64,000 bases of DNA from positions 42,776-106,775 of IMG/VR virus record IMGVR_UViG_3300049491_000418. One strand, given 5' to 3'. Position 1 is the first letter of the stretch. The number at the start of each line of letters is the position of its first letter. The DNA is from a virus. Shown here one piece after another: positions 1 to 64,000 of the stretch. A program made the position numbers and the translations under genes. The notes under the pieces are model-generated. The model saw nothing but the letters and a program-made list of their open reading frames with translations, had not been told where the DNA came from and searched no databases.

Positions 1-334
1 TAAAATGTATGTTACTAGTAACAATACTACTGCTTTTGGAGATGTTAAAGATATTAGTACATATCAAATGAATGATGTTGCTTTTACTAAACAAGACTTT
101 CCTAGTTTAAAAGGAACTCCTTATGATGTAAAAGGTAATGTTAAAAAAAGCACTATAGTTGATAGAGGTGGAGTTTCTAGAGAAATTTTTACTAATTATG
201 TTTATGTAAATGATGGAAAAGGAAAACCTGTTCTTATAGAACTACCAAAAAATGCAAATTCTATGGTAGAAGCTGTTAACATGTTTTCAAACCTTACACC
301 TGATGTAATAAATGCTATTATTAAAACAAAATAA
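1..334 (+). CDS. C-terminal part of a probable large virion/ejection protein (5' truncated by window edge)
   Basis: Frame is open from the window edge (AAA at 2-4 precedes ATG at 5); stops 2 nt before the giant RNAP gene, as in crAss-like ejection-protein clusters. Confidence 0.6.
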   Translation, partial: KMYVTSNNTTAFGDVKDISTYQMNDVAFTKQDFPSLKGTPYDVKGNVKKSTIVDRGGVSREIFTNYVYVNDGKGKPVLIELPKNANSMVEAVNMFSNLTPDVINAIIKTK

Positions 335-336
335 TC

Positions 337-3300
337 ATGGAAGAAGAAATTGGCTTAATGAATGATCTACCCACTGCTTCTAATATAAGTGTTCCTAGTG
401 GAGATAATCCTAATATTAGTTCTGCTCATGAATTACCTGTTAACCTAGGAGGTACAGCTTCTGGCTTACCTGTCTATGTTCCTAACAATCCTTCAACAAG
501 AGGAAGTGGTAAACCTGAGTTTAGAGAACAGTCTCTTGAGGAGATTATGGATGGTATGGATATTTCTGATAAAAGTGGTGCTTTAGATTATGTTTCAGCA
601 AGAGATTTACCAGGATCAGGCAGATATGATAAAGGTGTTTATGTTGGAAGAGATGCAGAGGAAATGTATGCTCAACAACAATCTACTGCAGAGAAATGGG
701 GTAATGGTGTGGCCAAGATGGTTGGTACTGCAGCAACTACTTTTGTTAGTGGTACTGTTGGTACCTTAAATGGTATTGGTGCCATGTTTGCTGAGAATAG
801 ATTGGCTGCTTTCTATGATAATGATACTAACCGTAAGATGGATGAGTATAATAAGAAGATGGAAGATTATCTTCCAAATTATTATACCCAAGCAGAAACA
901 AGTGCATCTTGGTTATCTCCTAAGAATGTATGGACAGCCAACTTCTGGTCAGATAAAGTAATAAAAAATTTAGGTTTCTCTATTGGTTCAATGGCTGGTG
1001 GAGCTGCTTGGAGTAAAGCTTTTGGCTTTGTAGGTAAGATTAATGCCTTAGTTAGAGCAGAAAAGGGTTTAGAAACTCTTACTGCTGTAGAAGCTGCTAT
1101 GGTTAATGCCAATAGTGTTTCTAAGTTTGGAGCAGTATCTAAAGCCTTAAATGGTTTAGCTACAAAATATGTAAATCCTGCAGGTGCTTATATTCTTGCT
1201 AATGGTGAAAGAGCTACTATAGCCTTAATGGGTACTATGGGTGAGGCTAGTATGGAGGCTCTCCAAAATATGAATGACTTTAGAAATAAACTTATAAAAG
1301 AATATAAACTTCAATCAGGTGTTGAACCATCTGGTGAAGATCTTGAGGAAATTAATAACATGGCTGACCATGTTGGTAATTTTACTTGGGGAATGAATGT
1401 TGCTTTGTTATCTGCTACTAATTATATTCAATTACCAAAAATACTTAATAGTAGTAAAACAGCTGAGAGGAGAGCAATTAATGAACTTGCTAAAGAATCA
1501 GTGGCAGAAGGGGCTACTATAGCTGAGAAAACAGCTGCTAAATATGGAGCAAAAGCTTCTAATTTAGAAAGAGCTTTTGGTAAACCAGGCAAACTATTTG
1601 GTGATTACTTAGTTAATCCAGTTTCTTTATTATTTGCTCCTTCTGAGGCTTTTGAAGAAGGAATGCAATTTGCTATTCAAACAGGGGTTGAAGACTATTT
1701 CAATAGAGCACATCAAAATGAACAAGATACTAATGATTTTTGGAATAATACTTTAGACAGTATGGGTAATGTGTTTAGCTATGGTGTTAAACAAGCTCTT
1801 ACTACTAAGGAAGGTTTAGAGGGAATTTTGATTGGTGGTATTTCTGGAGGTCTTCAAACTTCTTTCTCTCCTTTTGGAGAGAACAATATAAAAGAAAGAG
1901 GCTTTACAGGAACAGGTGGTCAAGTAGGTAGAAATACTGCTGCAGCAATTACTGAAATCAATAATTCCAAAAACCTTACTCAAGCTTTAAAAGATGCTAG
2001 AAACTTTGTTTCTATTGGTATTGGTTCTCAAAAAAACCGTCAAGAGGCTGTAGCAAATAATGACACTTTTAATGAGAAAAACTTTGAAAAAGATTATGCT
2101 CTTTCATATATAATGCCTAGAGTTAAATATGGTAAAATAGATGCTGTACTTTCAGAACTAGATTTATATAGAAGACAAGCTTTATCTGATGCTGGTTTTG
2201 AGGACTTAAAGGCTTCTGAAGTTGTTCTTGAGAATGAAACTAAACAACAGTTTATAAAAAGACTTGATAATATTGAAAGTACATCTAGACAGGTAAGTAA
2301 AACCTATGATATAATTAATGATAGATACTCTAATATTACAGATGAAAAAGGTAGAAGACTTTATGATGATAAAGTTGTAGATGAGTTAGTTTATGCTGCA
2401 GCTAAAACTGTAGATGCTGATGAGCGTTTAAAAGATTTATCATCAGAAATGTCACTTGCTGGATTGGGTATAGATAGATTAAGAACAGCTATGCAGGCTT
2501 CTCCAAGTTGGGAAGATAATAATACTAAAGGTGTTATCAAAGATGCTGAAGTTCAGAAAGAAATAAATGCTTTATTTGCTGAAGCAAAAATAAAAGATCC
2601 TAATAATTTACAAAATTACAGAGAGAAAGTATTTGATTTTGCCAATCTATTGGTTGACAGAAAAAGATATATTGATGATTATAACAAAAGAATTTTAACT
2701 CCTGAAGAGTTTAGTGCACCTGATGTAGATACTACAGAGTATCCTCCTATTGGTAGTCCTAAAGAGGTAATGAAAGTTACTACATCTACAGGAGATGTTA
2801 ATGTTAATGTTGGAGAAGAATACATAATGGGTAGAGTTACTCTTAAGAGTAAAAAAGGTCATGATGTATATGAGGCTCCTACTATAACTATCTTAGGGCA
2901 AAATGAAGATGGTACACTAAAAGTTAAGAAAGAGGATGGTACCATAGTTTCTATGGATCCTGAGGAACTAGAAAGTAGAAGTCTTACTAAAGCTGAGGAT
3001 GTTAGAAAGAATCCTAAAATTTCTTTCTATATTTACAACTGGAATGTTGTTTGGAAAAATAGAAGTGTTAAGGGTGCTGATGGTAAAGCTGCTGTTGGTA
3101 GAATTGTTTATGATAAAAAACAGGATAGATTACTGTTTCAATATATAGGTAAAGGTGGTGTTTTAATGGAACAAGAGGTTATTAACACTATGTTCTCATA
3201 TAAAACAGCAACTAAACTAGGTTTTAAACAACCTTATATAACTGCGCAATCTGTTTTAACACCAGCACAAGAAGCTTCTATGGAGAAATTCATTGAATCT

Positions 3301-6300
3301 AAGATGTCTTTTTCAGAAAAAATCAAAGCTAGAAACTCTATTATCTCTAATCTATATGAGACAAGTAAAGCTAGACTTGAACAAGTAACCAAAGAACTTA
3401 CTTCTGCAAAAGAGAAAGTAGATAAAGCAGCCTCTACAATAGAAGAACAAGTTAAAAAAGGTATAGAAACTAAAGAAGGAACCTGGAAAGTAAAGGCTAT
3501 AAAGTCTATTACTAAAATGGCCAGAGATCTTGGTGCTCTAGATGCTTCTTTATTACAACAAATTGAGGATTTAGAGAATGAAAAAGAAGAGCTTGAAGCT
3601 ACTATTCCTTATTTCAAAGACTTCTTGGAAGATATTATGTCTACTCCAGAGAGTGGAAAAGAAATGATTGAAGATATTAAGAAAGATATCAATGACTTAG
3701 AAGATCTTATTGACACTACCAAGGATGCAATAAGTAAAACCAAATCAGCTATCAAGCTTGTTGAAGATTTATTGAAAAATGCTTTAGGGGTATTTAATGA
3801 TTATGTAAAAAGACTTAAAGAAGAGAATCCCAACATGCCTTTATTCCTAGATGATTTTCTAGCTAAGTTAGAAAAATATCTTGGAGAAGAAGGAGCAAAA
3901 CAATTTGTTGCTGACAAACTAGGATTCACTGAACAGGTATTAGAACTAGATAGTGATATTAGTGACTTTAAAGATGAGTTAAAAATTCCTGATCTACAAA
4001 AGAGAGCATCAACCTTGTCAACTGATCTAAAGGAACTAGAAAAAGGTTTAGATGATCTTATAGCTGCCCAGATGGCTAAGGCCAAGATACTAGATGAATT
4101 TAAAGAGTTTGCTGATAGAGAAAAAGCTGTACAGGCGGAAGAGAAACGTATGCACACTAATCCTACCTTAGTTAAAGATCTTATTGGTACATTGAATAAA
4201 ACTGTCCAAAACTTCTTTGGAAACAAAGCCTATGATCCTATGTCTAAGAAACCAGACATGGCTGTAGTAAGAAGTACACGTCCTATTAGTGATGGTAAAC
4301 CTCATCAAGAGAGAGCTAATCACTTTGGAGCAAGAATGGATAGTTTTTCTAAAAAGAAAAGAGATAGTATTAGAGGTATTATAGTTACACAAAAAACACA
4401 AGGGGGAGTTATTGATGGCTTGGTAGAACACCTACTATCTCAGGTTCCTGAGGAAGACAAAGAAAAATATCCTGCTAATGAGGTTATAGCTTTGGTAATG
4501 GTGGAAGTTGATAAAAAAGGAAATCAGTTCTTACTTGATCAAGATGGTAAACGTCTTTCTAAAGATGCTGATGTTATTAACTCAGCAATATACCAAGTAT
4601 TTCCAACTAAAAGTTTAAAAGGTAACTATGTAGATGCTGATGGTAATAGAAAGTTTGGTAGTATGTTTAGAGATGATACTCCACAGTCTACTGTAGACTC
4701 ATTAACTAAACAGTATGCAGCATGGGTAGATGATCAATTAGCTGCTGATGCAATGCCTGCACCTTATAAAGTAAGTGCTTCTTTTGGTTATCCTGAATTA
4801 CAAAAAGTAATGGGAGAGACTAAAGAGGAGATAGATCATAATGCAAGAACTTCTGCTAAGGCAGCAGGCTTGGTTACTGATGTTATGCTTGAAAGAGAAC
4901 CTGTTATACAGGTTAAAACTAGTGATGCTCCTGTTACCTTAGGTAATGTTACTTTCACCTCCCCAAAAGGCAGAGTGTTCTTAACTCTTCCTAATGGTAT
5001 TGCTAAACTATTCAATAGAAAGTTTACAGCAACTGAAGCTGAAACTATTTATGATGTTCTTCTTCAAGTAACTAAGAATGTCCGTGACCATGGTGAAGTA
5101 AGACCAGAGACTGAAAGATTGTTTAATTGGTTAAGATCTACAACATACTGGGGATTTTCTAAAGATAGACAAGGTAATCCTAAACCTGCTGGATATAATA
5201 ATATGTGGTTTCAGGAAGTTACTGATACCAATAATGAGAAAAGATTAAAATTATATATTTCTGGAAAAACAACAGACCCTACTCAGGCTATTGATTTCAC
5301 TTATTCTAGTTTATATAATAGAAAAGGAGATATTATGATGCTCCTTCAAAATATGTATAATAATACCAGTAATCATTTAACCAATGAGAGTAACTGGCAG
5401 AATCCTTATTCCCAAATAGTAGGTATTAATGAGGATGGTTCTCCTCAAACTGTTGACTGGCCAAACTATCAATCTTATTTACTATCAGATAAAATGCCTG
5501 ATGGTGGTGTAAGAAAGAATGAAGATATTCCATTAATTACTAAGTTTAGACCATTAGTAGATGAGAATGATACTAATAGAAAAGGTATTTATTTCACATT
5601 GAAAAGTGGTCCAACATCATTTACAATGCCTGAAAAGGAAGAAGCAACTCCTGCAACTTCAGAAGAACCTAGTGCCTCTACCACTCCAACAGATTCTGCT
5701 CCTACAGTAACTCCAACAAAAGAAGAAGGATCTATATCAATGACTATAGATGGATATGAATTTGATGGGAAAACACCTAATACAATGGAGTTAAATGCAG
5801 GACCTATAACATTTACTGTTGATATAGAGAAACAAATGGCAGATGGTGCTGGGGTGTCTATAACTTCTCCAGGAGAAACTGTAGAAGCTCTTATAGCTGC
5901 TAAAGGTTATGCTGAAGATCATGCTTACAATGTAATAAATGCTACTGTACTAGCAAGACTTAAACCTTCTTTAGAAAAAGGTATTGCTGAATTAAAAGCA
6001 AGACAAACTGGTAAGGTAGAGCAAAAAGAACCATCTGTAGAAGCTTCTGCTGTAATAACTCCTACTCCTAAAGTTGGTAAGCTTGATCTTACTGGTGAGA
6101 ACTGGAATCCTATCAATACTAAATATGGCCCAACAAGATTTAAAATTAATGCTGATAAGTTTTTAGCAGGAGATGTATCTCTTTCTGCTATTAATGTTGA
6201 AATGGATCCAGACTTAGTTGATGCTGTTATAGAAGCTAAGCAATCTCAGAATTATGATGAAGAGGCTGCACACAAGTTTATTCAACAAAATGTATTGTTT

Positions 6301-9300
6301 TTGATTAAAGATGAGTTGGCTTTATATGATATAAAGAAAAACTCTTCTACACCTTTAGAGAATCCACCTGTTGAGGATACAACTGAAGAAGCTCCTGCTG
6401 AAGAAGAAACTATAGAGGAGATTGATGAAGTAAGAGAAGCTACAGATGAGTCTGTAAATGCTCCAACAGAAACTGAGATAGCTGATGGTAACAATACTAC
6501 TATTGAAGAAGCTGCTCCTAAGAAAAGAGGAGGCTTTGGTAAGGTAGATCCTAATAGAATTCCTTTAAGAGATAGAAAAGAGTATAGACTTCAAGTTCTT
6601 AAAGAAGCTAAAGCATTTGAAGGAGAGAATTGGGAGAAAGTTGAAAAGTGGTTAGCTGCTAACTTTCCTGGTCTTCCTGTATACAGAGTTAAAAATATGA
6701 TTAAAGCTTCCAATGGTAGACAAGCTTGGGGTGCTTTAATGGATGGTTCTATATATCTAACTCAAAATGCTGAGGTAGGTACTGTATATCATGAGGTATT
6801 TGAGGCTGTATGGAAGATGTTTGCTGGACCTAAAGAGAAAAATGCTATTATTAAAGAGTTTAGAAACAGACCTGGTTATTATAAAGATAGATTTACTGGA
6901 AAACTTATTAAGTTTTCAAGAGCTACAGATGCTGAGCTTAAAGAAGAACTTGCTGAGGAATTCAGAGATAAAGTATTGTATGGTAAAGATCCTGTTAGAA
7001 TTAAAGGAAGAAATCTTATCTCAAGATTGTTCAATGAATTACTAGACTTTATTCATAAGTTCTTTACAGGAAAAGAAGCTGTTAATAATACCAAACAATT
7101 GTTTGACAAAATTGGTAATGGTTATTATAAAAACATACATAATCCCTATTTAACAAAATTATCTTTTCCTCAAGAAGGAATTATAGATATAGAAGATATG
7201 GATGTTGGTGATAATGCTGAGCTTAGAATCAACAATATCCCTGCAATTCAAGTGCATGATATTATCCAACACATGACATATAGCTTATTGGCTCCTTTAT
7301 CAGAATCCAATGATATTTTATTCTCTCTTTCTGATATTTTAAGTAAGGGTAAAACTAAAATATATGCAGAGCTACAAGAAGAGGTACTAGGTGCTATTAA
7401 TGAGAAAGGTCTTGTTCTTGTTGATAAAGAAGCTAGTGGTCAAAAACTAACTGATTCAGAACAAAGAATGTTTGATAACCTTGAAACTCTTTATAACAAT
7501 GTAGAGACTGAATGGAAAAACATAGTAGAAGAACATGTTAATTACTTAAAAACATATGCTCTTGAGTTTGATGAGAATGATGAGTTGAATATTAATGAAG
7601 GAGAACAATCTGGTAAAGAGGACTGGCAAGATGCCAGAACTATTGATTCCTTTAGAAAGTCTAATAGTGCAATAAAACTATTACTAGGAACACTACCAGT
7701 TAAGACTATGAAGAATGGATATCCAGAGACTGTGTATTCTTCTATAGGAGGATATACTCTCTTACCTGCTAATGCCGTTCATATAGATTTAATGAATAGA
7801 TTGCATGATTCAGTAGATATTGATGAGATGATGGAAAGACTTCAAAACATAGCTTTGAATGATCCAAAATACTTTCAATTGTTTGAGCGTTTAACAGGTA
7901 AACAACCATCTGCTAATCAGGATGTATACTCTGATATTTCTGATTCAGATTTCAGATTAATTTCTAGTTTCTGGAGAGTACTTAAAAAACAAAATGCTGA
8001 TGTTATCACTGTGTTTATTCAACCTGGTGGTGAGGTAATTGTTAGTGATAGTACTCTTGCTTCTGCAACTAAAGAGGCTAAAAGAGATATGATGAGTAAA
8101 ATCATTGATACTATGAAGACTGAGAAAACTCCTTATTTCTCTTATAATAGTAAGACAGGTAGATATTCAGCTACAAAGGTTTTGAAAGATGTTACTTTTA
8201 GTTCTGAAATGTCTTCATATACAAATTTTCTTAAGAACTTAGGGATTAAGATAGATCCTGTAAAGTTGTCTGATACTCTTGATGAGAATCAGAAAAAAAT
8301 GTTTAGAAAAACTGTAGGATTTATTAAAGAAACTATTGAAGTTATTGGTGATAAAGTCAAAACAACTAATCCAGATACTGGAGAGGAGATGACTATAGAT
8401 ACAGGTATTATGTCTATTAATACTTCCACTCTTAATATAGATGCTGATATGACCAGATTGGGAATCATTCAAGCTATTCTTGAAAATCCTGTATTTGAAA
8501 GTACATATTTCAATATCAATGGTCAACGTACACAATCTTATGTTGGTACTAATACAGTTAGTAGCTTCTATGATGTACTATCTAAGGTTGTTGACTTTAG
8601 TGAAGATCTACAGGAACCTCAAAATAAAGGATTCAGATACTTATTAACAGACAAGTTTGCTAAAAACTCTCAAATTCTTAAAAAATTGTTTGTTCAAAAT
8701 GATGATGGTTCTTACGGAGAAAGAAAGGATGGTACTGAGGGTATTATGAAAACTGTTTTTATTGATGGAACTATTGATGAGTACTCTGGTAAAAAGAAAG
8801 AATCTTCAAAATTGAACTATGTACAACGGTTTGTACAAGAACTTAATTTGAACCTAGAAGGGATTTATTTAAATCTGGTTCCAGGAGATGCTTCTATTGA
8901 ACATGCTGTAAGACTGCACTCAGATGATAATCCATTTGTAAATAAAGATTCTTATGAAAACGGACGTCATCTTCCAATATTCAGAGATTACTTCATAGAT
9001 GAGGTAGAGTTAGCAAGAGATGAAAGACTTGTGGCTAATGTTTCAGGAAGAAATAGTACAGATTTACGTTTCTTTAAATCTATTTTGGAAGATAAATCAA
9101 AAGCAAATAAAAATGCTTTACATGATGAGATAATGTATGATGAGAAAAATAAGGATAAAACCTCTGAAGAGTTATACAAATCTTATGAGAGCCAAATTAA
9201 TACTGCTGTTAATAAGTTTATAGTAGAACAAGGTAAGGAAACACAAAGATTATTTAATAAGTTTAATATCATTCAGGCAAATCCAGAAAATGGTTTAGAA

Positions 9301-12300
9301 GCTCCTGGATTAAACTTTAAACAAGATGAGCTTAAACCAGAGTTTCTTGCACAGAAACTTGAGGTAATGGCTGTCAACTATATGATAGCTAACATTGAGT
9401 TCCACAAACTTATATATTCAGATCCTTATCAATACTCTGATGAGCTTAAACGTATCAAAAACTTTAACTCACCAAGACAAGCTCTTGTATTTAATTCTCA
9501 AACATTAGGTAAGTTTTTACAAGACTTCTATAATAAAGGAGTTAATCCAAAAGATAAAGCAGCCTACACTGATTTCCAAAGAGATCATTTTAGAACAGTT
9601 ACTATTGATGATATATTTAGTACTAATAAAAATAAAGACTATGAAGATCCTTTTGAGGAAACAGATGGTGGTGGTTATATTACTATCCAAGCATTACGTA
9701 AGTTTAGATTAAGACTTGGTGATTGGACTCCTGCTAATGAAAGACAATTCCAATTTGACTTAGACTATGAAAGAAAGGTTAAAGCTGGTGCTAGTGCAGA
9801 AGATCTTAGAAAATTTCTTAAAAGAAATCCTAATATCAAAAACACTTATACTCCTGTTAAACCTATTGTATCTGGTAATAAAGAAAATGGTAGAGACTTC
9901 AATGATGTTGTATTACACAAATTTGCATTAGTGCCTCTTTCTTATAGAGTACTTCATGAGTTACAAGAAAATAGTTATGCCATTAAACTTCTTGATAAGA
10001 TGGTTAATGATGACATTGACTATGCTGTATATGCTTCGGGTAGTAAAGTTGGTACTGAGACAGTACATGAGCTTTATAATGAAGATGGTACTTTTAATAA
10101 TACTCCTTTTGAATCTCAAAGAGAGAAAGAAGGATTCTTACCTAACAATGTAAAACGTGGTGTATCAAATATTCCTTTCTCTATTGTAGGTTTACAAACT
10201 GAAGTTCCTTCAAAAGACACTCCTTTAGTTACTCAAGGATCACAAATAACCAAGTTGGTTACTATGGACTTTATGGAAGCTGGTATGCCTGTTGACTTCA
10301 TGCCTGAGGCAGAATTTATGGATAGATTTGCTGTTTGGACTACCACTGATGAAGAGGGTAGAATGAAATCTGAGCTATATAGAATGGTTCAACATAATCA
10401 AAATCTTCTTGAAGCAAAAATTGTGGAAGGGTATAATTCTCTTCTTAAAAAACTAGGAATTGTTCAAGGTAAAGAGGGTGACAATCTTACTTTCACTATT
10501 ACAGATAGAGATAAGTTCATTAAAACTCTTAAGGATGAGATCCTTAAAAGAGAAGTTAACTATAATATAACTGATTCTTTTGATGGATTTGAGAGTGGAC
10601 ATGTTGTTCTTGAAGCTACTCCAGCATATCAACAGATTAGAAACATTCTTTATTCTATTGCAGATAAGAATGTTGTTAGACCTAAGATCTCTGGAGGTAT
10701 GAAAGTACAAATTCCTTCTTCATTGTTATTGGAACAACACAGAGTGAATATTGGTTCCTTTAAAAACAAAGCAGGGGAAATCAAACAAATCTTTGAGTCT
10801 AGTGAATTAGAGTTCTACACAAAATCAGAAGATGGTAAGTCAGTTAATGTAGCTGAGATAATGGTTGGTAGATGGTTCAAAAGTGATAAGACTGATGAAG
10901 AGTTGATTGAATATTTCAATAATGATCCAGAAGGTAAAAAACAACTTGAAGCATTAGCAGGTATAGCCTTTAGGATTCCTACTCAAAAACAAAACTCTAT
11001 TGATGTATTCAAGATTAAGAAGTTTCTTCCTAAGGACTTTGGAGATAGTGTTGTGGTTCCTTCTGCCTTGGTTAAGAAAGTAGGATCGGATTTTGATATT
11101 GATAAATTGTCAATCTATTTGAAAAACCTATATCCAGGAAAGGATAAAAATTTAAAAACTGTTCCTTATTTAGGAACTGGTGATCAAGCTCTTGACAAAT
11201 TTAGAAAGCTTTTTGATGAAGGAGAGTTTGATGAATATGTAAAAACATTTAAAGATTTTCTAGATCTTGATAGTGCTGAGGATAGATTACTTGAAAGTAT
11301 TTTTCCTGAAGACTATGCAGAACAAAGATCAATACAAAAAGAGGATGTAGTTAATAAATTATATAAAGAGTCTCTTGAGAATGAATATATAAGATCATTA
11401 GAAGGGCTTGTATCTCATCCTAGTAACTATGAGGCTTTGGTAAAACCAAACTCAGCTCAAGATCTTAAAGATATAACTAATGATATAAATGAGAGAAAAG
11501 GATTGGAGAAAACTGATTATACTAATGTAGGTAATATGCTTAACAGAGGATTTATGTCTAAACAAAGACATGAGTTTGTTACTGGTAAACAAGCTATTGG
11601 TATTGCTGCAGTTGCTCAAACTAATCACTCTCAAAATCAAAGAAGCCCATTATTTCTTGATTTCAGAAAACTTAAGAAAGAAGGCATGGATGAATTGGAT
11701 AGAACTCTTTTGGGTGGAAATCCTAAAGCTAAATCATATGCAAATAATCCTAGAATAAACTTTAAACATTATAATTCAATTTTGGTTGATGGTATTGCAT
11801 TTCCTACTTTATCTCTTATTAAAGCAGCAGGACAGGCTACAGAATATATCTCAGATACAATTGGGATGTTTATTGATGGTTATGTGGATGTTGCTAAAGG
11901 TGGATGGATTATGGAGATGGGTGCAACTCCTAATACTGCAGGTACCTGGTTGTACTTGATTAAGATAGGAGTTCCTATTAAAGATGTTGCATACTTCATG
12001 AATCAACCTATTATTGTTGACTATTTACAAAGAATAGAGAATAAAGGTCAAACTTGGTTATTCTCAGAAGGAAACATACTTAAAACTCTAGAGTTATATG
12101 AAAGTCCAGAGGATACCAGTAAACCAGAAGTAAGAGCTGTCATAGATAGTATAACATCAATTCCTAATCTATCAACATTAAAAAGTAATATTGGTAAGAC
12201 TATTGAAGATATGACTCCTCAAGAGTTATATGAGCAACACTTTATGTTGAAAGAGTTTGTTAAATATGCTAAACAAGCATCTCAATTATTTGAGGTAACT

Positions 12301-14352
12301 CAGGGTTCTAACCATGATACAGCAAACATCAATGATCCTTACTTAGTATTTAAAAAACAACTTCAATTAGAAAGTGCCAGAAATACTATCATCTCTGGTT
12401 TAGATAGAGAAGGAAAAATTATTCCTGCTGTAGATAGTATTATGAAAACATCTTTTGTTGGTAAATTGAAAAGCCACATTGATAACTACAGAGATGCTTT
12501 TGCTGAGATGTTGCTTTCAGATAGAAATAGAGTTAGAGAAGTAATGGAAGATGTGTTACGTCCTTATAGTAAAATGAGTGATAGAGACTTTGTTAAGATT
12601 TCACAAAAAGCTGTTAATGATTTATTTGACTGGGCTGTTCAAAATGATAGAAGTATCAATAACAAAGTTGTTAGTACCTTGTTAGGAACAGATACTGAGA
12701 AAAGTGCTGCTAAACAAATTATAGAATACAGAGATAGTATATTGGGTAATCCTGCTAAAAACATTCCTGCTAAACCTGATCATCCTTTATTTGATAACAT
12801 CATTTTGAACTCTGTTACTTTAGAGGCTGGAGAAAATAACAAAAAGGTAGACAATATCTATCTAGGAAAAATTAGTAAAACATATGATCAAAACTTAGTA
12901 ATCTATGGTTTTAATGAATTAAGAACACACTTGAAAAATGAAAGCAATCCTTTATATGGTAAAATAGTTAGACTAGCTGTCTTACAATCAGGGTTAACAA
13001 ACTCTAAGATAGCTTTTACAGCTCTTCTTCCTTATAAAGATTTCAAGGAAGTATACAATGCTACCTTGTCTCAGTTAGAAGAAAAAGAAAATCTTTCTGA
13101 TTTTAAAAATATAGATGTTTTTGAAAGAAACAATTGGAATAACAGAGATGCAATTCCTATGGTTAGAGGAGAGATGAGAGAGTCTAAAAATAGTGTTGAC
13201 TTTGGTACATATGATTTAAATGCTGCTTTTGTTGGGAAACAGCTTAAGAGAGCTATCAATGCTTTTCAAGTACCTCATGTAGTAAATATTTCTGCTACTT
13301 CTCAAGAGGGACGTTCAGAATTTATTGTTTATACTTGGGAAAGTTATCTTCCTAAACCTAAACGTATTAGAGCTAAAAAGACTGGGGATAAAAGTCATAT
13401 CAATAAATACCTTATGAAAAAGGTTTACACAGTTAATGAAAAAGGAGAAAGAGTTCCTTATATTAATGTTTCTGAAGATAAAAATGTTCCTGGTAAATTT
13501 TATTATAAATTTGTATACAAAGCAATTAATGCTTGGGGAGATAGTTTCAAAGCTCAAGAACTTTATGATGAGGTAGTTCCTTCTAAGTTAGATAATGACT
13601 TCAAAAAGATTGAGTTAAAAAATGAAGCTAATACTGGCAGAAGACTTGGTGCTCCTGAAGTTGAGGATAGTTTAATCGTAGACCTTATGGAAGGAAGAAT
13701 AACAGCTGATCAGTTAAAAGCTATCAACCTTGCAAAAGATATAGATGCTTTAGGAATTTCACCAGATGTAAATGCTCCTATAGAGCCTCTAGCGGAGGAA
13801 GGTCCTAGATATTATGAAGGAGAAATTACTCCTTCTGCTGATACAGTATTTGTATTTGGTAGTAATCCTGAAGGAAGACATGGTGATGGTGCTGCTGCTG
13901 AAGCTATGGCTAAGTTTGGTGCCAAGTACTATCAAGGTAGAGGTTTACAAGGAGGTGCTTATGCTCTTGTTACTAAAAACCTAAAATCAGGATTTAAAGA
14001 ACCAAAAACTGGTATCACCTATGATGTTGCTGGGGAAAGATCTGTTAGACCTGATCAAATTGTTAATAACATTATAGAAATGTATACTGTGGCTAGAGCT
14101 AATCCTACTAAGAAATTCAAAATAGGATTTAGAAATACTATAAGTAAATCTCGTAATGGATATACAGGTTATGAGATGATGGACATGTTCAAGAATGCTG
14201 GTGAGATACCTGCTAATGTTTACTTCAGTAAAGAATGGGTAGATACAGGTAAGATGGATGCTGATTATACATCATTGGCAGAATCAAAAATAATTAATCC
14301 TAATAATGCTCCTGGTATATTACCAGAGATAGACAGAACCACTGAATGTTAA
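337..14352 (+). CDS. Giant virion-packaged DNA-dependent RNA polymerase (crAss-like, phi14:2 gp66-type), multidomain
   Basis: 4671 aa; RIPTQ...GSDFDIDKL with DxDxD motif DFDID at 11089-11103; zincin-like YHEVFE at 6790; coiled-coil and acidic linker regions; C-terminal VFVFGSN..GRHG.GAA domain. Confidence 0.9.
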   Translation: MEEEIGLMNDLPTASNISVPSGDNPNISSAHELPVNLGGTASGLPVYVPNNPSTRGSGKPEFREQSLEEIMDGMDISDKSGALDYVSARDLPGSGRYDKGVYVGRDAEEMYAQQQSTAEKWGNGVAKMVGTAATTFVSGTVGTLNGIGAMFAENRLAAFYDNDTNRKMDEYNKKMEDYLPNYYTQAETSASWLSPKNVWTANFWSDKVIKNLGFSIGSMAGGAAWSKAFGFVGKINALVRAEKGLETLTAVEAAMVNANSVSKFGAVSKALNGLATKYVNPAGAYILANGERATIALMGTMGEASMEALQNMNDFRNKLIKEYKLQSGVEPSGEDLEEINNMADHVGNFTWGMNVALLSATNYIQLPKILNSSKTAERRAINELAKESVAEGATIAEKTAAKYGAKASNLERAFGKPGKLFGDYLVNPVSLLFAPSEAFEEGMQFAIQTGVEDYFNRAHQNEQDTNDFWNNTLDSMGNVFSYGVKQALTTKEGLEGILIGGISGGLQTSFSPFGENNIKERGFTGTGGQVGRNTAAAITEINNSKNLTQALKDARNFVSIGIGSQKNRQEAVANNDTFNEKNFEKDYALSYIMPRVKYGKIDAVLSELDLYRRQALSDAGFEDLKASEVVLENETKQQFIKRLDNIESTSRQVSKTYDIINDRYSNITDEKGRRLYDDKVVDELVYAAAKTVDADERLKDLSSEMSLAGLGIDRLRTAMQASPSWEDNNTKGVIKDAEVQKEINALFAEAKIKDPNNLQNYREKVFDFANLLVDRKRYIDDYNKRILTPEEFSAPDVDTTEYPPIGSPKEVMKVTTSTGDVNVNVGEEYIMGRVTLKSKKGHDVYEAPTITILGQNEDGTLKVKKEDGTIVSMDPEELESRSLTKAEDVRKNPKISFYIYNWNVVWKNRSVKGADGKAAVGRIVYDKKQDRLLFQYIGKGGVLMEQEVINTMFSYKTATKLGFKQPYITAQSVLTPAQEASMEKFIESKMSFSEKIKARNSIISNLYETSKARLEQVTKELTSAKEKVDKAASTIEEQVKKGIETKEGTWKVKAIKSITKMARDLGALDASLLQQIEDLENEKEELEATIPYFKDFLEDIMSTPESGKEMIEDIKKDINDLEDLIDTTKDAISKTKSAIKLVEDLLKNALGVFNDYVKRLKEENPNMPLFLDDFLAKLEKYLGEEGAKQFVADKLGFTEQVLELDSDISDFKDELKIPDLQKRASTLSTDLKELEKGLDDLIAAQMAKAKILDEFKEFADREKAVQAEEKRMHTNPTLVKDLIGTLNKTVQNFFGNKAYDPMSKKPDMAVVRSTRPISDGKPHQERANHFGARMDSFSKKKRDSIRGIIVTQKTQGGVIDGLVEHLLSQVPEEDKEKYPANEVIALVMVEVDKKGNQFLLDQDGKRLSKDADVINSAIYQVFPTKSLKGNYVDADGNRKFGSMFRDDTPQSTVDSLTKQYAAWVDDQLAADAMPAPYKVSASFGYPELQKVMGETKEEIDHNARTSAKAAGLVTDVMLEREPVIQVKTSDAPVTLGNVTFTSPKGRVFLTLPNGIAKLFNRKFTATEAETIYDVLLQVTKNVRDHGEVRPETERLFNWLRSTTYWGFSKDRQGNPKPAGYNNMWFQEVTDTNNEKRLKLYISGKTTDPTQAIDFTYSSLYNRKGDIMMLLQNMYNNTSNHLTNESNWQNPYSQIVGINEDGSPQTVDWPNYQSYLLSDKMPDGGVRKNEDIPLITKFRPLVDENDTNRKGIYFTLKSGPTSFTMPEKEEATPATSEEPSASTTPTDSAPTVTPTKEEGSISMTIDGYEFDGKTPNTMELNAGPITFTVDIEKQMADGAGVSITSPGETVEALIAAKGYAEDHAYNVINATVLARLKPSLEKGIAELKARQTGKVEQKEPSVEASAVITPTPKVGKLDLTGENWNPINTKYGPTRFKINADKFLAGDVSLSAINVEMDPDLVDAVIEAKQSQNYDEEAAHKFIQQNVLFLIKDELALYDIKKNSSTPLENPPVEDTTEEAPAEEETIEEIDEVREATDESVNAPTETEIADGNNTTIEEAAPKKRGGFGKVDPNRIPLRDRKEYRLQVLKEAKAFEGENWEKVEKWLAANFPGLPVYRVKNMIKASNGRQAWGALMDGSIYLTQNAEVGTVYHEVFEAVWKMFAGPKEKNAIIKEFRNRPGYYKDRFTGKLIKFSRATDAELKEELAEEFRDKVLYGKDPVRIKGRNLISRLFNELLDFIHKFFTGKEAVNNTKQLFDKIGNGYYKNIHNPYLTKLSFPQEGIIDIEDMDVGDNAELRINNIPAIQVHDIIQHMTYSLLAPLSESNDILFSLSDILSKGKTKIYAELQEEVLGAINEKGLVLVDKEASGQKLTDSEQRMFDNLETLYNNVETEWKNIVEEHVNYLKTYALEFDENDELNINEGEQSGKEDWQDARTIDSFRKSNSAIKLLLGTLPVKTMKNGYPETVYSSIGGYTLLPANAVHIDLMNRLHDSVDIDEMMERLQNIALNDPKYFQLFERLTGKQPSANQDVYSDISDSDFRLISSFWRVLKKQNADVITVFIQPGGEVIVSDSTLASATKEAKRDMMSKIIDTMKTEKTPYFSYNSKTGRYSATKVLKDVTFSSEMSSYTNFLKNLGIKIDPVKLSDTLDENQKKMFRKTVGFIKETIEVIGDKVKTTNPDTGEEMTIDTGIMSINTSTLNIDADMTRLGIIQAILENPVFESTYFNINGQRTQSYVGTNTVSSFYDVLSKVVDFSEDLQEPQNKGFRYLLTDKFAKNSQILKKLFVQNDDGSYGERKDGTEGIMKTVFIDGTIDEYSGKKKESSKLNYVQRFVQELNLNLEGIYLNLVPGDASIEHAVRLHSDDNPFVNKDSYENGRHLPIFRDYFIDEVELARDERLVANVSGRNSTDLRFFKSILEDKSKANKNALHDEIMYDEKNKDKTSEELYKSYESQINTAVNKFIVEQGKETQRLFNKFNIIQANPENGLEAPGLNFKQDELKPEFLAQKLEVMAVNYMIANIEFHKLIYSDPYQYSDELKRIKNFNSPRQALVFNSQTLGKFLQDFYNKGVNPKDKAAYTDFQRDHFRTVTIDDIFSTNKNKDYEDPFEETDGGGYITIQALRKFRLRLGDWTPANERQFQFDLDYERKVKAGASAEDLRKFLKRNPNIKNTYTPVKPIVSGNKENGRDFNDVVLHKFALVPLSYRVLHELQENSYAIKLLDKMVNDDIDYAVYASGSKVGTETVHELYNEDGTFNNTPFESQREKEGFLPNNVKRGVSNIPFSIVGLQTEVPSKDTPLVTQGSQITKLVTMDFMEAGMPVDFMPEAEFMDRFAVWTTTDEEGRMKSELYRMVQHNQNLLEAKIVEGYNSLLKKLGIVQGKEGDNLTFTITDRDKFIKTLKDEILKREVNYNITDSFDGFESGHVVLEATPAYQQIRNILYSIADKNVVRPKISGGMKVQIPSSLLLEQHRVNIGSFKNKAGEIKQIFESSELEFYTKSEDGKSVNVAEIMVGRWFKSDKTDEELIEYFNNDPEGKKQLEALAGIAFRIPTQKQNSIDVFKIKKFLPKDFGDSVVVPSALVKKVGSDFDIDKLSIYLKNLYPGKDKNLKTVPYLGTGDQALDKFRKLFDEGEFDEYVKTFKDFLDLDSAEDRLLESIFPEDYAEQRSIQKEDVVNKLYKESLENEYIRSLEGLVSHPSNYEALVKPNSAQDLKDITNDINERKGLEKTDYTNVGNMLNRGFMSKQRHEFVTGKQAIGIAAVAQTNHSQNQRSPLFLDFRKLKKEGMDELDRTLLGGNPKAKSYANNPRINFKHYNSILVDGIAFPTLSLIKAAGQATEYISDTIGMFIDGYVDVAKGGWIMEMGATPNTAGTWLYLIKIGVPIKDVAYFMNQPIIVDYLQRIENKGQTWLFSEGNILKTLELYESPEDTSKPEVRAVIDSITSIPNLSTLKSNIGKTIEDMTPQELYEQHFMLKEFVKYAKQASQLFEVTQGSNHDTANINDPYLVFKKQLQLESARNTIISGLDREGKIIPAVDSIMKTSFVGKLKSHIDNYRDAFAEMLLSDRNRVREVMEDVLRPYSKMSDRDFVKISQKAVNDLFDWAVQNDRSINNKVVSTLLGTDTEKSAAKQIIEYRDSILGNPAKNIPAKPDHPLFDNIILNSVTLEAGENNKKVDNIYLGKISKTYDQNLVIYGFNELRTHLKNESNPLYGKIVRLAVLQSGLTNSKIAFTALLPYKDFKEVYNATLSQLEEKENLSDFKNIDVFERNNWNNRDAIPMVRGEMRESKNSVDFGTYDLNAAFVGKQLKRAINAFQVPHVVNISATSQEGRSEFIVYTWESYLPKPKRIRAKKTGDKSHINKYLMKKVYTVNEKGERVPYINVSEDKNVPGKFYYKFVYKAINAWGDSFKAQELYDEVVPSKLDNDFKKIELKNEANTGRRLGAPEVEDSLIVDLMEGRITADQLKAINLAKDIDALGISPDVNAPIEPLAEEGPRYYEGEITPSADTVFVFGSNPEGRHGDGAAAEAMAKFGAKYYQGRGLQGGAYALVTKNLKSGFKEPKTGITYDVAGERSVRPDQIVNNIIEMYTVARANPTKKFKIGFRNTISKSRNGYTGYEMMDMFKNAGEIPANVYFSKEWVDTGKMDADYTSLAESKIINPNNAPGILPEIDRTTEC

Positions 14353-14356
14353 TACT

Positions 14357-17300
14357 ATGAGCTGTAAAATTCAAATAAAAGAGAATATTACTCAAGTTAT
14401 TGAGAAGAAAACTAGTGGTGCTACTGAAAAACCATTAGAAGAAGCTCAGGCTATTGGGATAGAAGTAAACAGTCAATTTGGTGTTGATGTTGTTTCCTTC
14501 TCCCAAACTCCAGATTATCTTGTAAAGAGAACTATTTCTATTCCTGATAGTCTTGTAGATATCTATTATGATAATGAAGTAGCTTTAGAGGAATCAGAGA
14601 AGGCATCTATTGTTGAAACTCCCAGTATTGTACCCACTTCTAAGGCTACTAGTGAAACTCTTATTAAGGTAAAAGAGGTTATGCAACAAATGAAAGTAAG
14701 TTTTCAATTATTGCATGACTACGCAAAAGGTAACCCAGCAATAGAAACAAAAGATGTTAGTGGACTTGCTGATCTATCTGCAGGAGTAATAGCTGTAGCT
14801 CAAGGTTCAGAAAGTGCTACATTAACAGAGGAAATGGTCCATATAGCTACTGCTATTTTGGAACAAACAGATCCTAAGTTAATAACATCACTTATATCTA
14901 AGATTGAGAGATTTAAAATTTACAAACTTACTTATGATGCTTATAAAGGAAATAAGAATTACCAGTTATCAAATGGTAAACCAGACATACGTAAGATTAA
15001 AAAAGAAGCTGTTGATAAACTGATTGCTGAATATATTGTTAAACAATCTCAAGGTAACTCAGATTTTCCAGAACTTACTGAACAAAGAGAAAGAAACTTG
15101 GTTCAATCATGGTGGGATTCTATTCTTGAATATTTAAGAAGCTTGTATGGTAAATCTAAAGTGGATTTATTTGCACAAGCTGCAGATCATATCATGTCTG
15201 GTAATATAGGTACTATTGAAGATATTAAAGCTCAAGGAGTTTACTATCAATTAGGAACTGATGCAGTTGGAGATAATCCTCTTGTTGATAAGTTTGTTAA
15301 TATCATCAATGACATTGACAGTAGAATGAAACTTGATCCTAATCCTTCAGATAGACATTATACATTAGATGGTGAAAGGGTAGCAACTAGTGTTACTGAG
15401 AAGATTGGTAAATCTAAAAATCTACCTGATAGAACTCCTGAACAAAAGATTAGTGATGATCAAAAGAAAACATGGGGTTCTGAAGGACATATGTATATTG
15501 AAAAGTATATAAAAACCAATCTTATAGATCAAGATGGATTTAAAAAACCATTTACAAATAGTCTTATAAATACTACTCTTGATAGTGAAGCTCAAGAAAA
15601 ACTTAATAGGTTTGCTGAGAACTTGATTAATTCCTATCCTAAAGGAACAAGATTTCTTATTGAAAAGAAAGCAGTTAATCAAAGAGAAAAAGGTATGCTT
15701 GGATCTACAATAGATTTCATAGCTGTATATCCTGCAAAAAAAGTAGATGGTTCTCCAGATGTGAATATAGATATACTTGACTGGAAGTTCACTGATATAG
15801 ATAAATCTATAGAGGAAGATGTTCCATATGTTAAACAAAAAGACTGGAAGCCTCAGATGGGTGAGTATACCAAGATGATGTATGAATACGGTTTCAAACC
15901 TGGTCAGATTAAAAAAGCCAGAATGATTCCTTTCATTATGAATTATGACAATATTGTTAAAGGAGATAGAAAAAGTGGTTTAAGACCAACCTCTATTGAA
16001 ATTGGAAAGGTTGACAGTCTTACTGAAACTAATTTATATTTACTTCCTGTTCCAATCAATTCTGAGAGCACAGGAAATGATGCCATTGATGATTTGTTGA
16101 AATCTCTTAGAGGATACTGGGAGAAAATGTATTCAAAACAAGTTATTCCAGAAGCCAGAGCAACAAAACTGATTCATTTGAATCAATTAAGTAAAGCTAT
16201 CCGTATATTACATGTTACTTTGAACTTTGCTCCTCTTGTAAGTGTTGGTAAAACCTTCATCTCAACCTCTAGGGCTTCTCTAGATTCATTTAAAGGTGTG
16301 GATTATACTAAGTTATCAAAAGAACAAATTGAGGCCAAATTACAAGACTTAATTGAGTTTAAAAACACTGCATTGAACTTTGCATCATTAGATGAGGCAT
16401 ATATTTCTCATTATGGAGATGTTAATCTTACTGATGAGGCAAATAAAATATTATTAGGTCTTAAAGCTGTTTCTGCAAATGCCAAATCTAAATTAAAGGA
16501 AATTCTAGAACTTCAAAAAGAATATGTAGCACAAATTGCTGTTAGAGAAAATTTTGTTAATGAAAACAATAAAACTTCTTTATTTGATGCTGAGAAAGAG
16601 ATTGGTGCACTTATCAAAAATTTTGTAGAAGGAAGTAGACTTCCCGCCAAGCTTATAAATTTTGCTTCTAATCTTATCATGAGAGTGAAAAGATCTGCTG
16701 AGAAAAGATTCATAGAGAAGTTTGATGAATTTAAAAAAGTATTACTTCCTTTAGAAGAGGAAGCTTCTAGACAAGGTAAAAGAGCATTTGATATGATAGG
16801 AACTGTTGATAAAACAGGACTACATCTTATAAAAAAAGTTGATAAAAAGTTCTGGACCGATGTAAAGGATGCTAAAGAGAAAGGTAAGGAGAACAAAAAA
16901 TTTCTTATGGATAATATGGATATGGAAAAATTCAATTCCTTGGCTAAAGAAGCTATAAATAAAGGAGTTGAAGAGCTTAAACTTATAGAGTTCTCTATGG
17001 ACAAAGAAAAAGATGATTATATTAGAAGTGGTAAGATCAAACGTCTAAGAAAATCAGTAGATATTAATAGAGAAGACTTTAATGGTTATAATGAATACCT
17101 ATTCAACCATATTTTTAGACAAGTTGTTAAGGCAGATGATCATTTATCTGAGGAATACAAGCAAATGAGTAAAAGTAAAGCATCCTTAGATGCTTGGAAC
17201 TTCTTTACAGCAATGAATGAGAAAGCTAGAGACATAGGATACATTGATAAACAAGGTATGTCCTTCTTTCCATTGATTGAAGCTAGTATTGTTGATAAAT

Positions 17301-19252
17301 TTAGACAAACAAGTAATGCTGGAGTTGAGTTAAAGAACTTCTTTAAAGATTTATATACTGTTAGAGAGTCTGAAGAGCAAATTTTCTCTAAAAAAGATTC
17401 AGAAACAGGAGAAATTAAGAAATCTATACCAAAACACTTCACAAAACAAGGAAATCTTGCTACAGAAAGACTTTCTACTGATTTAAACAAGGTAGGGGCA
17501 CTCTGGATCAAAGCTTTAATGGATTATGAAGCCAAACAATCAATTGAGAATACCCTATTAACTATTCAGGCTGTTGAAAGAGCTAAAGGAAGTCTTGTTG
17601 TTAATGAACAAGGTGATTTAGTTAGTGAAGGGGGTAAGTTTGTTGTTAATAAATCTGTAAATAAGAATGCAGATATAATGGAAGCCATCTTAAATGATGC
17701 TATATATGATTTGCAGGAAGACTTAGGGAATATTGGTAACATTACTATCCAAAAAACAGCAAACAAACTTGGTAAAACAGCTGAAGGTAAAGAAAACCTA
17801 AATGTATCTATTAAAAAAGGACTTAAGAATGCTGATACTCTTACTAGAGCTCTTGCTGTTGGTCTAAAACCATTAATTGGTTTGGCTAACTGGATGGGTT
17901 ATAATTTACATGCTGTTATTACAGGAGGTAATATGTATACTGTTGCAGAATTTATGAAAAACAATGCAAGAGTAACTGTATTTGGAGGACTCTCATTAGA
18001 ACATAAAGCTCTATTACACTTAGTAACTACTGCTCCTGATGATGAGATGACAGAGATGAGAAGAAAAGCAGCCAGAGAAAAAAGTCTAATATCTTATCTT
18101 TCCACATGGTCATTCAGTGATGTTATGATGCTCACTAACTCTTTCCCTGAAAGAAAATTAGCTTTAGCTAGCGCTAAAAGCTTTAATGACAATGCTATAA
18201 TAATTGATGGTAAGATTGTAAATGCCAGACAATATCTTAGAAAACAAGATAGATCTCAAAAATATAAGTTATCTCCTTCTGAAAGAAAGGTTCTTGAAAG
18301 ATCCTTTGATGATAGAGTTAAATCTTTATTAGAATCTTCAACCAAGTTAACTTCAGCTGTTAAAGTAACAGATGAAAAGATTACAATTGAAGGAGTATTA
18401 GAAGATGAGATTGTAAAATATAGTTTGAAAGTATCTGAATTTTCCAGAAACATGAATGGCTCTATGAACATAGATAACAAAGCTGGTTATAGAAGAGATA
18501 CCATGTTCAGTTCATTTATGATGTTTAAGAACTGGATCCCTAAATTATTAATTTCTAGAACAGGAGAGATAAAATATAACCTTGAAACAGAAGATTGGGA
18601 GTATGGTAGAATGAGAGCATTTGCTAAGGTATTTGCTGATAGTGGCTTTAGTGTTATTAAGAATATGAGAGCAATTATAACAGGTTCTCCTGAAGGACTA
18701 GCTATCCTTGATAGACTTCTACAGGAAAAGAAAGATGCATACTTTGAAAAAACTGGTCAAGAGTTAGAAATAACTGAAGAGGAGTTTTATGATTTAATGA
18801 GAAGAGAACTTGTTAATGAAGCCAAAGAACTTGGTATGTTATTTACCACATTTGCTATGGCAGCTATGATAGGTTTTATAAAACCACCTGAAGATGCTAC
18901 AAATGATGAAAAAAATAAATGGAAGTTATGGGCTAAAGCATCTAATAAGATAGCGGAAGAACTTAGTTTTTATTATAGTCCTTTATCTATGGAAAGTATT
19001 ACTAAAGGAAGTATATTACCTTCTTTAGGTTTATTAACAAAAGCATGGAGATTTTTTACAGCATTTAGTAAAGAATCTTATGGATATACAACAGGAGATG
19101 AAGAACTAATGGATAAAACATATCCTATTAAGTATTTCTTTAATTTAATACCTGGATTGGCTCAATTTCAAAATGATTATCTTCCATACATTGATGCAGA
19201 ACTTGCTAAAGAGATGGGTATAAGAGTTACAGTAGAAGCCAGAAGACAATAA
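14357..19252 (+). CDS. Large virion/ejection protein with a PD-(D/E)xK nuclease-like domain
   Basis: 1631 aa directly after the RNAP; HYTLDG..SVT, WGSEGH, GSTIDF...ILDWKF...Q..Y motifs (~15355-15930); degenerate zincin-like TEEMVH at 14825. Confidence 0.75.
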   Translation: MSCKIQIKENITQVIEKKTSGATEKPLEEAQAIGIEVNSQFGVDVVSFSQTPDYLVKRTISIPDSLVDIYYDNEVALEESEKASIVETPSIVPTSKATSETLIKVKEVMQQMKVSFQLLHDYAKGNPAIETKDVSGLADLSAGVIAVAQGSESATLTEEMVHIATAILEQTDPKLITSLISKIERFKIYKLTYDAYKGNKNYQLSNGKPDIRKIKKEAVDKLIAEYIVKQSQGNSDFPELTEQRERNLVQSWWDSILEYLRSLYGKSKVDLFAQAADHIMSGNIGTIEDIKAQGVYYQLGTDAVGDNPLVDKFVNIINDIDSRMKLDPNPSDRHYTLDGERVATSVTEKIGKSKNLPDRTPEQKISDDQKKTWGSEGHMYIEKYIKTNLIDQDGFKKPFTNSLINTTLDSEAQEKLNRFAENLINSYPKGTRFLIEKKAVNQREKGMLGSTIDFIAVYPAKKVDGSPDVNIDILDWKFTDIDKSIEEDVPYVKQKDWKPQMGEYTKMMYEYGFKPGQIKKARMIPFIMNYDNIVKGDRKSGLRPTSIEIGKVDSLTETNLYLLPVPINSESTGNDAIDDLLKSLRGYWEKMYSKQVIPEARATKLIHLNQLSKAIRILHVTLNFAPLVSVGKTFISTSRASLDSFKGVDYTKLSKEQIEAKLQDLIEFKNTALNFASLDEAYISHYGDVNLTDEANKILLGLKAVSANAKSKLKEILELQKEYVAQIAVRENFVNENNKTSLFDAEKEIGALIKNFVEGSRLPAKLINFASNLIMRVKRSAEKRFIEKFDEFKKVLLPLEEEASRQGKRAFDMIGTVDKTGLHLIKKVDKKFWTDVKDAKEKGKENKKFLMDNMDMEKFNSLAKEAINKGVEELKLIEFSMDKEKDDYIRSGKIKRLRKSVDINREDFNGYNEYLFNHIFRQVVKADDHLSEEYKQMSKSKASLDAWNFFTAMNEKARDIGYIDKQGMSFFPLIEASIVDKFRQTSNAGVELKNFFKDLYTVRESEEQIFSKKDSETGEIKKSIPKHFTKQGNLATERLSTDLNKVGALWIKALMDYEAKQSIENTLLTIQAVERAKGSLVVNEQGDLVSEGGKFVVNKSVNKNADIMEAILNDAIYDLQEDLGNIGNITIQKTANKLGKTAEGKENLNVSIKKGLKNADTLTRALAVGLKPLIGLANWMGYNLHAVITGGNMYTVAEFMKNNARVTVFGGLSLEHKALLHLVTTAPDDEMTEMRRKAAREKSLISYLSTWSFSDVMMLTNSFPERKLALASAKSFNDNAIIIDGKIVNARQYLRKQDRSQKYKLSPSERKVLERSFDDRVKSLLESSTKLTSAVKVTDEKITIEGVLEDEIVKYSLKVSEFSRNMNGSMNIDNKAGYRRDTMFSSFMMFKNWIPKLLISRTGEIKYNLETEDWEYGRMRAFAKVFADSGFSVIKNMRAIITGSPEGLAILDRLLQEKKDAYFEKTGQELEITEEEFYDLMRRELVNEAKELGMLFTTFAMAAMIGFIKPPEDATNDEKNKWKLWAKASNKIAEELSFYYSPLSMESITKGSILPSLGLLTKAWRFFTAFSKESYGYTTGDEELMDKTYPIKYFFNLIPGLAQFQNDYLPYIDAELAKEMGIRVTVEARRQ

Positions 19253-19257
19253 TTTAC

Positions 19258-19265
19258 TATATTTG
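19258..19265 (+). promoter_or_regulatory. Bacteroidota-type -7 promoter element TATATTTG
   Basis: Exact TAnnTTTG 23 nt upstream of ATG 19289; no matching -33 TTTG. Confidence 0.5.
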
Positions 19266-19288
19266 TACAACTTAATTAATTAATAATC

Positions 19289-19918
19289 ATGGGAACACCA
19301 AGCAAACAAATTGGATGGAGTCAGGAATCAAACCTACTTCATGCAATATTAAGACAACTTGATCAACTTGCTGGCGTAATAGCTGTCAGTGGAGGAGGTG
19401 GACTAGATAACTTTGTTACTCTAAATACAGTCCAACCTATTGTTGCAAGGAAAGATTTCTCTGTAGTTGCAGGACCTGCATCTACTTTTACATCTTCTAC
19501 TGGAAATACAGTGAATGTTACTGCCACTACTGGTAGTGGTGTATATAGTACATCTGTTGATGGCCCAGCTATAGAAGGATTTTCAGTTAATGATCCAGGT
19601 ATTTTTGGGTATTCCAGTAATAGTGCTGGTGTATTTGCTCACTCACAGAACTTTGTTGCTCTTATTGTAGACTCTTTAAATCCAGGGAACCTTAGTGATT
19701 TAGCTAATTTTAATCTTAATGGAGTACCTGCAGTTAGAATTACTAATAATGGTAAATTAAGTCTAAAAGCTTCTACAACATTAGCTGCAGTATTAAATTT
19801 ACCTGTAGGAGTTGCTCCTACTGCTCCTGCTGATGGAGACATTTGGTTAGAGAGCACTGCTTTAACAGGGTTAAAAATAAGATTAGGTGGAGTAACTAGA
19901 ACTTTAACTATAACATAA
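19289..19918 (+). CDS. Putative tail fibre/decoration protein with N-terminal QIGWSQE motif
   Basis: G/S/T/A-rich with ~10-aa periodic GV(Y/F)xxS repeats (beta-helix-like) and C-terminal APTAPADGDIWL, typical of fibre proteins. Confidence 0.55.
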   Translation: MGTPSKQIGWSQESNLLHAILRQLDQLAGVIAVSGGGGLDNFVTLNTVQPIVARKDFSVVAGPASTFTSSTGNTVNVTATTGSGVYSTSVDGPAIEGFSVNDPGIFGYSSNSAGVFAHSQNFVALIVDSLNPGNLSDLANFNLNGVPAVRITNNGKLSLKASTTLAAVLNLPVGVAPTAPADGDIWLESTALTGLKIRLGGVTRTLTIT

Positions 19919-20055
19919 TGTCATATATCCCACGCCAGATAGGATGGTCTCAGGAGGCAATCCTATTGCAGAAAATATTGAAGAAGTTGATAGGTATTAC
20001 TAAACTTGCAGCAGCTGCAAGCCCAGCAACTACAACTACTACAACTACACTATAA
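19918..20055 (+). CDS. 45-aa protein (absent from ORF track) with QIGWSQE motif and poly-Thr tail
   Basis: Hand translation MSYIPRQIGWSQEAILLQKILKKLIGITKLAAAASPATTTTTTTL*; ATG overlaps upstream TAA (TAATG); N-terminus paralogous to the upstream gene. Confidence 0.8.
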   Translation: MSYIPRQIGWSQEAILLQKILKKLIGITKLAAAASPATTTTTTTL

Positions 20056-20076
20056 TAAACCAATAAATAACTAAAT

Positions 20077-21144
20077 ATGAGAGAGCTAGCCTTCATTACG
20101 GCATGCCCAGATGATACTTACTTTACATGGCAAGTACATTTGTGGCTTGAAAGTTTAAGAGAGATTGGGAAATCAGATAAAGCAGTAGTGCTTGTTTTTA
20201 CTCCAGTCTTTAGGGATCAAAACCCTAAGTGGGAACAAATTGTGGACTTATATCCAGAAGCTGTTTTTAATTTTTACAAAGATGAAGATAACATCTCTTC
20301 TTTATTAGGAATTTATATTCCAGTGTTAAGACCTTATCTTATGTGGAGATTTCTTAAGGAAAATCCTGTATACACAAGTAAGGCATTGTTTTATTGTGAT
20401 AGTGATATTCTCTTTACAGAGAAGTTCAATGTTGATGATTTCTTAGAAGATGATATTAATTACCTATCAGATACTAATAGCTATATAAATGCTGATTACT
20501 TTGATAGTAAAGTAAAAGATGTTCTTCCTGAGAAATTAGAAGAATACAAAACAAGAGATATCCTTGGTGAAGTAACCAGTTTAATTGGTATCACAAGGGA
20601 AATCTGTGAAGCAAATAATAAGAACTCTGGAGGGGCTCAATATTTGCTAAAGAACATGGATAGTTCTTTCTGGTCTAAGGTTATGAATGACTGTATAATC
20701 ATTAGAACCTATTTACTAAAAATAAATAGAGAATTCTTTAAAGATGAGAATGCAGGATTTCAAAGTTGGTGTGCTGACATGTTTGCTGTTCTTTGGAACA
20801 TTTGGTTAAGAAAACAGGAAACAAAAGTTATACCTGAATTAAATTTTGCTTGGTCTACTGATCCTATAGAAAAACTTCAAGAGACTACCATCTTGCATAA
20901 TGCAGGAATTGTAGGAGAGTTTCAAACTACTGGAACAAGTCACAAAATGACTAAGTCTGGAATGCTTACAGTACATGAGGGTTATAATGCCTTTTACAAG
21001 GGTAAGTATCATCAAGGATCAGATCCTATGATGGATCCACACTTAGACAAAGTATTAAATGATACTAACTCTCAGAAACATTGCACTTGGTTTTATGCCA
21101 AGAAATTAAAAGAATTAAGTAACAAATTTCAATTACAGTACTGA
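20077..21144 (+). CDS. GT-A fold glycosyltransferase resembling plant peptidyl-serine galactosyltransferase / Hyp arabinosyltransferase (GT96/GT95-like)
   Basis: Ordered motifs YFTWQ, YIPVLRPY, YCDSDILF (DxD), GGAQY, SWCADMF, ILHNAG parallel the recalled GT96 motifs YFDWQ, YPAINKP, ILDADM, VGG, GWISEMY, LMHYG. Confidence 0.7.
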   Translation: MRELAFITACPDDTYFTWQVHLWLESLREIGKSDKAVVLVFTPVFRDQNPKWEQIVDLYPEAVFNFYKDEDNISSLLGIYIPVLRPYLMWRFLKENPVYTSKALFYCDSDILFTEKFNVDDFLEDDINYLSDTNSYINADYFDSKVKDVLPEKLEEYKTRDILGEVTSLIGITREICEANNKNSGGAQYLLKNMDSSFWSKVMNDCIIIRTYLLKINREFFKDENAGFQSWCADMFAVLWNIWLRKQETKVIPELNFAWSTDPIEKLQETTILHNAGIVGEFQTTGTSHKMTKSGMLTVHEGYNAFYKGKYHQGSDPMMDPHLDKVLNDTNSQKHCTWFYAKKLKELSNKFQLQY

Positions 21145-21857
21145 TGAAAGATTATAATGGACTCATAAATCTAAACTATCCTGTTAAACCTTATTGTCTC
21201 TATATGATACATAATGATGATGACAGGAATGATAAAAATATTTATATAGGAGTTACTACTGATCAAATTCAGAGATGTTATAGACATTCTAAAAATAGAA
21301 TGTATAAAAGGTATCAGAGCTCTTCTCTCTATATGTGGATGAATGATATTATAGATAATAAAAAACAAAAAGTTTCCTTCTTTGTGATGTTAGATAACTT
21401 AAGTGAGGAAGAGGCTTTTGAAAAAGAAAAAGAGTTTATTTCTGATTATCAAAGAATAGGATATACCATTTTAAATGATACTTTAGGAGGTAAAGGTCCT
21501 TCAGGTATTACTCCTTGGAATAAAGGCAAAAAGGATCATCTTTCAGAAGATCAAATCTTATCATTATCTTTATCTCATAAAGGTCAAGTTTCTCCTAGAA
21601 AAGGAGTTACTGTAACTGAAGAAACTAGACAAAGGATTATTCTTGGTAACAAGAGAAGAAAAGAAAGAAATTGGATTAATCCAAGAAAAAAGACAGTATA
21701 TAAGTACTCTAATGACAGAATTCTTTTGGCAACGTATTATTCTTTAGAAGAAGCAGGTCAAAAGGAAAATGTGTCTCCTACAAGTATAGGAGAGTGGTGC
21801 AGAAAAGATAAGAAACCTAGAAATGGGTTTGTATATTCTTATACTGAATTAACTTAG
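21144..21857 (+). CDS. GIY-YIG homing endonuclease with NUMOD3/NUMOD1 DNA-binding repeats
   Basis: CLYMI..IYIGVT..R...H, catalytic E, GY.ILN..GG; PWNKGKK and SPRKG repeats; C-terminal HTH-like domain. Confidence 0.85.
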   Translation: MKDYNGLINLNYPVKPYCLYMIHNDDDRNDKNIYIGVTTDQIQRCYRHSKNRMYKRYQSSSLYMWMNDIIDNKKQKVSFFVMLDNLSEEEAFEKEKEFISDYQRIGYTILNDTLGGKGPSGITPWNKGKKDHLSEDQILSLSLSHKGQVSPRKGVTVTEETRQRIILGNKRRKERNWINPRKKTVYKYSNDRILLATYYSLEEAGQKENVSPTSIGEWCRKDKKPRNGFVYSYTELT

Positions 21858-21883
21858 AATATTAACTATAAAACTTAAACAAA

Positions 21884-22483
21884 ATGGCAACAAGTAAAAA
21901 AGACCTCAAGGCATTTGTAAGAATTGATGGACAAGGTCGTGTGGTAGCAGGGAGCTTAATCTTGAGAAAAGATAAGCCCAAAGTAGGTAAGTGGAGAGAA
22001 ATTCCAGCATATGAGTGCTGTAATCCAATAACCACAACCACAACCACAACACCTTCTCCTCCTCCTCCTCTTACAACAACAACCACCACAGAATTACTTA
22101 ATGATCCTGGTGAAACAACTACTAGTACTACTACTGAGGAACCAACCACAACTAGTACTACTACTACTGAAGAGTTGACAACAACATCAACTACTACAGA
22201 GGAGCTAACTACTACAAGTACTACAACTGTATTTGTTGATCCAAATGCTTTTACAACAACTACTACAACTTCATTGATTCCTGATCCAAATGACATCACT
22301 ACAACTACCAGTACTACTACTGAGAATGATGATGATGATGATGACGACGATGATGATGACCAAGGTGATGATGATAACAATGGTCATGGTCATGGTCATG
22401 TCCACATTGATGTAGATGTTGATAATGATGGTGATGGTGATGTTGATATTGACATTAATGTTGATAATGATGATGATAATTAA
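21884..22483 (+). CDS. Mucin-like low-complexity protein (globular N-terminus, Thr/Pro-rich stalk, Asp/His-rich tail)
   Basis: Basic N-terminal domain ending YECCNP, then poly-T, PSPPPP, three TTTSTTT(T)EE units, poly-D, GHGHGH, DVDVDNDGDGD. Confidence 0.75.
   Translation: MATSKKDLKAFVRIDGQGRVVAGSLILRKDKPKVGKWREIPAYECCNPITTTTTTTPSPPPPLTTTTTTELLNDPGETTTSTTTEEPTTTSTTTTEELTTTSTTTEELTTTSTTTVFVDPNAFTTTTTTSLIPDPNDITTTTSTTTENDDDDDDDDDDDQGDDDNNGHGHGHVHIDVDVDNDGDGDVDIDINVDNDDDN
22031..22480 (+). repeat. Coding trinucleotide repeats (ACN)n and (GAT)n
   Basis: Runs of aca/act/acc then gat/gac codons, with synonymous variation. Confidence 0.85.
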
Positions 22484-22496
22484 TAACTTCTAAACT

Positions 22497-22895
22497 ATGG
22501 CAATTTTTCCAAAAGAAATGATGGCTAATGCAGATATGTCCTTGGAAGGTGTAGCGTCAAAGCTTACATACTTCCAAGTGCAACTGCACTTGCAACATTG
22601 GCAAACTGTGAGTTATGCTGAGCATAAAGCCATAGATTCACTATATGATTTTGTGGTAGGATTTACTGATGATGTTGTAGAGAGACTTATGGGTTATAAT
22701 AACAGAAGAGTTAAAACATTTACCTTACAACCTCTTTCTGCAGAGCCTAGTACTACAACTGTTAATGATATACTTACTTTTGCCTATAATCTTCAAGAGT
22801 GGGCAGGTGAAAATCATTATTGTGATATTGAAAATCTAGCTCAATCTCTATCAGGAGAGGCAGCTAAAACTAAGTATTTACTAACATTGAAATAA
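22497..22895 (+). CDS. Ferritin/Dps-like four-helix protein (DUF5856-like)
   Basis: HLQHWQT.SYAEHKA.D.LYD...D.VVE..MG and C-terminal KTKYLLTLK. Confidence 0.75.
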   Translation: MAIFPKEMMANADMSLEGVASKLTYFQVQLHLQHWQTVSYAEHKAIDSLYDFVVGFTDDVVERLMGYNNRRVKTFTLQPLSAEPSTTTVNDILTFAYNLQEWAGENHYCDIENLAQSLSGEAAKTKYLLTLK

Positions 22896-23179
22896 TGGAT
22901 GTTAATAAGAAATTCTTTCCTTCTATAATGCCTGAAAATGAAGCAGTTTATTTTGCATCATTATATGGTGTTATTGAATCTGTAGATGAATTATCTTCAT
23001 TAGAAATAACCAAAACTCCTAAGGCTTATCTGTTTAGATTAATACCTTCTTTACCAAAATACACTAACTTGATTATTGAGGAGCTTATTAAGTTCCATAA
23101 TTTAATAGGAATTAGATTGGACATGGGAAAAAGTATAAAATCAACAGCAGTTATAACCTATTCTATTAGTTTCAATTAA
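22895..23179 (+). CDS. Hypothetical protein
   Basis: 94 aa, TAATG-coupled to the upstream gene. Confidence 0.7.
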   Translation: MDVNKKFFPSIMPENEAVYFASLYGVIESVDELSSLEITKTPKAYLFRLIPSLPKYTNLIIEELIKFHNLIGIRLDMGKSIKSTAVITYSISFN

Positions 23180-23189
23180 AAAATTTTTA

Positions 23190-23197
23190 TAACTTTG
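23190..23197 (+). promoter_or_regulatory. Bacteroidota-type -7 element TAACTTTG
   Basis: TAnnTTTG in the intergenic gap upstream of ATG 23226. Confidence 0.45.
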
Positions 23198-23225
23198 TTA
23201 CTTAAACCATTAAAAAAACTAAATT

Positions 23226-23519
23226 ATGGCAACTTATGATCCAAACAAAGCCTATACATGGGAACCTAATACTAAATTTGTCTTATCTGGACAAGATTTT
23301 AGTTTATTGTTACACTCAGTAAGAGGGATTTTATCAACTAAAGAGGCAACAAATGTCATTTTAGCTTATGAAATGAACAAAAAAATTGAAGAGATCATGG
23401 CTAGTGCTGTGGCAGAAGGTAAAGTAGTTGAATCTGAAGCTCCAGGACAAGTAGTTAATGATACTGAAGTTCATGATGCGGAAGTGTTGCCAGCTAATAA
23501 AAAGCTTAAAAAAGCCTAA
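23226..23519 (+). CDS. Hypothetical protein
   Basis: 97 aa ORF with A-rich leader. Confidence 0.7.
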   Translation: MATYDPNKAYTWEPNTKFVLSGQDFSLLLHSVRGILSTKEATNVILAYEMNKKIEEIMASAVAEGKVVESEAPGQVVNDTEVHDAEVLPANKKLKKA

Positions 23520-23520
23520 T

Positions 23521-23661
23521 ATGAAAAGTTCCAAACCTAAAAAAGCTCCCAAAGTGGCTCCTCCTTCAAGAGAGAAGCCTAACTATATGAGAGAGTCTGA
23601 TACTGATTCTAAGAGAACTAATCCTCAAGCACCAATGACTAAAAAACGTTTGTCAAAATAA
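23521..23661 (+). CDS. Small basic protein (46 aa)
   Basis: MKSSKPKKAPKVAPP...KKRLSK; ATG 1 nt after the upstream stop is more plausible than the track start at 23458. Confidence 0.6.
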   Translation: MKSSKPKKAPKVAPPSREKPNYMRESDTDSKRTNPQAPMTKKRLSK

Positions 23662-23688
23662 TTCTTCTGTTCTCGTGTTTGTTCAAAG

Positions 23689-23717
23689 AAAAAGCCTCTT
23701 TAATTAGAGGCTTTTTT
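23689..23717. terminator. Bidirectional intrinsic terminator at the convergence of the two gene blocks
   Basis: AAAAAGCCTCT-TTAATT-AGAGGCTTTTTT, with an A-tract and a T-tract on the two sides. Confidence 0.85.
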
Positions 23718-24350
23718 GATTATTGATAGTGCTTCTTCATTACCACTCAGAGGTATCCAAGAGAATGATTCTACATCTTCATGAGCTTTTAGGAACTCTT
23801 CTATTTCTTCTCTGGCATAAACATTATGAAATAGATTCTGATGTGGATCATAGTTGATTATTTCTCCATGGCCTGGTATAAGGAAGAACACATGAATGGC
23901 TTCTTTAGAGGCTAGTCTTATCATTTCCTTCAGAACTGGTTTAAAGGTAGGTTGATGTTCAAGGACGTGTCTTGAAAACACAACTTCTGCTTCATTATCT
24001 TCTAAAGGAACACTATGTGCTTCAGCTAATATCATTGGAACACCAATCCCTGTATTTCTCTTATAGAGGAACTGACTACTATCTACTCCTAGATATTTTA
24101 ATTCTGGATATTCTATTTTGTAGGCATTGTGTTCTGAAGCAGCACCACAGCCTAAATCAATCAAATACTTGTATCCTTTATTCATAATATAAAGTCTAAA
24201 GAATACTTTACTTAAGGCACTACTAGAGCCTACCCAGGAAGAGAATTCTTCAAATCTCAAAGCTAGATTTTCATCCCACCAAGTTTGTACAAATTCTTGT
24301 TCAGGTTTACTCTCCATCCATTCTTTCTCGAAATTTTCATTATCACTCAT
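23700..24350 (-). CDS. Class I SAM-dependent methyltransferase
   Basis: LIDLGCG motif I, YLGVDSS, VVFSRHVLEH. Confidence 0.85.
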   Translation of the reverse strand: MSDNENFEKEWMESKPEQEFVQTWWDENLALRFEEFSSWVGSSSALSKVFFRLYIMNKGYKYLIDLGCGAASEHNAYKIEYPELKYLGVDSSQFLYKRNTGIGVPMILAEAHSVPLEDNEAEVVFSRHVLEHQPTFKPVLKEMIRLASKEAIHVFFLIPGHGEIINYDPHQNLFHNVYAREEIEEFLKAHEDVESFSWIPLSGNEEALSIIKKASN

Positions 24351-25107
24351 ATACTATTTTTTTATGTACTAGATTAAATAATTTGTCTTTGTTCTCTAAT
24401 AATTCCTTCTTAATGCTGGAAATATCCACATCAGATATCCTTACAATCTCTTCAAAACCACCTTTATCAGAAATAAGAAATTCAAACTTCTCTGTAGGTA
24501 CTGTATATGTTGGGGGATTATAATGAAAATAAGCATTAATATAGCTTTCATCATTAACTCCAGGCTCATATGAAATTTTCTTATCTTCTTTTTGATAAAA
24601 AACTAGTGTTTTACAGAACTCGAAAATATTACTCTTACTTCCTCCAAAAAAAGCACCATAATAATACATTTGTGGTAATGGTGTATTTTCTGGAACATAA
24701 GCTTTAGATAAAGGATTTCTATCAAAAGACTTTCTTTCTTTCATCCAAGATTGATCCCCATAGTGTTGACCTCCTACTAATTCTCCTAAAAACCAATCTT
24801 CTGTAAATTCTTTATCTATATTAGTATCTGAATCAAAGTAAAATTTGAAATCTTCGTCATTATAACTCTCCTCAAGACTAATAATATTGGTAAATTTTGA
24901 ATTAGTAGCATCTACCCAATTACTATGAGTAGTATAATGATAAATTACATTTATACTATCAGGAAGATAAGGTCTAGGATCTGTATCTGTAAACAGATGA
25001 AATACTATTTCAGCTTTTCCTTTATAAAAGTGCATAAATCTCTTTATAAATCGTAGTGCAAGAGCAAAATATGCATTAGTTCCTACTATTATTATACCTA
25101 TCTTCAT
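24343..25107 (-). CDS. Family 6 (ABO/alpha-1,3-Gal(NAc)T-like) glycosyltransferase
   Basis: MKIGIIIVGTNAY, HLFTD, YFDSD (DxD), FDRNPLSKAYV, YYYGAFFGG, NDESYIN; start revised to ATG 25107. Confidence 0.85.
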   Translation of the reverse strand: MKIGIIIVGTNAYFALALRFIKRFMHFYKGKAEIVFHLFTDTDPRPYLPDSINVIYHYTTHSNWVDATNSKFTNIISLEESYNDEDFKFYFDSDTNIDKEFTEDWFLGELVGGQHYGDQSWMKERKSFDRNPLSKAYVPENTPLPQMYYYGAFFGGSKSNIFEFCKTLVFYQKEDKKISYEPGVNDESYINAYFHYNPPTYTVPTEKFEFLISDKGGFEEIVRISDVDISSIKKELLENKDKLFNLVHKKIVYE

Positions 25108-25684
25108 ATTGTAAATTTGTTTTGTTAATTCTTGATCCATTAAGCATATGTTTTAACATACTGTGACTTACAGTAAGGGTTTCTGCTGCTGCTCTAGCTG
25201 AAGGATAAACTTCTTTAGTAATTATATTGATAACTTTTTTGGCAGAAGCAGGAACTAATCCTTTTCTTAAATTTCTATTTCTTTCAGCAGCTTCAGGACT
25301 CCTAACTTTACCTGAATTAGCTTTACCTATTTTAAGTTTATGTTCTAAAGATTTACTTTTTCTCATTTTTTCTATAGTTTCTGGACTATTTTTACCTCTT
25401 GAACCCCCTTCTCTAATATTAAGTAGATCAAATCCTTGTTCTTTAAAGAATTTCATATAATGAATTTCAAAATAATCCATACTTTCTTGAGTTGATTCTA
25501 TAGTTAATTCATGTATTATCTCAAAAGTATGCTTCTCAATACCATACTTAATAAAAGAATTATGAAGTTTTCCTTGAGTTCTAGCTAAATCTCTGCTATA
25601 ATTATAGAATCTTGTTTCTATTTCCCAACTCTGTCCAATATAAACTTTACCAGAGGGACTAGTTATTTTATAAATACCTATCAT
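25076..25684 (-). CDS. GIY-YIG homing endonuclease with NUMOD repeats
   Basis: MIGIYKITSPSGKVYIGQS..R, LNIREGG, NSPETIEKMRKS; start revised to ATG 25684. Confidence 0.9.
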   Translation of the reverse strand: MIGIYKITSPSGKVYIGQSWEIETRFYNYSRDLARTQGKLHNSFIKYGIEKHTFEIIHELTIESTQESMDYFEIHYMKFFKEQGFDLLNIREGGSRGKNSPETIEKMRKSKSLEHKLKIGKANSGKVRSPEAAERNRNLRKGLVPASAKKVINIITKEVYPSARAAAETLTVSHSMLKHMLNGSRINKTNLQYEDRYNNSRN

Positions 25685-25697
25685 AATATTAAATATT

Positions 25698-25717
25698 AAA
25701 GCCCTCCTAAGAGGGCT
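25698..25717 (-). terminator. Hairpin/terminator
   Basis: AGCCCTC-loop-GAGGGCT followed by TT on the - strand. Confidence 0.55.
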
Positions 25718-25728
25718 GTTAATTTCCA

Positions 25729-26019
25729 TCACCAGATATGCGCTATGTCAAAAATACTCACCATTATTACTTCCTTCTCTTCTGATAGAATGATTTTGGC
25801 TGCTTTAGCTGCTGATGTAGGATCTATCATAACTTCATCTCCCTCAGCGAGGTCTGTTATATCACTTCCTACAGCATAAACTCTTAATCTACCAAAACTT
25901 CTCATTTTTTCAGCATCAAGCATGGCTTGAGTTTCAGCATCTACATATGCTAAGCTACTTACTTTCTCTACAGGGAGTTCTAGATATATCCTTCTCCCTA
26001 ATAATTTTCTAAATTCCAT
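25729..26019 (-). CDS. groES: GroES-like co-chaperonin
   Basis: KLLGRRIYLE...VYAVGSDITDLAEGDEV...IFDIAHIW. Confidence 0.75.
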   Translation of the reverse strand: MEFRKLLGRRIYLELPVEKVSSLAYVDAETQAMLDAEKMRSFGRLRVYAVGSDITDLAEGDEVMIDPTSAAKAAKIILSEEKEVIMVSIFDIAHIW

Positions 26020-26368
26020 CTGTTGTTACTGGTTCGTTAGTATATAAAAAAGTGTTTTCAGGAATAGAGGTTAATGCTTTAAATCTCTCCTTATCCTCTT
26101 TAGTAAGATGAATCTCAGATTGTAACATCTGTGTTTCTATCTTAGGTACAGGCTTCCCATTCATATTATGAGTGATAATCTGTTTCCATTCTTCATGGAA
26201 GTCATCCAGAATGACAATTAATTTGCCATCTTCTGTCTCTACAGATCTAATTACCTTCTCTATATTGAAGGATGCCATCATTTTTTTAATAATTGGCTCA
26301 TCATTTGCTCTTGTTGGAGCACCATTAGCAACTGTGTACTCCATGGTGTAAAAAAATTGATTTCTCAT
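26009..26368 (-). CDS. Hypothetical protein
   Basis: 119 aa coupled ORF. Confidence 0.7.
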   Translation of the reverse strand: MRNQFFYTMEYTVANGAPTRANDEPIIKKMMASFNIEKVIRSVETEDGKLIVILDDFHEEWKQIITHNMNGKPVPKIETQMLQSEIHLTKEDKERFKALTSIPENTFLYTNEPVTTDGI

Positions 26369-26717
26369 TGGTTTAAGGCTGAAGTTAATGTATAAGTATT
26401 TGATATTGTATTAGTGTTAGCTAAATATCCTGGATTAGATGTTCCTATTCCTACATTTCCCGTTCCATAAATCTGGAATTGATTAGTACCAGTTGATGTA
26501 TATCCTTGGAAAGGAACATTTAAAAATTTCTGACTATAATTTGAATGTTGTCAGGATCTTGAGCATATTCCTCAGGAATCTCTCTAGTGACCGCAAATAG
26601 CAAGTTTTTTTCTGATTTAGCCAATCTAGTTGTTGGCCCTAAAATCACTTCTGAGTCTACGTACACTTTGTCAGTGTATTTATGCAGTAATACTGCATAC
26701 TGAAATAAATACTTCAT
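26365..26717 (-). CDS. 65-aa protein (26520-26717) with probable -1 frameshift extension to 26365 (117 aa)
   Basis: A AAT TTT slippery heptamer directly before TAA; -1 frame open for 52 codons, ending in a TGA that overlaps the next ATG. Confidence 0.65.
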
Positions 26718-26719
26718 AG

Positions 26720-26827
26720 TTATTGGTTTTTATTTAATTCTTCTTCTAATAATTTGTTACATTTTTCTAGACAGATATTATAAAGCATTACATATGCTGC
26801 TATGTCTTTATTATCCATTATACTCAT
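26720..26827 (-). CDS. Small hypothetical protein
   Basis: Only the 3' part of track ORF 26720-26998 (MSIMDNKDIAAY...) lies mostly outside phoH. Confidence 0.45.
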   Translation of the reverse strand: MSIMDNKDIAAYVMLYNICLEKCNKLLEEELNKNQ

Positions 26828-27461
26828 ATTCAAGTATTTTTCCAACAAGATCACTTCTGTGGTTTTCTTTGAGTTTAATCCATCCAATTCCTTCAATTTT
26901 CTTGGACAATTCAATAGCATAACTAAGTCCGTTATATTCATCTCTGATGTCTCTTTGCTCATTGTCTCCATTAATAATGATTTTACCTGTTTTACCAAGT
27001 CTTGTTAGAATAGCAAGCATCTCAGCTTTGGTAAGGTTCTGTGCTTCTTCAACTACAAGAACATCCTCAACTGTTTTACCTCTAATAAATTGTACTGGAA
27101 GTGCTTTAACCTTACCATCTTTAATCATTTCAATAATTTTGATGTTGTCATAACAGGACATAAGATTTTCCTGAAATGCTTCAAGATAAGGATTGAATTT
27201 ATCCTTTAAATCTCCAGGTAAGAATCCTAGAGAGTTTCCTACTTCAATGGCAGCTCTTGTGACTAAAATAGTGTCACATTGCTTTGTCATTAAAAAATCT
27301 AGTGCTGTTTGAGCACATACAAGAGATTTACCACTACCAGCTCTCCCTGTAACAATAACAATTTGGTTATCAATTATTAGCTGTTTGGCTAATTTTTGTT
27401 CCTCATTGAGGGTGACATTATAGTGGATGTCTCCCTTTCTGGTTCTGTTTGGGTCTTTCAT
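26811..27461 (-). CDS. phoH: PhoH-like ATPase
   Basis: GRAGSGKS, LGFLPGDL, IRGKT, EEAQN, TRLGK, GDNEQRD, HRS. Confidence 0.95.
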   Translation of the reverse strand: MKDPNRTRKGDIHYNVTLNEEQKLAKQLIIDNQIVIVTGRAGSGKSLVCAQTALDFLMTKQCDTILVTRAAIEVGNSLGFLPGDLKDKFNPYLEAFQENLMSCYDNIKIIEMIKDGKVKALPVQFIRGKTVEDVLVVEEAQNLTKAEMLAILTRLGKTGKIIINGDNEQRDIRDEYNGLSYAIELSKKIEGIGWIKLKENHRSDLVGKILEYEYNG

Positions 27462-27880
27462 GACACATTGAATTTAGTTGTAACAAAGTTAATCTTTTCT
27501 TTATATTTATCACTAAGAATGCCTCTAGTTTTACAATCATGGCATTCTAAACATACTAGCCAAATGTTCTCTTCCTCAAACTCTAAGCTCTTATGCTTCT
27601 GTTTCTCCAGGATATGATCAAACATATAACTTTTAGGTTCATTACCTAAGAACTTACCACAATGTTGACACACATGTGATCTTTTATTCCAAATAGACAT
27701 AAAAAAGTCATTTCTAGCCTTTTGTTTTTCTGGTCCAACTACTTCACTTTTTCCTAAGCATGATAGAAAATCTTTAGCTATTTGTGGATTTACTTTAAGT
27801 TTGGTTTTGGGGTAGTGGTAACCACATACCCCTTTTCCAAAAACAGGTCTATTACACCCATCTACATTACATGTTCTCAT
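27458..27880 (-). CDS. Zn-finger HNH-like nuclease (NinG-like)
   Basis: CQHCG...FDHIL...NIWLVCLECH. Confidence 0.65.
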   Translation of the reverse strand: MRTCNVDGCNRPVFGKGVCGYHYPKTKLKVNPQIAKDFLSCLGKSEVVGPEKQKARNDFFMSIWNKRSHVCQHCGKFLGNEPKSYMFDHILEKQKHKSLEFEEENIWLVCLECHDCKTRGILSDKYKEKINFVTTKFNVS

Positions 27881-28392
27881 ACACCACTACTTCCGTAACC
27901 ACCAGCACCTCTCTCAGTAGTAGAAAGTTCATCAACCTCTTCCCACTCAATAGTAGGTCTAGGAACTATAATGATTTGACCAATTCTATCTCCAACGTTG
28001 TAAACAGATACCTGATCTGTATCTTCAATGGTTTCTTTACCAAAGCAGACAAAATCAAAATAATCTGTTTCTACACCTTCTGCTAGAGTTTCAAAATCTG
28101 CAGCAAAGTAACCAGATGGTTTAAATTTTAGAAATATCTCTCCTCTATATCCAGGATCAATTACTCCTATAGAATTAGACAAGATTAAATCTTTTTTAGC
28201 ATTGCTGCTTCTAGGGAAGATAAGACCCATATAGTCTTTAGGAATTTCCATAGCTAACCCTGTTCCATACACTACATTACCATCTGCATCAAACTTCTTA
28301 GAAATTGCTACTATATCCATTCCAGAATCATCAGCTTTCATGTACTTAGGAATACATGCTTCAGGAACTAATTTTTTGATTTTTACTCTCAT
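27877..28392 (-). CDS. dut: Trimeric dUTPase
   Basis: SGMD, PRSS, GVIDPGYRGEI, RIGQ, RGAGGYGSSG. Confidence 0.95.
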   Translation of the reverse strand: MRVKIKKLVPEACIPKYMKADDSGMDIVAISKKFDADGNVVYGTGLAMEIPKDYMGLIFPRSSNAKKDLILSNSIGVIDPGYRGEIFLKFKPSGYFAADFETLAEGVETDYFDFVCFGKETIEDTDQVSVYNVGDRIGQIIIVPRPTIEWEEVDELSTTERGAGGYGSSGV

Positions 28393-29360
28393 TTTCTTTT
28401 GGCTTTTAATTGGGTTAATACTTCTTTTTCTACTGCAAGTAGCTCTTCAATATTTTCTTCAAGATAATCTTTCATCTTGTCTGCACCTTGACATTTAAAC
28501 TCTTTATATGAATACCAGGAAGCTGCTTTCTTTACAATATCAAATTCAATAGCATACTCTAGTATTTCACCAAGTTTATCAATACCATGTCCCCAATCAA
28601 TAGCAAATTTAGCTTGTCCAAATGGAGAAGATAGTTTATTCTTAATTACATCTACAGTAGTTTTATTGAGTTCATTTTCCTTATCATTCATCTTCCAGAT
28701 TTTCCATCTCACATCTGCATAAAACTTAATAGCCTTTCCTCCAGTAGTAATAGTTGATTCTCCCATAGAACCTATTGCATCTCTTAACTGTGATATTACA
28801 AATAATGTACAGTTATGGATATCCAACAGTCCTTTGATTTTCATACAGAACTTACTATTGTTCCTTGCTTGTAAAGCAATAGTGGAATCTCCCATCTCTC
28901 CTTGTAAAACAGCCTTAGGCATTGCAGCTGATTGACTATCTATAACTATACAGGATACAATATCCTTTTCTACAAGAGCTATAGCCATATCAAATCCTTC
29001 TTCCTGAGTCTCTGGTTGATAAATAAGAAGATTAGTTACATCTACACCAAGAGCTAAAGCATACTTCTTATCAAAGCTATGTTCATAATCAAATAGAGCT
29101 ACTCTCTTTTCAGGAAATGCTTTTTGATACTCAGCTATTTGATGCAATGTAAGTGTAGATTTTCCACAGGATTCTGGTCCAAAAAGCTCTATAAATTTAC
29201 CTACAGCTGTTCCTCCTGTACCCATGGCTTGGTTTAATTGCAGACTTCCTGTAGATACTATGGTTAGCTCTTCAGGGGTTAATCTTCCTAAACCATACTT
29301 TTTTTCAAGTGTGGCTATCATTACATCCATATCTGTTTTCTCTACTTTTTTTGCTCCCAT
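28389..29360 (-). CDS. recA: RecA-like recombinase
   Basis: STGSLQL, GPESCGKST, IVIDS, SQLR, TTGGKAIKFYA, KNK. Confidence 0.95.
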   Translation of the reverse strand: MGAKKVEKTDMDVMIATLEKKYGLGRLTPEELTIVSTGSLQLNQAMGTGGTAVGKFIELFGPESCGKSTLTLHQIAEYQKAFPEKRVALFDYEHSFDKKYALALGVDVTNLLIYQPETQEEGFDMAIALVEKDIVSCIVIDSQSAAMPKAVLQGEMGDSTIALQARNNSKFCMKIKGLLDIHNCTLFVISQLRDAIGSMGESTITTGGKAIKFYADVRWKIWKMNDKENELNKTTVDVIKNKLSSPFGQAKFAIDWGHGIDKLGEILEYAIEFDIVKKAASWYSYKEFKCQGADKMKDYLEENIEELLAVEKEVLTQLKAKRK

Positions 29361-29596
29361 AATCTTTCTTTAATTTGTTTTTCTATTATCATTTCATCTT
29401 CAAAAACATATCTATATTTAGGATCTTTATATTGTTCCTCTACAAAAAAGTTCATTTTCTTTAATATTCTAAAGAAATTAGTGTCTTTGGTTTCAACAGC
29501 TAAAATAAAATGGCTTTCTGAATAACCACATACTACTCCCTGATACTTGTCATGTATAACAACAGTACCTTTTAGATTCTCATATATTTCTTCCAT
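29342..29596 (-). CDS. Hypothetical protein
   Basis: 84 aa ORF in operon. Confidence 0.7.
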   Translation of the reverse strand: MEEIYENLKGTVVIHDKYQGVVCGYSESHFILAVETKDTNFFRILKKMNFFVEEQYKDPKYRYVFEDEMIIEKQIKERLWEQKK

Positions 29597-29598
29597 AA

Positions 29599-30150
29599 TT
29601 AAACAAATGTTTCTAATTTTACAGTATTTAATACTTCTCTTTCTTTTTCATAAGCTTGCCAGACTTCCTGATCAGCACTCAGTCTTATTCCCATTTTATC
29701 TTCCCAAAAATCTACTAAATCTTTAGTTTTATTAAAGATTCTAAATTGTAGAGATACTTCTTCAGAAACAACACCTGCTCTGAAAATTTTAATAGTTTTA
29801 TTGTAAATGGATTGAAAAGCTTTAGAAGTTTTAGAATACTTACCTTTTCTGATCAAATTAAAATCATTGATATATTTTGTGTCTAATTTATAAACAACAA
29901 CAACAAATCCCTTACCATAATCATAATCTTCAATAATATTGGTTGTTCTTTCATATTCCTCATCCAGAAAAGCTCTAAACGTTCTGAAATCTGTTGGTTT
30001 AAATAGTAAATAAACACAATTAGGATACTGAACATCATGTCCCTCATCATATTCATAACTATTGATAAAACCATTCTCTGTTAACCTTTCCCTAGGAATC
30101 TTTAAGGTTGGTAGCATGAAAATTGTAGAAATTGTTTTTTTAAGTTCCAT
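29599..30150 (-). CDS. Hypothetical protein
   Basis: 183 aa ORF in operon. Confidence 0.75.
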   Translation of the reverse strand: MELKKTISTIFMLPTLKIPRERLTENGFINSYEYDEGHDVQYPNCVYLLFKPTDFRTFRAFLDEEYERTTNIIEDYDYGKGFVVVVYKLDTKYINDFNLIRKGKYSKTSKAFQSIYNKTIKIFRAGVVSEEVSLQFRIFNKTKDLVDFWEDKMGIRLSADQEVWQAYEKEREVLNTVKLETFV

Positions 30151-31207
30151 TTTGTTTAATGTTTACAAGTCCTTTATTTTCATAGTTAGTTCTGCTGATA
30201 TTCCAAATATCATTCTCCTGTGCCCAAGTTAGATCTTCAATAAGATTTTTTACACCTGGGTATGTTTTATCATTCCAAGTAAATCCAAAGTAAGCATCTG
30301 CTATATCCTGAGTATCCATTGTATATATTAGTGGACTATAATAATTTATACTATCACAGACAATAAATTGAGGAAATACAGCATTATATCCAAATAAAAT
30401 ACTATCCTCTTGTTGTGTAAGATAGTTTACTGCTCTAAAATATAATAGACCTTGAATATAAGCTCTTCTATACAAATAATAATCATTATAGAAATTCTCA
30501 ACAGACCATACACACTTTAAATCATAGATATAAGCTTTGTTTTCTACTTTGTCAAGTATAACCTTATCAAGCATGGATTTGAATTCATGTCCATCAACAA
30601 AATAACCATCAATCTGGAATTGATTCAGTACAGTATATCTTTCATCAGAAACTCTATTAATAATATCTCTGGTAAATTCATTATTCTGTAACTCCTCAAC
30701 AATTTTCTCAGCATTGGTAACATCCTGGGCTGTTATTACTATGAGTTTCTTACGTCTAACTTCTCTGATTTCTCTATAGTAAATCTCAGCACTGCTTCCT
30801 AGGAATTTAGATAGAACATTTTCTTTGGAGATTTTAAATCCTGAAGCCTTATAAGCTTCTTCAACCATTTCCTCCATTGGTCTTGCTACAACACCAAATC
30901 CATCAGCAGCAGCATCAGTAATCTTATACAATGCTTCTACAAATTCTAACATGAGTCCTGTGGGTATTGATACCGTGGAAGACATGTAGAACCTGTTGTC
31001 AAACTCCTCTGGCTCAAGAAGTAATGTCTCTACCAGTTTACCCATATTAGTGGCAAGATTATCTTTCTCTTCCACTGTTTCTCTAAGATAATGCTTTTTG
31101 TAATACTTTCTTCTGTCCATTGAAAAGTCTTTCAAACTGGAAGAAGAGTCTTTTTCAATAGCTCTATACTTAGCTTCTTCTTTGGTTTTGTTTACACCTT
31201 TAATCAT
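30140..31207 (-). CDS. PD-(D/E)xK exonuclease (RecE/Cas4-like)
   Basis: SSSSLK, MGKLVE, KSMLDKV...IYDLK...YIQ..LY; start revised to 31207. Confidence 0.8.
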   Translation of the reverse strand: MIKGVNKTKEEAKYRAIEKDSSSSLKDFSMDRRKYYKKHYLRETVEEKDNLATNMGKLVETLLLEPEEFDNRFYMSSTVSIPTGLMLEFVEALYKITDAAADGFGVVARPMEEMVEEAYKASGFKISKENVLSKFLGSSAEIYYREIREVRRKKLIVITAQDVTNAEKIVEELQNNEFTRDIINRVSDERYTVLNQFQIDGYFVDGHEFKSMLDKVILDKVENKAYIYDLKCVWSVENFYNDYYLYRRAYIQGLLYFRAVNYLTQQEDSILFGYNAVFPQFIVCDSINYYSPLIYTMDTQDIADAYFGFTWNDKTYPGVKNLIEDLTWAQENDIWNISRTNYENKGLVNIKQNGT

Positions 31208-31457
31208 CTTCAGTTTTGTTAGGTACCCATTTATAATTATGTAATCTATAATCATCTCCTCCTTTTTTATCTTTAAACCAAGGAGAAGTAAAAACTACAT
31301 TATTTGCTAGACTATTAGGGCTAATGGTCATAAAATCATCTCCATATTGGACAATAAGGTCCTCCCCTTTTTGAATACATTCATTAACTATAGCTTCACT
31401 TATAGAAGCAAATAGTTTACCATTTATATTAGTTATTTTTTGGATTAGAAATTTCAT
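31200..31457 (-). CDS. Hypothetical protein
   Basis: 85 aa ORF. Confidence 0.65.
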   Translation of the reverse strand: MKFLIQKITNINGKLFASISEAIVNECIQKGEDLIVQYGDDFMTISPNSLANNVVFTSPWFKDKKGGDDYRLHNYKWVPNKTEDD

Positions 31458-31468
31458 CTTTTTTAGTT

Positions 31469-31951
31469 TTAAATATTAAGTAATTTACAAATAGTTCTAA
31501 AAGTATTAATGTCTTTACATTCTCCTCTAAATGTAGGAGCACTATAATAATCTTCAACTAAAGAGGGATCTTTGATTAAAAGTGCTATCTGATTAGTATT
31601 AAAATACCAACCTAACATATAATTTTTATCTTCTCTAAAAAAAACATAATTCATTTTTTCTAAAGAAATTTTATTATCATACTCTGTTATAAAAGAAGTC
31701 CAACCTTCTCCTTCTATTTGTTCCTTAGTAAGATAAGGAACTCTAATAGGTTGATAACCATCATCCATTCCTATTAGAATGTCTTCAATTTCAGAAGTAT
31801 ATGCACCATCTTCTTCTTGAAGTTTTATCTTAATAGGAATCCAGTTATCTTTACCTAGATTGAAGGTTTCAAATCCATAATTATCACAATACTCACATTC
31901 ATAACCAATATGAATATCCTCTTTATCTGGTATAAAATATTTACTTTCCAT
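31469..31951 (-). CDS. Hypothetical protein
   Basis: 160 aa ORF. Confidence 0.7.
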   Translation of the reverse strand: MESKYFIPDKEDIHIGYECEYCDNYGFETFNLGKDNWIPIKIKLQEEDGAYTSEIEDILIGMDDGYQPIRVPYLTKEQIEGEGWTSFITEYDNKISLEKMNYVFFREDKNYMLGWYFNTNQIALLIKDPSLVEDYYSAPTFRGECKDINTFRTICKLLNI

Positions 31952-32345
31952 CTCTAGTGTTCTTGTTATCTATTAAACTCTTATCCTTATGACAGTCTTT
32001 ACAAATACACTGAAGATTATCTACTTCACAAAATAGAGATTCTACAAAGTTAGGAAGATCCTGTGCATTATTTAAAGACCCAACAGGTTTTATGTGATCA
32101 ACATCAATCTCAGTTCCTTTAAACCATTTTTTACAGACATTACATTGGTATTCCCATTTCTGTCTAGTATTAGGACCTTTATAGGCACGTTTAGCTTTAT
32201 CCCTACATAAGCTTATAGGTTTCCATACTATACTCCGTCTTCTCAGTGAATTTCTAATAAACATCCAAAAGGATGATTCTGAGAATGTACCAGCATTTCT
32301 ACTTTTAACTACTTTGCTTGCTCTCTTATATGCTCTCTTTTTCAT
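31941..32345 (-). CDS. HNH endonuclease
   Basis: YQCNVC...DVDHI...NLQCICKDCH. Confidence 0.85.
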   Translation of the reverse strand: MKKRAYKRASKVVKSRNAGTFSESSFWMFIRNSLRRRSIVWKPISLCRDKAKRAYKGPNTRQKWEYQCNVCKKWFKGTEIDVDHIKPVGSLNNAQDLPNFVESLFCEVDNLQCICKDCHKDKSLIDNKNTRDGK

Positions 32346-32358
32346 AATTAAAAGGATT

Positions 32359-32389
32359 AAAAGGACATTAGATTGCTCTAATGTCCTTT
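32359..32389 (-). terminator. Intrinsic terminator
   Basis: AAAGGACATTAGA-loop-TCTAATGTCCTTT stem with a T-tract on the - strand. Confidence 0.75.
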
Positions 32390-32397
32390 GTTAGAAA

Positions 32398-33783
32398 TTA
32401 GTCAATTATATTAACTCTTTTAGTTATTTTATTTTTCATTTCTCCTAGAGAAAGCACAATACTGTTTATCTCAGTAGTAGATATGCTTGGAAGATTGAAC
32501 TGATATTTAGAAGCTTCAGCTGTAAATCCTTCTTTTACTTTTTCAACCAACCCTTCAAGTTCACGGAGAGCATATTCCTCATCCAATTGAAGGAAATCAA
32601 AATCATTAGAATTCATTATTGTATTAGCTTCTGCAACATTGGTTGTCATAAATGGCAAATATTCCCAACATCTACCTTTTTCCCTACCAATACCTACAAC
32701 TTTCATAGGATTATGGAGAGTGAATACAGTTGTATCACCACACAATACATATGGTGCTGTGTGACCAGCAAAGTGTAATCCAGCTCTAGCACAATCTTGA
32801 GTACTCCAATCAGCTTTTTCTTTAGGCATACTTACCACTTGACCAATTCTAATATCAAAAGTTTTAGTCCAGTTGTCAGTAAATCTGTTTTGAGTCATAT
32901 TTGGTAAATCCAAGTATAACTGAGTAAGGTTTCCAAGATTTTTACCTACAAAATCTTTATCTTTATAAAATTGTTTAATTTGAAAACAGTCATCACTTTC
33001 TATAACACAGTATTCAGCTGGGTTTTTCTTCCAAACAGCTTTAACTTTATTATAAGCATTGCTGATAAACTCAACCAAATCACTGTCTCCATTGTTATTG
33101 ACTACTACTACATTTCTAAGAGCAACAAAGAAGCCTTGTTTAGTAATCTTCATACCATTTTGGTGTAAGAAGTTATACAAACTATCAGCAACCTCAGCTC
33201 TAGGATTCAAACAACACCACATGAAGAAGTTTTTCAACCCTACATATTCATCATCTTCATTCAATGATTCTTGAAGATGTTCATTAGATTGACCTACATC
33301 ATGCATACCAACAATAGCAGCAAATTTATCCAATAGCAATGGTGGAATAGTTCTACTAGTTCCTCTTAAATACACACATTTGTTATCTACAGTAAAGTCT
33401 TTAAGTTTCTTTAGACTAGAAAATCCTGTAGCAATTTGTGTTAATTTAGCAGCTTCTTTTTTGGTTTCTGCTATTTCTGCAGCAACCTCCCTATCTTCAA
33501 TAATAGCCAAAATATCTTCTATAGAAGAAGCTTTTTGTACTCTAAGATAATCTTGTTCTGTAGCATTAGGTTTGGTGACAATATCACCATCCCTAAGAAC
33601 CACAGTTAAAGTTTCATTAACAAGCTTGATAGTTATATATGGTTTTGCTTCTACAGGAGTAATTTTTCCTGTAATTACATGTTCCACAACATTATTAAGT
33701 CTGTCTTCTAAAACTTTGTCAATAGCTTTTTCTGCTCTCTCTTTGAACCATTTCATAGAGAGAAATTTTTCTTTTTTTCCCAT
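32398..33783 (-). CDS. rIIB: rIIB-like protein
   Basis: NFF..C.LNP....DSLYNFL....KIT..GFFVA.R; IGQVVSMP...C..GLHF; adjacent to rIIA. Confidence 0.8.
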   Translation of the reverse strand: MGKKEKFLSMKWFKERAEKAIDKVLEDRLNNVVEHVITGKITPVEAKPYITIKLVNETLTVVLRDGDIVTKPNATEQDYLRVQKASSIEDILAIIEDREVAAEIAETKKEAAKLTQIATGFSSLKKLKDFTVDNKCVYLRGTSRTIPPLLLDKFAAIVGMHDVGQSNEHLQESLNEDDEYVGLKNFFMWCCLNPRAEVADSLYNFLHQNGMKITKQGFFVALRNVVVVNNNGDSDLVEFISNAYNKVKAVWKKNPAEYCVIESDDCFQIKQFYKDKDFVGKNLGNLTQLYLDLPNMTQNRFTDNWTKTFDIRIGQVVSMPKEKADWSTQDCARAGLHFAGHTAPYVLCGDTTVFTLHNPMKVVGIGREKGRCWEYLPFMTTNVAEANTIMNSNDFDFLQLDEEYALRELEGLVEKVKEGFTAEASKYQFNLPSISTTEINSIVLSLGEMKNKITKRVNIID

Positions 33784-33785
33784 TT

Positions 33786-36107
33786 TTAGTTGTTTAGTGT
33801 TAATTGTTCTATTGTTTCTTCCGTGATTGGCTCTATAATATCTTCATTAAGAACCAGTTTGTAATTTGTATAATCAATTCTAATTCTATTATACTTAAAT
33901 AAATCAACAAGTATTTGTAACTGATTTGGTTTTAAAGTAGTATTGTAATTAACAGTGATTAATCCCATTACTGTATCTATAAAATTAAAGTTATCAAGTA
34001 ACTCTTTTACAGCTTTGTATTCAGTATAAATAGTTTCATCAAACAGATTGTGTTCTTCTGCTATAGCTACTAAATTTGGATATACTGAACCGTCACCAAT
34101 ACTGGAATAGTTTTTCTTATCATAAGCTTTTAACATTTCCAAGTGTTCAAATAAGTCCTTACTAACTGTTTGCATAATGTTTACTTTCTGAAACACATTA
34201 TAATACTTATTGATAAGTTCATGTATCAAATGACCTGTTACAAGTCTTTTAACTGGTTTGTTTTTACCTTCCATAAATTTGTCTATTGAAATGAAATTGT
34301 GAAAATCAAGAGTTTCTGCTACTTTATGTTCTCTTTCTGAAAGAACAAAGTATTTTATCTTTTGATTAGCTGATATAGAATAAAGTTGATCAATCAGTAC
34401 TTCATCTTTAACCTTTCCATAGACATTAAGCTGTTTGGTAGACTCAATATTCTCTACCTTCAGCACATTAGGAACAAGTTTACTATTTTTATTACTGACA
34501 AATCTTTGAAGATCTTCTGCCATTCTACAGTTGATTTCTCCTTGAAGTTTTACTCTTTTGGTTCCACCATTAGTTGTAGATACTCTCTTTTTCTTTCTAG
34601 CATCTAGCCAAACTTGTGGAACATTTATAGTATCTGCATTTTCAAACTTATGAGTAAGCTCAATAATAATCTCCTGGAATTCTTTAATTCTAGCTCTCCA
34701 GGTTGCTTTAGGATATTTATAAAGTTCTAATAAATTTGTATAATTATCATAAGTCTGATTTTTACTCTTATTTCTAAGAGTAAGATTTTTAGATTTTTTA
34801 ACAAACTTGATAGGATTCCAATCATTCAGAGGAAGTAAAGATTTTATATAAGATTTTTTATTCCCAACAAGCAATTCATCATAAATAAATACTCTTTTGT
34901 CATTAATTACTTCATTATAACTTAAATGATATTGATGACCATTACATTGTCTAAACTTATCTCTAACAAACTCTATATGAGTTCTATACTCATAAAACAT
35001 ATAATCTTTGTTTCTATAAAGATTTTGAAAATCAGTCAGAACATACTTTTTGTAAGTAGGTTTTATGAATTTGCTTTTGGCAAAACCAACTAACTTACTG
35101 GCATCAATATTTTGTCCTGCAATCTGTACAATTCTGGCTCCATTAGAATAATAAGTAAAGATTTCTTTTATATTTTTACAATCAATATTGTTCTCATTAT
35201 ACTTTTGAACAAAATACTCAGAAACCAAGTCTATTTTATCTTTGATGAGTTTTTTAGCTTGAGATGAGTATATTAATTGCTCTCTGTTAGGAGTTGGAAA
35301 TAAACCATCAGAGAGACCAAATCTCAAACCTAATGGAAGTGGTATGATAGAAATACCTAATTTTTGGAAATCTAGAGGATAATATACATTATCCAGACAG
35401 ATATGTACATTATGATCCCCATTCAACTCAGAGATTTGAAAGTGCTCTGATCTATGAATTTGGAATTCATTGGTAACTATAGTGTTTTGTACATTTACAT
35501 CAAAATAAACACTTTCAAAGTAAGCAAGTTGTTCAGCAATCTTATCTCTGAAATGGTATTTGTCTTGAAATTTAACAGGAACAATAATCTTCACTCCATT
35601 TCTTTGATCTGTAGGAGTTTCATAAAGTAAATCAATAGTATTCACATCCTCACCTTCATACATCATATACTTACGTTCTACTCCATCCTTTCTACAAACA
35701 AAATAGAAACTTGAACTATAAGCTAATGGAGATTTGAATCCTAGTCCCATCATACCAATTTCAGTAGCACTTTCTCTTTTGGTAGACTTACCATATTTGC
35801 TGATGATGTTCTCCACATCATCAGCATCAAGGCCAGTTCCAAAATCTTCAACAGAGAATTCATAATTGTTTTGGGAATTCACTTTTAAAGAAACAATAAT
35901 AGCCTCTGCTACTCCTGCTCTTCTATGACTATCTAGTGCATTTGATGCGCACTCTCTTACAGTTGATCCAATAGGATCTGAATAAAGGTTTTTACTTAAC
36001 ATTTGCATAAGTACTTGTGCACTTTCCATATCTAAGCTCATTCCTATACTACTTTGTGATTGTCCCTCCTCCAATACTTTGTTTAGAATTTGTTTTTCAT
36101 TTATCAT
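33786..36107 (-). CDS. rIIA: rIIA-like protein (N-terminal GHKL/HSP90-type ATPase)
   Basis: LYSDP..STVRECASNALDSH, DFGTGL, STK, GMMGLGFKSP, PNRE. Confidence 0.85.
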   Translation of the reverse strand: MINEKQILNKVLEEGQSQSSIGMSLDMESAQVLMQMLSKNLYSDPIGSTVRECASNALDSHRRAGVAEAIIVSLKVNSQNNYEFSVEDFGTGLDADDVENIISKYGKSTKRESATEIGMMGLGFKSPLAYSSSFYFVCRKDGVERKYMMYEGEDVNTIDLLYETPTDQRNGVKIIVPVKFQDKYHFRDKIAEQLAYFESVYFDVNVQNTIVTNEFQIHRSEHFQISELNGDHNVHICLDNVYYPLDFQKLGISIIPLPLGLRFGLSDGLFPTPNREQLIYSSQAKKLIKDKIDLVSEYFVQKYNENNIDCKNIKEIFTYYSNGARIVQIAGQNIDASKLVGFAKSKFIKPTYKKYVLTDFQNLYRNKDYMFYEYRTHIEFVRDKFRQCNGHQYHLSYNEVINDKRVFIYDELLVGNKKSYIKSLLPLNDWNPIKFVKKSKNLTLRNKSKNQTYDNYTNLLELYKYPKATWRARIKEFQEIIIELTHKFENADTINVPQVWLDARKKKRVSTTNGGTKRVKLQGEINCRMAEDLQRFVSNKNSKLVPNVLKVENIESTKQLNVYGKVKDEVLIDQLYSISANQKIKYFVLSEREHKVAETLDFHNFISIDKFMEGKNKPVKRLVTGHLIHELINKYYNVFQKVNIMQTVSKDLFEHLEMLKAYDKKNYSSIGDGSVYPNLVAIAEEHNLFDETIYTEYKAVKELLDNFNFIDTVMGLITVNYNTTLKPNQLQILVDLFKYNRIRIDYTNYKLVLNEDIIEPITEETIEQLTLNN

Positions 36108-36140
36108 GGCTTTAAAAAATTTAATTTAGTTAATGTTTTT

Positions 36141-36539
36141 TTATTTTGCTGGAAAATTAAGTGTGTGTAATAACTTTCTACCTTCTTGATAACTAATTTC
36201 TGTTTCTCCAGCATCTAAGAAGAACTCCTCAGGATTAGGAATTTTAAATGCTCTATTAGTAATTTGATCAAATTGAATAATATAATCTTTTGAAAAGGTT
36301 TTAAATTCTAATCCATTGCTAAATCTCTTTTGATACCAAGTATTAACTTTGTTACCTTTTATAAAATCATCATATTGATCTTTAACATATTTAACACCTC
36401 TAAAGGATAGGAACTTTAATGAACCATATTGTCCAGCTTCTACAAACCAGCCAAATGTCATAGCATTGTTATAAGCTATACCTACAACATCTCCTGTTTT
36501 TAATTCTCCTCCGATATTTAATTTAATTACTTTCTTCAT
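36141..36539 (-). CDS. Hypothetical protein
   Basis: ORF; start revised to ATG 36539. Confidence 0.65.
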   Translation of the reverse strand: MKKVIKLNIGGELKTGDVVGIAYNNAMTFGWFVEAGQYGSLKFLSFRGVKYVKDQYDDFIKGNKVNTWYQKRFSNGLEFKTFSKDYIIQFDQITNRAFKIPNPEEFFLDAGETEISYQEGRKLLHTLNFPAK

Positions 36540-36714
36540 TTTTCTCTCTTTTTTTAAATTCTTCAATCATTGCTTCTGCCATATCAAAAGCTTGTTTAGC
36601 AATTTCTTTTTCCATAAATATGGTACCTCCAGAAACAGTTATTAGCCCTGGTAATGATATACCTGCATATAACCTTAATGAATCATTATATTCTTCTTTT
36701 TCTTGTTCTGTCAT
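36523..36714 (-). CDS. Small hypothetical protein
   Basis: 63 aa ORF. Confidence 0.65.
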   Translation of the reverse strand: MTEQEKEEYNDSLRLYAGISLPGLITVSGGTIFMEKEIAKQAFDMAEAMIEEFKKREKNEESN

Positions 36715-36739
36715 GTTTTCTAAATTTTAATTGTTAATT

Positions 36740-37471
36740 TTAAAAAGGAGGGTCAACAGGTAACCACAGTATAGTTTCTTTATTAGTGTTCCAAATAGCT
36801 TTATTAATTTTAGTAAAAACTCCTTCTGTTTCCCATATTTTACCAGTATATATAGCAGAATCAGGTTGATTTAGCACAAAAGAAGGATTAGTTCTAGCTG
36901 TTAATATTCCAAATGCTCCTGCTTGTGCACCAAGATAAAGAATAGGTACTCCTGTAGAAGAAATCACTTCTGTTAATAAAAATGTTGTAAAAGGATTCCA
37001 GATATCTAAATGACTTCCAGGTTTATCCTTTTCCACAGTAAGTGCTATATTTAATAGTAACACCCCTTGTGAGCTCAAATAACTTAAATCATAATCATTA
37101 ATATAATTTAAGTTTAAACCATCAAATAATTCTTTCTCAATCCCAGAATAAAAGTTCTGTAAGGTAGGCTGAACTCTAGCTGTTATACTACAATCCATAG
37201 CCACACCTGAAGCTACAGGACTTTCATTAACAAATTTGAAATAAGGATCTTGACAGACAATAACACACTTCAGTTCTTCTATAGGAGTTTCAATGAAAGC
37301 CCTATATGTATTCATAGATGCAGGAGCAATCTTTTTACCTGCTTGTGCCTGTCCTCTGAGAAAAGAATATACTGGATCCAAACCTCCTTCATCAAAGAAA
37401 GGTTTAATCTTGCTAGCCCATGTTCCAAACAAAGGCTGGAATTTCTTCCAATCAAGCTGGGTCTTTGGCAT
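36740..37471 (-). CDS. ung: Family 1 uracil-DNA glycosylase, divergent
   Basis: VIVCQDPY, QGVLLLN..LTV, PGSH...W; the HPS motif is replaced by QPD. Confidence 0.85.
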   Translation of the reverse strand: MPKTQLDWKKFQPLFGTWASKIKPFFDEGGLDPVYSFLRGQAQAGKKIAPASMNTYRAFIETPIEELKCVIVCQDPYFKFVNESPVASGVAMDCSITARVQPTLQNFYSGIEKELFDGLNLNYINDYDLSYLSSQGVLLLNIALTVEKDKPGSHLDIWNPFTTFLLTEVISSTGVPILYLGAQAGAFGILTARTNPSFVLNQPDSAIYTGKIWETEGVFTKINKAIWNTNKETILWLPVDPPF

Positions 37472-37634
37472 CTTCTAATATTCTTTTAAGATCTCTTATA
37501 ATATCAGTATAAACACCTTGCTTAGCTGCTAATCTAACTTTAGTCAAATTATCATTAGCTTCACTATGCATTTGTTTAAGATAAGCTACTCTTTTTTCAT
37601 AGCTTTCAATCTCTTCTTGAAGTCTTTCTCTCAT
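37452..37634 (-). CDS. Small coiled-coil hypothetical protein
   Basis: 60 aa ORF. Confidence 0.6.
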   Translation of the reverse strand: MRERLQEEIESYEKRVAYLKQMHSEANDNLTKVRLAAKQGVYTDIIRDLKRILEDAKDPA

Positions 37635-37783
37635 GACTGTGATATTTTAATGTTTGTTCCTAGAAATATCTCTAGTATTGCCTCTAGGTTTTCAATACCT
37701 ATACACTCCACAAGATCCCCTTCTGAAGTTTCCAACCATTCAGTATTATCTTGAATAGTTTGTATTAAATCTTCTGTACTCAT
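37631..37783 (-). CDS. 50-aa hypothetical protein (absent from track)
   Basis: MSTEDLIQTIQDNTEWLETSEGDLVECIG...SQS*; ATGA-coupled at both ends. Confidence 0.65.
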   Translation of the reverse strand: MSTEDLIQTIQDNTEWLETSEGDLVECIGIENLEAILEIFLGTNIKISQS

Positions 37784-38781
37784 AATAATCCTTTTTCTTT
37801 AAAAATTGTTTCTACAGTATTCATACCCTTAGCTTTAGCTAAATCTGCCCAATCTTTGATTCCTTCACTTAAGTACTTTCTTGGTACATTCATATAATCA
37901 AAATCAAAAATCTTAGTAATTTGTTGAGAGTTTGTTACACCTGCAACATCACTATCAAATGATAGTATTTGTCTTTTTGAATTATCCTTTAGATACTTTA
38001 CATTTTCCTCAGTAAAGCAGGCTATACCTTCATTCTGAGTTGCACAGGAGCTTTCTAAGAGCTTTTTAACTACCATATAATCTTTCTTACTCTTGTTGAT
38101 AAAAGCATAGCTAGAATCCTTTATATTCTCTAATCCTTCCATTGTAGAAATAGGAACATTATTGGGAACCCACTTAGATCTTTTTTCAGCATGTGGTCTG
38201 TAGATTTTCCAATAACCATTATAATAGTAACCAAATTTAAGTTCCAATGGCTTGAATGTAAATAGCTGTTTGTTAAGAAACACCTTGTTTAGGGAGAATA
38301 TATTATTATCCCTTAGGTCTTGAAGATCCTGATGATACTCATTCCAATAAGCTAATTCTTCTTTGGTAAACTTCTTTGGTACTACCTGGATATTGGTATA
38401 TCTTTTTCCAAGGTCTTCTGGCTGTTTATAATCTGCTTTAATAATTTTATATACAGCTGTATTTGTAGATTGTCCTGTTAATCCTAATCCAAAATCTTTA
38501 TCAATCAGCATTAAAGCATCATTCATTGTTATACCATATAGAGTCTTTACAAAAGAGAAACAATCTCCTTTTACACTAGTATCTGCAAAGTCTATAAAAA
38601 ACAAAGTACCACCCTTATTTCCTATCATAAAGGAAGGGTGATCATCTTTTCTAAATGGTGAATTTGTTACATGATTAATACTCCATGAGTGTGGCATATA
38701 AAACTTAAATATGTCATAAGGAGTAAGTCTTTGGAAAATGGTTTCAGGGGTAAGTGCTACTTTCTTAACTCCTCCAATCAT
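37780..38781 (-). CDS. DNA primase (crAss-type, TOPRIM)
   Basis: SPFRKDDHPSF, FIDF..GDCF, KSKKD, SFDSDVAG, KDWAD. Confidence 0.85.
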   Translation of the reverse strand: MIGGVKKVALTPETIFQRLTPYDIFKFYMPHSWSINHVTNSPFRKDDHPSFMIGNKGGTLFFIDFADTSVKGDCFSFVKTLYGITMNDALMLIDKDFGLGLTGQSTNTAVYKIIKADYKQPEDLGKRYTNIQVVPKKFTKEELAYWNEYHQDLQDLRDNNIFSLNKVFLNKQLFTFKPLELKFGYYYNGYWKIYRPHAEKRSKWVPNNVPISTMEGLENIKDSSYAFINKSKKDYMVVKKLLESSCATQNEGIACFTEENVKYLKDNSKRQILSFDSDVAGVTNSQQITKIFDFDYMNVPRKYLSEGIKDWADLAKAKGMNTVETIFKEKGLL

Positions 38782-38793
38782 TTTTAGTGAAAT

Positions 38794-38823
38794 AAAAGCC
38801 CCTAACTTTTACATTAGGGGCTT
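38794..38823 (-). terminator. Intrinsic terminator
   Basis: AAGCCCCTAA-loop-TTAGGGGCTT with a T-tract on the - strand. Confidence 0.75.
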
Positions 38824-38830
38824 GTTACTA

Positions 38831-39712
38831 TTAGTAATCAGCTCCCCCTTCTGTTAATGGGGCATTAGTTGCTACAGGATTATCATTTGGATCATAATCC
38901 TTGATGTCTTTTAAACAAAAGAAATCTTTACATCCATATTCTCCTGTAACTCTAATAACAAATCTTTCATAGACTTTTAAGTCTTTAGTAGCTTTTGTTA
39001 GTAAAGCAGCTTGAACATTATCATCATCATAATCAATAAGTCTGAAATGTTTCATTGCATAAGCAGGTACAAAGGCTCTGTTATAGATTCCTTGATACTC
39101 TTTGGTTTCTCCTTCCACTTCTTTAACAATAACAGTGGCTAAGCAACCAACTTCTCCTGCCCATTCTCCTTCAATTTGTTCTTTGATGTCTCTCACATCA
39201 CCTTTCATAAGTTTTTTCCAATCCAATGAAAGAGCAGTTTCTCCATCTCTATAATCAAGCTTATTTAACCAAGCTCTCATAAACTCATAAAGATCTTCTT
39301 CTCCATGATATGCAGGTCTATATTCACGTTTGGTAAACCAAGCAGGAAGATTTTCTTCTTCATCTGTCCAAGCACAAGTACCAATATTGTTGATAAATTG
39401 TGTTTTAGTATCATCTTTATTTGTTCTAATCTTATCTTCAAGGAAGAAAGACATTTTATAGGGTCTATCTTTATTACCCTCTGCATTAGGTTTTACATTT
39501 TCAAGCCAGAAATCAATTCTGACAAGAGAGTTACCATCTCTTTCTCCAGTATATTCCGCAGCTTTGCTATCCTCTTTTAATTCCATACCAAGAATTTCTT
39601 TAAACTCTTTTTCATTAGGATTAACAGCTAATACTGTTGCTGTAAACAGCCCTACTTTTTTTGAAAAGTTACCATCTTGGTTCTCTCTTTTTTTACCTCC
39701 AATTGCTCCCAT
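38831..39712 (-). CDS. Probable single-stranded DNA-binding protein
   Basis: KKVGL..ATVLAVNP, RIDFWL, acidic C-terminus ending in an aromatic residue; located next to the primase. Confidence 0.6.
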   Translation of the reverse strand: MGAIGGKKRENQDGNFSKKVGLFTATVLAVNPNEKEFKEILGMELKEDSKAAEYTGERDGNSLVRIDFWLENVKPNAEGNKDRPYKMSFFLEDKIRTNKDDTKTQFINNIGTCAWTDEEENLPAWFTKREYRPAYHGEEDLYEFMRAWLNKLDYRDGETALSLDWKKLMKGDVRDIKEQIEGEWAGEVGCLATVIVKEVEGETKEYQGIYNRAFVPAYAMKHFRLIDYDDDNVQAALLTKATKDLKVYERFVIRVTGEYGCKDFFCLKDIKDYDPNDNPVATNAPLTEGGADY

Positions 39713-39716
39713 GTTT

Positions 39717-39974
39717 CTAATTTTTAATTGTTACATTATTTTTACTAATTATTACTCTTTTTGAAACTATCTCTACAAGATCTACAGAGTCTTCTTCTAC
39801 AATAAATACAACTCCATATTGTGTTGAAATACAATGTCTTCTTTCTCCTGAAAGAAAAAACCATCCTGCTTCTGGAGGTGTTCCTGAATTTTCATCAGTT
39901 AAAGGACTAACAAAATAGTATCCTTCAACCCACTCTCCATTATCAATTCTCTTACCTTTGAATACTACTTTCAT
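39717..39974 (-). CDS. YopX-like protein
   Basis: FKGKRIDNGEWVEGYY. Confidence 0.65.
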   Translation of the reverse strand: MKVVFKGKRIDNGEWVEGYYFVSPLTDENSGTPPEAGWFFLSGERRHCISTQYGVVFIVEEDSVDLVEIVSKRVIISKNNVTIKN

Positions 39975-39975
39975 A

Positions 39976-40818
39976 TTACTTGTAGATGTTTTCCCAGTAG
40001 GTTTCAGTATTACCTTCTGAGTCTTGTTTAGAAATTTTAATTTTACCTTTTAATTGTGGTGCTCTACTGCCTGCTACAATTGAATCATTCAACACTTCAA
40101 AATTTAAGTATCTCTCATTACCATCAGCAACTAATTTAGCCAATGCTGTAACTTTAGATGCAAAAATTCTTTTCAATTGTCCTGTTAGAGCAATTTCACT
40201 TCCCATAATTTCCTCTTTTCCATTGTCTTTAATGTACTTATCAGTAATATGGGCAGCATAGATTCTATAAGGAGCAATCTGTCTGAAAAAATCAATTTGT
40301 TGCATAAACCAATTTCTTGTATGTAGATAACCTGCTCCTTCTGGGAGAGTTAGTACAGATTTAAATTCTGGTTCATACGGTTCATATTTTCTTCCAGTTT
40401 CCATTCCTTTCTCTCTATTGAATTTTTTACCTATAATAGTATTCATATAGGCTAGAGTTCCTCCAAGTTCAGCCAAATCATCAAGATCTGATAATCCATC
40501 TACAATAAGATAGTCATACTTGCCTTTTTGTTCCAGCAATGCATTTCTAAACTTGATGTAATTTTGGAAACTTTCCCATCTTGTAGTTTGATCACTTGTA
40601 TAAGTAGATAGTTTTCTAGCAGGGATGTATTCATATCCTCCTTTTTCTAAATCCAGTACAATAGCATTTTCCTTAGTAGTAAGTGATCCTAGAATTGTTC
40701 CTTTACCCATCTTTGGAATTGATAGAATTACAAGATCTTTTGGTGCTGTTCCAACTTTGTAGTCAATATCATCTGGTAAAATTACTTTTTCCATTTTCTC
40801 CGCTGTTTCTGTTTTCAT
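39976..40818 (-). CDS. AAA_24/Sak4-like ATPase
   Basis: PKMGKGT, LDLEKG, LIVDG, GAGY, AAH, GSR. Confidence 0.75.
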   Translation of the reverse strand: MKTETAEKMEKVILPDDIDYKVGTAPKDLVILSIPKMGKGTILGSLTTKENAIVLDLEKGGYEYIPARKLSTYTSDQTTRWESFQNYIKFRNALLEQKGKYDYLIVDGLSDLDDLAELGGTLAYMNTIIGKKFNREKGMETGRKYEPYEPEFKSVLTLPEGAGYLHTRNWFMQQIDFFRQIAPYRIYAAHITDKYIKDNGKEEIMGSEIALTGQLKRIFASKVTALAKLVADGNERYLNFEVLNDSIVAGSRAPQLKGKIKISKQDSEGNTETYWENIYK

Positions 40819-40820
40819 AA

Positions 40821-41369
40821 TTAATTATTGTTGTTAGATACTAATTTACACATATCAATAAAATATTGATTATCATAGTTCATTTTCATCTTATTAAGAT
40901 CTTTATGAACCCATTGTATATTATCTATAGTATAACCTTTTGTACTATCTATTCTGTCTAATGAAGCTGTCATAGTCTTCATTTTTTTATAATTTCTTTC
41001 TATAGTTAAGGGTATTCCAGATAATGCACATTTTCCATCTTGATTTAACCATTGTTGCCACATATCTTCTTTTGTTATATCAAAACAAAAGTTTCTTACA
41101 TTAGCTCCAGATTTGCATGATTTAAAATAAACTGCAGAAATAGATTTATACCCTTGATAGTTATAAGCACCATTTACTGTTTTATAACATTGACACCTAT
41201 AAACACCAAAAGTCCATTTGGCTTTAAGCCATTCTTTTCCACAATTTCTACATTTTACTCTATAATGATACTCATTTCCAATTTTTTCAGGAATCAAAGA
41301 AAGAATATCTACATTAGAAAAGTCTATTTTAGACTGATCTTTTAATGGATCAAAGCTTGATTTTCTCAT
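40821..41369 (-). CDS. His-Me finger/HNH-like homing endonuclease
   Basis: CRNCG, CQC, GKCALSG...SLDRIDSTKGY..DNIQWVHK..NKMK. Confidence 0.8.
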   Translation of the reverse strand: MRKSSFDPLKDQSKIDFSNVDILSLIPEKIGNEYHYRVKCRNCGKEWLKAKWTFGVYRCQCYKTVNGAYNYQGYKSISAVYFKSCKSGANVRNFCFDITKEDMWQQWLNQDGKCALSGIPLTIERNYKKMKTMTASLDRIDSTKGYTIDNIQWVHKDLNKMKMNYDNQYFIDMCKLVSNNNN

Positions 41370-41414
41370 TTTAGTACTTATTAATTAAGTACAAAGATGG
41401 GAATAATTTTTGAA

Positions 41415-41726
41415 TTATAAATAATTTTCCTTGAACTCTTTTAGTGTGGTTATTTCAATTTTCTCTCCTGCTTTTAATGCTTCCCAAGCTTCTTTAGTCA
41501 TGATAATATCAGCTGTGTGATCTTTACCAATACCAATCAACAGACTTACTGATTCAACAAAAAATTCTTGTTTATAACCAGGTTTGTTAATTGTAATATG
41601 AGACTTAGGACTAACTTTTAGCTCTTTACCTAAAGAACTAAAACCAACAATGGTTTGTTTATAGGTTCTTGTTACAGGACCAAAAGTATCAACCATCTCC
41701 ACTTTGTATTCTATATCATTTTTCAT
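41415..41726 (-). CDS. Hypothetical protein
   Basis: 103 aa ORF. Confidence 0.7.
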   Translation of the reverse strand: MKNDIEYKVEMVDTFGPVTRTYKQTIVGFSSLGKELKVSPKSHITINKPGYKQEFFVESVSLLIGIGKDHTADIIMTKEAWEALKAGEKIEITTLKEFKENYL

Positions 41727-41756
41727 AATTTCTAATTGTTTTTATAATTATGAAGT

Positions 41757-41788
41757 CAAATATACAAAAATTAAGTTGTTTTTGCAAA
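41757..41788 (-). promoter_or_regulatory. Bacteroidota primary-sigma promoter (TTTG-N20-TATATTTG)
   Basis: - strand TTTG (41785-41788), 20-nt spacer, TATATTTG (41757-41764), upstream of ATG 41726. Confidence 0.7.
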
Positions 41789-42886
41789 AATTTCAGAGGA
41801 TTTTAACCAAACAATTTTCTCTTCAGGGATATTAGAAAGAGCAGAATTTAACCAATTCAATTGAAATGGTCTACTTGTGACAAAAATATGTATGTCCGAG
41901 TGTTCAGTGTCAGTGAGCAATGCTCTACCTAACATCTGTTCCAGGTTTTCTCCATTAGAGTTAATAGAAGTGATGAGAATGTTGTCAAGATTAGGATATG
42001 TTACTCCTGCAGAGCCTTTCTTAATTAAGCAAAGCTGGTTTATGGTTCCATCTTGAAACTGTTTTAATATAGTGTCATCTACACTCTTGCTGTTAAACAT
42101 AGGAATTTTGAATTGTTTACCAAACTCTTGATTTTCTGTGAATATGATAAACCTTTTATCAGGGTTCATTCTTATCCATCTCATAACATTTAATGCTAAG
42201 GATTTATTGGTATTTATAAATCTCATCCTAGATAATGCAGCAAGCATCTTCTTATCACCATAGGTGTTTTCAACTCTTTTGGTTAACCTGTCAAGTTCTC
42301 CAACATCAGTATTCCACCATTTTCTTTTACCAGAAATAAACTGTCTTTTGGTAACAGGGTCTAATTCATACTGATGAATGTAAATAGTATAATCACTGAT
42401 AATACCATCTTCTATAGCCTGCTCTGTAGAATAATCCACTATTAGAGGTAAGCTTGTATTAATGGTAATATCTGCAAGAGTACTAGTAGTATAGGTACCA
42501 GATGCAAAAATCACATGCTTGTACTTTTTAGCCATTTCTCCAGCAATAGGCAGCTTGTGTTCCTCAGGAATAAGATGAGCTTCATCAAAGATGTAGTAAT
42601 CTGCTTCTTGTTCCATATTTTTTTCTAAGGATACAAAAGTAGAATAGATCATTTTTGGATGATAATTAATCCTATTCATCTCATTTTCCCATGAGGTTTT
42701 AATGTCCACATTAGGGTAAGCTAAAAAGATTGTAACTTCTTTTCCTTTACTATGTTTTCTAATAGACTCAAGAAGCATTTTAGTCTTTCCACTTCTAACA
42801 CTTGATAGTATTATACCTCTACAATTATGTAAAACAATTGTTTTTTCTATTCTTTCCTGAATTAGGTCTTTTTTTGATTTATCCAT
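41771..42886 (-). CDS. Superfamily 2 helicase
   Basis: RSGKT, IFDEAH, ASGT, AGV, QMLGR; start revised to 42886. Confidence 0.85.
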   Translation of the reverse strand: MDKSKKDLIQERIEKTIVLHNCRGIILSSVRSGKTKMLLESIRKHSKGKEVTIFLAYPNVDIKTSWENEMNRINYHPKMIYSTFVSLEKNMEQEADYYIFDEAHLIPEEHKLPIAGEMAKKYKHVIFASGTYTTSTLADITINTSLPLIVDYSTEQAIEDGIISDYTIYIHQYELDPVTKRQFISGKRKWWNTDVGELDRLTKRVENTYGDKKMLAALSRMRFINTNKSLALNVMRWIRMNPDKRFIIFTENQEFGKQFKIPMFNSKSVDDTILKQFQDGTINQLCLIKKGSAGVTYPNLDNILITSINSNGENLEQMLGRALLTDTEHSDIHIFVTSRPFQLNWLNSALSNIPEEKIVWLKSSEIFAKTT

Positions 42887-43523
42887 GTTTATATCTCCAT
42901 TTAAATCCACCTGCTGTATAGCTTGGACCTTTTCTTAAACAATTAAAAATACAATTTTTACTTAAACCATAGAATGTAGAAGCATCAACTACACCTTTCC
43001 ATTCTTTAATGAAATTCATGTTTTTATCATATTGAATGACTGGTACTTTTTTTCTAGCATTTATTTCTGCCATTAGTTTAACATCTCTTTTTTCACCTTT
43101 AGGATTAGGATTTTTTACTTCACCTTTTTTAAATAAAAGTTTTCTTGTAATAGAAGCCTTTTTTCTTGTTTCCTCAGAAACAATTCTTCCTTTAGAAGCA
43201 TCCTCTGTACAATTATAACCATTTTTAAAACTGTCAAAATATTTTATCCAAAATGTTTCTCTTTCAGCTCTTAACTCAAAAGAATCAATATCATCTTCTA
43301 AGATTTGAAAAACAAAATTTTGTTCTCCATGTCTTCTCCAAGATGATTGTAACTTAAAGGAATGATGCTTACCTTTTTTAAGAGAAGAAATATGATTATG
43401 TTTTCTCAGATACCATCCTTGTTTACTTGTTGATCCAATATAGTAACGTTTTGTTACTAAATTAAAAATACTATAAATAATGTGTGTCATCTCTTTTTTT
43501 TGATGAAGTACATCAAGAATCAT
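42879..43523 (-). CDS. GIY-YIG homing endonuclease with NUMOD3/NUMOD1
   Basis: IIYSI...YYIGST, NGYN, VSEETRKK, PVIQYD...TAGGFKW; start may be 43490. Confidence 0.9.
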   Translation of the reverse strand: MILDVLHQKKEMTHIIYSIFNLVTKRYYIGSTSKQGWYLRKHNHISSLKKGKHHSFKLQSSWRRHGEQNFVFQILEDDIDSFELRAERETFWIKYFDSFKNGYNCTEDASKGRIVSEETRKKASITRKLLFKKGEVKNPNPKGEKRDVKLMAEINARKKVPVIQYDKNMNFIKEWKGVVDASTFYGLSKNCIFNCLRKGPSYTAGGFKWRYKHG

Positions 43524-43529
43524 ACCAAA

Positions 43530-43832
43530 TTAACTACTGTCAGTACTTGATTTTTTGTTCTCATTTACTTGATCATAATAGTTAATAAAATCTTTTGCCT
43601 CATCACTCAAGCCTCTAATAACATCAGCTCTTAGAATAGGATGAAATTGTGCTAATGCAAACATGACATCTGCTCCTTCATTTTTAAGTCTTTTTATAAA
43701 AACAAGTTTTTCTAAAATATAGTCTTGATTTTCAGAATTAAACTGAGTTGTCCAATAATGTCTACATTTTGTAATAATCTCTTTGAATACTACATCCCTA
43801 GGAGGTAAGTATCCATCTTTTTCAATTCCCAT
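43530..43832 (-). CDS. Hypothetical protein
   Basis: 100 aa ORF. Confidence 0.7.
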   Translation of the reverse strand: MGIEKDGYLPPRDVVFKEIITKCRHYWTTQFNSENQDYILEKLVFIKRLKNEGADVMFALAQFHPILRADVIRGLSDEAKDFINYYDQVNENKKSSTDSS

Positions 43833-44893
43833 TAGCTTATAAACCAGGATTTATTAAGGACATTGGCATAATCTTCATCTGTCATGTCTTTCTTTTTCTT
43901 CAACTCTTTAAACATACCTATTTCTCCATAGAAACCTAATCCAATCCTAATATCATCAGAACCATAACTATTCTTAATAACTCTTACAGATCTATAGAAT
44001 TTAGCTCCTGTGCTATCAACAAGTTTGTTTGTGTCATAACCTGATGGATCAGGCACTTTGTATCTCACTGGATCAAATAAAGCAATAACAACATCAGCAT
44101 CATTTTGAGTTGATGAACTATCTGCAAAATCTTCCAACTGTGGCTCTAAATCTCCATTTTTTATTCTGTTGATATTAGAGATATCTCTATTAAATTGACT
44201 CACAACTACTGGACTAAACCCAAAGAAATCCCTAGCATAACGTAACTCATCTGACATCTTGTCAATTAGGGATTTTTTTGTTGGATAGTCTTTAATTGCT
44301 TTCAACAAACCAATATGGTCAATAACAACAAGTGTGATAACATTCTCATCATGAGGAACGTACTTTTTATTGTATTTATCAACTTGTATTATATCACCAT
44401 GTTCAAGGGCATACTCTTTAAGTTCTTTAGCAATACCCACGGGATTTTCAGGCCCATCAATAATAGTAATAATTTCTTCTAGTTCCTTAATATAATTTGC
44501 ATAGGACTCAAATAGTGCAAACTCTTCATCATTCATTCTATCATTCCAGCCAAGAAGTTTTGATACAGGTATACTTTTTCCATGGTCTATGAAAATCTTC
44601 CTAGAAACCCATTTAGCAATCTTGTATGTTCTACTTCTCTCCATGGAGCGGTAAATGATTTTAAGCTTGATATTTGTCTTATCCTTATTTGCAATATACC
44701 AGTCTACAGGATTTAGAACAAAAGCATCATCTATAAAAGAGGTTTTACCAGATCCTGTTAATCCTCCAATAAGATAATACATGCTCTTTCTTATTCCTAT
44801 ATAATGATTAAGCCTGTTGAAGCCCATAGGTATTCCACCATTTCTTCCTTCACGTCCTTTAATAACCTCATCTCTTAAGTCACTGAATGCCAT
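43832..44893 (-). CDS. dnaB: DnaB-like replicative helicase
   Basis: GGLTGSGKT, SMER, VIDHIGL, SQFNR, DADVV, KNSYG. Confidence 0.9.
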   Translation of the reverse strand: MAFSDLRDEVIKGREGRNGGIPMGFNRLNHYIGIRKSMYYLIGGLTGSGKTSFIDDAFVLNPVDWYIANKDKTNIKLKIIYRSMERSRTYKIAKWVSRKIFIDHGKSIPVSKLLGWNDRMNDEEFALFESYANYIKELEEIITIIDGPENPVGIAKELKEYALEHGDIIQVDKYNKKYVPHDENVITLVVIDHIGLLKAIKDYPTKKSLIDKMSDELRYARDFFGFSPVVVSQFNRDISNINRIKNGDLEPQLEDFADSSSTQNDADVVIALFDPVRYKVPDPSGYDTNKLVDSTGAKFYRSVRVIKNSYGSDDIRIGLGFYGEIGMFKELKKKKDMTDEDYANVLNKSWFIS

Positions 44894-45003
44894 AACCAAT
44901 TTATTAAATAAATTAAACCAAATGCCACTACAGCACTGATAATAAAGATTATAGCACAGCCTTTCAAGAGACTTTTGGCTATATCATCCCCCATGTCACT
45001 CAT
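44875..45003 (-). CDS. 42-aa single-pass membrane peptide (absent from track)
   Basis: MSDMGDDIAKSLLKGCAIIFIISAVVAFGLIYLINWLWHSVT*. Confidence 0.55.
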   Translation of the reverse strand: MSDMGDDIAKSLLKGCAIIFIISAVVAFGLIYLINWLWHSVT

Positions 45004-45005
45004 GA

Positions 45006-45212
45006 CTATTTATCCATATAAATAAAGAAGCTGTCTTCTTCAATAAGTTCTGGATATGTATCAACTATCCATTCTCCTAAATCATCTTCTACTTCTTCAT
45101 CAAGATGTATTTCTACATAAGATTCATACAAATTTCTACCTAGCCAATGACCTACGGATAAGGTGTTTGGAATTTCACTGAAATTCAATACTTTTTTTGT
45201 TTCTAATGCCAT
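45006..45212 (-). CDS. Small acidic hypothetical protein
   Basis: 68 aa ORF. Confidence 0.65.
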   Translation of the reverse strand: MALETKKVLNFSEIPNTLSVGHWLGRNLYESYVEIHLDEEVEDDLGEWIVDTYPELIEEDSFFIYMDK

Positions 45213-45230
45213 GATATAATTGTTTAAAGG

Positions 45231-45737
45231 TTACTTATCTAGAATGACCTTTGTAAAAGCAGTGTCTTTCTTCATTTCAATCATAAGCTCCTCAGCAGAC
45301 ATTTTCTTAGCTTTCTCAAGGAGCTTGTCTTTTTGGTCAGCAATGTTTAAGTCAACTGAAGCTTCTGCAGCTAAGTTCTTAATCTCTGTCAATACAAAGT
45401 TGCTTAACTCAGCAGGAATTTGTTTTGCTGATTTATCATTAGCAAGAAAGTTTAAAGTTTGACCACCTGCTACAATAAGCAATGCATCTTTCTTACTTGG
45501 AGTAAATACACATAACATAGTAAAGAATATCAAAATTGGATAACTCCACCACATCCATTTTCTAGACATTTTTTGTGCTTCCTCTTCATTTGCTTCATTA
45601 TTAAAGAGGTAACAAATTGTAGATATTATTGCTACTATTCCAAAAAATATTGAAACAGTTAAAAATAGTGTTTTGGCATTATCTGCTACAACAAGCCAGT
45701 AAAAGAGCGCTGAATAATCAATTGATAAAAAGTTCAT
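45231..45737 (-). CDS. Membrane protein (2 TM)
   Basis: Two hydrophobic segments, then PSKKDALLI. Confidence 0.7.
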   Translation of the reverse strand: MNFLSIDYSALFYWLVVADNAKTLFLTVSIFFGIVAIISTICYLFNNEANEEEAQKMSRKWMWWSYPILIFFTMLCVFTPSKKDALLIVAGGQTLNFLANDKSAKQIPAELSNFVLTEIKNLAAEASVDLNIADQKDKLLEKAKKMSAEELMIEMKKDTAFTKVILDK

Positions 45738-45748
45738 AATTTTTGTTT

Positions 45749-46267
45749 TTAGTTATCAAAATAAAATACAATTCTTACTTCTTCAAGATCTCCTAAAGTT
45801 TTTAGAGTTTCTAAATCTTTAAAGAATCCTTCACCAAGATTTTCTCTATAAGAAATTATTTCTCCTTCCCCCTCTTCTGCTAATGCAGCTCCATCCCAAG
45901 AATTTGGACCAATTTGTTTTGTTACCCTTCTGTTCCAAAAATCTTGATCATAATCAAAGTCTAAGAGTTCTTTTAAAGTTAAATAACTATGAGAATGATA
46001 ATCATAATCTCCTTCAAGATATAACCTATGAGTTATTGATATATCATAATCAGAGAGTTCATTTAAAAACTCACTATCATCAGGCAATCCTTTAGGTTTG
46101 CTTAAAGGAGTACAATAGTCATAATTTCTAACATCTGCTAAAAAAGCAAACATTGAATAACTTCTCCAACCAAAAGGTTCTGTTCCTTCTAAGAAGATTT
46201 TTTCTTCTACCCTTTCCCACTTACCATTTACTTTTTTCTCAGCAAATGAATGTATATCACATCCCAT
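45749..46267 (-). CDS. Phage hypothetical protein (MGCDIH family)
   Basis: MGCDIH...RSY..FA.LADVRN...HSHSYLTLKEL...RIVFYFDN. Confidence 0.75.
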   Translation of the reverse strand: MGCDIHSFAEKKVNGKWERVEEKIFLEGTEPFGWRSYSMFAFLADVRNYDYCTPLSKPKGLPDDSEFLNELSDYDISITHRLYLEGDYDYHSHSYLTLKELLDFDYDQDFWNRRVTKQIGPNSWDGAALAEEGEGEIISYRENLGEGFFKDLETLKTLGDLEEVRIVFYFDN

Positions 46268-46270
46268 AAT

Positions 46271-46987
46271 TTAAATTTCTAAAATGTTACCATTACTACT
46301 AAGTTTTCCAAATCTACCATCAGTCACCACTGAACCATTACTAAAAATAGTTGGATATGCAGACAGTTTAAGTATTCCTGCATTAATTATATCCTCATTA
46401 TTGTGTAAATGGCCAAATAAACAGTATTTTGGTTTTATACGTTCTAAAATATGTCTCTTTAAAGCCTGACATCCTGAGTGTTCTAACACTCCAGTTACTT
46501 TATTATAAGCTTTATCAAGAATAGTCTTAGGTGGTCCATGAGACACAATAATATCAACATCATCATCTACTTCTTTCCACAAAGCATCCATATTACTTCT
46601 GTGCTTAGTAAAAGCCCAACCAGTACTATATGTTGGAGTATATGGTGATCCAAAGATTTTTATGTCTTCAATATAAGCATAATCATTTTCCAAGTATGTG
46701 ATTCCATTAGCTATGAAATCATTTCTTGTTACTAATCCTGCTGCTACACTAGTCTCATGATTACCAGGTACAAATATTTTATGTTCTATTGGTAAATTAC
46801 CAAACCATTTAATAAAAGTTCTTACTTCTATTTCATTAAGATATCTATCTTTAGGATTAGCACAATCTCCACTGAAAATAACAACATCAATATCTTCTGG
46901 AACTTCTAAAAGTTTATGGTAAGTATGGGAATCTGAAAAATGCCAGATTTTAATCTTTTCTCTCACCTCTTGGTTCTCTCCAGGCAT
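46271..46987 (-). CDS. Calcineurin-like metallophosphoesterase
   Basis: SDSH, GD, GNHE, SHGPP, FGHLH; start revised to 46987. Confidence 0.9.
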   Translation of the reverse strand: MPGENQEVREKIKIWHFSDSHTYHKLLEVPEDIDVVIFSGDCANPKDRYLNEIEVRTFIKWFGNLPIEHKIFVPGNHETSVAAGLVTRNDFIANGITYLENDYAYIEDIKIFGSPYTPTYSTGWAFTKHRSNMDALWKEVDDDVDIIVSHGPPKTILDKAYNKVTGVLEHSGCQALKRHILERIKPKYCLFGHLHNNEDIINAGILKLSAYPTIFSNGSVVTDGRFGKLSSNGNILEI

Positions 46988-47354
46988 CTTTTCTAAATTT
47001 AGAGTTAATAAAAAATTCATAGAAGTTTGCACAAAATTCCTCAAACTCCTCAATTGTCATATCTCTATCTGTAATAGAAATATCCAGTCTATCAAAACCT
47101 ATGTCAGTACCTAACATAAATTCCTTTCCTATACTACAGGTTTCTGGTTCAGTAAATTGTGGATATTTAGACCAATCATAAAAAGAGTATCCTACAGAAT
47201 AACCACCATATTTTTCACCATCATCAGTATATATTCTATCAAAACTTTTCCAATACATATAGTCTTCATTCTTATAGTGTTGAATATACTTTGTATATCC
47301 TTTTTCTATAAGTTTATTTTCAAGCTCTTGGGCACCACTCTTGTTTAGATTCAT
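46950..47354 (-). CDS. Hypothetical protein
   Basis: 134 aa ORF. Confidence 0.65.
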   Translation of the reverse strand: MNLNKSGAQELENKLIEKGYTKYIQHYKNEDYMYWKSFDRIYTDDGEKYGGYSVGYSFYDWSKYPQFTEPETCSIGKEFMLGTDIGFDRLDISITDRDMTIEEFEEFCANFYEFFINSKFRKDAWREPRGERKD

Positions 47355-47943
47355 TTCCTAATGCTTGTTTAGTTATTTGCTCTTTAACTTCCTGATAAGA
47401 CCAAGGAGTGTAATTATGACTATCCACACCAACATCAAGAGATGTTACAGGATGTTTTATTACTCCTTTATTACTCAATCCTCCATGGACATGACCAAAT
47501 AGTTGCCAAGAACCTCTATGGCTTCCATTCCAAACAATCATAGGATAATGACACATTACAATATGTTGTTTTCCATAGGTTATTTCTTCATCATCCACAA
47601 AAATTTCAGCAACATCATTTATTGATGCCCATCTTTCTCTTATAAATGGTTTACCAAGGGCATCATGTTCATGATTACCTACAACCAGATGAATTTCTCC
47701 GTTTAATTGTTGTAATACATCATATAGTTCCTTAGGATTAGCAGTTAGGCTAACATCTCCTAAATTAAAAACTTTACCATCTTTAGGAACAACTGAGTTC
47801 CAGTTTTTAATCAAATTACTATTCATCTCATCCACATCTACAAAAGGTCTATCACAATAAGTGATAATATTTTTGTGAAATAAGTGATCATCTGATGTAA
47901 AGAACAGTTTCTCTTTTTCAAAAATTACATTTTTTATTTTCAT
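47320..47943 (-). CDS. Calcineurin-like metallophosphoesterase
   Basis: SDDH, LGD, GNHE, CHYP, FGHVH, DVGVD. Confidence 0.9.
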   Translation of the reverse strand: MKIKNVIFEKEKLFFTSDDHLFHKNIITYCDRPFVDVDEMNSNLIKNWNSVVPKDGKVFNLGDVSLTANPKELYDVLQQLNGEIHLVVGNHEHDALGKPFIRERWASINDVAEIFVDDEEITYGKQHIVMCHYPMIVWNGSHRGSWQLFGHVHGGLSNKGVIKHPVTSLDVGVDSHNYTPWSYQEVKEQITKQALGNESKQEWCPRA

Positions 47944-48212
47944 ATTGATTTTAATTTATTATAAATTGTTATAAATGAAATAAATCCTAAAGTTCTATTT
48001 AAGAATTCCCATCTATTTTCACCATTTAAAAAATAATAACCTCCTTGAAGTTTAGCTATTCTGCTTGAGTTAAGTCCATTACAAGAACAAAAACCTTCTA
48101 ATGCTTTCATATTATCCACAGTACTTTCTGAAAATACCATTGTAAATATATTATTAGCATAAATAGGTAAATACCCCTCTTCAATTGTTTTTAATTTATT
48201 AAATTTTTGCAT
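47940..48212 (-). CDS. Hypothetical protein
   Basis: 90 aa ORF. Confidence 0.6.
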   Translation of the reverse strand: MQKFNKLKTIEEGYLPIYANNIFTMVFSESTVDNMKALEGFCSCNGLNSSRIAKLQGGYYFLNGENRWEFLNRTLGFISFITIYNKLKSI

Positions 48213-48216
48213 AGTC

Positions 48217-48843
48217 TCAAATATCTGTGCCCCCTCTAGGAGCTTGTTGATCTTCTATTACAACTGGCCCTTTGTCCAGCATTTCTATAAAAGGAACATA
48301 ATGGTCTTTATCTAAGAAAGTATAACTGTTCTGTAGATAAGTGAGTTCATTAGTTTTCTTTTTTACTGAAGCATTTTTCTTCAGTGTTACCACAAGTTTT
48401 GTAGCATCAATAATCTGTCGGGCAGTATAAGTACCTTCATTAATAATAGCATTGAATTTGAGCTTACATTTTTCCTTTTGAACTCTCATTCCTCTACTAC
48501 CAGTAAAGACTCTTCCTTGATGTTCAAAATGATCAGTGCTTGGAAAAGCTTCCCACCATTCATCAAACTCTTTAGTAGATGCTTTTTTCTTAACAATTGC
48601 TGTTGCTATCTTGGTATTCATAAAATCAAGCAACTCATAACCAATGACAGTAAGTTTGTTTTCCTCATTGATAAGAAATTTTCTTAATAAGGTTTGATGC
48701 ATACCCTCTAATTTAGGGTTACCTTTAATAAGAGCCTCTGTATCATGGCCCTCCTTAATTAACATTAATAGAAACACATAATCAAGGCTTAGACCTTTCT
48801 TCAATAGTTCTAGAAAATGTTCTTTTGTTAGCTTTATCATCAT
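48217..48843 (-). CDS. Hypothetical protein, possibly replication-initiator-like
   Basis: wHTH-like N-terminus; FDEWWEAFP...YLQNSYTFL C-domain resembles phage replisome organisers. Confidence 0.45.
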   Translation of the reverse strand: MMIKLTKEHFLELLKKGLSLDYVFLLMLIKEGHDTEALIKGNPKLEGMHQTLLRKFLINEENKLTVIGYELLDFMNTKIATAIVKKKASTKEFDEWWEAFPSTDHFEHQGRVFTGSRGMRVQKEKCKLKFNAIINEGTYTARQIIDATKLVVTLKKNASVKKKTNELTYLQNSYTFLDKDHYVPFIEMLDKGPVVIEDQQAPRGGTDI

Positions 48844-48967
48844 CTTTATCCCATTTAATTTTTACTACTATTTTTGCTGGAAGTCTTTCACTACCTAAAA
48901 AGTTAGAACCATCCTCAAGTTTGAATGATTGTTCTCTATTTTCTTTTTCCCAATCTTCATAATTCAT
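48782..48967 (-). CDS. Small hypothetical protein
   Basis: 61 aa ORF filling the gap. Confidence 0.5.
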   Translation of the reverse strand: MNYEDWEKENREQSFKLEDGSNFLGSERLPAKIVVKIKWDKDDDKANKRTFSRTIEERSKP

Positions 48968-48969
48968 AA

Positions 48970-49230
48970 TTAGTCTTTTACTCTTAGTCCATAAGCAAAA
49001 TCAAACCAATCAAATATACTAGTTGCTTTTGCTCTGTTAACTTTGAAGATTTTCTTGATTAAATCAATAGAATACTTTTTAAATTCCTCATGTTGAACCT
49101 TGGTCATAGTAATATTGGTATACCATTCCATATCATCAAGAGTATCCATCATTGTTTTACCAACTATTTCTAGTTCTTTTTCCACAAGATGTCTAGCACA
49201 ATTGTCTCTGTTTACCTTTATTTTTTCCAT
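48970..49230 (-). CDS. Hypothetical protein
   Basis: 86 aa ORF. Confidence 0.7.
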   Translation of the reverse strand: MEKIKVNRDNCARHLVEKELEIVGKTMMDTLDDMEWYTNITMTKVQHEEFKKYSIDLIKKIFKVNRAKATSIFDWFDFAYGLRVKD

Positions 49231-49457
49231 TACTCCTGATTTAATAAGTGAACTATTCTTGCTGGAGTTATACTATAGTCAACAAATAAAATTTGTTTTC
49301 CAATAAACCTAGGCTTTATTTCTTTAAATTTTGCTAATCCTTCTTCTAGAGAAGTAAAAGATACCCATCTATTGTTACCTGGCTTAATTAAACTTCCTTG
49401 AGAAGTAAATATATAAGCTTTAATAGGTCTGTCTTTTCTTATTCTTGTTTCTTCCAT
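49230..49457 (-). CDS. Hypothetical protein
   Basis: 75 aa ORF. Confidence 0.65.
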   Translation of the reverse strand: MEETRIRKDRPIKAYIFTSQGSLIKPGNNRWVSFTSLEEGLAKFKEIKPRFIGKQILFVDYSITPARIVHLLNQE

Positions 49458-49461
49458 TTTT

Positions 49462-51492
49462 CTATTTTTTAGCTTCTCCCCATGATGGACCTATGTCAGC
49501 ATCTGCTTTGATTGTTAAATTAGTTAAATAATGATTACCTGCTTTAAGCATAGATTGTTCTACAGCTATTCTTGCTTTTTCTGCTAGTTCATCTATAGCT
49601 TCTGCAACAAGTTCATCATGTACAGAATTACACATAAGTACTTTCCATTGATAATTGTTCTCTATAATCCAATCAAATAGATAACAACCTGCTAGTTTAA
49701 TCTGGTGAGCACCTCTTGTCTGAACAGGATTGTTTAAACAAAGTCTGAAGTATTCTGATCTAAGTTTAAAGTATTTGGAAACAAAAACTTTCTTTTCTCT
49801 ATAAATGGCTACACTTTCAGGGAATTGATATTCATAATCTCTTCCTTTCTCCATTTCATCAAAACGTTTCTTATAGTCATTCTTTCCAATTTTATACTCC
49901 ATCCAATCATCTTTGGTTATGGCATCAACTTTAGCTTTCATTTCTATAAATTCATCATAGAAGGGAAGTCTTAATCTCCAACCATCAACAGATTCAATAT
50001 AACCAACTTTAATGGCTGATTGAAATACTTTTTCTCCCCAGGCATATAAGCCTGCATGTAAATTTTTGAAACCATCTTCAATTTCCTGAGCACGTTGTAA
50101 TGGAATGCCTTCATTCATATGAATGGTAAAAGCATTTCCTCCATAAGACATTGCAAATCTAGGAGCCTTAGCAGCTGTTCTCTTGTCATTATGATTTTTC
50201 TTAATTTCATTATCAGTAAGTTCTTCTAGTTCAGGAAATAACACTCTAGCCAATAAGCTATGAAGATCTGCACCTTCTACAACAGATTTAGTCATAGCAG
50301 CATCTCCTGATAAATCAGCAACTATTACAGTCTCTTGACCACTGTAGTCACAAACTATCATTTTCCATCCAGGACGTGATTTAAAACAACCTCTTGTAGC
50401 TTTGTCTGCAGGAAAATTGAGAAAATTGATTTCTCCTCTCCTAGTGGATAGTCTAGCTGTATCTACCATTGGATTAAAATTGGTATAAATACGCTCATTC
50501 TCAATCTTCTTATAAATACTTTCTCCAAAGGTTGTTACCCTGTGATTAGCTACTTGAAATTTCAACCACTTTTCAACAAACTCATGTTTGGATTTACTAA
50601 TAACATTTTCATTGATACTGTCCTTACCATCTTTGTCTATTGTAGGTATACCAAATGCATTAAACACTTTAAGCATCTGAGCAGGAGAACTAACTGAAAC
50701 AGTTATTTTCTTTAATCCTGTTTCAAACAAACTAAGTTGATTATTTGCAAACTTAGGAAGGTTATCATGAATATAGTCTTCTATTTCCTCTTTGAATTTA
50801 TAAGAATCTCTAACATCATCTTCCATTTTAGCTTTCCACAAATCACTGGATATTGGCATACCACATTGTTCCATATAAGCTAATGCCCTAACATATCTAT
50901 AGTGTAATTCATAGGTAGCAAGACTACCTCTTTTATCAAGTTTAGCATATAGTACATTATGTAAATCAAGGAGCCTGTCCACATCATTAAAAGAATACTC
51001 AATAGTGCTAGGTTGGCTAAGCTTGACTAGGTGAATGTTTTTTTGTTCTGTCTTGTCATAAGTAATGTCCATTTCACGTTTCATGACATGACCAAAATCA
51101 TGTCTTTCCCTAGGATCACCATTATACAAGATTTTACTAGCCAGCATAGTATCTCTTACTTCTTTAGGCCAAAAATCATATTTATAAAAGAAACCCAAGT
51201 CAAATAAAATGTTATGACCTACCAGGATTTTACCATCTATATAAGGTATTAAATCCTGAAATTCATAATTATCATCATACATGTGTATAATGTAATTGTT
51301 CTCTCCTGTACCAATTTGAGTACAGAATATATCACAATTTCTAGGCTGGAGACCAGTAGTTTCTGTATCTATTGCTATTTCATGTGGTAATACCATATCC
51401 TCTAAACCACAAAATCCTATCTTTCCCAATAAAATTGAGACAGACAGGATTTTTCTAAAAAAATCTGGATTCTTTGTAATGATGTAGTTCAT
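49462..51492 (-). CDS. polA: Family A DNA polymerase with 3'-5' exonuclease
   Basis: DTETTG (ExoI), HN..FD, motif A DYSGQE, motif B R..AKAPRFAMSYG, motif C VHDE. Confidence 0.95.
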   Translation of the reverse strand: MNYIITKNPDFFRKILSVSILLGKIGFCGLEDMVLPHEIAIDTETTGLQPRNCDIFCTQIGTGENNYIIHMYDDNYEFQDLIPYIDGKILVGHNILFDLGFFYKYDFWPKEVRDTMLASKILYNGDPRERHDFGHVMKREMDITYDKTEQKNIHLVKLSQPSTIEYSFNDVDRLLDLHNVLYAKLDKRGSLATYELHYRYVRALAYMEQCGMPISSDLWKAKMEDDVRDSYKFKEEIEDYIHDNLPKFANNQLSLFETGLKKITVSVSSPAQMLKVFNAFGIPTIDKDGKDSINENVISKSKHEFVEKWLKFQVANHRVTTFGESIYKKIENERIYTNFNPMVDTARLSTRRGEINFLNFPADKATRGCFKSRPGWKMIVCDYSGQETVIVADLSGDAAMTKSVVEGADLHSLLARVLFPELEELTDNEIKKNHNDKRTAAKAPRFAMSYGGNAFTIHMNEGIPLQRAQEIEDGFKNLHAGLYAWGEKVFQSAIKVGYIESVDGWRLRLPFYDEFIEMKAKVDAITKDDWMEYKIGKNDYKKRFDEMEKGRDYEYQFPESVAIYREKKVFVSKYFKLRSEYFRLCLNNPVQTRGAHQIKLAGCYLFDWIIENNYQWKVLMCNSVHDELVAEAIDELAEKARIAVEQSMLKAGNHYLTNLTIKADADIGPSWGEAKK

Positions 51493-51508
51493 ATTCTTTA
51501 TTAAAAGT

Positions 51509-51718
51509 TTACCAGTAATGTGCTATACAGACTATAATAGCTTCTACTACAATAGCAAAATGTATTAATATCCAAAATACTGCATAATTAGCAGCATATA
51601 TGTCCTTTCTCCATCCAGCAGGGCCAATTTTCCATTTACATCTATTAAGTTCTTTAATAGTGAAATAAGTCCATAGAATGTAACCAATTATAATTAATGG
51701 AAGGACAATGTATCTCAT
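51509..51718 (-). CDS. Small membrane protein
   Basis: Two hydrophobic segments. Confidence 0.6.
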   Translation of the reverse strand: MRYIVLPLIIIGYILWTYFTIKELNRCKWKIGPAGWRKDIYAANYAVFWILIHFAIVVEAIIVCIAHYW

Positions 51719-52149
51719 AATTCCTCTTCATTTTCAGGTTCACTAAGGTAAGAAATAATTACCTTACCATCATACAAAATTGGATCTCCTGTTTCATCAG
51801 ACTCAATATTCATTATTCCACCATACTGATTTATAATAATATTGATTTGTTCTTCCGTGATAGGCTTTAAAGTTCCACTACCATCATCAAACATTCCTAT
51901 TTCTTCCTGTAGAGCAATAATCTCTCCATTATCTCCAGTGGAAATTATATTCAATACTATTGGACAACCATTTGATTTAATAAAATCATCTTCATCTTTA
52001 GGAGGAGCTTCAATAGTGAAAAAATAAAGTTCTGGTTCTGGTAAACATGATGATAATTTTGTGATAAATGACATTCCAGCCAATAGTTTTGGTGGATTGT
52101 AGCTTGAGAGGATGAATTCACCTTCTACTAAATATTCTTCTTGTTCCAT
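51715..52149 (-). CDS. Acidic hypothetical protein
   Basis: 144 aa ORF. Confidence 0.7.
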   Translation of the reverse strand: MEQEEYLVEGEFILSSYNPPKLLAGMSFITKLSSCLPEPELYFFTIEAPPKDEDDFIKSNGCPIVLNIISTGDNGEIIALQEEIGMFDDGSGTLKPITEEQINIIINQYGGIMNIESDETGDPILYDGKVIISYLSEPENEEEL

Positions 52150-52167
52150 GTGTTGTTGATTTAAAGA

Positions 52168-52395
52168 TTATTTTTTTTCAAACTCTAATTTACTAATATC
52201 AGGCATATCTCTTAAGAAGTCAACAGATTTAAAATTATGATTATACTTCTTTTTTATTTCATTAGCCCTTAATTTAAAAGAACTATTATGACAAGGAGGA
52301 GTTTTAGGAAATTTTTCCCTAAGAGAATCAAGATTGTTAGGCACCACTCCTCCTATCCTAACATACCATTGCAAAAATTCTTCTAGTGTTTTCAT
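52168..52395 (-). CDS. Hypothetical protein
   Basis: 75 aa ORF. Confidence 0.6.
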   Translation of the reverse strand: MKTLEEFLQWYVRIGGVVPNNLDSLREKFPKTPPCHNSSFKLRANEIKKKYNHNFKSVDFLRDMPDISKLEFEKK

Positions 52396-52397
52396 GG

Positions 52398-52610
52398 TTA
52401 TATTTTATTAAAAAATAATGGATTTTTGAGAAACATTCTCCTTTTTCTATTAAAAAATTTCTTAGCACCAACACCTAATTTATGAGGCAATACAGATTTA
52501 AAGACATGCTCATATCTTTCTCTTTCTTTTTTCTTCCAAGGATTTGTTCCTGACATTTTATCAGCTCTAGAACTAGCACTTTCTCCATGATGGCAATTTT
52601 TTGTTCTCAT
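52398..52610 (-). CDS. Small basic hypothetical protein
   Basis: 70 aa ORF. Confidence 0.6.
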   Translation of the reverse strand: MRTKNCHHGESASSRADKMSGTNPWKKKERERYEHVFKSVLPHKLGVGAKKFFNRKRRMFLKNPLFFNKI

Positions 52611-52846
52611 AATTCATGTGTTAAAAATGCTTTAATTTTAGCAACAACTTCATCAAAATTTTCTCCTTCAAATCTCTGTTCTCCTTTGGTATTTTGATTT
52701 TCAAATTCTACAACACCATAAGCAGACCATTTACCCTTCCATTCATCCCTATAAACAACCATAATTCTTTTTACAGATTCTTTATTAAAAGGCTGAGCTA
52801 TTGTTCCACTTAATTTATTCTCTCTAATTTTAGTTAAATCACTCAT
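52607..52846 (-). CDS. Hypothetical protein
   Basis: 79 aa ORF. Confidence 0.65.
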   Translation of the reverse strand: MSDLTKIRENKLSGTIAQPFNKESVKRIMVVYRDEWKGKWSAYGVVEFENQNTKGEQRFEGENFDEVVAKIKAFLTHEL

Positions 52847-53216
52847 TCTTATAGGTTTTAATTAATTTATCTAATGCTATTAAACGTTTAATAGTAACAT
52901 CCCTTTCTTTAAGTAAAGATGTAAAAAAAGTATCCTCTTCAGAATCTATAGGTGCTACTATTTGATTAATAACATGTTCAGCTTCTTTAGGAACTTGGTT
53001 AAATCCAAATGGAAGGTGATGATATTCAGCAAATTTCTCCATTAAAGTGTAGATCTCCTTATCATCCTGTGAAAGATGATAGATTCCTCTTTCTTTAGCT
53101 TTAGCTACAAGAATTTTTGGTTCCTTGTGTCCATATCTTTGGATGAGAGACATTAATATCTCTCTTTTCACAGCTGCTGTTTTCTCAGCCATGACCAAAT
53201 GTAGCATTAAACTCAT
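52839..53216 (-). CDS. Hypothetical protein
   Basis: ORF; start may be 53192 (MAEK). Confidence 0.65.
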   Translation of the reverse strand: MSLMLHLVMAEKTAAVKREILMSLIQRYGHKEPKILVAKAKERGIYHLSQDDKEIYTLMEKFAEYHHLPFGFNQVPKEAEHVINQIVAPIDSEEDTFFTSLLKERDVTIKRLIALDKLIKTYKNE

Positions 53217-53541
53217 CCAAAACTTCTCCTATATCAATACCAGGATTAGTCATCTTTTTACCCACACAAAATCCAGCAAATAAAAACATCTGTTCTCTAG
53301 AATATTTTTTTTCTTCTTTCATCATTGGTGTAACATCATCTCTACCACAGTCCTTAAGAAGTTGTTCTCTTTCAGCACCATAATCAGGTTTTATTCTCCA
53401 GTTTTTTTCAGTACCATAATTTACATTTGGCCTATCCAATTGATTTTGTGGTACAAAAGAACTCCAGAAATTTGTATTATGATTACATTGAATTGTTTTA
53501 CCTTGTTTAAAAGCTTCTAAAATCTGTTCTTTCCAGTCCAT
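53185..53541 (-). CDS. Hypothetical protein
   Basis: 118 aa; AFKQGKTIQ...WRIKP phage motif. Confidence 0.7.
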   Translation of the reverse strand: MDWKEQILEAFKQGKTIQCNHNTNFWSSFVPQNQLDRPNVNYGTEKNWRIKPDYGAEREQLLKDCGRDDVTPMMKEEKKYSREQMFLFAGFCVGKKMTNPGIDIGEVLDEFNATFGHG

Positions 53542-53707
53542 TTCTGTCAGTTTGTTTGTTAATTCTTCTAATTAGCTTACTAATAGCTCTCTTGATTGGC
53601 TTTCTATAGGAAGATTTTCTCCTCCAAGAAGTATTACTGTTTCTAATTTCATCATATACTAATGAAACATAGCTTAAATGTGCTGCTTTCCTTTCTACTT
53701 TTTTCAT
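53507..53707 (-). CDS. Small basic hypothetical protein
   Basis: Start revised to MKKVERK (53707) so it does not overlap the tRNA-like RNA. Confidence 0.55.
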   Translation of the reverse strand: MKKVERKAAHLSYVSLVYDEIRNSNTSWRRKSSYRKPIKRAISKLIRRINKQTDRNGLERTDFRSF

Positions 53708-53730
53708 ACTTATTAATTTTTGTTGTTTTG

Positions 53731-53834
53731 TAGGGGTAACAGGATTTGAACCTGCATGATTGATGTATATATCCATTTTATAGGCAAATGTTCAATCTTA
53801 CTTATTTAGCGTCTACCAATTCCGCCATACCCCT
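53731..53834 (-). ncRNA. tRNA-like RNA #1 (Leu-type acceptor/D/T arms, non-canonical central domain)
   Basis: AGGGGTA/TACCCCT+A acceptor; TG GCG GAATTGGTAGA CGC D-arm; GCAGG TTCAAAT CCTGT T-arm; 53-nt central segment with no canonical anticodon arm. Confidence 0.75.
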
Positions 53835-53840
53835 TCCATT

Positions 53841-55031
53841 CTATTTCTTATTATTCATATTCAAGGATAAATCCATTTGAGCTTTTGCTGTCATTAACTC
53901 CATAAAGTTAAGCCCTGCATTACCTCCATTGTTTCCAGATCCTCCAGATACAAAGGTAGGAACTAAACTTCCTCCATATGCTCCAAATGCATCAGCCCAA
54001 TACTTTTGAACTTCCTTATAAGCTTGTAATTTTTGATCTAAAGCACCATCAGCTTCCATTATAAGACGCTTTTTAGTTGCAATACCCTGACCTTCCAAAA
54101 TATCTTTTTGCTTTCTTAATTCAGCTGTTTTCACATCTAATTCAGCAACTCTATTTCTGGATTCTGCTTCAGTAACAACTTTAGCTTTAATAACCTCTTG
54201 TTCCCATTTAGCTTTAGCAGCATCTGCCTCACCCTGCTTTTGGGTAGTAATGGCATCTTGAATAGCTTTTTGAGCATTAGCTTTAGAAGTTTGTACACTC
54301 ATAACTAAACGTTGTTGATCAGCAATTTGTTTTGTAACAGTTCCTGAAAATACAATTTCATTAATAGTAAAATTAGATAATACCACACCATAAGTAGCAA
54401 CGTCGGAAGCTTTAATGATTTGAGGTTTACCATCTTTATACACAATTTCTAATAATTTAGTATTGGCATCAGCAAGAGTATCTTTAGTAGCAATAGCTTT
54501 AGTTCTATAAATACCATTATTGGCTTGATCTTCTGTATAAGTCAACAAAGCTGTCTTTTTCTCAGATACTGCTTCTTTTGATGACATTAAAGGCCCAGAC
54601 ATATAAATGGCTTTAGTAACTGCTTGTTTAATTAATTTAAATTCTATAGATTCTTGTGTACCATAGTCACTATGAAGTTTTAATACCTGTTCTTTATTAG
54701 TTGGCATATACCAACGCACTGAACCAGATACTGTACCTTCACCAAAATCATTGAAACCAATTTTAATGGCACCTTTACCACCTTCATCTTCTTTATTAGA
54801 AAACCATAATTGATTACTTCTTTGATATTTGGTAACTGTACCACCTCCTTGCCAAGCCCATCCTGGTGTAGTGATAACTGACATTTCTCCTGTCATAGGA
54901 CTTTGAATTACTGCTATTTCTCCAGCAGCTATATCTTCAAAACAATTAAATGCTAAAATTACTCCAAGGATTACACCTCCTATTATCATTCCAAACTTCT
55001 TAATACCTGCTACAATTGATTCTGTTTCCAT
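53841..55031 (-). CDS. SPFH/Band-7 (prohibitin/flotillin-like) membrane protein
   Basis: N-terminal TM, IAAGEIAVIQ, PGW, FNDFGEG, long A/E/K coiled coil. Confidence 0.85.
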   Translation of the reverse strand: METESIVAGIKKFGMIIGGVILGVILAFNCFEDIAAGEIAVIQSPMTGEMSVITTPGWAWQGGGTVTKYQRSNQLWFSNKEDEGGKGAIKIGFNDFGEGTVSGSVRWYMPTNKEQVLKLHSDYGTQESIEFKLIKQAVTKAIYMSGPLMSSKEAVSEKKTALLTYTEDQANNGIYRTKAIATKDTLADANTKLLEIVYKDGKPQIIKASDVATYGVVLSNFTINEIVFSGTVTKQIADQQRLVMSVQTSKANAQKAIQDAITTQKQGEADAAKAKWEQEVIKAKVVTEAESRNRVAELDVKTAELRKQKDILEGQGIATKKRLIMEADGALDQKLQAYKEVQKYWADAFGAYGGSLVPTFVSGGSGNNGGNAGLNFMELMTAKAQMDLSLNMNNKK

Positions 55032-55035
55032 GTTT

Positions 55036-55278
55036 TTATTTATTTAAAGTGTTATTAATGTTATCTATTGTTTCTTTGTTTCTTTGTGTTTCTCCTAATA
55101 TGGTTTCTTTTTCAGCAGCCACTTGTTTTGCTTTCTCCTCAAGATCAGCCAAAGAACGTGCCTCTTGGTACTTTTCTTCTTTTTTCTTAAGTCTCCAGCC
55201 AGAGAACATCTGGATCAATTTAATAATTCCATAAACAACAATGGCAACTATTATTGCAAACTCTAAAACTCTTAACAT
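55036..55278 (-). CDS. Small membrane-anchored coiled-coil protein
   Basis: TM followed by a charged helix; start revised to 55278. Confidence 0.65.
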   Translation of the reverse strand: MLRVLEFAIIVAIVVYGIIKLIQMFSGWRLKKKEEKYQEARSLADLEEKAKQVAAEKETILGETQRNKETIDNINNTLNK

Positions 55279-55290
55279 AGTGGTAAATTT

Positions 55291-55315
55291 AAAAACCCCC
55301 ATCTGTTGATGGGGG
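55291..55315 (-). terminator. Intrinsic terminator
   Basis: CCCCCATC-loop-GATGGGGG followed by TTTTT on the - strand. Confidence 0.8.
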
Positions 55316-55325
55316 CCTTGGTTAA

Positions 55326-56723
55326 TTATTCATTATCCCAAACTTGTTTAACAACTCCTTTAACCTCACTAAAGTATTCTCCATCATGAAGAACAGCTTT
55401 AAGAGAATTAGCTAATGATTTCTCACTAGTAATATAGTTATCTTTAGTTTGAGCTAAATCAACTTGTCTTAAATAAGATCCAATACATACATCAAATTCT
55501 ACAGCTTTAATGGTATTATCACCACGGATAACCATTGTAGATTTAACGTTTTCAATGATTTCTGCCATAAAAGCAGGAGCAATTTTACTAGATCCAATTC
55601 TTTCATAAATAGGTTCAAAGTTTCCTTCAAGATTAACTCCTGCACAGAAAGATTTAACATATTCTCTAGAAGTGTTAGCATCTAAATAATCCATTGAAAT
55701 AATAGTACCAATTCTTTTTCCTCTTAAGAAAGTAGGATCAATTAATTCCAAGTGATTAGTAGTGAATAAGGCTATAACATTCATATCCTTAGTATCTCCC
55801 CCATCTAAAGTGTTCAAAATATCTTGCAATGCAGCATCTCTTTCACCTCTTGTTACTTGGTCAATATCCTCTACAAATACAATAATACCACTACCATTGT
55901 TATCCAATGTTTTAGCCATACGTAATGTATCAGCTAATAACTCTGGAGATTTAAGATAGATAGCAGCAAAATTGTTTTTGTTACCTAAGTTTGCTAACTT
56001 GAAAGCTAACAAGGTTTTACCTGTACCATAACCACCTTCAAGCAAAGCACCAAATTTAATTGGAATATTTACTTTTTTACAGTTGTCAGCATGTAAAATT
56101 CTTGCATATAAAGGAGCTAAAGCTACTTCCGTTTTTTCAGAAAGGATCATAACTTCTCTGTCTACACCACTCATATCAATAAGTTGTGGTTGACCTTCAT
56201 CAACATTAATGTTGATTTCAAAAGTTTGATTTTTATAAATACTATCAGTATTTAATAAAAACTTAGTTTTTTCAATAATTCTATCAATTAAAGAATTAAA
56301 TTTGAATTGACATTTACCTCTTACATAAAGCTTTCTTTCATGAAAGTCATAATGAATTCTAATTTGAGCTCCTTCTCCCATGTCTGGTAATTCAATATCA
56401 CCATAAGGTACTTTTTTACGTATTCCCCCAGCCAATATTACATCAACTGTGTTCATAGGACGTTCAGTACCTGAAGGACCTTCATTTTTACCCATAGTTG
56501 TTACTCCAATGATTTCTTCAATTGCTCTATTCAATTGATAGACACCATCACTCATAAAGCATGAGATTTTGTAATCAAAATTAGTCATTCTACCAGCGTT
56601 AGCAATTTCATTTTCTAAATAAACTACTATTTCTGGATAAGGTTTTGGCCCTTGCCCCAATTTTACTAGTTCCGCTTTTTTCTCTGTTTCCCAACTTAAT
56701 TGTACATTTTTGATAGTTTCCAT
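55326..56723 (-). CDS. Classical AAA+ ATPase
   Basis: GGYGTGKT, VFVEDID, LNTLDG, TTNH, DPTFLRGKRIG. Confidence 0.9.
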   Translation of the reverse strand: METIKNVQLSWETEKKAELVKLGQGPKPYPEIVVYLENEIANAGRMTNFDYKISCFMSDGVYQLNRAIEEIIGVTTMGKNEGPSGTERPMNTVDVILAGGIRKKVPYGDIELPDMGEGAQIRIHYDFHERKLYVRGKCQFKFNSLIDRIIEKTKFLLNTDSIYKNQTFEININVDEGQPQLIDMSGVDREVMILSEKTEVALAPLYARILHADNCKKVNIPIKFGALLEGGYGTGKTLLAFKLANLGNKNNFAAIYLKSPELLADTLRMAKTLDNNGSGIIVFVEDIDQVTRGERDAALQDILNTLDGGDTKDMNVIALFTTNHLELIDPTFLRGKRIGTIISMDYLDANTSREYVKSFCAGVNLEGNFEPIYERIGSSKIAPAFMAEIIENVKSTMVIRGDNTIKAVEFDVCIGSYLRQVDLAQTKDNYITSEKSLANSLKAVLHDGEYFSEVKGVVKQVWDNE

Positions 56724-56956
56724 ACTGTTTTAAATAATTGATTAAATTTAGTTTTTGTTAATTCAAGACAGCCAAAGGTTACAAAACCTCCAACAGCCTC
56801 ATAGTCTAATTTGTCTGTAAGTGGATACCTATCACACTTACTATCTACAGCTGACTTAATCAAGGAGAACGGTATTCTTATCTCCTTGTAGATTAATTCA
56901 GCAGAGTTCTCATCATACATAATGGGTAAACCCTCCTGACTATAATCTAATATCAT
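56696..56956 (-). CDS. Hypothetical protein
   Basis: 86 aa ORF. Confidence 0.65.
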   Translation of the reverse strand: MILDYSQEGLPIMYDENSAELIYKEIRIPFSLIKSAVDSKCDRYPLTDKLDYEAVGGFVTFGCLELTKTKFNQLFKTVWKLSKMYN

Positions 56957-56960
56957 GGCT

Positions 56961-57251
56961 CTAGAATCTTTCTGCTAAAACTGATTCAGCATATGCCAAT
57001 CCATTTTCCAAGGACTCAACTTCAAGATAAACTTTAAGTTCCTCTTGGACACAATAAGGAATGGCTCTTTGCACTACAATAAGTTTTTGTCTAGCATTTG
57101 CTAAATCAAACTTAGTTTGTGCTATATCCATCTCTAATTTGGATTTTGCTTTTTGGACATTTAATTCCACTAGCTCTGATTGGACTTGAGTCTCTGATTG
57201 AGAGATCAGGTCTCTGTACTTTAATGGAGCTACCTCCTTCTTGTTTCCCAT
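56961..57251 (-). CDS. Coiled-coil hypothetical protein
   Basis: 96 aa with A-rich leader. Confidence 0.7.
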   Translation of the reverse strand: MGNKKEVAPLKYRDLISQSETQVQSELVELNVQKAKSKLEMDIAQTKFDLANARQKLIVVQRAIPYCVQEELKVYLEVESLENGLAYAESVLAERF

Positions 57252-57798
57252 TTTTTTCTGTTTTTAAATTATTAATTTGTTTATTTGTAAGAACGTGTGT
57301 TATAAATTGTTTAGTTGAAATCTGTGTGTAACCTGGTGCAATACCATTTCCTTTAAATGCTGCAAAACAACCTGGTGTTTTTTGAGGATAATAAATTCTA
57401 CAACCTTCTTCAGCTTTCCAATCATCTTCATAACCAAGATATTCATCTTTTTTCAAGATTAGAAACTCATTAACTAAAGCTGCATTTTTAGAAGTAATAT
57501 CTAAACACCATTTTTCTGGAATACACTCCTCAGGAGTTAATGGGGTTTCTGCATTAGCTCTAATCAAAGGCATTAGGTGTGAAACAGCGTAAACAGTTTG
57601 ATTACTATACCTAGTAACTCCCCAATATCCATTACTATTCCAAGCTATACCTTGATGTACAGGTTCAATAATTTTTATACAATTAGGACATATTTTTTTA
57701 AGATATCTTAATAGATTTTGATCTAAAGACCAACACACTCCTGAAGTTGGAAATTCTGTTAGAACTGGCCAACCTGCTTTAGTTAATTCTTGTGACAT
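57112..57798 (-). CDS. Hypothetical protein
   Basis: 228 aa; last 140 nt overlap the next gene. Confidence 0.65.
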   Translation of the reverse strand: MSQELTKAGWPVLTEFPTSGVCWSLDQNLLRYLKKICPNCIKIIEPVHQGIAWNSNGYWGVTRYSNQTVYAVSHLMPLIRANAETPLTPEECIPEKWCLDITSKNAALVNEFLILKKDEYLGYEDDWKAEEGCRIYYPQKTPGCFAAFKGNGIAPGYTQISTKQFITHVLTNKQINNLKTEKNGKQEGGSSIKVQRPDLSIRDSSPIRASGIKCPKSKIQIRDGYSTN

Positions 57799-57817
57799 AA
57801 TTTCTATTTGTTAAATT

Positions 57818-57851
57818 AAAAAAAGCCTTCTAGTTTTTATCCTAGAAGGCT
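57818..57851 (-). terminator. Intrinsic terminator
   Basis: AGCCTTCTAG-loop-CTAGAAGGCT followed by a T-tract on the - strand. Confidence 0.8.
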
Positions 57852-57873
57852 AAAAAACAAATGGAAAACTAAT

Positions 57874-58473
57874 CTATTTTAAAGAATACTTAACTTTATT
57901 GACAATTAAATATTGGATGGTTCTAGGATCCACCTGTCTACTTCTTGTGTCATAATCTTTAGCAGTATCACGTTTCAATTCCATATCAATGAAATGAACT
58001 CTTCCTAAGTCATCAACATGACCATAGTGACGTCCTTTCATTACTCTTAATTTACCTGGAATTTCTTTAGTGATTGGATTCTCTATCAAATCATTAAGCA
58101 ATGCAGATGCATTCTTAAGATTTGCATTTTGAATCTCAGTAATCTTAGCAGTTTTTTCAGCTTCAAATTCCTTTTTAGTTTTTTCTGTAGCCTTAGTAAT
58201 ATAGGCAACAGTCAAAGCTATACGTGGACTATTAATGAAAATTTCTGCCAACTCTGTCATAGATTTTTGTTCTTCTTTCTCATAGAAATCAGCACAAACA
58301 GTAATTTCATTGACATATTTATGCCCCAGATTAATTCTGTGTCCATAATCATCAACTACTACTACTTTAGCTTGTTGAACTTCTTCTACTACATAGAAAC
58401 TAGTTTCAGAGAGGATTGTGCCTGGCTCAATTACTAATGCTGCTGGAGCTTTTTTTGCTGTTGTTGTACTCAT
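57874..58473 (-). CDS. Hypothetical protein
   Basis: 199 aa ORF. Confidence 0.75.
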   Translation of the reverse strand: MSTTTAKKAPAALVIEPGTILSETSFYVVEEVQQAKVVVVDDYGHRINLGHKYVNEITVCADFYEKEEQKSMTELAEIFINSPRIALTVAYITKATEKTKKEFEAEKTAKITEIQNANLKNASALLNDLIENPITKEIPGKLRVMKGRHYGHVDDLGRVHFIDMELKRDTAKDYDTRSRQVDPRTIQYLIVNKVKYSLK

Positions 58474-58494
58474 GTTTTAAATATTAAGGATTAA

Positions 58495-59328
58495 TTATTC
58501 AATGTCTTTGTAGAAACCTTTACTAACATCTTCTCCTGCAGCTACTTTACTAGAATAAGCTGATCTTGATACACTATTTACTTGCATACCTCTAGATAAA
58601 CTTTCAGGAGTATTATCATGAACAAGAGTATTGCTTATATCAAATTTGAGATTTCTTTGAGCAAAATCTACATCACGTTGTGTACCAATAAAGGTAAATG
58701 TCCAGCCAACTTTACTTAATTCTTCTATTAAAGAAGCAATATCATTAGCTCTAAATCTTCTTGATGTATTTTCTTCACCATCAGTATAGATATTAACCAA
58801 TACTTTATCAGTATCTTTTACAGAAGGCTTAACCAATGCTACAGATTTTCCAATAGCATCATATAAAGCTGTACTACCTCTGGTACCTCCTCTAAAATTA
58901 CTAACAGTTTTTAAATCAGCTAAAGTGTATCTAAAAATAAGATCATCGGAGAAATCACAAAGAGTGTAAGTATAATTTACATCAACTTTATCATTCTTGA
59001 TAGTTTCAATACCATGATTTACACCTTTAATAGCAGCAGCTATTTTACCACCACTCATAGATCCACTACTATCTAGCACATCTATAACATGTATAGTAGG
59101 TTTTACTCCCACTTTGACTTTTACAATAGGTTTTTTCTTTTCCTGAGGAACAACAACTGAAGCTCCTTTGAAAGGCAAGCTACCTTTTCCTGCTGTAACT
59201 AAAAGATCCAACAGTTTAATCATTTCTGTTGCATTTTTAAAACCTTCTTTTTTAGCTTTGTCCTCTCTAGCAGTCTTGTTGTACTGTTTGATGGCTTTCA
59301 GCATTTCTGCATTTGTTTTTGTTTTCAT
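58495..59328 (-). CDS. von Willebrand factor A domain protein
   Basis: MIDAS motif LDSSGSM, TALYDAIG, TDGEENTS, GWTFTFIG. Confidence 0.9.
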   Translation of the reverse strand: MKTKTNAEMLKAIKQYNKTAREDKAKKEGFKNATEMIKLLDLLVTAGKGSLPFKGASVVVPQEKKKPIVKVKVGVKPTIHVIDVLDSSGSMSGGKIAAAIKGVNHGIETIKNDKVDVNYTYTLCDFSDDLIFRYTLADLKTVSNFRGGTRGSTALYDAIGKSVALVKPSVKDTDKVLVNIYTDGEENTSRRFRANDIASLIEELSKVGWTFTFIGTQRDVDFAQRNLKFDISNTLVHDNTPESLSRGMQVNSVSRSAYSSKVAAGEDVSKGFYKDIE

Positions 59329-59346
59329 AAGTATTTGATTTAATTG

Positions 59347-59637
59347 TTATTTTTTCAAATTATTAAAAAACTCTTCAAAATTGGTTGGATTATTATTTTT
59401 TCCAAATTCTGATCCTACCTTTTCTAAAATCTTCTTTAGACTCTCTGCAATGTGAGTACAGGTTAGAAAAACTAATTCATCCTCTGTAAACCTACCTCTA
59501 ACTTTATGAAAAAGAGTATGTGCTTCCTCAGGAGCAGATAATCTTATTACTTCCATCATACTATTTACTACTTTAGCATTTAGAGCTTGAAAATCTATGT
59601 TTTTGTATCTCTCTTTGTCTTTTTCTTCTTCTGTCAT
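59347..59637 (-). CDS. Hypothetical protein (paralogue of the next gene)
   Basis: FTEDELVFLTCTHIA motif. Confidence 0.7.
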   Translation of the reverse strand: MTEEEKDKERYKNIDFQALNAKVVNSMMEVIRLSAPEEAHTLFHKVRGRFTEDELVFLTCTHIAESLKKILEKVGSEFGKNNNPTNFEEFFNNLKK

Positions 59638-59933
59638 GACTTATTTTTTAAATTAGACTCAAGTGCTTCAGCTTCTTTCATAGCTTCAATCATTTTCTTT
59701 AAAGGAGGAATCTGATTAATAGCATCTTCAATAGAAATTGCAGCATGTACACATACTATATAAGCCATTTCTTCTTTAGTCATACTTTCCATAGCATGGC
59801 TATAAGGATCAACACTTATAGGTTCATCTTTAGGATTTTTGACCATAACCATCATTACTCCAGACATTTTGCCTGCAATCTCTTCAGGATTTAATCCTTC
59901 AAGAATTTTTTGGTATTCTTCATTTTTTGACAT
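59634..59933 (-). CDS. Hypothetical protein (paralogue of the previous gene)
   Basis: MTKEEMAYIVCVHAA motif. Confidence 0.7.
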   Translation of the reverse strand: MSKNEEYQKILEGLNPEEIAGKMSGVMMVMVKNPKDEPISVDPYSHAMESMTKEEMAYIVCVHAAISIEDAINQIPPLKKMIEAMKEAEALESNLKNKS

Positions 59934-59964
59934 GTGTTTGATTTTAAAATTAATACTAAGTTAG

Positions 59965-60092
59965 TAGGGGGAGCAGCTCCGATGCTGCATTTGCTATTTG
60001 GACTGTCTAGCAATCTTATTAAGGATCCAACAACCTTCTTGTCCTAGATAAGCTCTCCTCTTAATAAAGTGTCTCCATTGCACCATCCCCCT
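59965..60092 (-). ncRNA. tRNA-like RNA #2 (expanded anticodon domain, long variable arm)
   Basis: AGGGGGA/TCCCCCT+A acceptor; TG GTG CAATGGAGA CAC D-arm; TTATTAAG/CTTAATAA stem around a 36-nt loop; TTGCTA/TAGCAA arm; GCAGC ATCGGA GCTGC T-like arm. Confidence 0.65.
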
Positions 60093-60097
60093 GTGTA

Positions 60098-60316
60098 TTA
60101 TTTATCAAAACAAATTACATAAGTTAATATCAATATATAAGCTAAAATAGCTACACATTGTCCAATTCTTTCTATTTGTTTTTTTGATGGATAAGGTCTT
60201 TCTGTTATAGAAAAATATAATATTACTAACCATTTAGGTTTATGTTTAAAAATCTCAAATACAATGAAAACTATTAAAAAAATTATAAATACGTATAAAA
60301 TAGAAGTCATAATCAA
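60098..60316 (-). CDS. Small membrane protein
   Basis: Two TM segments; start may be 60310. Confidence 0.6.
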   Translation of the reverse strand: MIMTSILYVFIIFLIVFIVFEIFKHKPKWLVILYFSITERPYPSKKQIERIGQCVAILAYILILTYVICFDK

Positions 60317-60333
60317 TTTTTTTTAATTAAAAA

Positions 60334-60423
60334 TTAAGTTGCATAGTAATCATCATCATCATCTTTATCAATGAAAAATCCTATAAAGAAGCCTAATACA
60401 AAACACACTAGTGAAACAATCAT
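60334..60423 (-). CDS. 29-aa membrane peptide with acidic tail (absent from track)
   Basis: MIVSLVCFVLGFFIGFFIDKDDDDDYYAT*. Confidence 0.45.
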   Translation of the reverse strand: MIVSLVCFVLGFFIGFFIDKDDDDDYYAT

Positions 60424-60427
60424 TATT

Positions 60428-60658
60428 TTATAATCCATTTTTCTCTTTTTTATTAGTTTCCCAAAATACTAACTTTAAAGCATCCCAACCTAATTTTTTT
60501 ATTTCTGGAGTTTTACTTTTTAATAACTTAAAAGCAATAATGCTTAATATTACTTTATGATTTACCCAATAAATAAAATTTATAGTCCACACATAAAAAA
60601 AGAAGGCTATACCAAATCCTAAAATAATCCACATTATTAATAAAAAGTATATCATCAT
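60428..60658 (-). CDS. Small membrane protein
   Basis: Hydrophobic N-terminus. Confidence 0.6.
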   Translation of the reverse strand: MMIYFLLIMWIILGFGIAFFFYVWTINFIYWVNHKVILSIIAFKLLKSKTPEIKKLGWDALKLVFWETNKKEKNGL

Positions 60659-60903
60659 ACTTCTATTTTCTTAGGTATCCAATGGCCATGCTCATTTACT
60701 AATTCCCACAAAATGTTAAATTTACTGTCAGAGACAACACATCCATCACCATAATCTCCTCTATTGGCATCTCTACAACATTCTTTAAGAGTTCCAACAA
60801 CAATAATGTATTTACCATTGTCTTCTGTTTCTAATTTACCATCATTAGCAAGGGCTATTACACTTGCTCTACTATCTAATAAAAAATAATCTTCTTTTGC
60901 CAT
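60655..60903 (-). CDS. Hypothetical protein
   Basis: 82 aa ORF. Confidence 0.65.
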   Translation of the reverse strand: MAKEDYFLLDSRASVIALANDGKLETEDNGKYIIVVGTLKECCRDANRGDYGDGCVVSDSKFNILWELVNEHGHWIPKKIEV

Positions 60904-60905
60904 AA

Positions 60906-61301
60906 TTATATAAGTTTAAGTGATTCTTGTAAACCAAATTCTAAAGCTTCTTCATAAGTTTTCCAACCAGAAAATTCATCATAACCTCCTAAAGGGTTAT
61001 ATGCTAATTTTTCATCTGAAGGATCATTTATAAAACCCCAACATGTATAGTAGATTATACCATCATGTTTTGGGTTTAAATCATGATAAGATGCTACATA
61101 AATTTTATGAATTTCTCTTAACCATTTTTGTAATAATGATTGAGTAGGTGCATATCCTACATTATCATAACACATTGCTCCTCTAGCACCTCTTACAGGA
61201 TTTAAAGTGGTAGTTTGATCATACCAATGCTTAGTTTTAATATCAAATCCTTTTTCCTTAGCTAATTTAGCTGTTTCAAAACTTATTAATTGATCTTTCA
61301 T
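60906..61301 (-). CDS. Bacteroidota-phage hypothetical protein
   Basis: ISFETAKLAKEKGF...APTQSLLQKWLRE...TYEEALE family pattern. Confidence 0.75.
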   Translation of the reverse strand: MKDQLISFETAKLAKEKGFDIKTKHWYDQTTTLNPVRGARGAMCYDNVGYAPTQSLLQKWLREIHKIYVASYHDLNPKHDGIIYYTCWGFINDPSDEKLAYNPLGGYDEFSGWKTYEEALEFGLQESLKLI

Positions 61302-61322
61302 ATAAGTGTATTTGAATTAAAT

Positions 61323-61343
61323 AAAAAATCCCCCATGTGGGGG
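61323..61343 (-). terminator. Intrinsic terminator closing the candidate ncRNA
   Basis: CCCCCACATGGGGG followed by ATTTTTT on the - strand. Confidence 0.65.
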
Positions 61344-61689
61344 CACTATATCAAAGCATTATTAGATTGTACTCATTATAAGTAATTCATGCTGTGCCAA
61401 ATATTCCCTAACATCCCTTGACTTCACAAAAGGATAGGCTAACCTAATTCATGTCCATGTTCACCCATGACATTTAATACTTTTTATTAAAAACTGTTCA
61501 GACATTTCTAAGTGTCATACACGCTACTTTATTCGGGCATGAGTGAAGCTCCCTCAGCTATTACTAGCTTAATTTTGTCTATATGTATTTTACAAGGGGC
61601 ACACTGTCTTAGCACAGCTAGGGGTTAATAGAGCTTAGCCCTGGGGTACCACCCGTGTTTGTTTCCAGCCCCTCTTCAATGAACAGTTT
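61323..61689 (-). ncRNA. Candidate large structured non-coding RNA
   Basis: Longest ORF-free gap in the window, higher GC, many hairpins and long-range inverted repeats. Confidence 0.5.
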
Positions 61690-61903
61690 AAACTTTTAAT
61701 TTTCCATCTTCCCATTTAATAAAATCAGCAATTTCATTATTAAGAATGTCTATTACAGATTTATCTTTTGGAAATTCTTTATGCTTCCAACCTCCTCCCC
61801 AAGGAGTACCTGGTTCATTAGAGCTATAAAAAATATTACAAATAGTAACATGTTCTTTTATTATAAACTCTACTTTCTCATAGGTTAAATAGGCTGTTGC
61901 CAT
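61688..61903 (-). CDS. Hypothetical protein
   Basis: 71 aa ORF. Confidence 0.65.
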   Translation of the reverse strand: MATAYLTYEKVEFIIKEHVTICNIFYSSNEPGTPWGGGWKHKEFPKDKSVIDILNNEIADFIKWEDGKLKV

Positions 61904-62109
61904 TACATTAAATCTTTAAAAGATTTTAACTGAATAACCTCTTCCTTAGGAAGACTATTTACAAACTGAGAGTTTCTCACAGCTTTATGCTTTCTAACTT
62001 TTTTACTGAACCGTCCTCCTGAAACATTTCTAACATCAATATCTGGTTTTAATCCTCTTCCACCTACTGTGAAATATACTTTACGTTTTCCTTTTGCATC
62101 ACTTGCCAT
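61903..62109 (-). CDS. Small basic hypothetical protein
   Basis: 68 aa ORF. Confidence 0.65.
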   Translation of the reverse strand: MASDAKGKRKVYFTVGGRGLKPDIDVRNVSGGRFSKKVRKHKAVRNSQFVNSLPKEEVIQLKSFKDLM

Positions 62110-62131
62110 ATTCTAAATTTGTTAAAGTTAA

Positions 62132-62587
62132 TTAATCTTTAGGTATTTCTTCAAACTCTACATCTTCAATTACTGGTTTGTAACCAAGATGATTAGCAAT
62201 CTTCTTAAACAGATCTTCTGCTTCATTAGGAGAATCTCCACTAAGTAACTGTTGTTCAATTTCTGGATAAAGCTCATCCTCAAGAACCCATAACCATGTT
62301 CTAAGAGCTAAAAACCCTTGAACAATGTCTACAGTAGAACCTCTATGAATAGCTTTATCAAGACCAGGCATAAAAGTCATTAACTGTTCTTTCAAATCTG
62401 TGTCTTCTTTCCATCTTTCATCCTCAGGAAGAGTATCATTGTCATGTTCCATAACATAGTTTTCATCTAAGTATGGTTTAGCCATCTTGTATGGCAATAC
62501 ACATAACAATAACTGTCTTTGTGTGTTAAAGAAATCTAAGGAATCCTCAGAATTGTGTCTTTCTAAAATCTGTTCATTAGTCTTCAT
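62132..62587 (-). CDS. Acidic hypothetical protein
   Basis: 151 aa ORF. Confidence 0.7.
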   Translation of the reverse strand: MKTNEQILERHNSEDSLDFFNTQRQLLLCVLPYKMAKPYLDENYVMEHDNDTLPEDERWKEDTDLKEQLMTFMPGLDKAIHRGSTVDIVQGFLALRTWLWVLEDELYPEIEQQLLSGDSPNEAEDLFKKIANHLGYKPVIEDVEFEEIPKD

Positions 62588-62718
62588 GTATGTTTGTTTT
62601 TAAATTATCCTCTTCATCATCATCTTCTTCCACTGCTGTATTCAGTTGATACCCCACATAAGTCATAAAAGCTATAATAACTATGAAAAAAATCCATAAA
62701 TTGTCCTCTATAAACATT

Positions 62719-62886
62719 TCATCTATCATTTTTCTTCCGTTTTATACCTACTATGCTGTAAGCGTGACATACTTGACCCTTTAACCGTCTGACTTCAATA
62801 ACCCAACGTTTAATTAGCTTGCTTCTTTCTACATTAGTAGAAAATTCTAATATTCCTTTTTTAATTCTTTTTCTGTTTCTGCTCAT
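62719..62886 (-). CDS. Small basic protein (absent from track)
   Basis: MSRNRKRIKKGILEFSTNVERSKLIKRWVIEVRR...; fills the gap between genes. Confidence 0.45.
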   Translation of the reverse strand: MSRNRKRIKKGILEFSTNVERSKLIKRWVIEVRRLKGQVCHAYSIVGIKRKKNDR

Positions 62887-63394
62887 ATTGTGGTTGTTTG
62901 ATGTTTAACAATGCAGTTTCATAAGAAAAGTGAGCGTCATCCTCTTTTGTAAATACTCCTAGATAGTATTGTTTACCTTTTATATTTATTTGAGCTTTCC
63001 ACTTACCTAATTTTTTCAGAAAATAAACCCCTACATACTTACTTGAAGAAGGAATGTGTTTTCTATCACAATTTATTCTATTTGTAGTAATTTCTAGATT
63101 TTCTGGTCTATTATCTATTTTAATATGATTTATATGATTAATGACTAAGTCATAACCACAAGGAACATGACCAAAGAAAGCCATAGCAATTAATTGATGA
63201 ACTCTGAAATATTTAGATTTACTTCCCACTTGTAAAGGAACTTTATAATAACCAGTAGACTCAAGGAACAAAGTCATTAGATTTTCTTGATTAGATCTTC
63301 TATATTTTAAACTCTTTATTCTTCCCCAATTACTAGCCTGATATAAGCCCTCAAAACCAGGAATATCTATCCAAAATTCTTCTGTAGTTGCCAT
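62861..63394 (-). CDS. NUMOD4-HNH-AP2 homing endonuclease
   Basis: WIDIPGFEGLYQASNWGRIKS (NUMOD4), VHQLIA..INHINH.KIDNRPENL (HNH), SKYVGV..KWKAQI..YLG.F (AP2). Confidence 0.9.
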   Translation of the reverse strand: MATTEEFWIDIPGFEGLYQASNWGRIKSLKYRRSNQENLMTLFLESTGYYKVPLQVGSKSKYFRVHQLIAMAFFGHVPCGYDLVINHINHIKIDNRPENLEITTNRINCDRKHIPSSSKYVGVYFLKKLGKWKAQINIKGKQYYLGVFTKEDDAHFSYETALLNIKQPQYEQKQKKN

Positions 63395-63422
63395 GTGTTG
63401 TTTGGTTTAAAGATTTAAAGGA

Positions 63423-63444
63423 GCCCTCTTAATTAAAAGAGGGC
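63423..63444 (-). terminator. Hairpin/terminator
   Basis: GCCCTCTT-loop-AAGAGGGC. Confidence 0.55.
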
Positions 63445-63449
63445 AATAA

Positions 63450-64000
63450 CTACTCTGAAATAACTTGATAACCATTGCTTGAGAAAGCAACAATTCTCTC
63501 ATCACTAGTAACTTTCACTTGTTTTCCTCCTGTAGCTATACATAAGTCTTTAAGTTCATTACTAAACTGCATCAAACTAATAGCATTAACTTTATAAGGA
63601 AACTCATCATATCCTACCTCATCCTGACCATCATTGATAATCAAAATTTCTGGTAATTCTTGAGACAAATCAACATGAAGATTATGTAACTTCTTCTTAT
63701 TGATAATTTCATCAGCTACATATTCTACAATTTTACCAATATTAGTAAGACTTCCTCCTGGAGAATTAGAAAAATTCTTTCAGAAAGCATTAACATCAGT
63801 CTCATTCTTAATATGATGAAACTTTAGACAAGAAATACTACTAGTAAAGAAACTAAAGAATACTTCTGCCTCTCCCTTAATAACATATCTAAATCTGTCA
63901 AGCAACAAAGCATTTACCCAGGATTGTTTGCCATACTCATTCATACTTCCTGATTGGTCACACAAAATTATAATTTTTTGTTTCTTTTCATTAGTTTGAA
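63450..64000 (-). pseudogene. vWA-domain gene (5' truncated) with an in-frame TGA at 63780-63782
   Basis: LCDQSGSM...NAF*KNFSNSPGGSLTNIG...IINDGQD all in one frame; MIDAS elements lie on both sides of the stop. Confidence 0.7.

Follow-up and report, generated by a model that had tools for sequence, protein, structure and literature searches.

A glycosyltransferase of the phrog_4417 family accompanies poly-threonine proteins in a distant crAss-like phage and may initiate glycosylation of its virion

Gene content and organization of the locus

The analysed DNA was a 64-kb window of a viral genome with a full length of 106.8 kb; coordinates refer to this window unless marked as genome or G000. 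The TerL protein of the source phage was 28-30% identical to its counterparts in crAss-like phages, and the nearest isolate was Leptolyngbya phage Lbo-JY46. The term crAss-like, used in a preliminary description of the DNA, holds as a distant kinship and not as a close one, and judged by its sequence the source phage appears to be only distantly related to this group. All of the ORFs in that description were recovered at the same positions, and its observation was confirmed as a whole.

On the plus strand, a gene encoding a 209-aa fibre-like protein (19289-19918) is followed by a gene for a 45-aa microprotein of family U (19918-20055), a candidate glycan acceptor with the C-terminus ATTTTTTTL; the ATG of the latter overlaps the stop codon of the former (TAATG). 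The next gene (20077-21144, plus strand) encodes a 355-aa putative initiating protein O-glycosyltransferase (GT). A free-standing GIY-YIG/NUMOD3 homing endonuclease (21144-21857, plus strand; Pfam GIY-YIG and NUMOD3, phrog_314) is an insertion that separates the GT from the gene of a 199-aa family-D protein (21884-22483, plus strand), the second candidate acceptor. In most other relatives the family-D gene lies directly 3' of the GT; the endonuclease was matched in seven of 80 relatives and stood directly after the GT in five of the first 40. A bidirectional terminator-like hairpin (23688-23717, not assigned to a strand), with a 12-bp stem and T and A runs on its flanks, marks the convergent junction of the plus-strand late module and the minus-strand replication-side module, and the GC skew changes sign there. 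On the minus strand, a class I SAM methyltransferase (23700-24350), putatively a glycan O-methyltransferase, overlaps by 8 nt a gene for a GT6 enzyme of the DxD type (24343-25140), which is predicted to extend or cap a glycan. A second GIY-YIG endonuclease (25076-25732, minus strand), recognized by its GIY-YIG motif, with one GIY-YIG hit in a Pfam scan of the strand, sits between this two-gene cassette and a conserved gene (25729-26019). It was matched in four of 80 relatives and occupied other positions of the locus in the three shown. The insertion of an endonuclease behind the GT, as well as the presence of GT6 and methyltransferase genes across a terminator, had been described before and was borne out.

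The 355-aa protein is predicted to be a GT-A glycosyltransferase

The product of 20077-21144 matched phrog_4417 (E = 3e-53). No match was obtained in Pfam (at E up to 1), NCBIfam or a sequence search of the PDB. The AlphaFold2 model of the protein reached a pLDDT of 97.5, and its top Foldseek match was glycogenin (E = 6e-6). In VIA-align comparisons, the model scored Z = 14.5 with glycogenin, 14.1 with the Skp1 alpha-galactosyltransferase AgtA, 14.0 with LgtC, 13.6 with UGGT and with WbbM, 13.3 with GlyE and 11.5 with the PBCV-1 capsid enzyme A64R, against 9-10 for sugar-phosphate transferases and nucleotidyltransferases, which also have the GT-A fold. The nearest enzymes were thus retaining members of GT8, GT77, GT24 and GT6, and several of the top matches act on proteins. 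In an alignment of 89 sequences, D108 and D110 of the DxD motif (D108-S-D110) were invariant, as were Y80, Y136, Q229 and F257. Among 43 multidomain relatives of the GT, the fusion partners recognized by Pfam were only glycosyltransferases (GT2, GT7C, GT6, a GT60-like GlcNAc transferase and O-FucT), methyltransferases and a sugar-binding F5/8C domain. The model, together with the fold search and the invariant DxD, agrees with the earlier call of a DxD glycosyltransferase and indicates that the protein is a metal-dependent GT-A enzyme of a family without a name (phrog_4417).

The same description had likened the enzyme to GT95 and GT96; the GT95 label was not upheld. The best fold matches belonged to GT8, GT77 and GT24, and the Pfam HPAT model did not match the 355-aa protein, its genome or five other records carrying the gene; weak HPAT matches occurred in three of 89 relatives (best E = 0.012) and in 10% of one related Atlas cluster. 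The plant and algal GT95 (HPAT) and GT96 (SGT1) enzymes do act on peptides, although their acceptor is hydroxyproline or serine, not threonine. The protein-acting GT8, GT77 and GT24 enzymes (glycogenin, Dictyostelium AgtA on Skp1, UGGT and pneumococcal GlyE on serine-rich repeat proteins) are similar to the phage protein in fold (Z = 13.3-14.5, rmsd 3.7-4.2 Å over 218-242 residues), in the placement of the DxD after the fourth strand and in a near-invariant His late in the chain (H274). They differ in sequence (7-13% identity, with no common sequence family) and in the acceptor, which in the source phage would be homopolymeric Thr blocks.

The fold matches also include builders of lipo-oligosaccharide and O-antigen, namely LgtC and WbbM, and many phage glycosyltransferases serve in serotype conversion or DNA glucosylation. 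The target might accordingly be a host lipopolysaccharide, capsule or teichoic acid, modified for superinfection exclusion, or the phage DNA itself, with the poly-Thr segments acting as unmodified hydrophilic spacers. As regards DNA, the glucosyltransferases of T4 have a GT-B fold, and a search of the genome for a route to hydroxymethylated bases yielded only a dUTPase and a dCTP-deaminase-like protein.

Poly-Thr proteins flank the enzyme and resemble virion components

A six-frame scan of the window for Ser/Thr runs of at least five residues with at least four Thr returned only two ORFs, 19918-20055 and 21884-22483. Both flank the 355-aa gene, in agreement with the preliminary description. 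The Thr codons within the runs are mixed (ACT, ACA and ACC), and selection therefore appears to act on the protein. Over the whole genome, the other long Thr runs fell in the plus-strand structural module only, apart from a single minus-strand frame of 32 aa within one of its genes, and none was detected in the replication module of approximately 40 kb.

In family U, a docking helix at the N-terminus is joined by a short linker to one block of seven Thr (T7), and the helix and invariant Thr positions are common to 36 aligned members from relatives. At 68 of the 80 loci from relatives, the GT was preceded by a plus-strand poly-Thr frame that ended no more than 1.5 kb away. The family-D protein of the source phage combines a conserved 47-aa N-terminal domain, ending in YECCN, with eight Thr blocks and a tail containing Asp11, HGHGHVH and an Asp-Val-rich stretch; of the 80 relatives, 74 conserve the N-terminal domain downstream of the GT, and the family-D proteins of relatives have 55-91 aa and one to four T7-xAP units. 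The docking motif of the microprotein (QIGWSQE..LL..IL..L) is also present at the N-terminus of the 209-aa protein, and 35 of 80 relatives encode a homologue of that protein upstream of the GT. Over its C-terminal 140 aa, the 209-aa protein aligns at 36% identity (E = 6e-18) with the C-terminus of a structural-module protein of 644 aa (G000 14796-16727).

The U and D proteins are tiny (44-91 aa), have a leader-like conserved N-terminus and a C-terminus resembling a modified core, and are encoded beside a modifying enzyme. Moreover, neither showed a sequence relation to the head fibres gp21 and gp29 of ΦcrAss001 (hhalign probability below 1%). These features would suit glycosylated free peptides (glycocin-like, decoys or late regulators), even if larger Thr-tagged proteins were the virion substrates. 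We consider such a role for U and D distinctly unlikely, since the family-U motif also heads the 209-aa protein, with its fibre-type C-terminal domain common to tail-module proteins, and further payloads (e.g., L016:7585-7968 and L016:7221-7571), in the manner of a docking module. The U and D genes also close the late structural operon, and in the head fibres of ΦcrAss001 docking involves no more than the first 38-58 residues (PMC10172136).

The reading of the poly-Thr carriers as virion parts was further supported by a 392-aa protein (genome 12614-13789). This protein matched gp36 of ΦcrAss001 (7qof_a) with E = 3.9e-8, and its matches to crAss-like structural proteins ranged from E = 1e-15 to 1e-11. 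Its tail, T7-xxPx-T7-LIP, was kept in 120 of 120 homologues and was modelled as disordered. The outer layer of the ΦcrAss001 capsid is built from gp36, nine copies of which occupy each asymmetric unit (PMC10172136). Thr linkers and tails were also present in several large structural proteins of the source phage. The carriers of poly-Thr therefore look like parts of the virion, one of them being a homologue of the outer capsid protein of ΦcrAss001.

Gain and loss of the enzyme track poly-Thr tails in other phages

In two lineages of phages of Gram-positive hosts, the tail-tube protein carried a poly-Thr tail in 25 of 25 loci with the GT and in none of 74 sister loci without it; the capsid protein was also tailed in 12 Enterococcus-type loci and in some lactococcal ones. 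Close homologues of the phiFL1A tail-tube protein were encoded at 27 loci. Poly-Thr was present on both tube and capsid proteins in 12/12 of these loci with the GT and in 0/15 without it, and the sequence identities of the two groups were interleaved (83% where the GT is present, 82-87% where it is missing, and 64-68% in both states). For the tail-protein family of bIL285, the respective counts were 13/13 and 0/59. Pooling the phiFL1A and bIL285 sets gave a Fisher p of 5e-24, which is uncorrected for phylogeny, the sister loci being kin by descent, with the GT gained or lost independently at least twice in the phiFL set and only once in the bIL285 set. The gene was paired with poly-Thr structural proteins in phiCTP1, Lactococcus phages 1706 and bIL285 and Chryseobacterium phage MA9V-3. 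In the 80 relatives, the density of poly-Thr ORFs within 2 kb of the GT was 36-fold higher than in the rest of the 8 kb on each side, and in 60 of 80 further, diverse loci a poly-Thr ORF was located within 2.5 kb of the GT, usually ending just upstream of it.

The co-occurrence establishes a functional link but not the underlying chemistry, and the comparison strongly supports poly-Thr as the predicted acceptor. It also weighs against a lipopolysaccharide, capsule, teichoic acid or DNA target, as the Thr tails on neighbouring structural proteins come and go with the enzyme and, in unrelated phages, the gene resides within structural operons and has capsid, tail-tube or fibre genes as neighbours; we regard a non-protein target as very improbable. 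The proposal that Thr-rich virion appendages are the substrates, made previously from the window, gains support from these counts and from the gp36-like carrier.

The GT6/methyltransferase cassette

The GT6 protein matched PF03414 (E = 1.4e-15; 57.4 bits, cut-off 25) and NCBIfam Gltr_6, and the methyltransferase matched Methyltransf_11 (E = 4.8e-10; 40.4 bits, cut-off 21.2). Alignments of the GT6 protein with BoGT6a and with human ABO transferases gave E values of 4e-13 and 7e-11, respectively; the DSD motif of the phage protein takes the position of NAN in BoGT6a, and its NDES motif retains the Glu. Because the BoGT6a alignment begins at Met12 of the 24343-25140 ORF, 25107 is the likelier start, as had been proposed. 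The GT6 was 54-62% identical to GT6 domains fused to phrog_4417-type enzymes, or adjacent to and translationally coupled with them, at 12 other loci, and 48% identical in L118. The methyltransferase was 55% identical to the product of the gene directly 3' of GT6 in L143 and L144, the latter having the contiguous order poly-Thr protein, GT, GT6 and methyltransferase. Methyltransferase domains were fused to the phrog_4417-type GT in P0143, P0176 and P0197.

Neighbourhood analysis gave a divided answer to the expectation that poly-Thr ORFs and GT6 would both accompany the enzyme: the former did so widely, and GT6 and methyltransferase genes stood beside the GT in none of the 80 close relatives. 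The slot of the cassette was occupied by a GT2-like gene in 23 of these 80, and by GT2 with a methyltransferase in the relative L011. Genome comparison thus indicates that the pair is a swappable accessory cassette. Given its absence from the relatives and its position on the opposite strand from the GT, beyond the terminator, its expression may be timed differently.

The GT might consequently modify the poly-Thr proteins by itself, the cassette being an unrelated moron directed at host surface glycans or another target. This is compatible with the above distribution and placement of the cassette, at the end of the replication-side module, with the classification of its family (phrog_3317) by PHROGs among morons and auxiliary metabolic genes, and with the flanking homing endonuclease, which suggests recent mobility. 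We nevertheless find an unrelated cassette unlikely, in view of the similarity of both proteins to partners of phrog_4417-type enzymes elsewhere, the recurrent fusion of methyltransferase and second glycosyltransferase domains to the GT family, and the use of the same slot in relatives for GT2, in some with a methyltransferase. We infer that the GT6 and methyltransferase would act in the same pathway as the 355-aa GT.

Proposed pathway and comparison with known systems

We favour, as the likely overall reading of these gene-level data, a pathway in which the GT would start a sugar on the poly-Thr segments of virion proteins, the GT6 would extend or cap it and the methyltransferase would O-methylate it. 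The cytoplasmic GT would most likely use a host NDP-sugar as donor and attach the first sugar to hydroxyls of the Thr blocks, before or during assembly; a search of the phage genome revealed no genes for NDP-sugar synthesis. The blocks typically comprise seven residues, with short Pro-containing spacers between them. Candidate acceptors are the U (45 aa) and D (199 aa) proteins, each with a conserved N-terminal docking domain, the gp36-like protein ending in two T7 blocks, and the Thr linkers and tails of several large structural proteins. The GT6 would add an alpha-linked hexose or HexNAc. Since the cassette slot of relatives holds GT2, accompanied in some by a methyltransferase, the glycan would differ among related phages. 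Because the enzyme is paired with Thr-only tags on particle proteins in many unrelated phages, the source phage very probably sugar-coats its own capsid, which would display the glycan on its surface. The glycan pathway envisaged in the preliminary description therefore stands in its poly-Thr substrates, virion-like carriers and links to GT6 and methyltransferase, and falls in its GT95 assignment and in the conservation of the cassette.

The proposed pathway resembles the animal mucin-type system of GT27 polypeptide GalNAc-transferases, where dense Thr blocks with Pro-containing spacers are the acceptors and a GT-A enzyme initiates a chain extended by others, including a GT6 (ABO-type) cap. 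That system operates in the Golgi, whereas the phage enzyme would be cytoplasmic, and no homology to GT27 was found. In the literature consulted, we found virion glycosylation described for mycobacteriophages only. Glycosyltransferases of Che8 (gp108-110), Corndog (gp38) and Myrna modify capsid and tail-tube proteins there, and a shielding role for the glycan has been suggested (Freeman et al. 2023, as summarized in PMC12363180 and PMC11652166). Che8 gp108 combines GT2 with Methyltransf_24/TylF and gp110 is a GT25 enzyme, so that a domain of the sugar O-methyltransferase type belongs to that gene set as well. The enzymes are nevertheless unrelated (hhalign probability 0.05% between Che8 gp110 and the phrog_4417-type family), and a search for poly-Thr tails on the Che8 capsid and tail-tube proteins found none. 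Furthermore, the glycosylation genes of Che8 are far from its structural genes, whereas the enzyme of the source phage is wedged among its presumed substrates, which, unlike those of mycobacteriophages, include dedicated microprotein carriers. Glycosylation was measured in mycobacteriophages and is predicted in the source phage.

With regard to ΦcrAss001 (Bayfield et al. 2023, PMC10172136), gp36 and the 392-aa protein have the same fold, including a FliD-like domain, and their genes lie four and three genes after the capsid gene, respectively. The gp36 chain has 333 aa; its homologue, which has the T7-T7 tail at its end, is 59 aa longer. The capsids of ΦcrAss001 bear small fibres with a short N-terminal docking segment (PMC10172136), but these fibres, gp21 and gp29, have no significant similarity to U or D, in which the fibre part would consist of Thr blocks alone.

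Organisation of the glycosylation locus

The viral record is 106,775 bp long, with an estimated completeness of 92%, and its bases 42776-106775 form the window. The plus strand carries the late genes, including giant ORFs of 4671 and 1631 aa, and stops near 23.5 kb; beyond this point the minus strand encodes RecA, family A DNA polymerase, DnaB, PhoH and dUTPase. The glycosylation locus is situated at the junction of the plus-strand late and minus-strand modules, and every ORF listed in the preliminary description was present there. On the plus strand, a gene for a 209-aa protein (19289-19918) is followed by one for a 45-aa protein with seven terminal Thr residues (19918-20055), whose ATG overlaps the preceding stop codon, the gene for the 355-aa enzyme (20077-21144, phrog_4417), a GIY-YIG/NUMOD3 gene (21144-21857; Pfam GIY-YIG 25.2 bits, NUMOD3 26.8 bits) and a gene for a 199-aa protein with eight Thr runs and then an acidic, His-containing tail (21884-22483). 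Past a terminator-like hairpin (23688-23717), the opposite strand encodes a methyltransferase (23700-24350), a GT6 protein (24343-25140), whose gene it overlaps, and a second GIY-YIG protein (25076-25732). In a six-frame scan of the 64-kb window, long Thr runs were restricted to two ORFs, both flanking the 355-aa gene, and the codons of the runs were mixed in the Thr-bearing genes of the window. Judged by its domain matches, the product of 21144-21857 is a GIY-YIG homing endonuclease; its occurrence was sporadic, with a homologue in 7 of 80 loci from relatives of the window phage. Megablast comparison of the locus with isolated phages gave zero matches. The two giant ORFs (4671 aa, 337-14352; 1631 aa, 14357-19252) close the structural module. 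The former matched two PHROGs families of unknown function and the latter matched no PHROGs family; their position would be compatible with crAss-type cargo or virion RNA polymerase proteins.

The 20077-21144 product is predicted to be a GT-A fold glycosyltransferase

The enzyme was assigned to phrog_4417, a family of unknown function (E 3e-53, 181.8 bits, residues 6-282 versus profile positions 3-253 of 293), and returned neither a Pfam match at E up to 1 nor an NCBIfam family. Its family comprised 1543 close relatives in 90% identity clusters (E up to 1e-5) and at least 735 representatives at 50% identity (E up to 0.001). D108 and D110 (DSD), Y80, Y136, Q229 and F257 were invariant in an alignment of 89 diverse members, while the GG pair at 185-186 and H274 were near-invariant. 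The AlphaFold2 model (pLDDT 97.5) matched 162 PDB structures at E up to 0.001 in Foldseek, the top ones of which were all glycosyltransferases, and retaining GT-A enzymes ranked first in both Foldseek and VIA-align. The structural matches comprised glycogenin (GT8, Z 14.5, Foldseek E 6e-6), the Skp1 alpha-galactosyltransferase AgtA (GT77, Z 14.1), LgtC (GT8, Z 14.0), WbbM of O-antigen synthesis (Z 13.6), the UGGT catalytic domain (GT24, Z 13.6), GlyE, which takes part in serine-rich-repeat-protein glycosylation (Z 13.3), BoGT6a (GT6, Z 12.5) and the capsid glycosylation protein A64R of PBCV-1 (Z 11.5). These fold matches thus bear out the DxD GT-A glycosyltransferase proposed from the sequence, as do the model itself and the invariant D108 and D110. 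As modelled, the enzyme is a GT-A fold glycosyltransferase with a DxD metal/nucleotide-sugar site.

Assignment to a CAZy family was less straightforward. Searches of PDB sequences with the enzyme alone and with its profile gave nothing meaningful; with Pfam also empty at E up to 1, sequence membership of CAZy GT8 was rejected, the likeness being at the level of the fold only. The GT95 label given earlier was dropped as well, since the Pfam HPAT model (PF23452, cut-off 23.9 bits) matched neither the enzyme, nor its genome (E up to 10), nor five other carrier records, and only weak HPAT matches were obtained in 3 of the 89 relatives (best E 0.012). One Atlas cluster contained 10% HPAT members, and the enzyme may still be a remote relative of GT95 HPAT.

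Two families of Thr-block microproteins flank the enzyme gene

In the 80 related loci (56-74% identity), 202 of the 215 plus-strand poly-Thr ORFs lay within 2 kb of the enzyme gene, which corresponds to a 36-fold excess per kb. These ORFs sorted into two conserved microprotein families, defined here as U and D. Family U, located upstream of the enzyme gene, consists of proteins of 42-65 aa. Each opens with an N-terminal helix (consensus MAIPSRQIGWS..NLLWQISKQLE.LI), continues through a short linker into one or two seven-residue Thr/Ser blocks, with xAP between them, and stops after at most three further residues. Family D proteins, encoded downstream, have 55-91 aa and combine a 47-aa domain ending in YECCN with one to four T7-xAP units (T7, a block of seven Thr). 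The 45-aa gene of the window belongs to family U, and the 199-aa gene to family D, in which its Thr-rich, acidic extension is of unusual length. The gene directly 3' of the latter (22497-22895, DUF5856, Dps/ferritin-like, phrog_858) was kept in 64 of the 80 relatives.

The family-U helix was also found at the N-terminus of the 209-aa protein (19289-19918), the last 140 residues of which share 36% identity with the C-terminus of a 644-aa protein of the structural module, and it headed other small payloads too. Placed as it is in front of several different proteins, the helix appears to behave as a docking module for several kinds of payload. In three ORFs of the relatives (L016:7585-7968, L016:7221-7571 and L055:7640-7966), the helix stood at the head of a protein whose Thr block either led into a small Cys-rich domain of about 80 aa or came after it. 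The Thr blocks were quantised: in the 80 related loci and in both window genes they contained almost always exactly seven Thr/Ser, in one to four repeats with three-residue xAP spacers. This seven-residue quantisation suggests a fixed enzyme footprint or ruler.

In hhalign, neither family U nor family D showed a relation to gp21 or gp29, the head fibres of ΦcrAss001 (probabilities below 1%); U and D could be called minimal head fibres by analogy only. The family-D domain alignment gave a 19-column local match to gp21 residues 18-39 (L282:3070-3363; 37% identity, probability 0.2%, not significant), which fall inside the capsid-binding segment.

A gp36-type outer capsid protein carries a conserved double Thr tag

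In the rest of the genome, long Thr runs were confined to plus-strand structural genes, save for one 32-aa minus-strand frame inside the gene of an 1876-aa protein. They formed interdomain linkers in proteins of 258 and 205 aa, occurred at several sites of the 1876-aa protein together with a C-terminal T8, and made up the tail of a 392-aa protein (genome positions 12614-13789). The latter was highly conserved, with 3465 relatives, and all of the best 120 (70-92% identity) terminated in C-x-T7-xxPx-T7-LIP or a near variant. The model of the 392-aa protein (pLDDT 70, with a disordered tail) matched chain a of the ΦcrAss001 capsid (7qof, 333 residues) at E 3.9e-8 and, in BFVD, crAss-like phage structural proteins at E 1e-15 to 1e-11. 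The 333-residue component of the ΦcrAss001 capsid is the auxiliary protein gp36. Nine copies of it per asymmetric unit make up the capsid wall's outer layer, and together with the capsid protein it builds hexon pockets in which the head fibres are bound through their first 38-58 residues (PMC10172136). Consistently, the 392-aa gene is the third after the capsid gene, and that of gp36 is the fourth after it in ΦcrAss001. The homology to gp36 and the tails present in 120 of 120 relatives therefore indicate that one of the abundant proteins of the outer capsid is doubly Thr-tagged, and that the tag is conserved. We infer that this gp36-type protein, newly identified here, is a candidate substrate of the enzyme.

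The phage had been described as crAss-like, which holds in a distant sense. TerL was 28-30% identical to crAss-like phages and 40% to Leptolyngbya phage Lbo-JY46, and the gp36 fold and BFVD matches point in the same direction. A close relation was not supported: in tblastn the major capsid protein (MCP) matched Lbo-JY46 alone, and the crAss-like relation is therefore distant.

Enzyme and Thr tails are gained and lost together in unrelated phages

By tblastn, the enzyme family was detected in 77 isolated phages, mainly of Gram-positive hosts. In phiFL1A, the homologue gp51 comes after the major tail protein gp50, whose C-terminus is a run of 21 Thr/Ser residues, and the capsid-region protein gp45 has three terminal Thr blocks. 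Thr tails were likewise present on gp4, gp11 and gp18 of phiCTP1, on orf3, orf10 and orf13 of Lactococcus phage 1706 and on orf50 of bIL285, and two ORFs upstream of the enzyme gene in Chryseobacterium phage MA9V-3 contained long internal Thr/Ser tracts.

Co-variation was evaluated by retrieving close homologues of two tail-tube proteins (phiFL1A and bIL285) with their flanks. The no-enzyme controls were Gram-positive phages only, because the group of the window phage offers no absence control (an anchor at 22895-23179 gave 3 loci). For phiFL1A, the enzyme gene was directly downstream in 12 of 27 loci, all 12 of which had Thr tails on the tube and capsid proteins; the remaining 15 had neither enzyme nor Thr tails. 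Identities to the query were interleaved (83% with the enzyme, 82-87% without it, and both states at 64-68%), so at least two independent gain or loss events must have taken place. The bIL285 family had Thr tails in 13/13 loci with the enzyme versus 0/59 without it, giving pooled counts of 25/25 versus 0/74 (Fisher p 5e-24, shared descent uncorrected). Among 80 further diverse loci, retrieved with a fused enzyme relative as the query, a poly-Thr ORF occurred within 2.5 kb of the enzyme gene in 60, usually ending just upstream; here the tracts were internal, in proteins of 450-1650 aa. The predicted co-occurrence of the enzyme with poly-Thr ORFs was thus found in gene neighbourhoods well beyond the window.

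An enzyme of this kind might instead modify a host glycan or DNA, or its products might be free glycopeptides. Both explanations are less likely, mainly because the enzyme was gained and lost along with Thr tails on structural proteins. The same co-variation favours the earlier proposal of a glycan on Thr-rich virion proteins, in which the acceptor, the sugars and the surface display are presumed.

GT6 and methyltransferase as a putative exchangeable cassette

The GT6 and the SAM methyltransferase noted across the terminator were both recognised by Pfam. The GT6 product (24343-25140; PF03414, 57.4 bits versus a cut-off of 25) matched BoGT6a (E 4e-13) and ABO transferases (E 7e-11), has DSD at the position of the BoGT6a NAN and keeps the catalytic Glu of the H/N-D-E-S motif; by sequence it is a clear member of CAZy GT6. 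The 23700-24350 product (Methyltransf_11, 40.4 bits versus a cut-off of 21.2) is by the same measure a class I SAM-dependent methyltransferase, weakly matching the mycofactocin oligosaccharide methyltransferase MftM (E 7e-4), and its context suggests a sugar hydroxyl as the substrate.

Homologues of the two genes were found in 0 of the 80 relatives' loci, and synteny within the group therefore gives no link to the enzyme, as would be expected if the GT6 cassette were unrelated to it. This part of the earlier proposal found its support elsewhere. Among 43 multidomain members scanned, the fusion partners recognised by Pfam were solely GT2, GT7C, GT6, GT60-like GlcNAc transferase, O-FucT, methyltransferases and an F5/8C sugar-binding domain. 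The window GT6 shares 54-62% identity with the GT6 domains that are fused or coupled to the enzyme in 12 loci; for locus L118 the figure is 48%. The window methyltransferase is 55% identical to the gene after GT6 in the loci L143 and L144, in which a poly-Thr protein, the enzyme, GT6 and the methyltransferase are encoded in this order on one strand. An unrelated cassette is less likely, again mainly in view of the joint gain and loss of enzyme and Thr tails. In the relatives, a GT2-like gene occupied the slot beside the conserved gene 25729-26019 in 23 of 80 loci, and in relatives such as L011 the slot held GT2 and a methyltransferase. We read GT6 and the methyltransferase as an exchangeable second-step cassette; its linkage to the enzyme and poly-Thr proteins is new here.

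A homing endonuclease is located at the edge of the window cassette, and such endonucleases may drive cassette exchange. The free-standing GIY-YIG genes border the glycosylation genes, one being 3' of the enzyme gene (21144-21857) and the other beside the cassette (25076-25732), and the minus strand additionally carries HNH and NUMOD4 genes. In L118 (IMGVR_UViG_3300020045_008999, a 596,785-bp contig), a gene fusing the enzyme to GT6 lies directly 3' of that of a 2186-aa poly-Thr protein; the module occurs in a jumbo-sized viral record too.

Proposed pathway and comparison with known systems

Most likely, the enzyme would act in the cytoplasm, using a nucleotide sugar of the host to glycosylate particle proteins at their Thr blocks; GT6 would then attach a hexose or HexNAc in alpha linkage, and the methyltransferase would cap the glycan. 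No genes for NDP-sugar synthesis were found on the minus strand. What the analysis established are the fold and motifs of the enzyme, the gene order, the co-variation and the fusions. The order of the steps, like the acceptor and sugars, is presumed. A further reading is offered tentatively, as a possibility we rather doubt: distant crAss-like capsids might wear a mucin-like glycan brush, made of the double-T7 outer capsid protein (about one copy per MCP) and of U and D glyco-fibres held in the capsomer pockets that hold the head fibres in ΦcrAss001. The glyco-fibres would be proteins of 45-90 aa, consisting of a docking domain and T7 blocks and nothing else, and the glycan would be diversified by swaps of the second-step cassette (GT6 plus methyltransferase in the window phage, GT2 alone or with a methyltransferase in others), aided by homing endonucleases. 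If so, cassette swapping would be the phage equivalent of glycan serotypes.

Our literature searches on the enzyme family, poly-Thr or Thr-rich phage tails, O-glycosylated phage capsids and the structural proteins of phage 1706 returned nothing on the enzyme family or poly-Thr tails. The family, which forms no fewer than 735 separate clusters at 50% identity, ranges from phages of Enterococcus, Lactococcus, Lactobacillus, Staphylococcus, Clostridium and Chryseobacterium to large environmental crAss-like phages, and threonine blocks are predicted to be its simple, readable acceptor code. Should the proposed pathway be true, many phages would be glycoproteins, including relatives of therapy and dairy phages, which would bear on how the immune system recognises them, on how they adhere to mucus or host polysaccharide, and on their stability and host range, and the T7 tag with the enzyme would provide a compact cytoplasmic O-glycosylation tool.

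The sole measured glycosylation of phage virions found in the literature is that of mycobacteriophages, whose virion glycans blunt antibody recognition (PMC12363180, PMC11652166). The enzyme family is unrelated to the mycobacteriophage enzymes: homology of the Che8 type was rejected, as hhalign of the family with Che8 gp110 gave 0.05% probability, and mycobacteriophages were absent among the 77 tblastn matches. The Che8 enzymes differ in kind, gp108 being GT2 plus methyltransferase and gp110 being GT25, and the Che8 capsid and tail proteins lack Thr tails. In gp108 (L199:6172-7347), GT2 is fused with a Methyltransf_24/TylF-type O-methyltransferase; these domain types are those fused to the phrog_4417 domain in three members of the enzyme family (P0143, P0176 and P0197), echoing the cassette logic.

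Follow-up and report, generated by a model that had tools for sequence, protein, structure and literature searches.

A conserved, structured, tRNA-Leu-derived RNA gene in crAss-like phages and an unrelated large phage

The minus strand of a phage genome recovered from the environment encodes, at positions 59965 to 60092, a 128-nt tRNA-like RNA gene that is conserved across a family of homologues, has a covarying secondary structure, and derives from tRNA-Leu, a conclusion that we regard as established. Coordinates are those of the window, the whole 64-kb stretch of DNA analyzed here, which runs to the end of a single virus record of 106,775 bp; position i of the RNA corresponds to window coordinate 60093-i. 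A preliminary description of this locus, made from a single sequence, had proposed a tRNA scaffold with a replaced decoding domain and had set a search for homologues and covariation beforehand as the test by which the proposal could be refuted. The proposal survived this test, as homologues were found and their covariation is strong.

By its gene content the window phage is a distant, environmental crAss-like phage. It encodes ORFs of 4,671 and 1,631 aa, a family A DNA polymerase, and RIIA/RIIB-like proteins, and the best matches of its primase, ∼30% identical, come from uncultured crAss-like phages and from Bacteroides, Flavobacterium, and Cellulophaga phages. The crAss-like phages are among the most abundant phage groups, and to our knowledge almost no noncoding RNAs have been described in them.

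Homologues and covariation

We recovered seven distinct members of the family, including the window copy, all of them in contigs of uncultivated phages and 53 to 76% identical to one another. A relative of the window phage (L004) carries a 130-nt homologue with a canonical T arm at the corresponding position, where the same vWA-like gene lies ∼600 nt downstream, and pattern searches identified further members in the IMG/VR contigs L020, L035, L040 (also L060), L076, and L079 (also L082). The search patterns were built from two conserved loops together with the scaffold; exact-pattern scans returned the L004 contig only, while the full set of pattern scans over IMG/VR, the JGI metagenomes (241 million records), and the GTDB genomes gave the seven distinct members in total. 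Many other pattern matches were chance occurrences or coding sequence. Scans of IMG/VR and the JGI metagenomes in which the apical loop, the variable loop, or both were left free returned no further member and no different variable loop, and a pattern scan of the GTDB genomes, checked with the model, returned no member. A DNA search with 1.1 kb around the locus gave no match among GenBank phages, and blastn with two family members against the same phages gave T-arm fragments only. Rfam 15 does not contain this family, Rfam searches of the window and the carrier loci at permissive thresholds returned only tRNA and noise, and a full-text search of the literature found no description of such an RNA.

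The family is carried once per genome by crAss-like phages and by at least one unrelated large phage: each carrier record holds exactly one copy, replication genes of the window phage recur in six carriers, and at an E value of 1e-4 none of them is shared by the seventh, for which there are records of 86 and 248 kb. In L001, another syntenic relative, the 5' two thirds of the RNA are gone, which indicates that the RNA is accessory and dispensable in some lineages. What survives there is a truncated remnant (L001:2330-2381, plus strand) in which the T arm is flanked by the last part of the variable arm and by the 3' strand of the acceptor, re-paired with GGGAA to form an acceptor/T-arm minihelix; the end of a small membrane-protein ORF replaces the 5' part.

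A covariance model built from six homologues with the window sequence left out (model R2) matches positions 59965 to 60092 of the minus strand end to end, with 103.5 bits and an E value of 1.4e-20. Folding of the MAFFT alignment with RNAalifold gave 38 pairs, 32 of them with compensatory changes, and 33 of the 42 pairs in the model-based alignment change on both sides. Standard pairing is found in 97.6% of the cells of this structure, compared to 39 to 42% when the partners are slid by 1 to 3 columns, and none of 500 shuffles reached the observed values. Invariant columns amount to 8 of 76 among paired positions and 30 of 58 among unpaired positions. Across the seven members compensatory changes occur in every helix, the loop-loop contact discussed below aside, and stem lengths are constant throughout the family. 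The minimum free energy fold of the window copy is the cloverleaf described below, with a z-score of −1.73 and with 12 of 200 shuffles folding as well, values that make folding energy alone no proof of this structure.

Evidence on the window copy itself comes from soil-metagenome contigs of a close relative, which diverge by ∼10% in the flanks and differ at two positions within the 128 nt. Both differences improve pairing: U42>C turns a U.G pair into C-G, and C69>U (position 60024) turns an A.C mismatch into A-U, the ninth pair of the corresponding stem in the other members. This contrast with the flanks indicates that the window copy is under purifying selection despite its odd T and D loops.

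A class II scaffold with a structured insert

The assignment to the minus strand follows from the G.U pairs, the tRNA features, and the gene orientation. Sequence comparison places the scaffold in the class II, tRNA-Leu type: the D arm of the family resembles GGYGGAAUUGGUAGACRC, the variable arm is long, and a family model (R1) scores T4 tRNA-Leu highest among the T4 tRNAs. The acceptor 5' strand AGGGGGA (60086 to 60092) pairs with positions 59966 to 59972, and all seven pairs show compensatory changes in the family. In the window copy this 7-bp stem (AGGGGGA/UCCCCCU) begins with A1-U72, and by sequence reading the 3' strand UCCCCCU together with an unpaired discriminator A (59965) occupies positions 59965 to 59972; CCA is encoded in none of the seven members. 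The preliminary description had reported such a G-rich acceptor with A1-U72 and discriminator A, of the same type as in another tRNA-like element of the window (element 1, 53731 to 53834), and on the minus strand this is what we find. Its D arm with GG in the loop also stands, both by sequence reading and in the minimum free energy fold: the arm lies at 60069 to 60083 with the stem GUG/CAC (alignments A3 and A4), and its loop in the window copy is shortened and degenerate relative to the tRNA-Leu-type loop AAUUGGUAGA of most other members. The T-like arm (59973 to 59988) consists, as had been proposed, of the 5-bp stem GCAGC/GCUGC, in which all five pairs covary, and the 6-nt loop AUCGGA. The T loop of the other six members is the canonical 7-nt UUCGAAU or UUCAAAU, and the 7-nt UUCRANY loop of decoding tRNAs is absent from the window copy.

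An insert of 36 to 38 nt takes the place of the anticodon arm across the members, enclosed by a long stem of 8 to 9 bp in which eight of the nine pairs show compensatory changes in the family. The 5' part of this region in the window copy (60052 to 60067) contains the long-stem strand UUAUUAAG (60067 to 60060) followed by the internal-loop strand AGGAGA (60059 to 60054), the GGA of which is kept in five of the seven members, and the 3' part (60016 to 60032) contains the internal-loop strand UGUUGGAUC (60032 to 60024), with a G-A at 60027 to 60026 that is invariant in the family, followed by the long-stem strand CUUAAUAA (60023 to 60016). The internal loop is asymmetric, its 5' strand across the family being mostly GGAU and its 3' strand ending in the invariant G-A. 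Between the two parts lies an inner hairpin (60033 to 60053) made of GCUU, a bulged A (60049), UCU, the apical loop AGGACA (60045 to 60040), AGA, and AGGU. All seven pairs of this hairpin covary across the family, the apical loop is AGGACA in six members and AGGACC in one (L079), and the bulge is A in six of seven. The 8-bp stem UUAUUAAG/CUUAAUAA of the window copy does enclose 36 nt, as the preliminary description had it; the open loop that it had drawn there is instead a conserved structured insert.

The variable arm (59991 to 60013) has a 6-bp stem, with five of its six pairs covarying, and an 11-nt loop GACAGUCCAAA (60007 to 59997). This loop reads (G/A)ACAGUCCAAA in all seven members, so that its last 10 bases are invariant. 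On an unrelated viral contig (L070:2192-2282, plus strand) we also noted ACAGUCCAAA followed by AAU and a canonical T arm at the same spacing. The rest of the family fold is absent there and the score is 12 bits, and we rejected this sequence as a family member; the likeness could be a coincidence or could mark a very distant relative.

The GGAC of the apical loop (60044 to 60041) is complementary to the GUCC of the variable loop (60003 to 60000), as had been noted for the window copy, and the match is present in seven of seven members, with the two loop motifs 32 nt apart in every one by direct reading. A kissing contact between them is plausible on this reading of the sequences. Covariation is silent on the contact, speaking neither for it nor against it, because both loops are invariant, and a chance complementarity of 4 bp is not unusual for loops of 6 and 11 nt; agreement with the variable loop is less consistent for the remaining GGA motifs of the insert. 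The internal loop agrees cleanly with the K-turn consensus (a 3-nt bulge, tandem G.A/A.G, then A.G) in L076, L079, and L035, while the window copy, L004, L040, and L020 deviate from the consensus and only approximate it (alignment A4). With a clean motif in three of the seven members we treat the K-turn as inferred, and we give a K-turn combined with a loop-loop lock roughly even chances. A closed module that folds back on itself would agree with the constant helix lengths and spacing.

Decoding, charging, and processing

The RNA lacks the anticodon stem-loop of a tRNA (5-bp stem, 7-nt loop, U33, and anticodon), having the longer stem and structured insert instead. With default settings ARAGORN predicted no genes in the window, and an Rfam search at the locus returned no tRNA match even at E values up to 10. 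When introns were allowed, ARAGORN called the other members and element 1 as intron-bearing tRNAs and did not call the window copy, and the amino acid and the intron position differed for each member called (Trp, His, Tyr, Ile, Ser, and Met). Since there is no consistent anticodon, the RNA very probably does not decode. Nor did we find a relation to other tRNA-like RNAs: ARAGORN -m gave no tmRNA genes in the genome, no tmRNA was found in the carrier loci, and Y RNA/YrlA (RF02553) gave no match at E values up to 10, the ends here forming an acceptor stem.

One could nonetheless read these genes as decoding tRNAs with an unusual intron, whose removal restores a normal anticodon loop. The intron-aware ARAGORN calls are in line with this, as are L035 and L076, which pass the Rfam tRNA threshold, and Lak megaphages, which have Bacteroidota hosts, are reported to carry oversized tRNA genes with conserved “enigmatic introns,” called with intron-aware settings (Devoto et al. 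2019, PMC6784885). The Lak genes, however, keep an assignable anticodon and are read as containing introns, whereas the present family has no anticodon and its insert covaries as a permanent arm. The predicted anticodon, amino acid, and intron position change from member to member; removal of the insert from the 8- to 9-bp covarying stem would leave 16 to 18 nt that are fully self-complementary, without a consistent 7-nt loop or U33; the splicing endonuclease (tRNA_int_endo) and the RtcB ligase were not found in five carrier records, two of which are at least 92% complete; and the invariant variable loop is left without explanation. We therefore consider an intron highly improbable. The same holds for an amino-acid acceptor with a role outside normal decoding, charged by a synthetase that ignores the anticodon, such as LeuRS. 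The tRNA-Leu-type scaffold and the discriminator A of the window copy speak for such a role, as does the fact that neither LeuRS nor SerRS of bacteria reads the anticodon. Against it, the discriminator, which as A73 is among the major leucine identity elements in E. coli, is A in the window copy, L035, and L076, U in L004, L020, and L079, and C in L040, a variation that argues against conserved leucylation, the length of the junction between acceptor and D arm varies in L040 and L079, and the elbow of the window copy is noncanonical. A decaying tRNA-Leu pseudogene or a chance fold might account for the weak single-sequence z-score, the degenerate T and D loops of the window copy, and the truncated remnant in L001, but it is contradicted by the compensatory changes in every helix of seven members, by the match to an independently built model, and by the two pairing-improving changes of the soil relative against the divergence of its flanks, and we regard it as almost certainly wrong.

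The position of the gene bears on how the RNA would be made. The locus lies in a long minus-strand gene block of the window, where the gene starts 5 nt after the stop codon of a small membrane-protein ORF and the next start codon follows 31 nt on; in several members the gaps to same-strand ORFs are 5 to 27 nt upstream and 15 to 68 nt downstream, and promoter-like sites show no excess. Given the tight gaps and the absence of promoter-site enrichment, the simplest route to the RNA would be co-transcription, after which tRNA-processing enzymes release it. Five of the seven members, and the soil relative of the window phage, have U at −1, which fits the known preference of RNase P. Excision by RNase P and RNase Z appears somewhat favored on these grounds, and the product would be a discrete RNA, although with a 6-nt T loop and a shortened D loop the elbow of the window copy, and hence its recognition by RNase P, may be impaired. 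The main rival to a functional RNA takes the element as purely cis-acting punctuation, a tRNA-shaped RNase P/RNase Z site of a polycistronic transcript that separates or stabilizes the flanking mRNAs and whose excised piece has no function. The tight embedding between same-strand ORFs would suit such a site, as would the differing neighbor genes of distant members and the L001 remnant, which keeps exactly the acceptor and T-arm minihelix that constitutes a minimal RNase P substrate. Punctuation needs the acceptor/T half only, however; it leaves the invariant loops, the 32-nt spacing, and the covarying inner hairpin unaccounted for, offers no reason for exactly one copy per genome, and is in our judgment unlikely, though less so than the readings of the preceding paragraph.

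The neighborhoods of distant members have no protein in common, and the genes that the carriers do have in common are replication genes. Directly downstream of the RNA in the window lie two minus-strand ORFs of 99 and 96 aa (59347 to 59933) with no family match, followed on the same strand by a vWA-like protein (58495 to 59328) and an AAA ATPase (55326 to 56723), and this small-ORF/vWA/AAA block is syntenic in the relative represented by L004 and L008.

Possible function and relation to known RNAs

Our preferred reading, which we hold with moderate confidence as a whole, is that of a non-decoding RNA descended from a class II tRNA of the tRNA-Leu type, excised from its transcript, bearing a module locked by a K-turn and a loop-loop contact, and acting as a decoy or platform. 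The space around the gene appears too small for a separate promoter or terminator, so that it would be transcribed within an operon, and host enzymes would then cut the RNA out, RNase P at the 5' end and RNase Z together with CCA addition at the 3' end, for which only the acceptor/T-arm/elbow half should be needed. The internal loop may act as a K-turn-like hinge on which the hairpin folds back so that its GGAC can pair with the GUCC of the variable loop, and this pairing would lock the lower half as a closed module. We propose that the locked module is the working part and presents its invariant bases to a partner that is not encoded nearby. That partner would most likely be a conserved host factor, with the RNA serving as a tRNA-shaped decoy or binding platform and not in translation. 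For the decoy step the only constraints are the invariant loops and the absence of a linked protein gene, and in its present form, read from sequence features, it is a tentative guess.

A narrower version of this idea is a natural tRNA-scaffolded aptamer or sponge, in which the locked module binds and neutralizes a conserved host factor; the target may be, for example, a tRNA-directed defense enzyme or a translation or processing factor. We think this rather doubtful, but if true it would represent an RNA-based phage countermeasure on a tRNA chassis that is matured by the host itself. Searches of the carrier phages for candidate partners found no CsrA, and for L7Ae gave one subthreshold match only. 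We also looked for antisense targets: in the seven carrier records, sequences complementary to the variable loop show no enrichment beyond the opposite strand of the gene itself.

Relative to class II tRNA-Leu (RF00005), the family retains the 7-bp acceptor stem, a tRNA-Leu-type D loop, the long variable arm, and, in six of seven members, a canonical T arm, and it differs in having no anticodon arm, an insert of 36 to 38 nt, an invariant 11-nt variable loop, and a discriminator that is not conserved. Phages are known to carry tRNAs as well as a few unexplained tRNA-like stable RNAs, such as species 1 and 2 of T4. Among described RNAs these products of rnaC and rnaD (AF158101, 70908 to 71171), together with the tRNA introns of the Lak megaphages, come nearest to the family. 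The T4 RNAs resemble it in being phage encoded, ∼120 to 140 nt long, located beside tRNA genes, and non-decoding, and rnaC shares with it a tRNA-type T arm but has no class II D arm. Neither rnaC nor rnaD is similar to the family in sequence or contains AGGACA or GACAGUCCAAA, their arm layout differs from that of the family, and model R1 applied to positions 69500 to 72500 of AF158101 detected T4 tRNAs only and neither of these two genes.

The proposed folding principle has an analogue in the lysine and SAM-I riboswitches, where a helix kinked by a K-turn folds back to make a loop-loop contact. If the inner module of the family works as suggested, the likeness would be one of principle, as neither a ligand nor an expression platform nor any sequence similarity is known and no Rfam riboswitch matched here. 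Y RNA/YrlA and the tRNA-like domain of tmRNA are likewise non-decoding and mimic the acceptor/T/D part of a tRNA, but the ends of Y RNA form a Ro-binding stem and not an acceptor, and tmRNA carries a tag reading frame. A synthetic counterpart is the “tRNA scaffold” of Ponchon and Dardel, which reportedly carries an RNA insert in place of the anticodon arm, with the tRNA body providing processing and stability. The family has this same design, but it is natural and conserved, and its insert appears to contact its own variable loop.

The family thus adds a compact and well-defined member to the tRNA-derived, non-decoding RNAs of phages, with comparative support that is unusually clear for seven sequences and with two invariant loops that point to a specific partner. 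A practical consequence is that intron-aware gene finders label these genes as tRNAs with arbitrary anticodons, and inferences on phage codon usage or recoding would be corrupted by such labels.

Other tRNA-like elements occur in the window and in the carrier phages. Element 1 (minus strand) is a tRNA-Leu-type scaffold of 104 nt that immediately follows an SPFH/Band 7 gene (53841 to 55031). It scores 37.2 bits with the Rfam tRNA model and 51 bits with the family model, the latter through the shared scaffold only. When it is aligned to the family model, a 6-bp stem with a 28-nt loop falls on the variable arm and almost no anticodon arm is left, and the 28-nt loop contains a 5-bp hairpin with the 7-nt loop GCCUAUA. 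The acceptor and T stems of element 1 and of the RNA described here (element 2) are similar, so the two look like paralogues. Of the earlier proposal that they are two independent tRNA scaffolds with replaced decoding domains, and members of a family rather than accidents, the family is borne out by covarying homologues while the independence is not. At the site syntenic to element 1, L008 encodes a 79-nt tRNA-like RNA (L008:744-822, minus strand) with a canonical T arm and a shorter, different middle, which scores 12.3 bits with R1; what is kept at this site is a tRNA-shaped element with a center that is not conserved.

The unrelated large phage with the 86- and 248-kb records has a cluster of tRNA-like genes on the plus strand, at L040:12564-12696, 13517-13587, and 13811-13938, with the family member at the end of the cluster. 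Besides a 71-nt tRNA it includes two oversized tRNA-like RNAs (133 and 128 nt), which score 36.2 and 30.7 bits with the Rfam tRNA model and combine a tRNA-type acceptor, D arm, and T arm with a long aberrant middle. L020 encodes a 105-nt class I tRNA (L020:3916-4020, minus strand; 49.6 bits with Rfam) that appears to have an 8-nt anticodon loop and an insertion of ∼35 nt separating its D arm from the anticodon arm.
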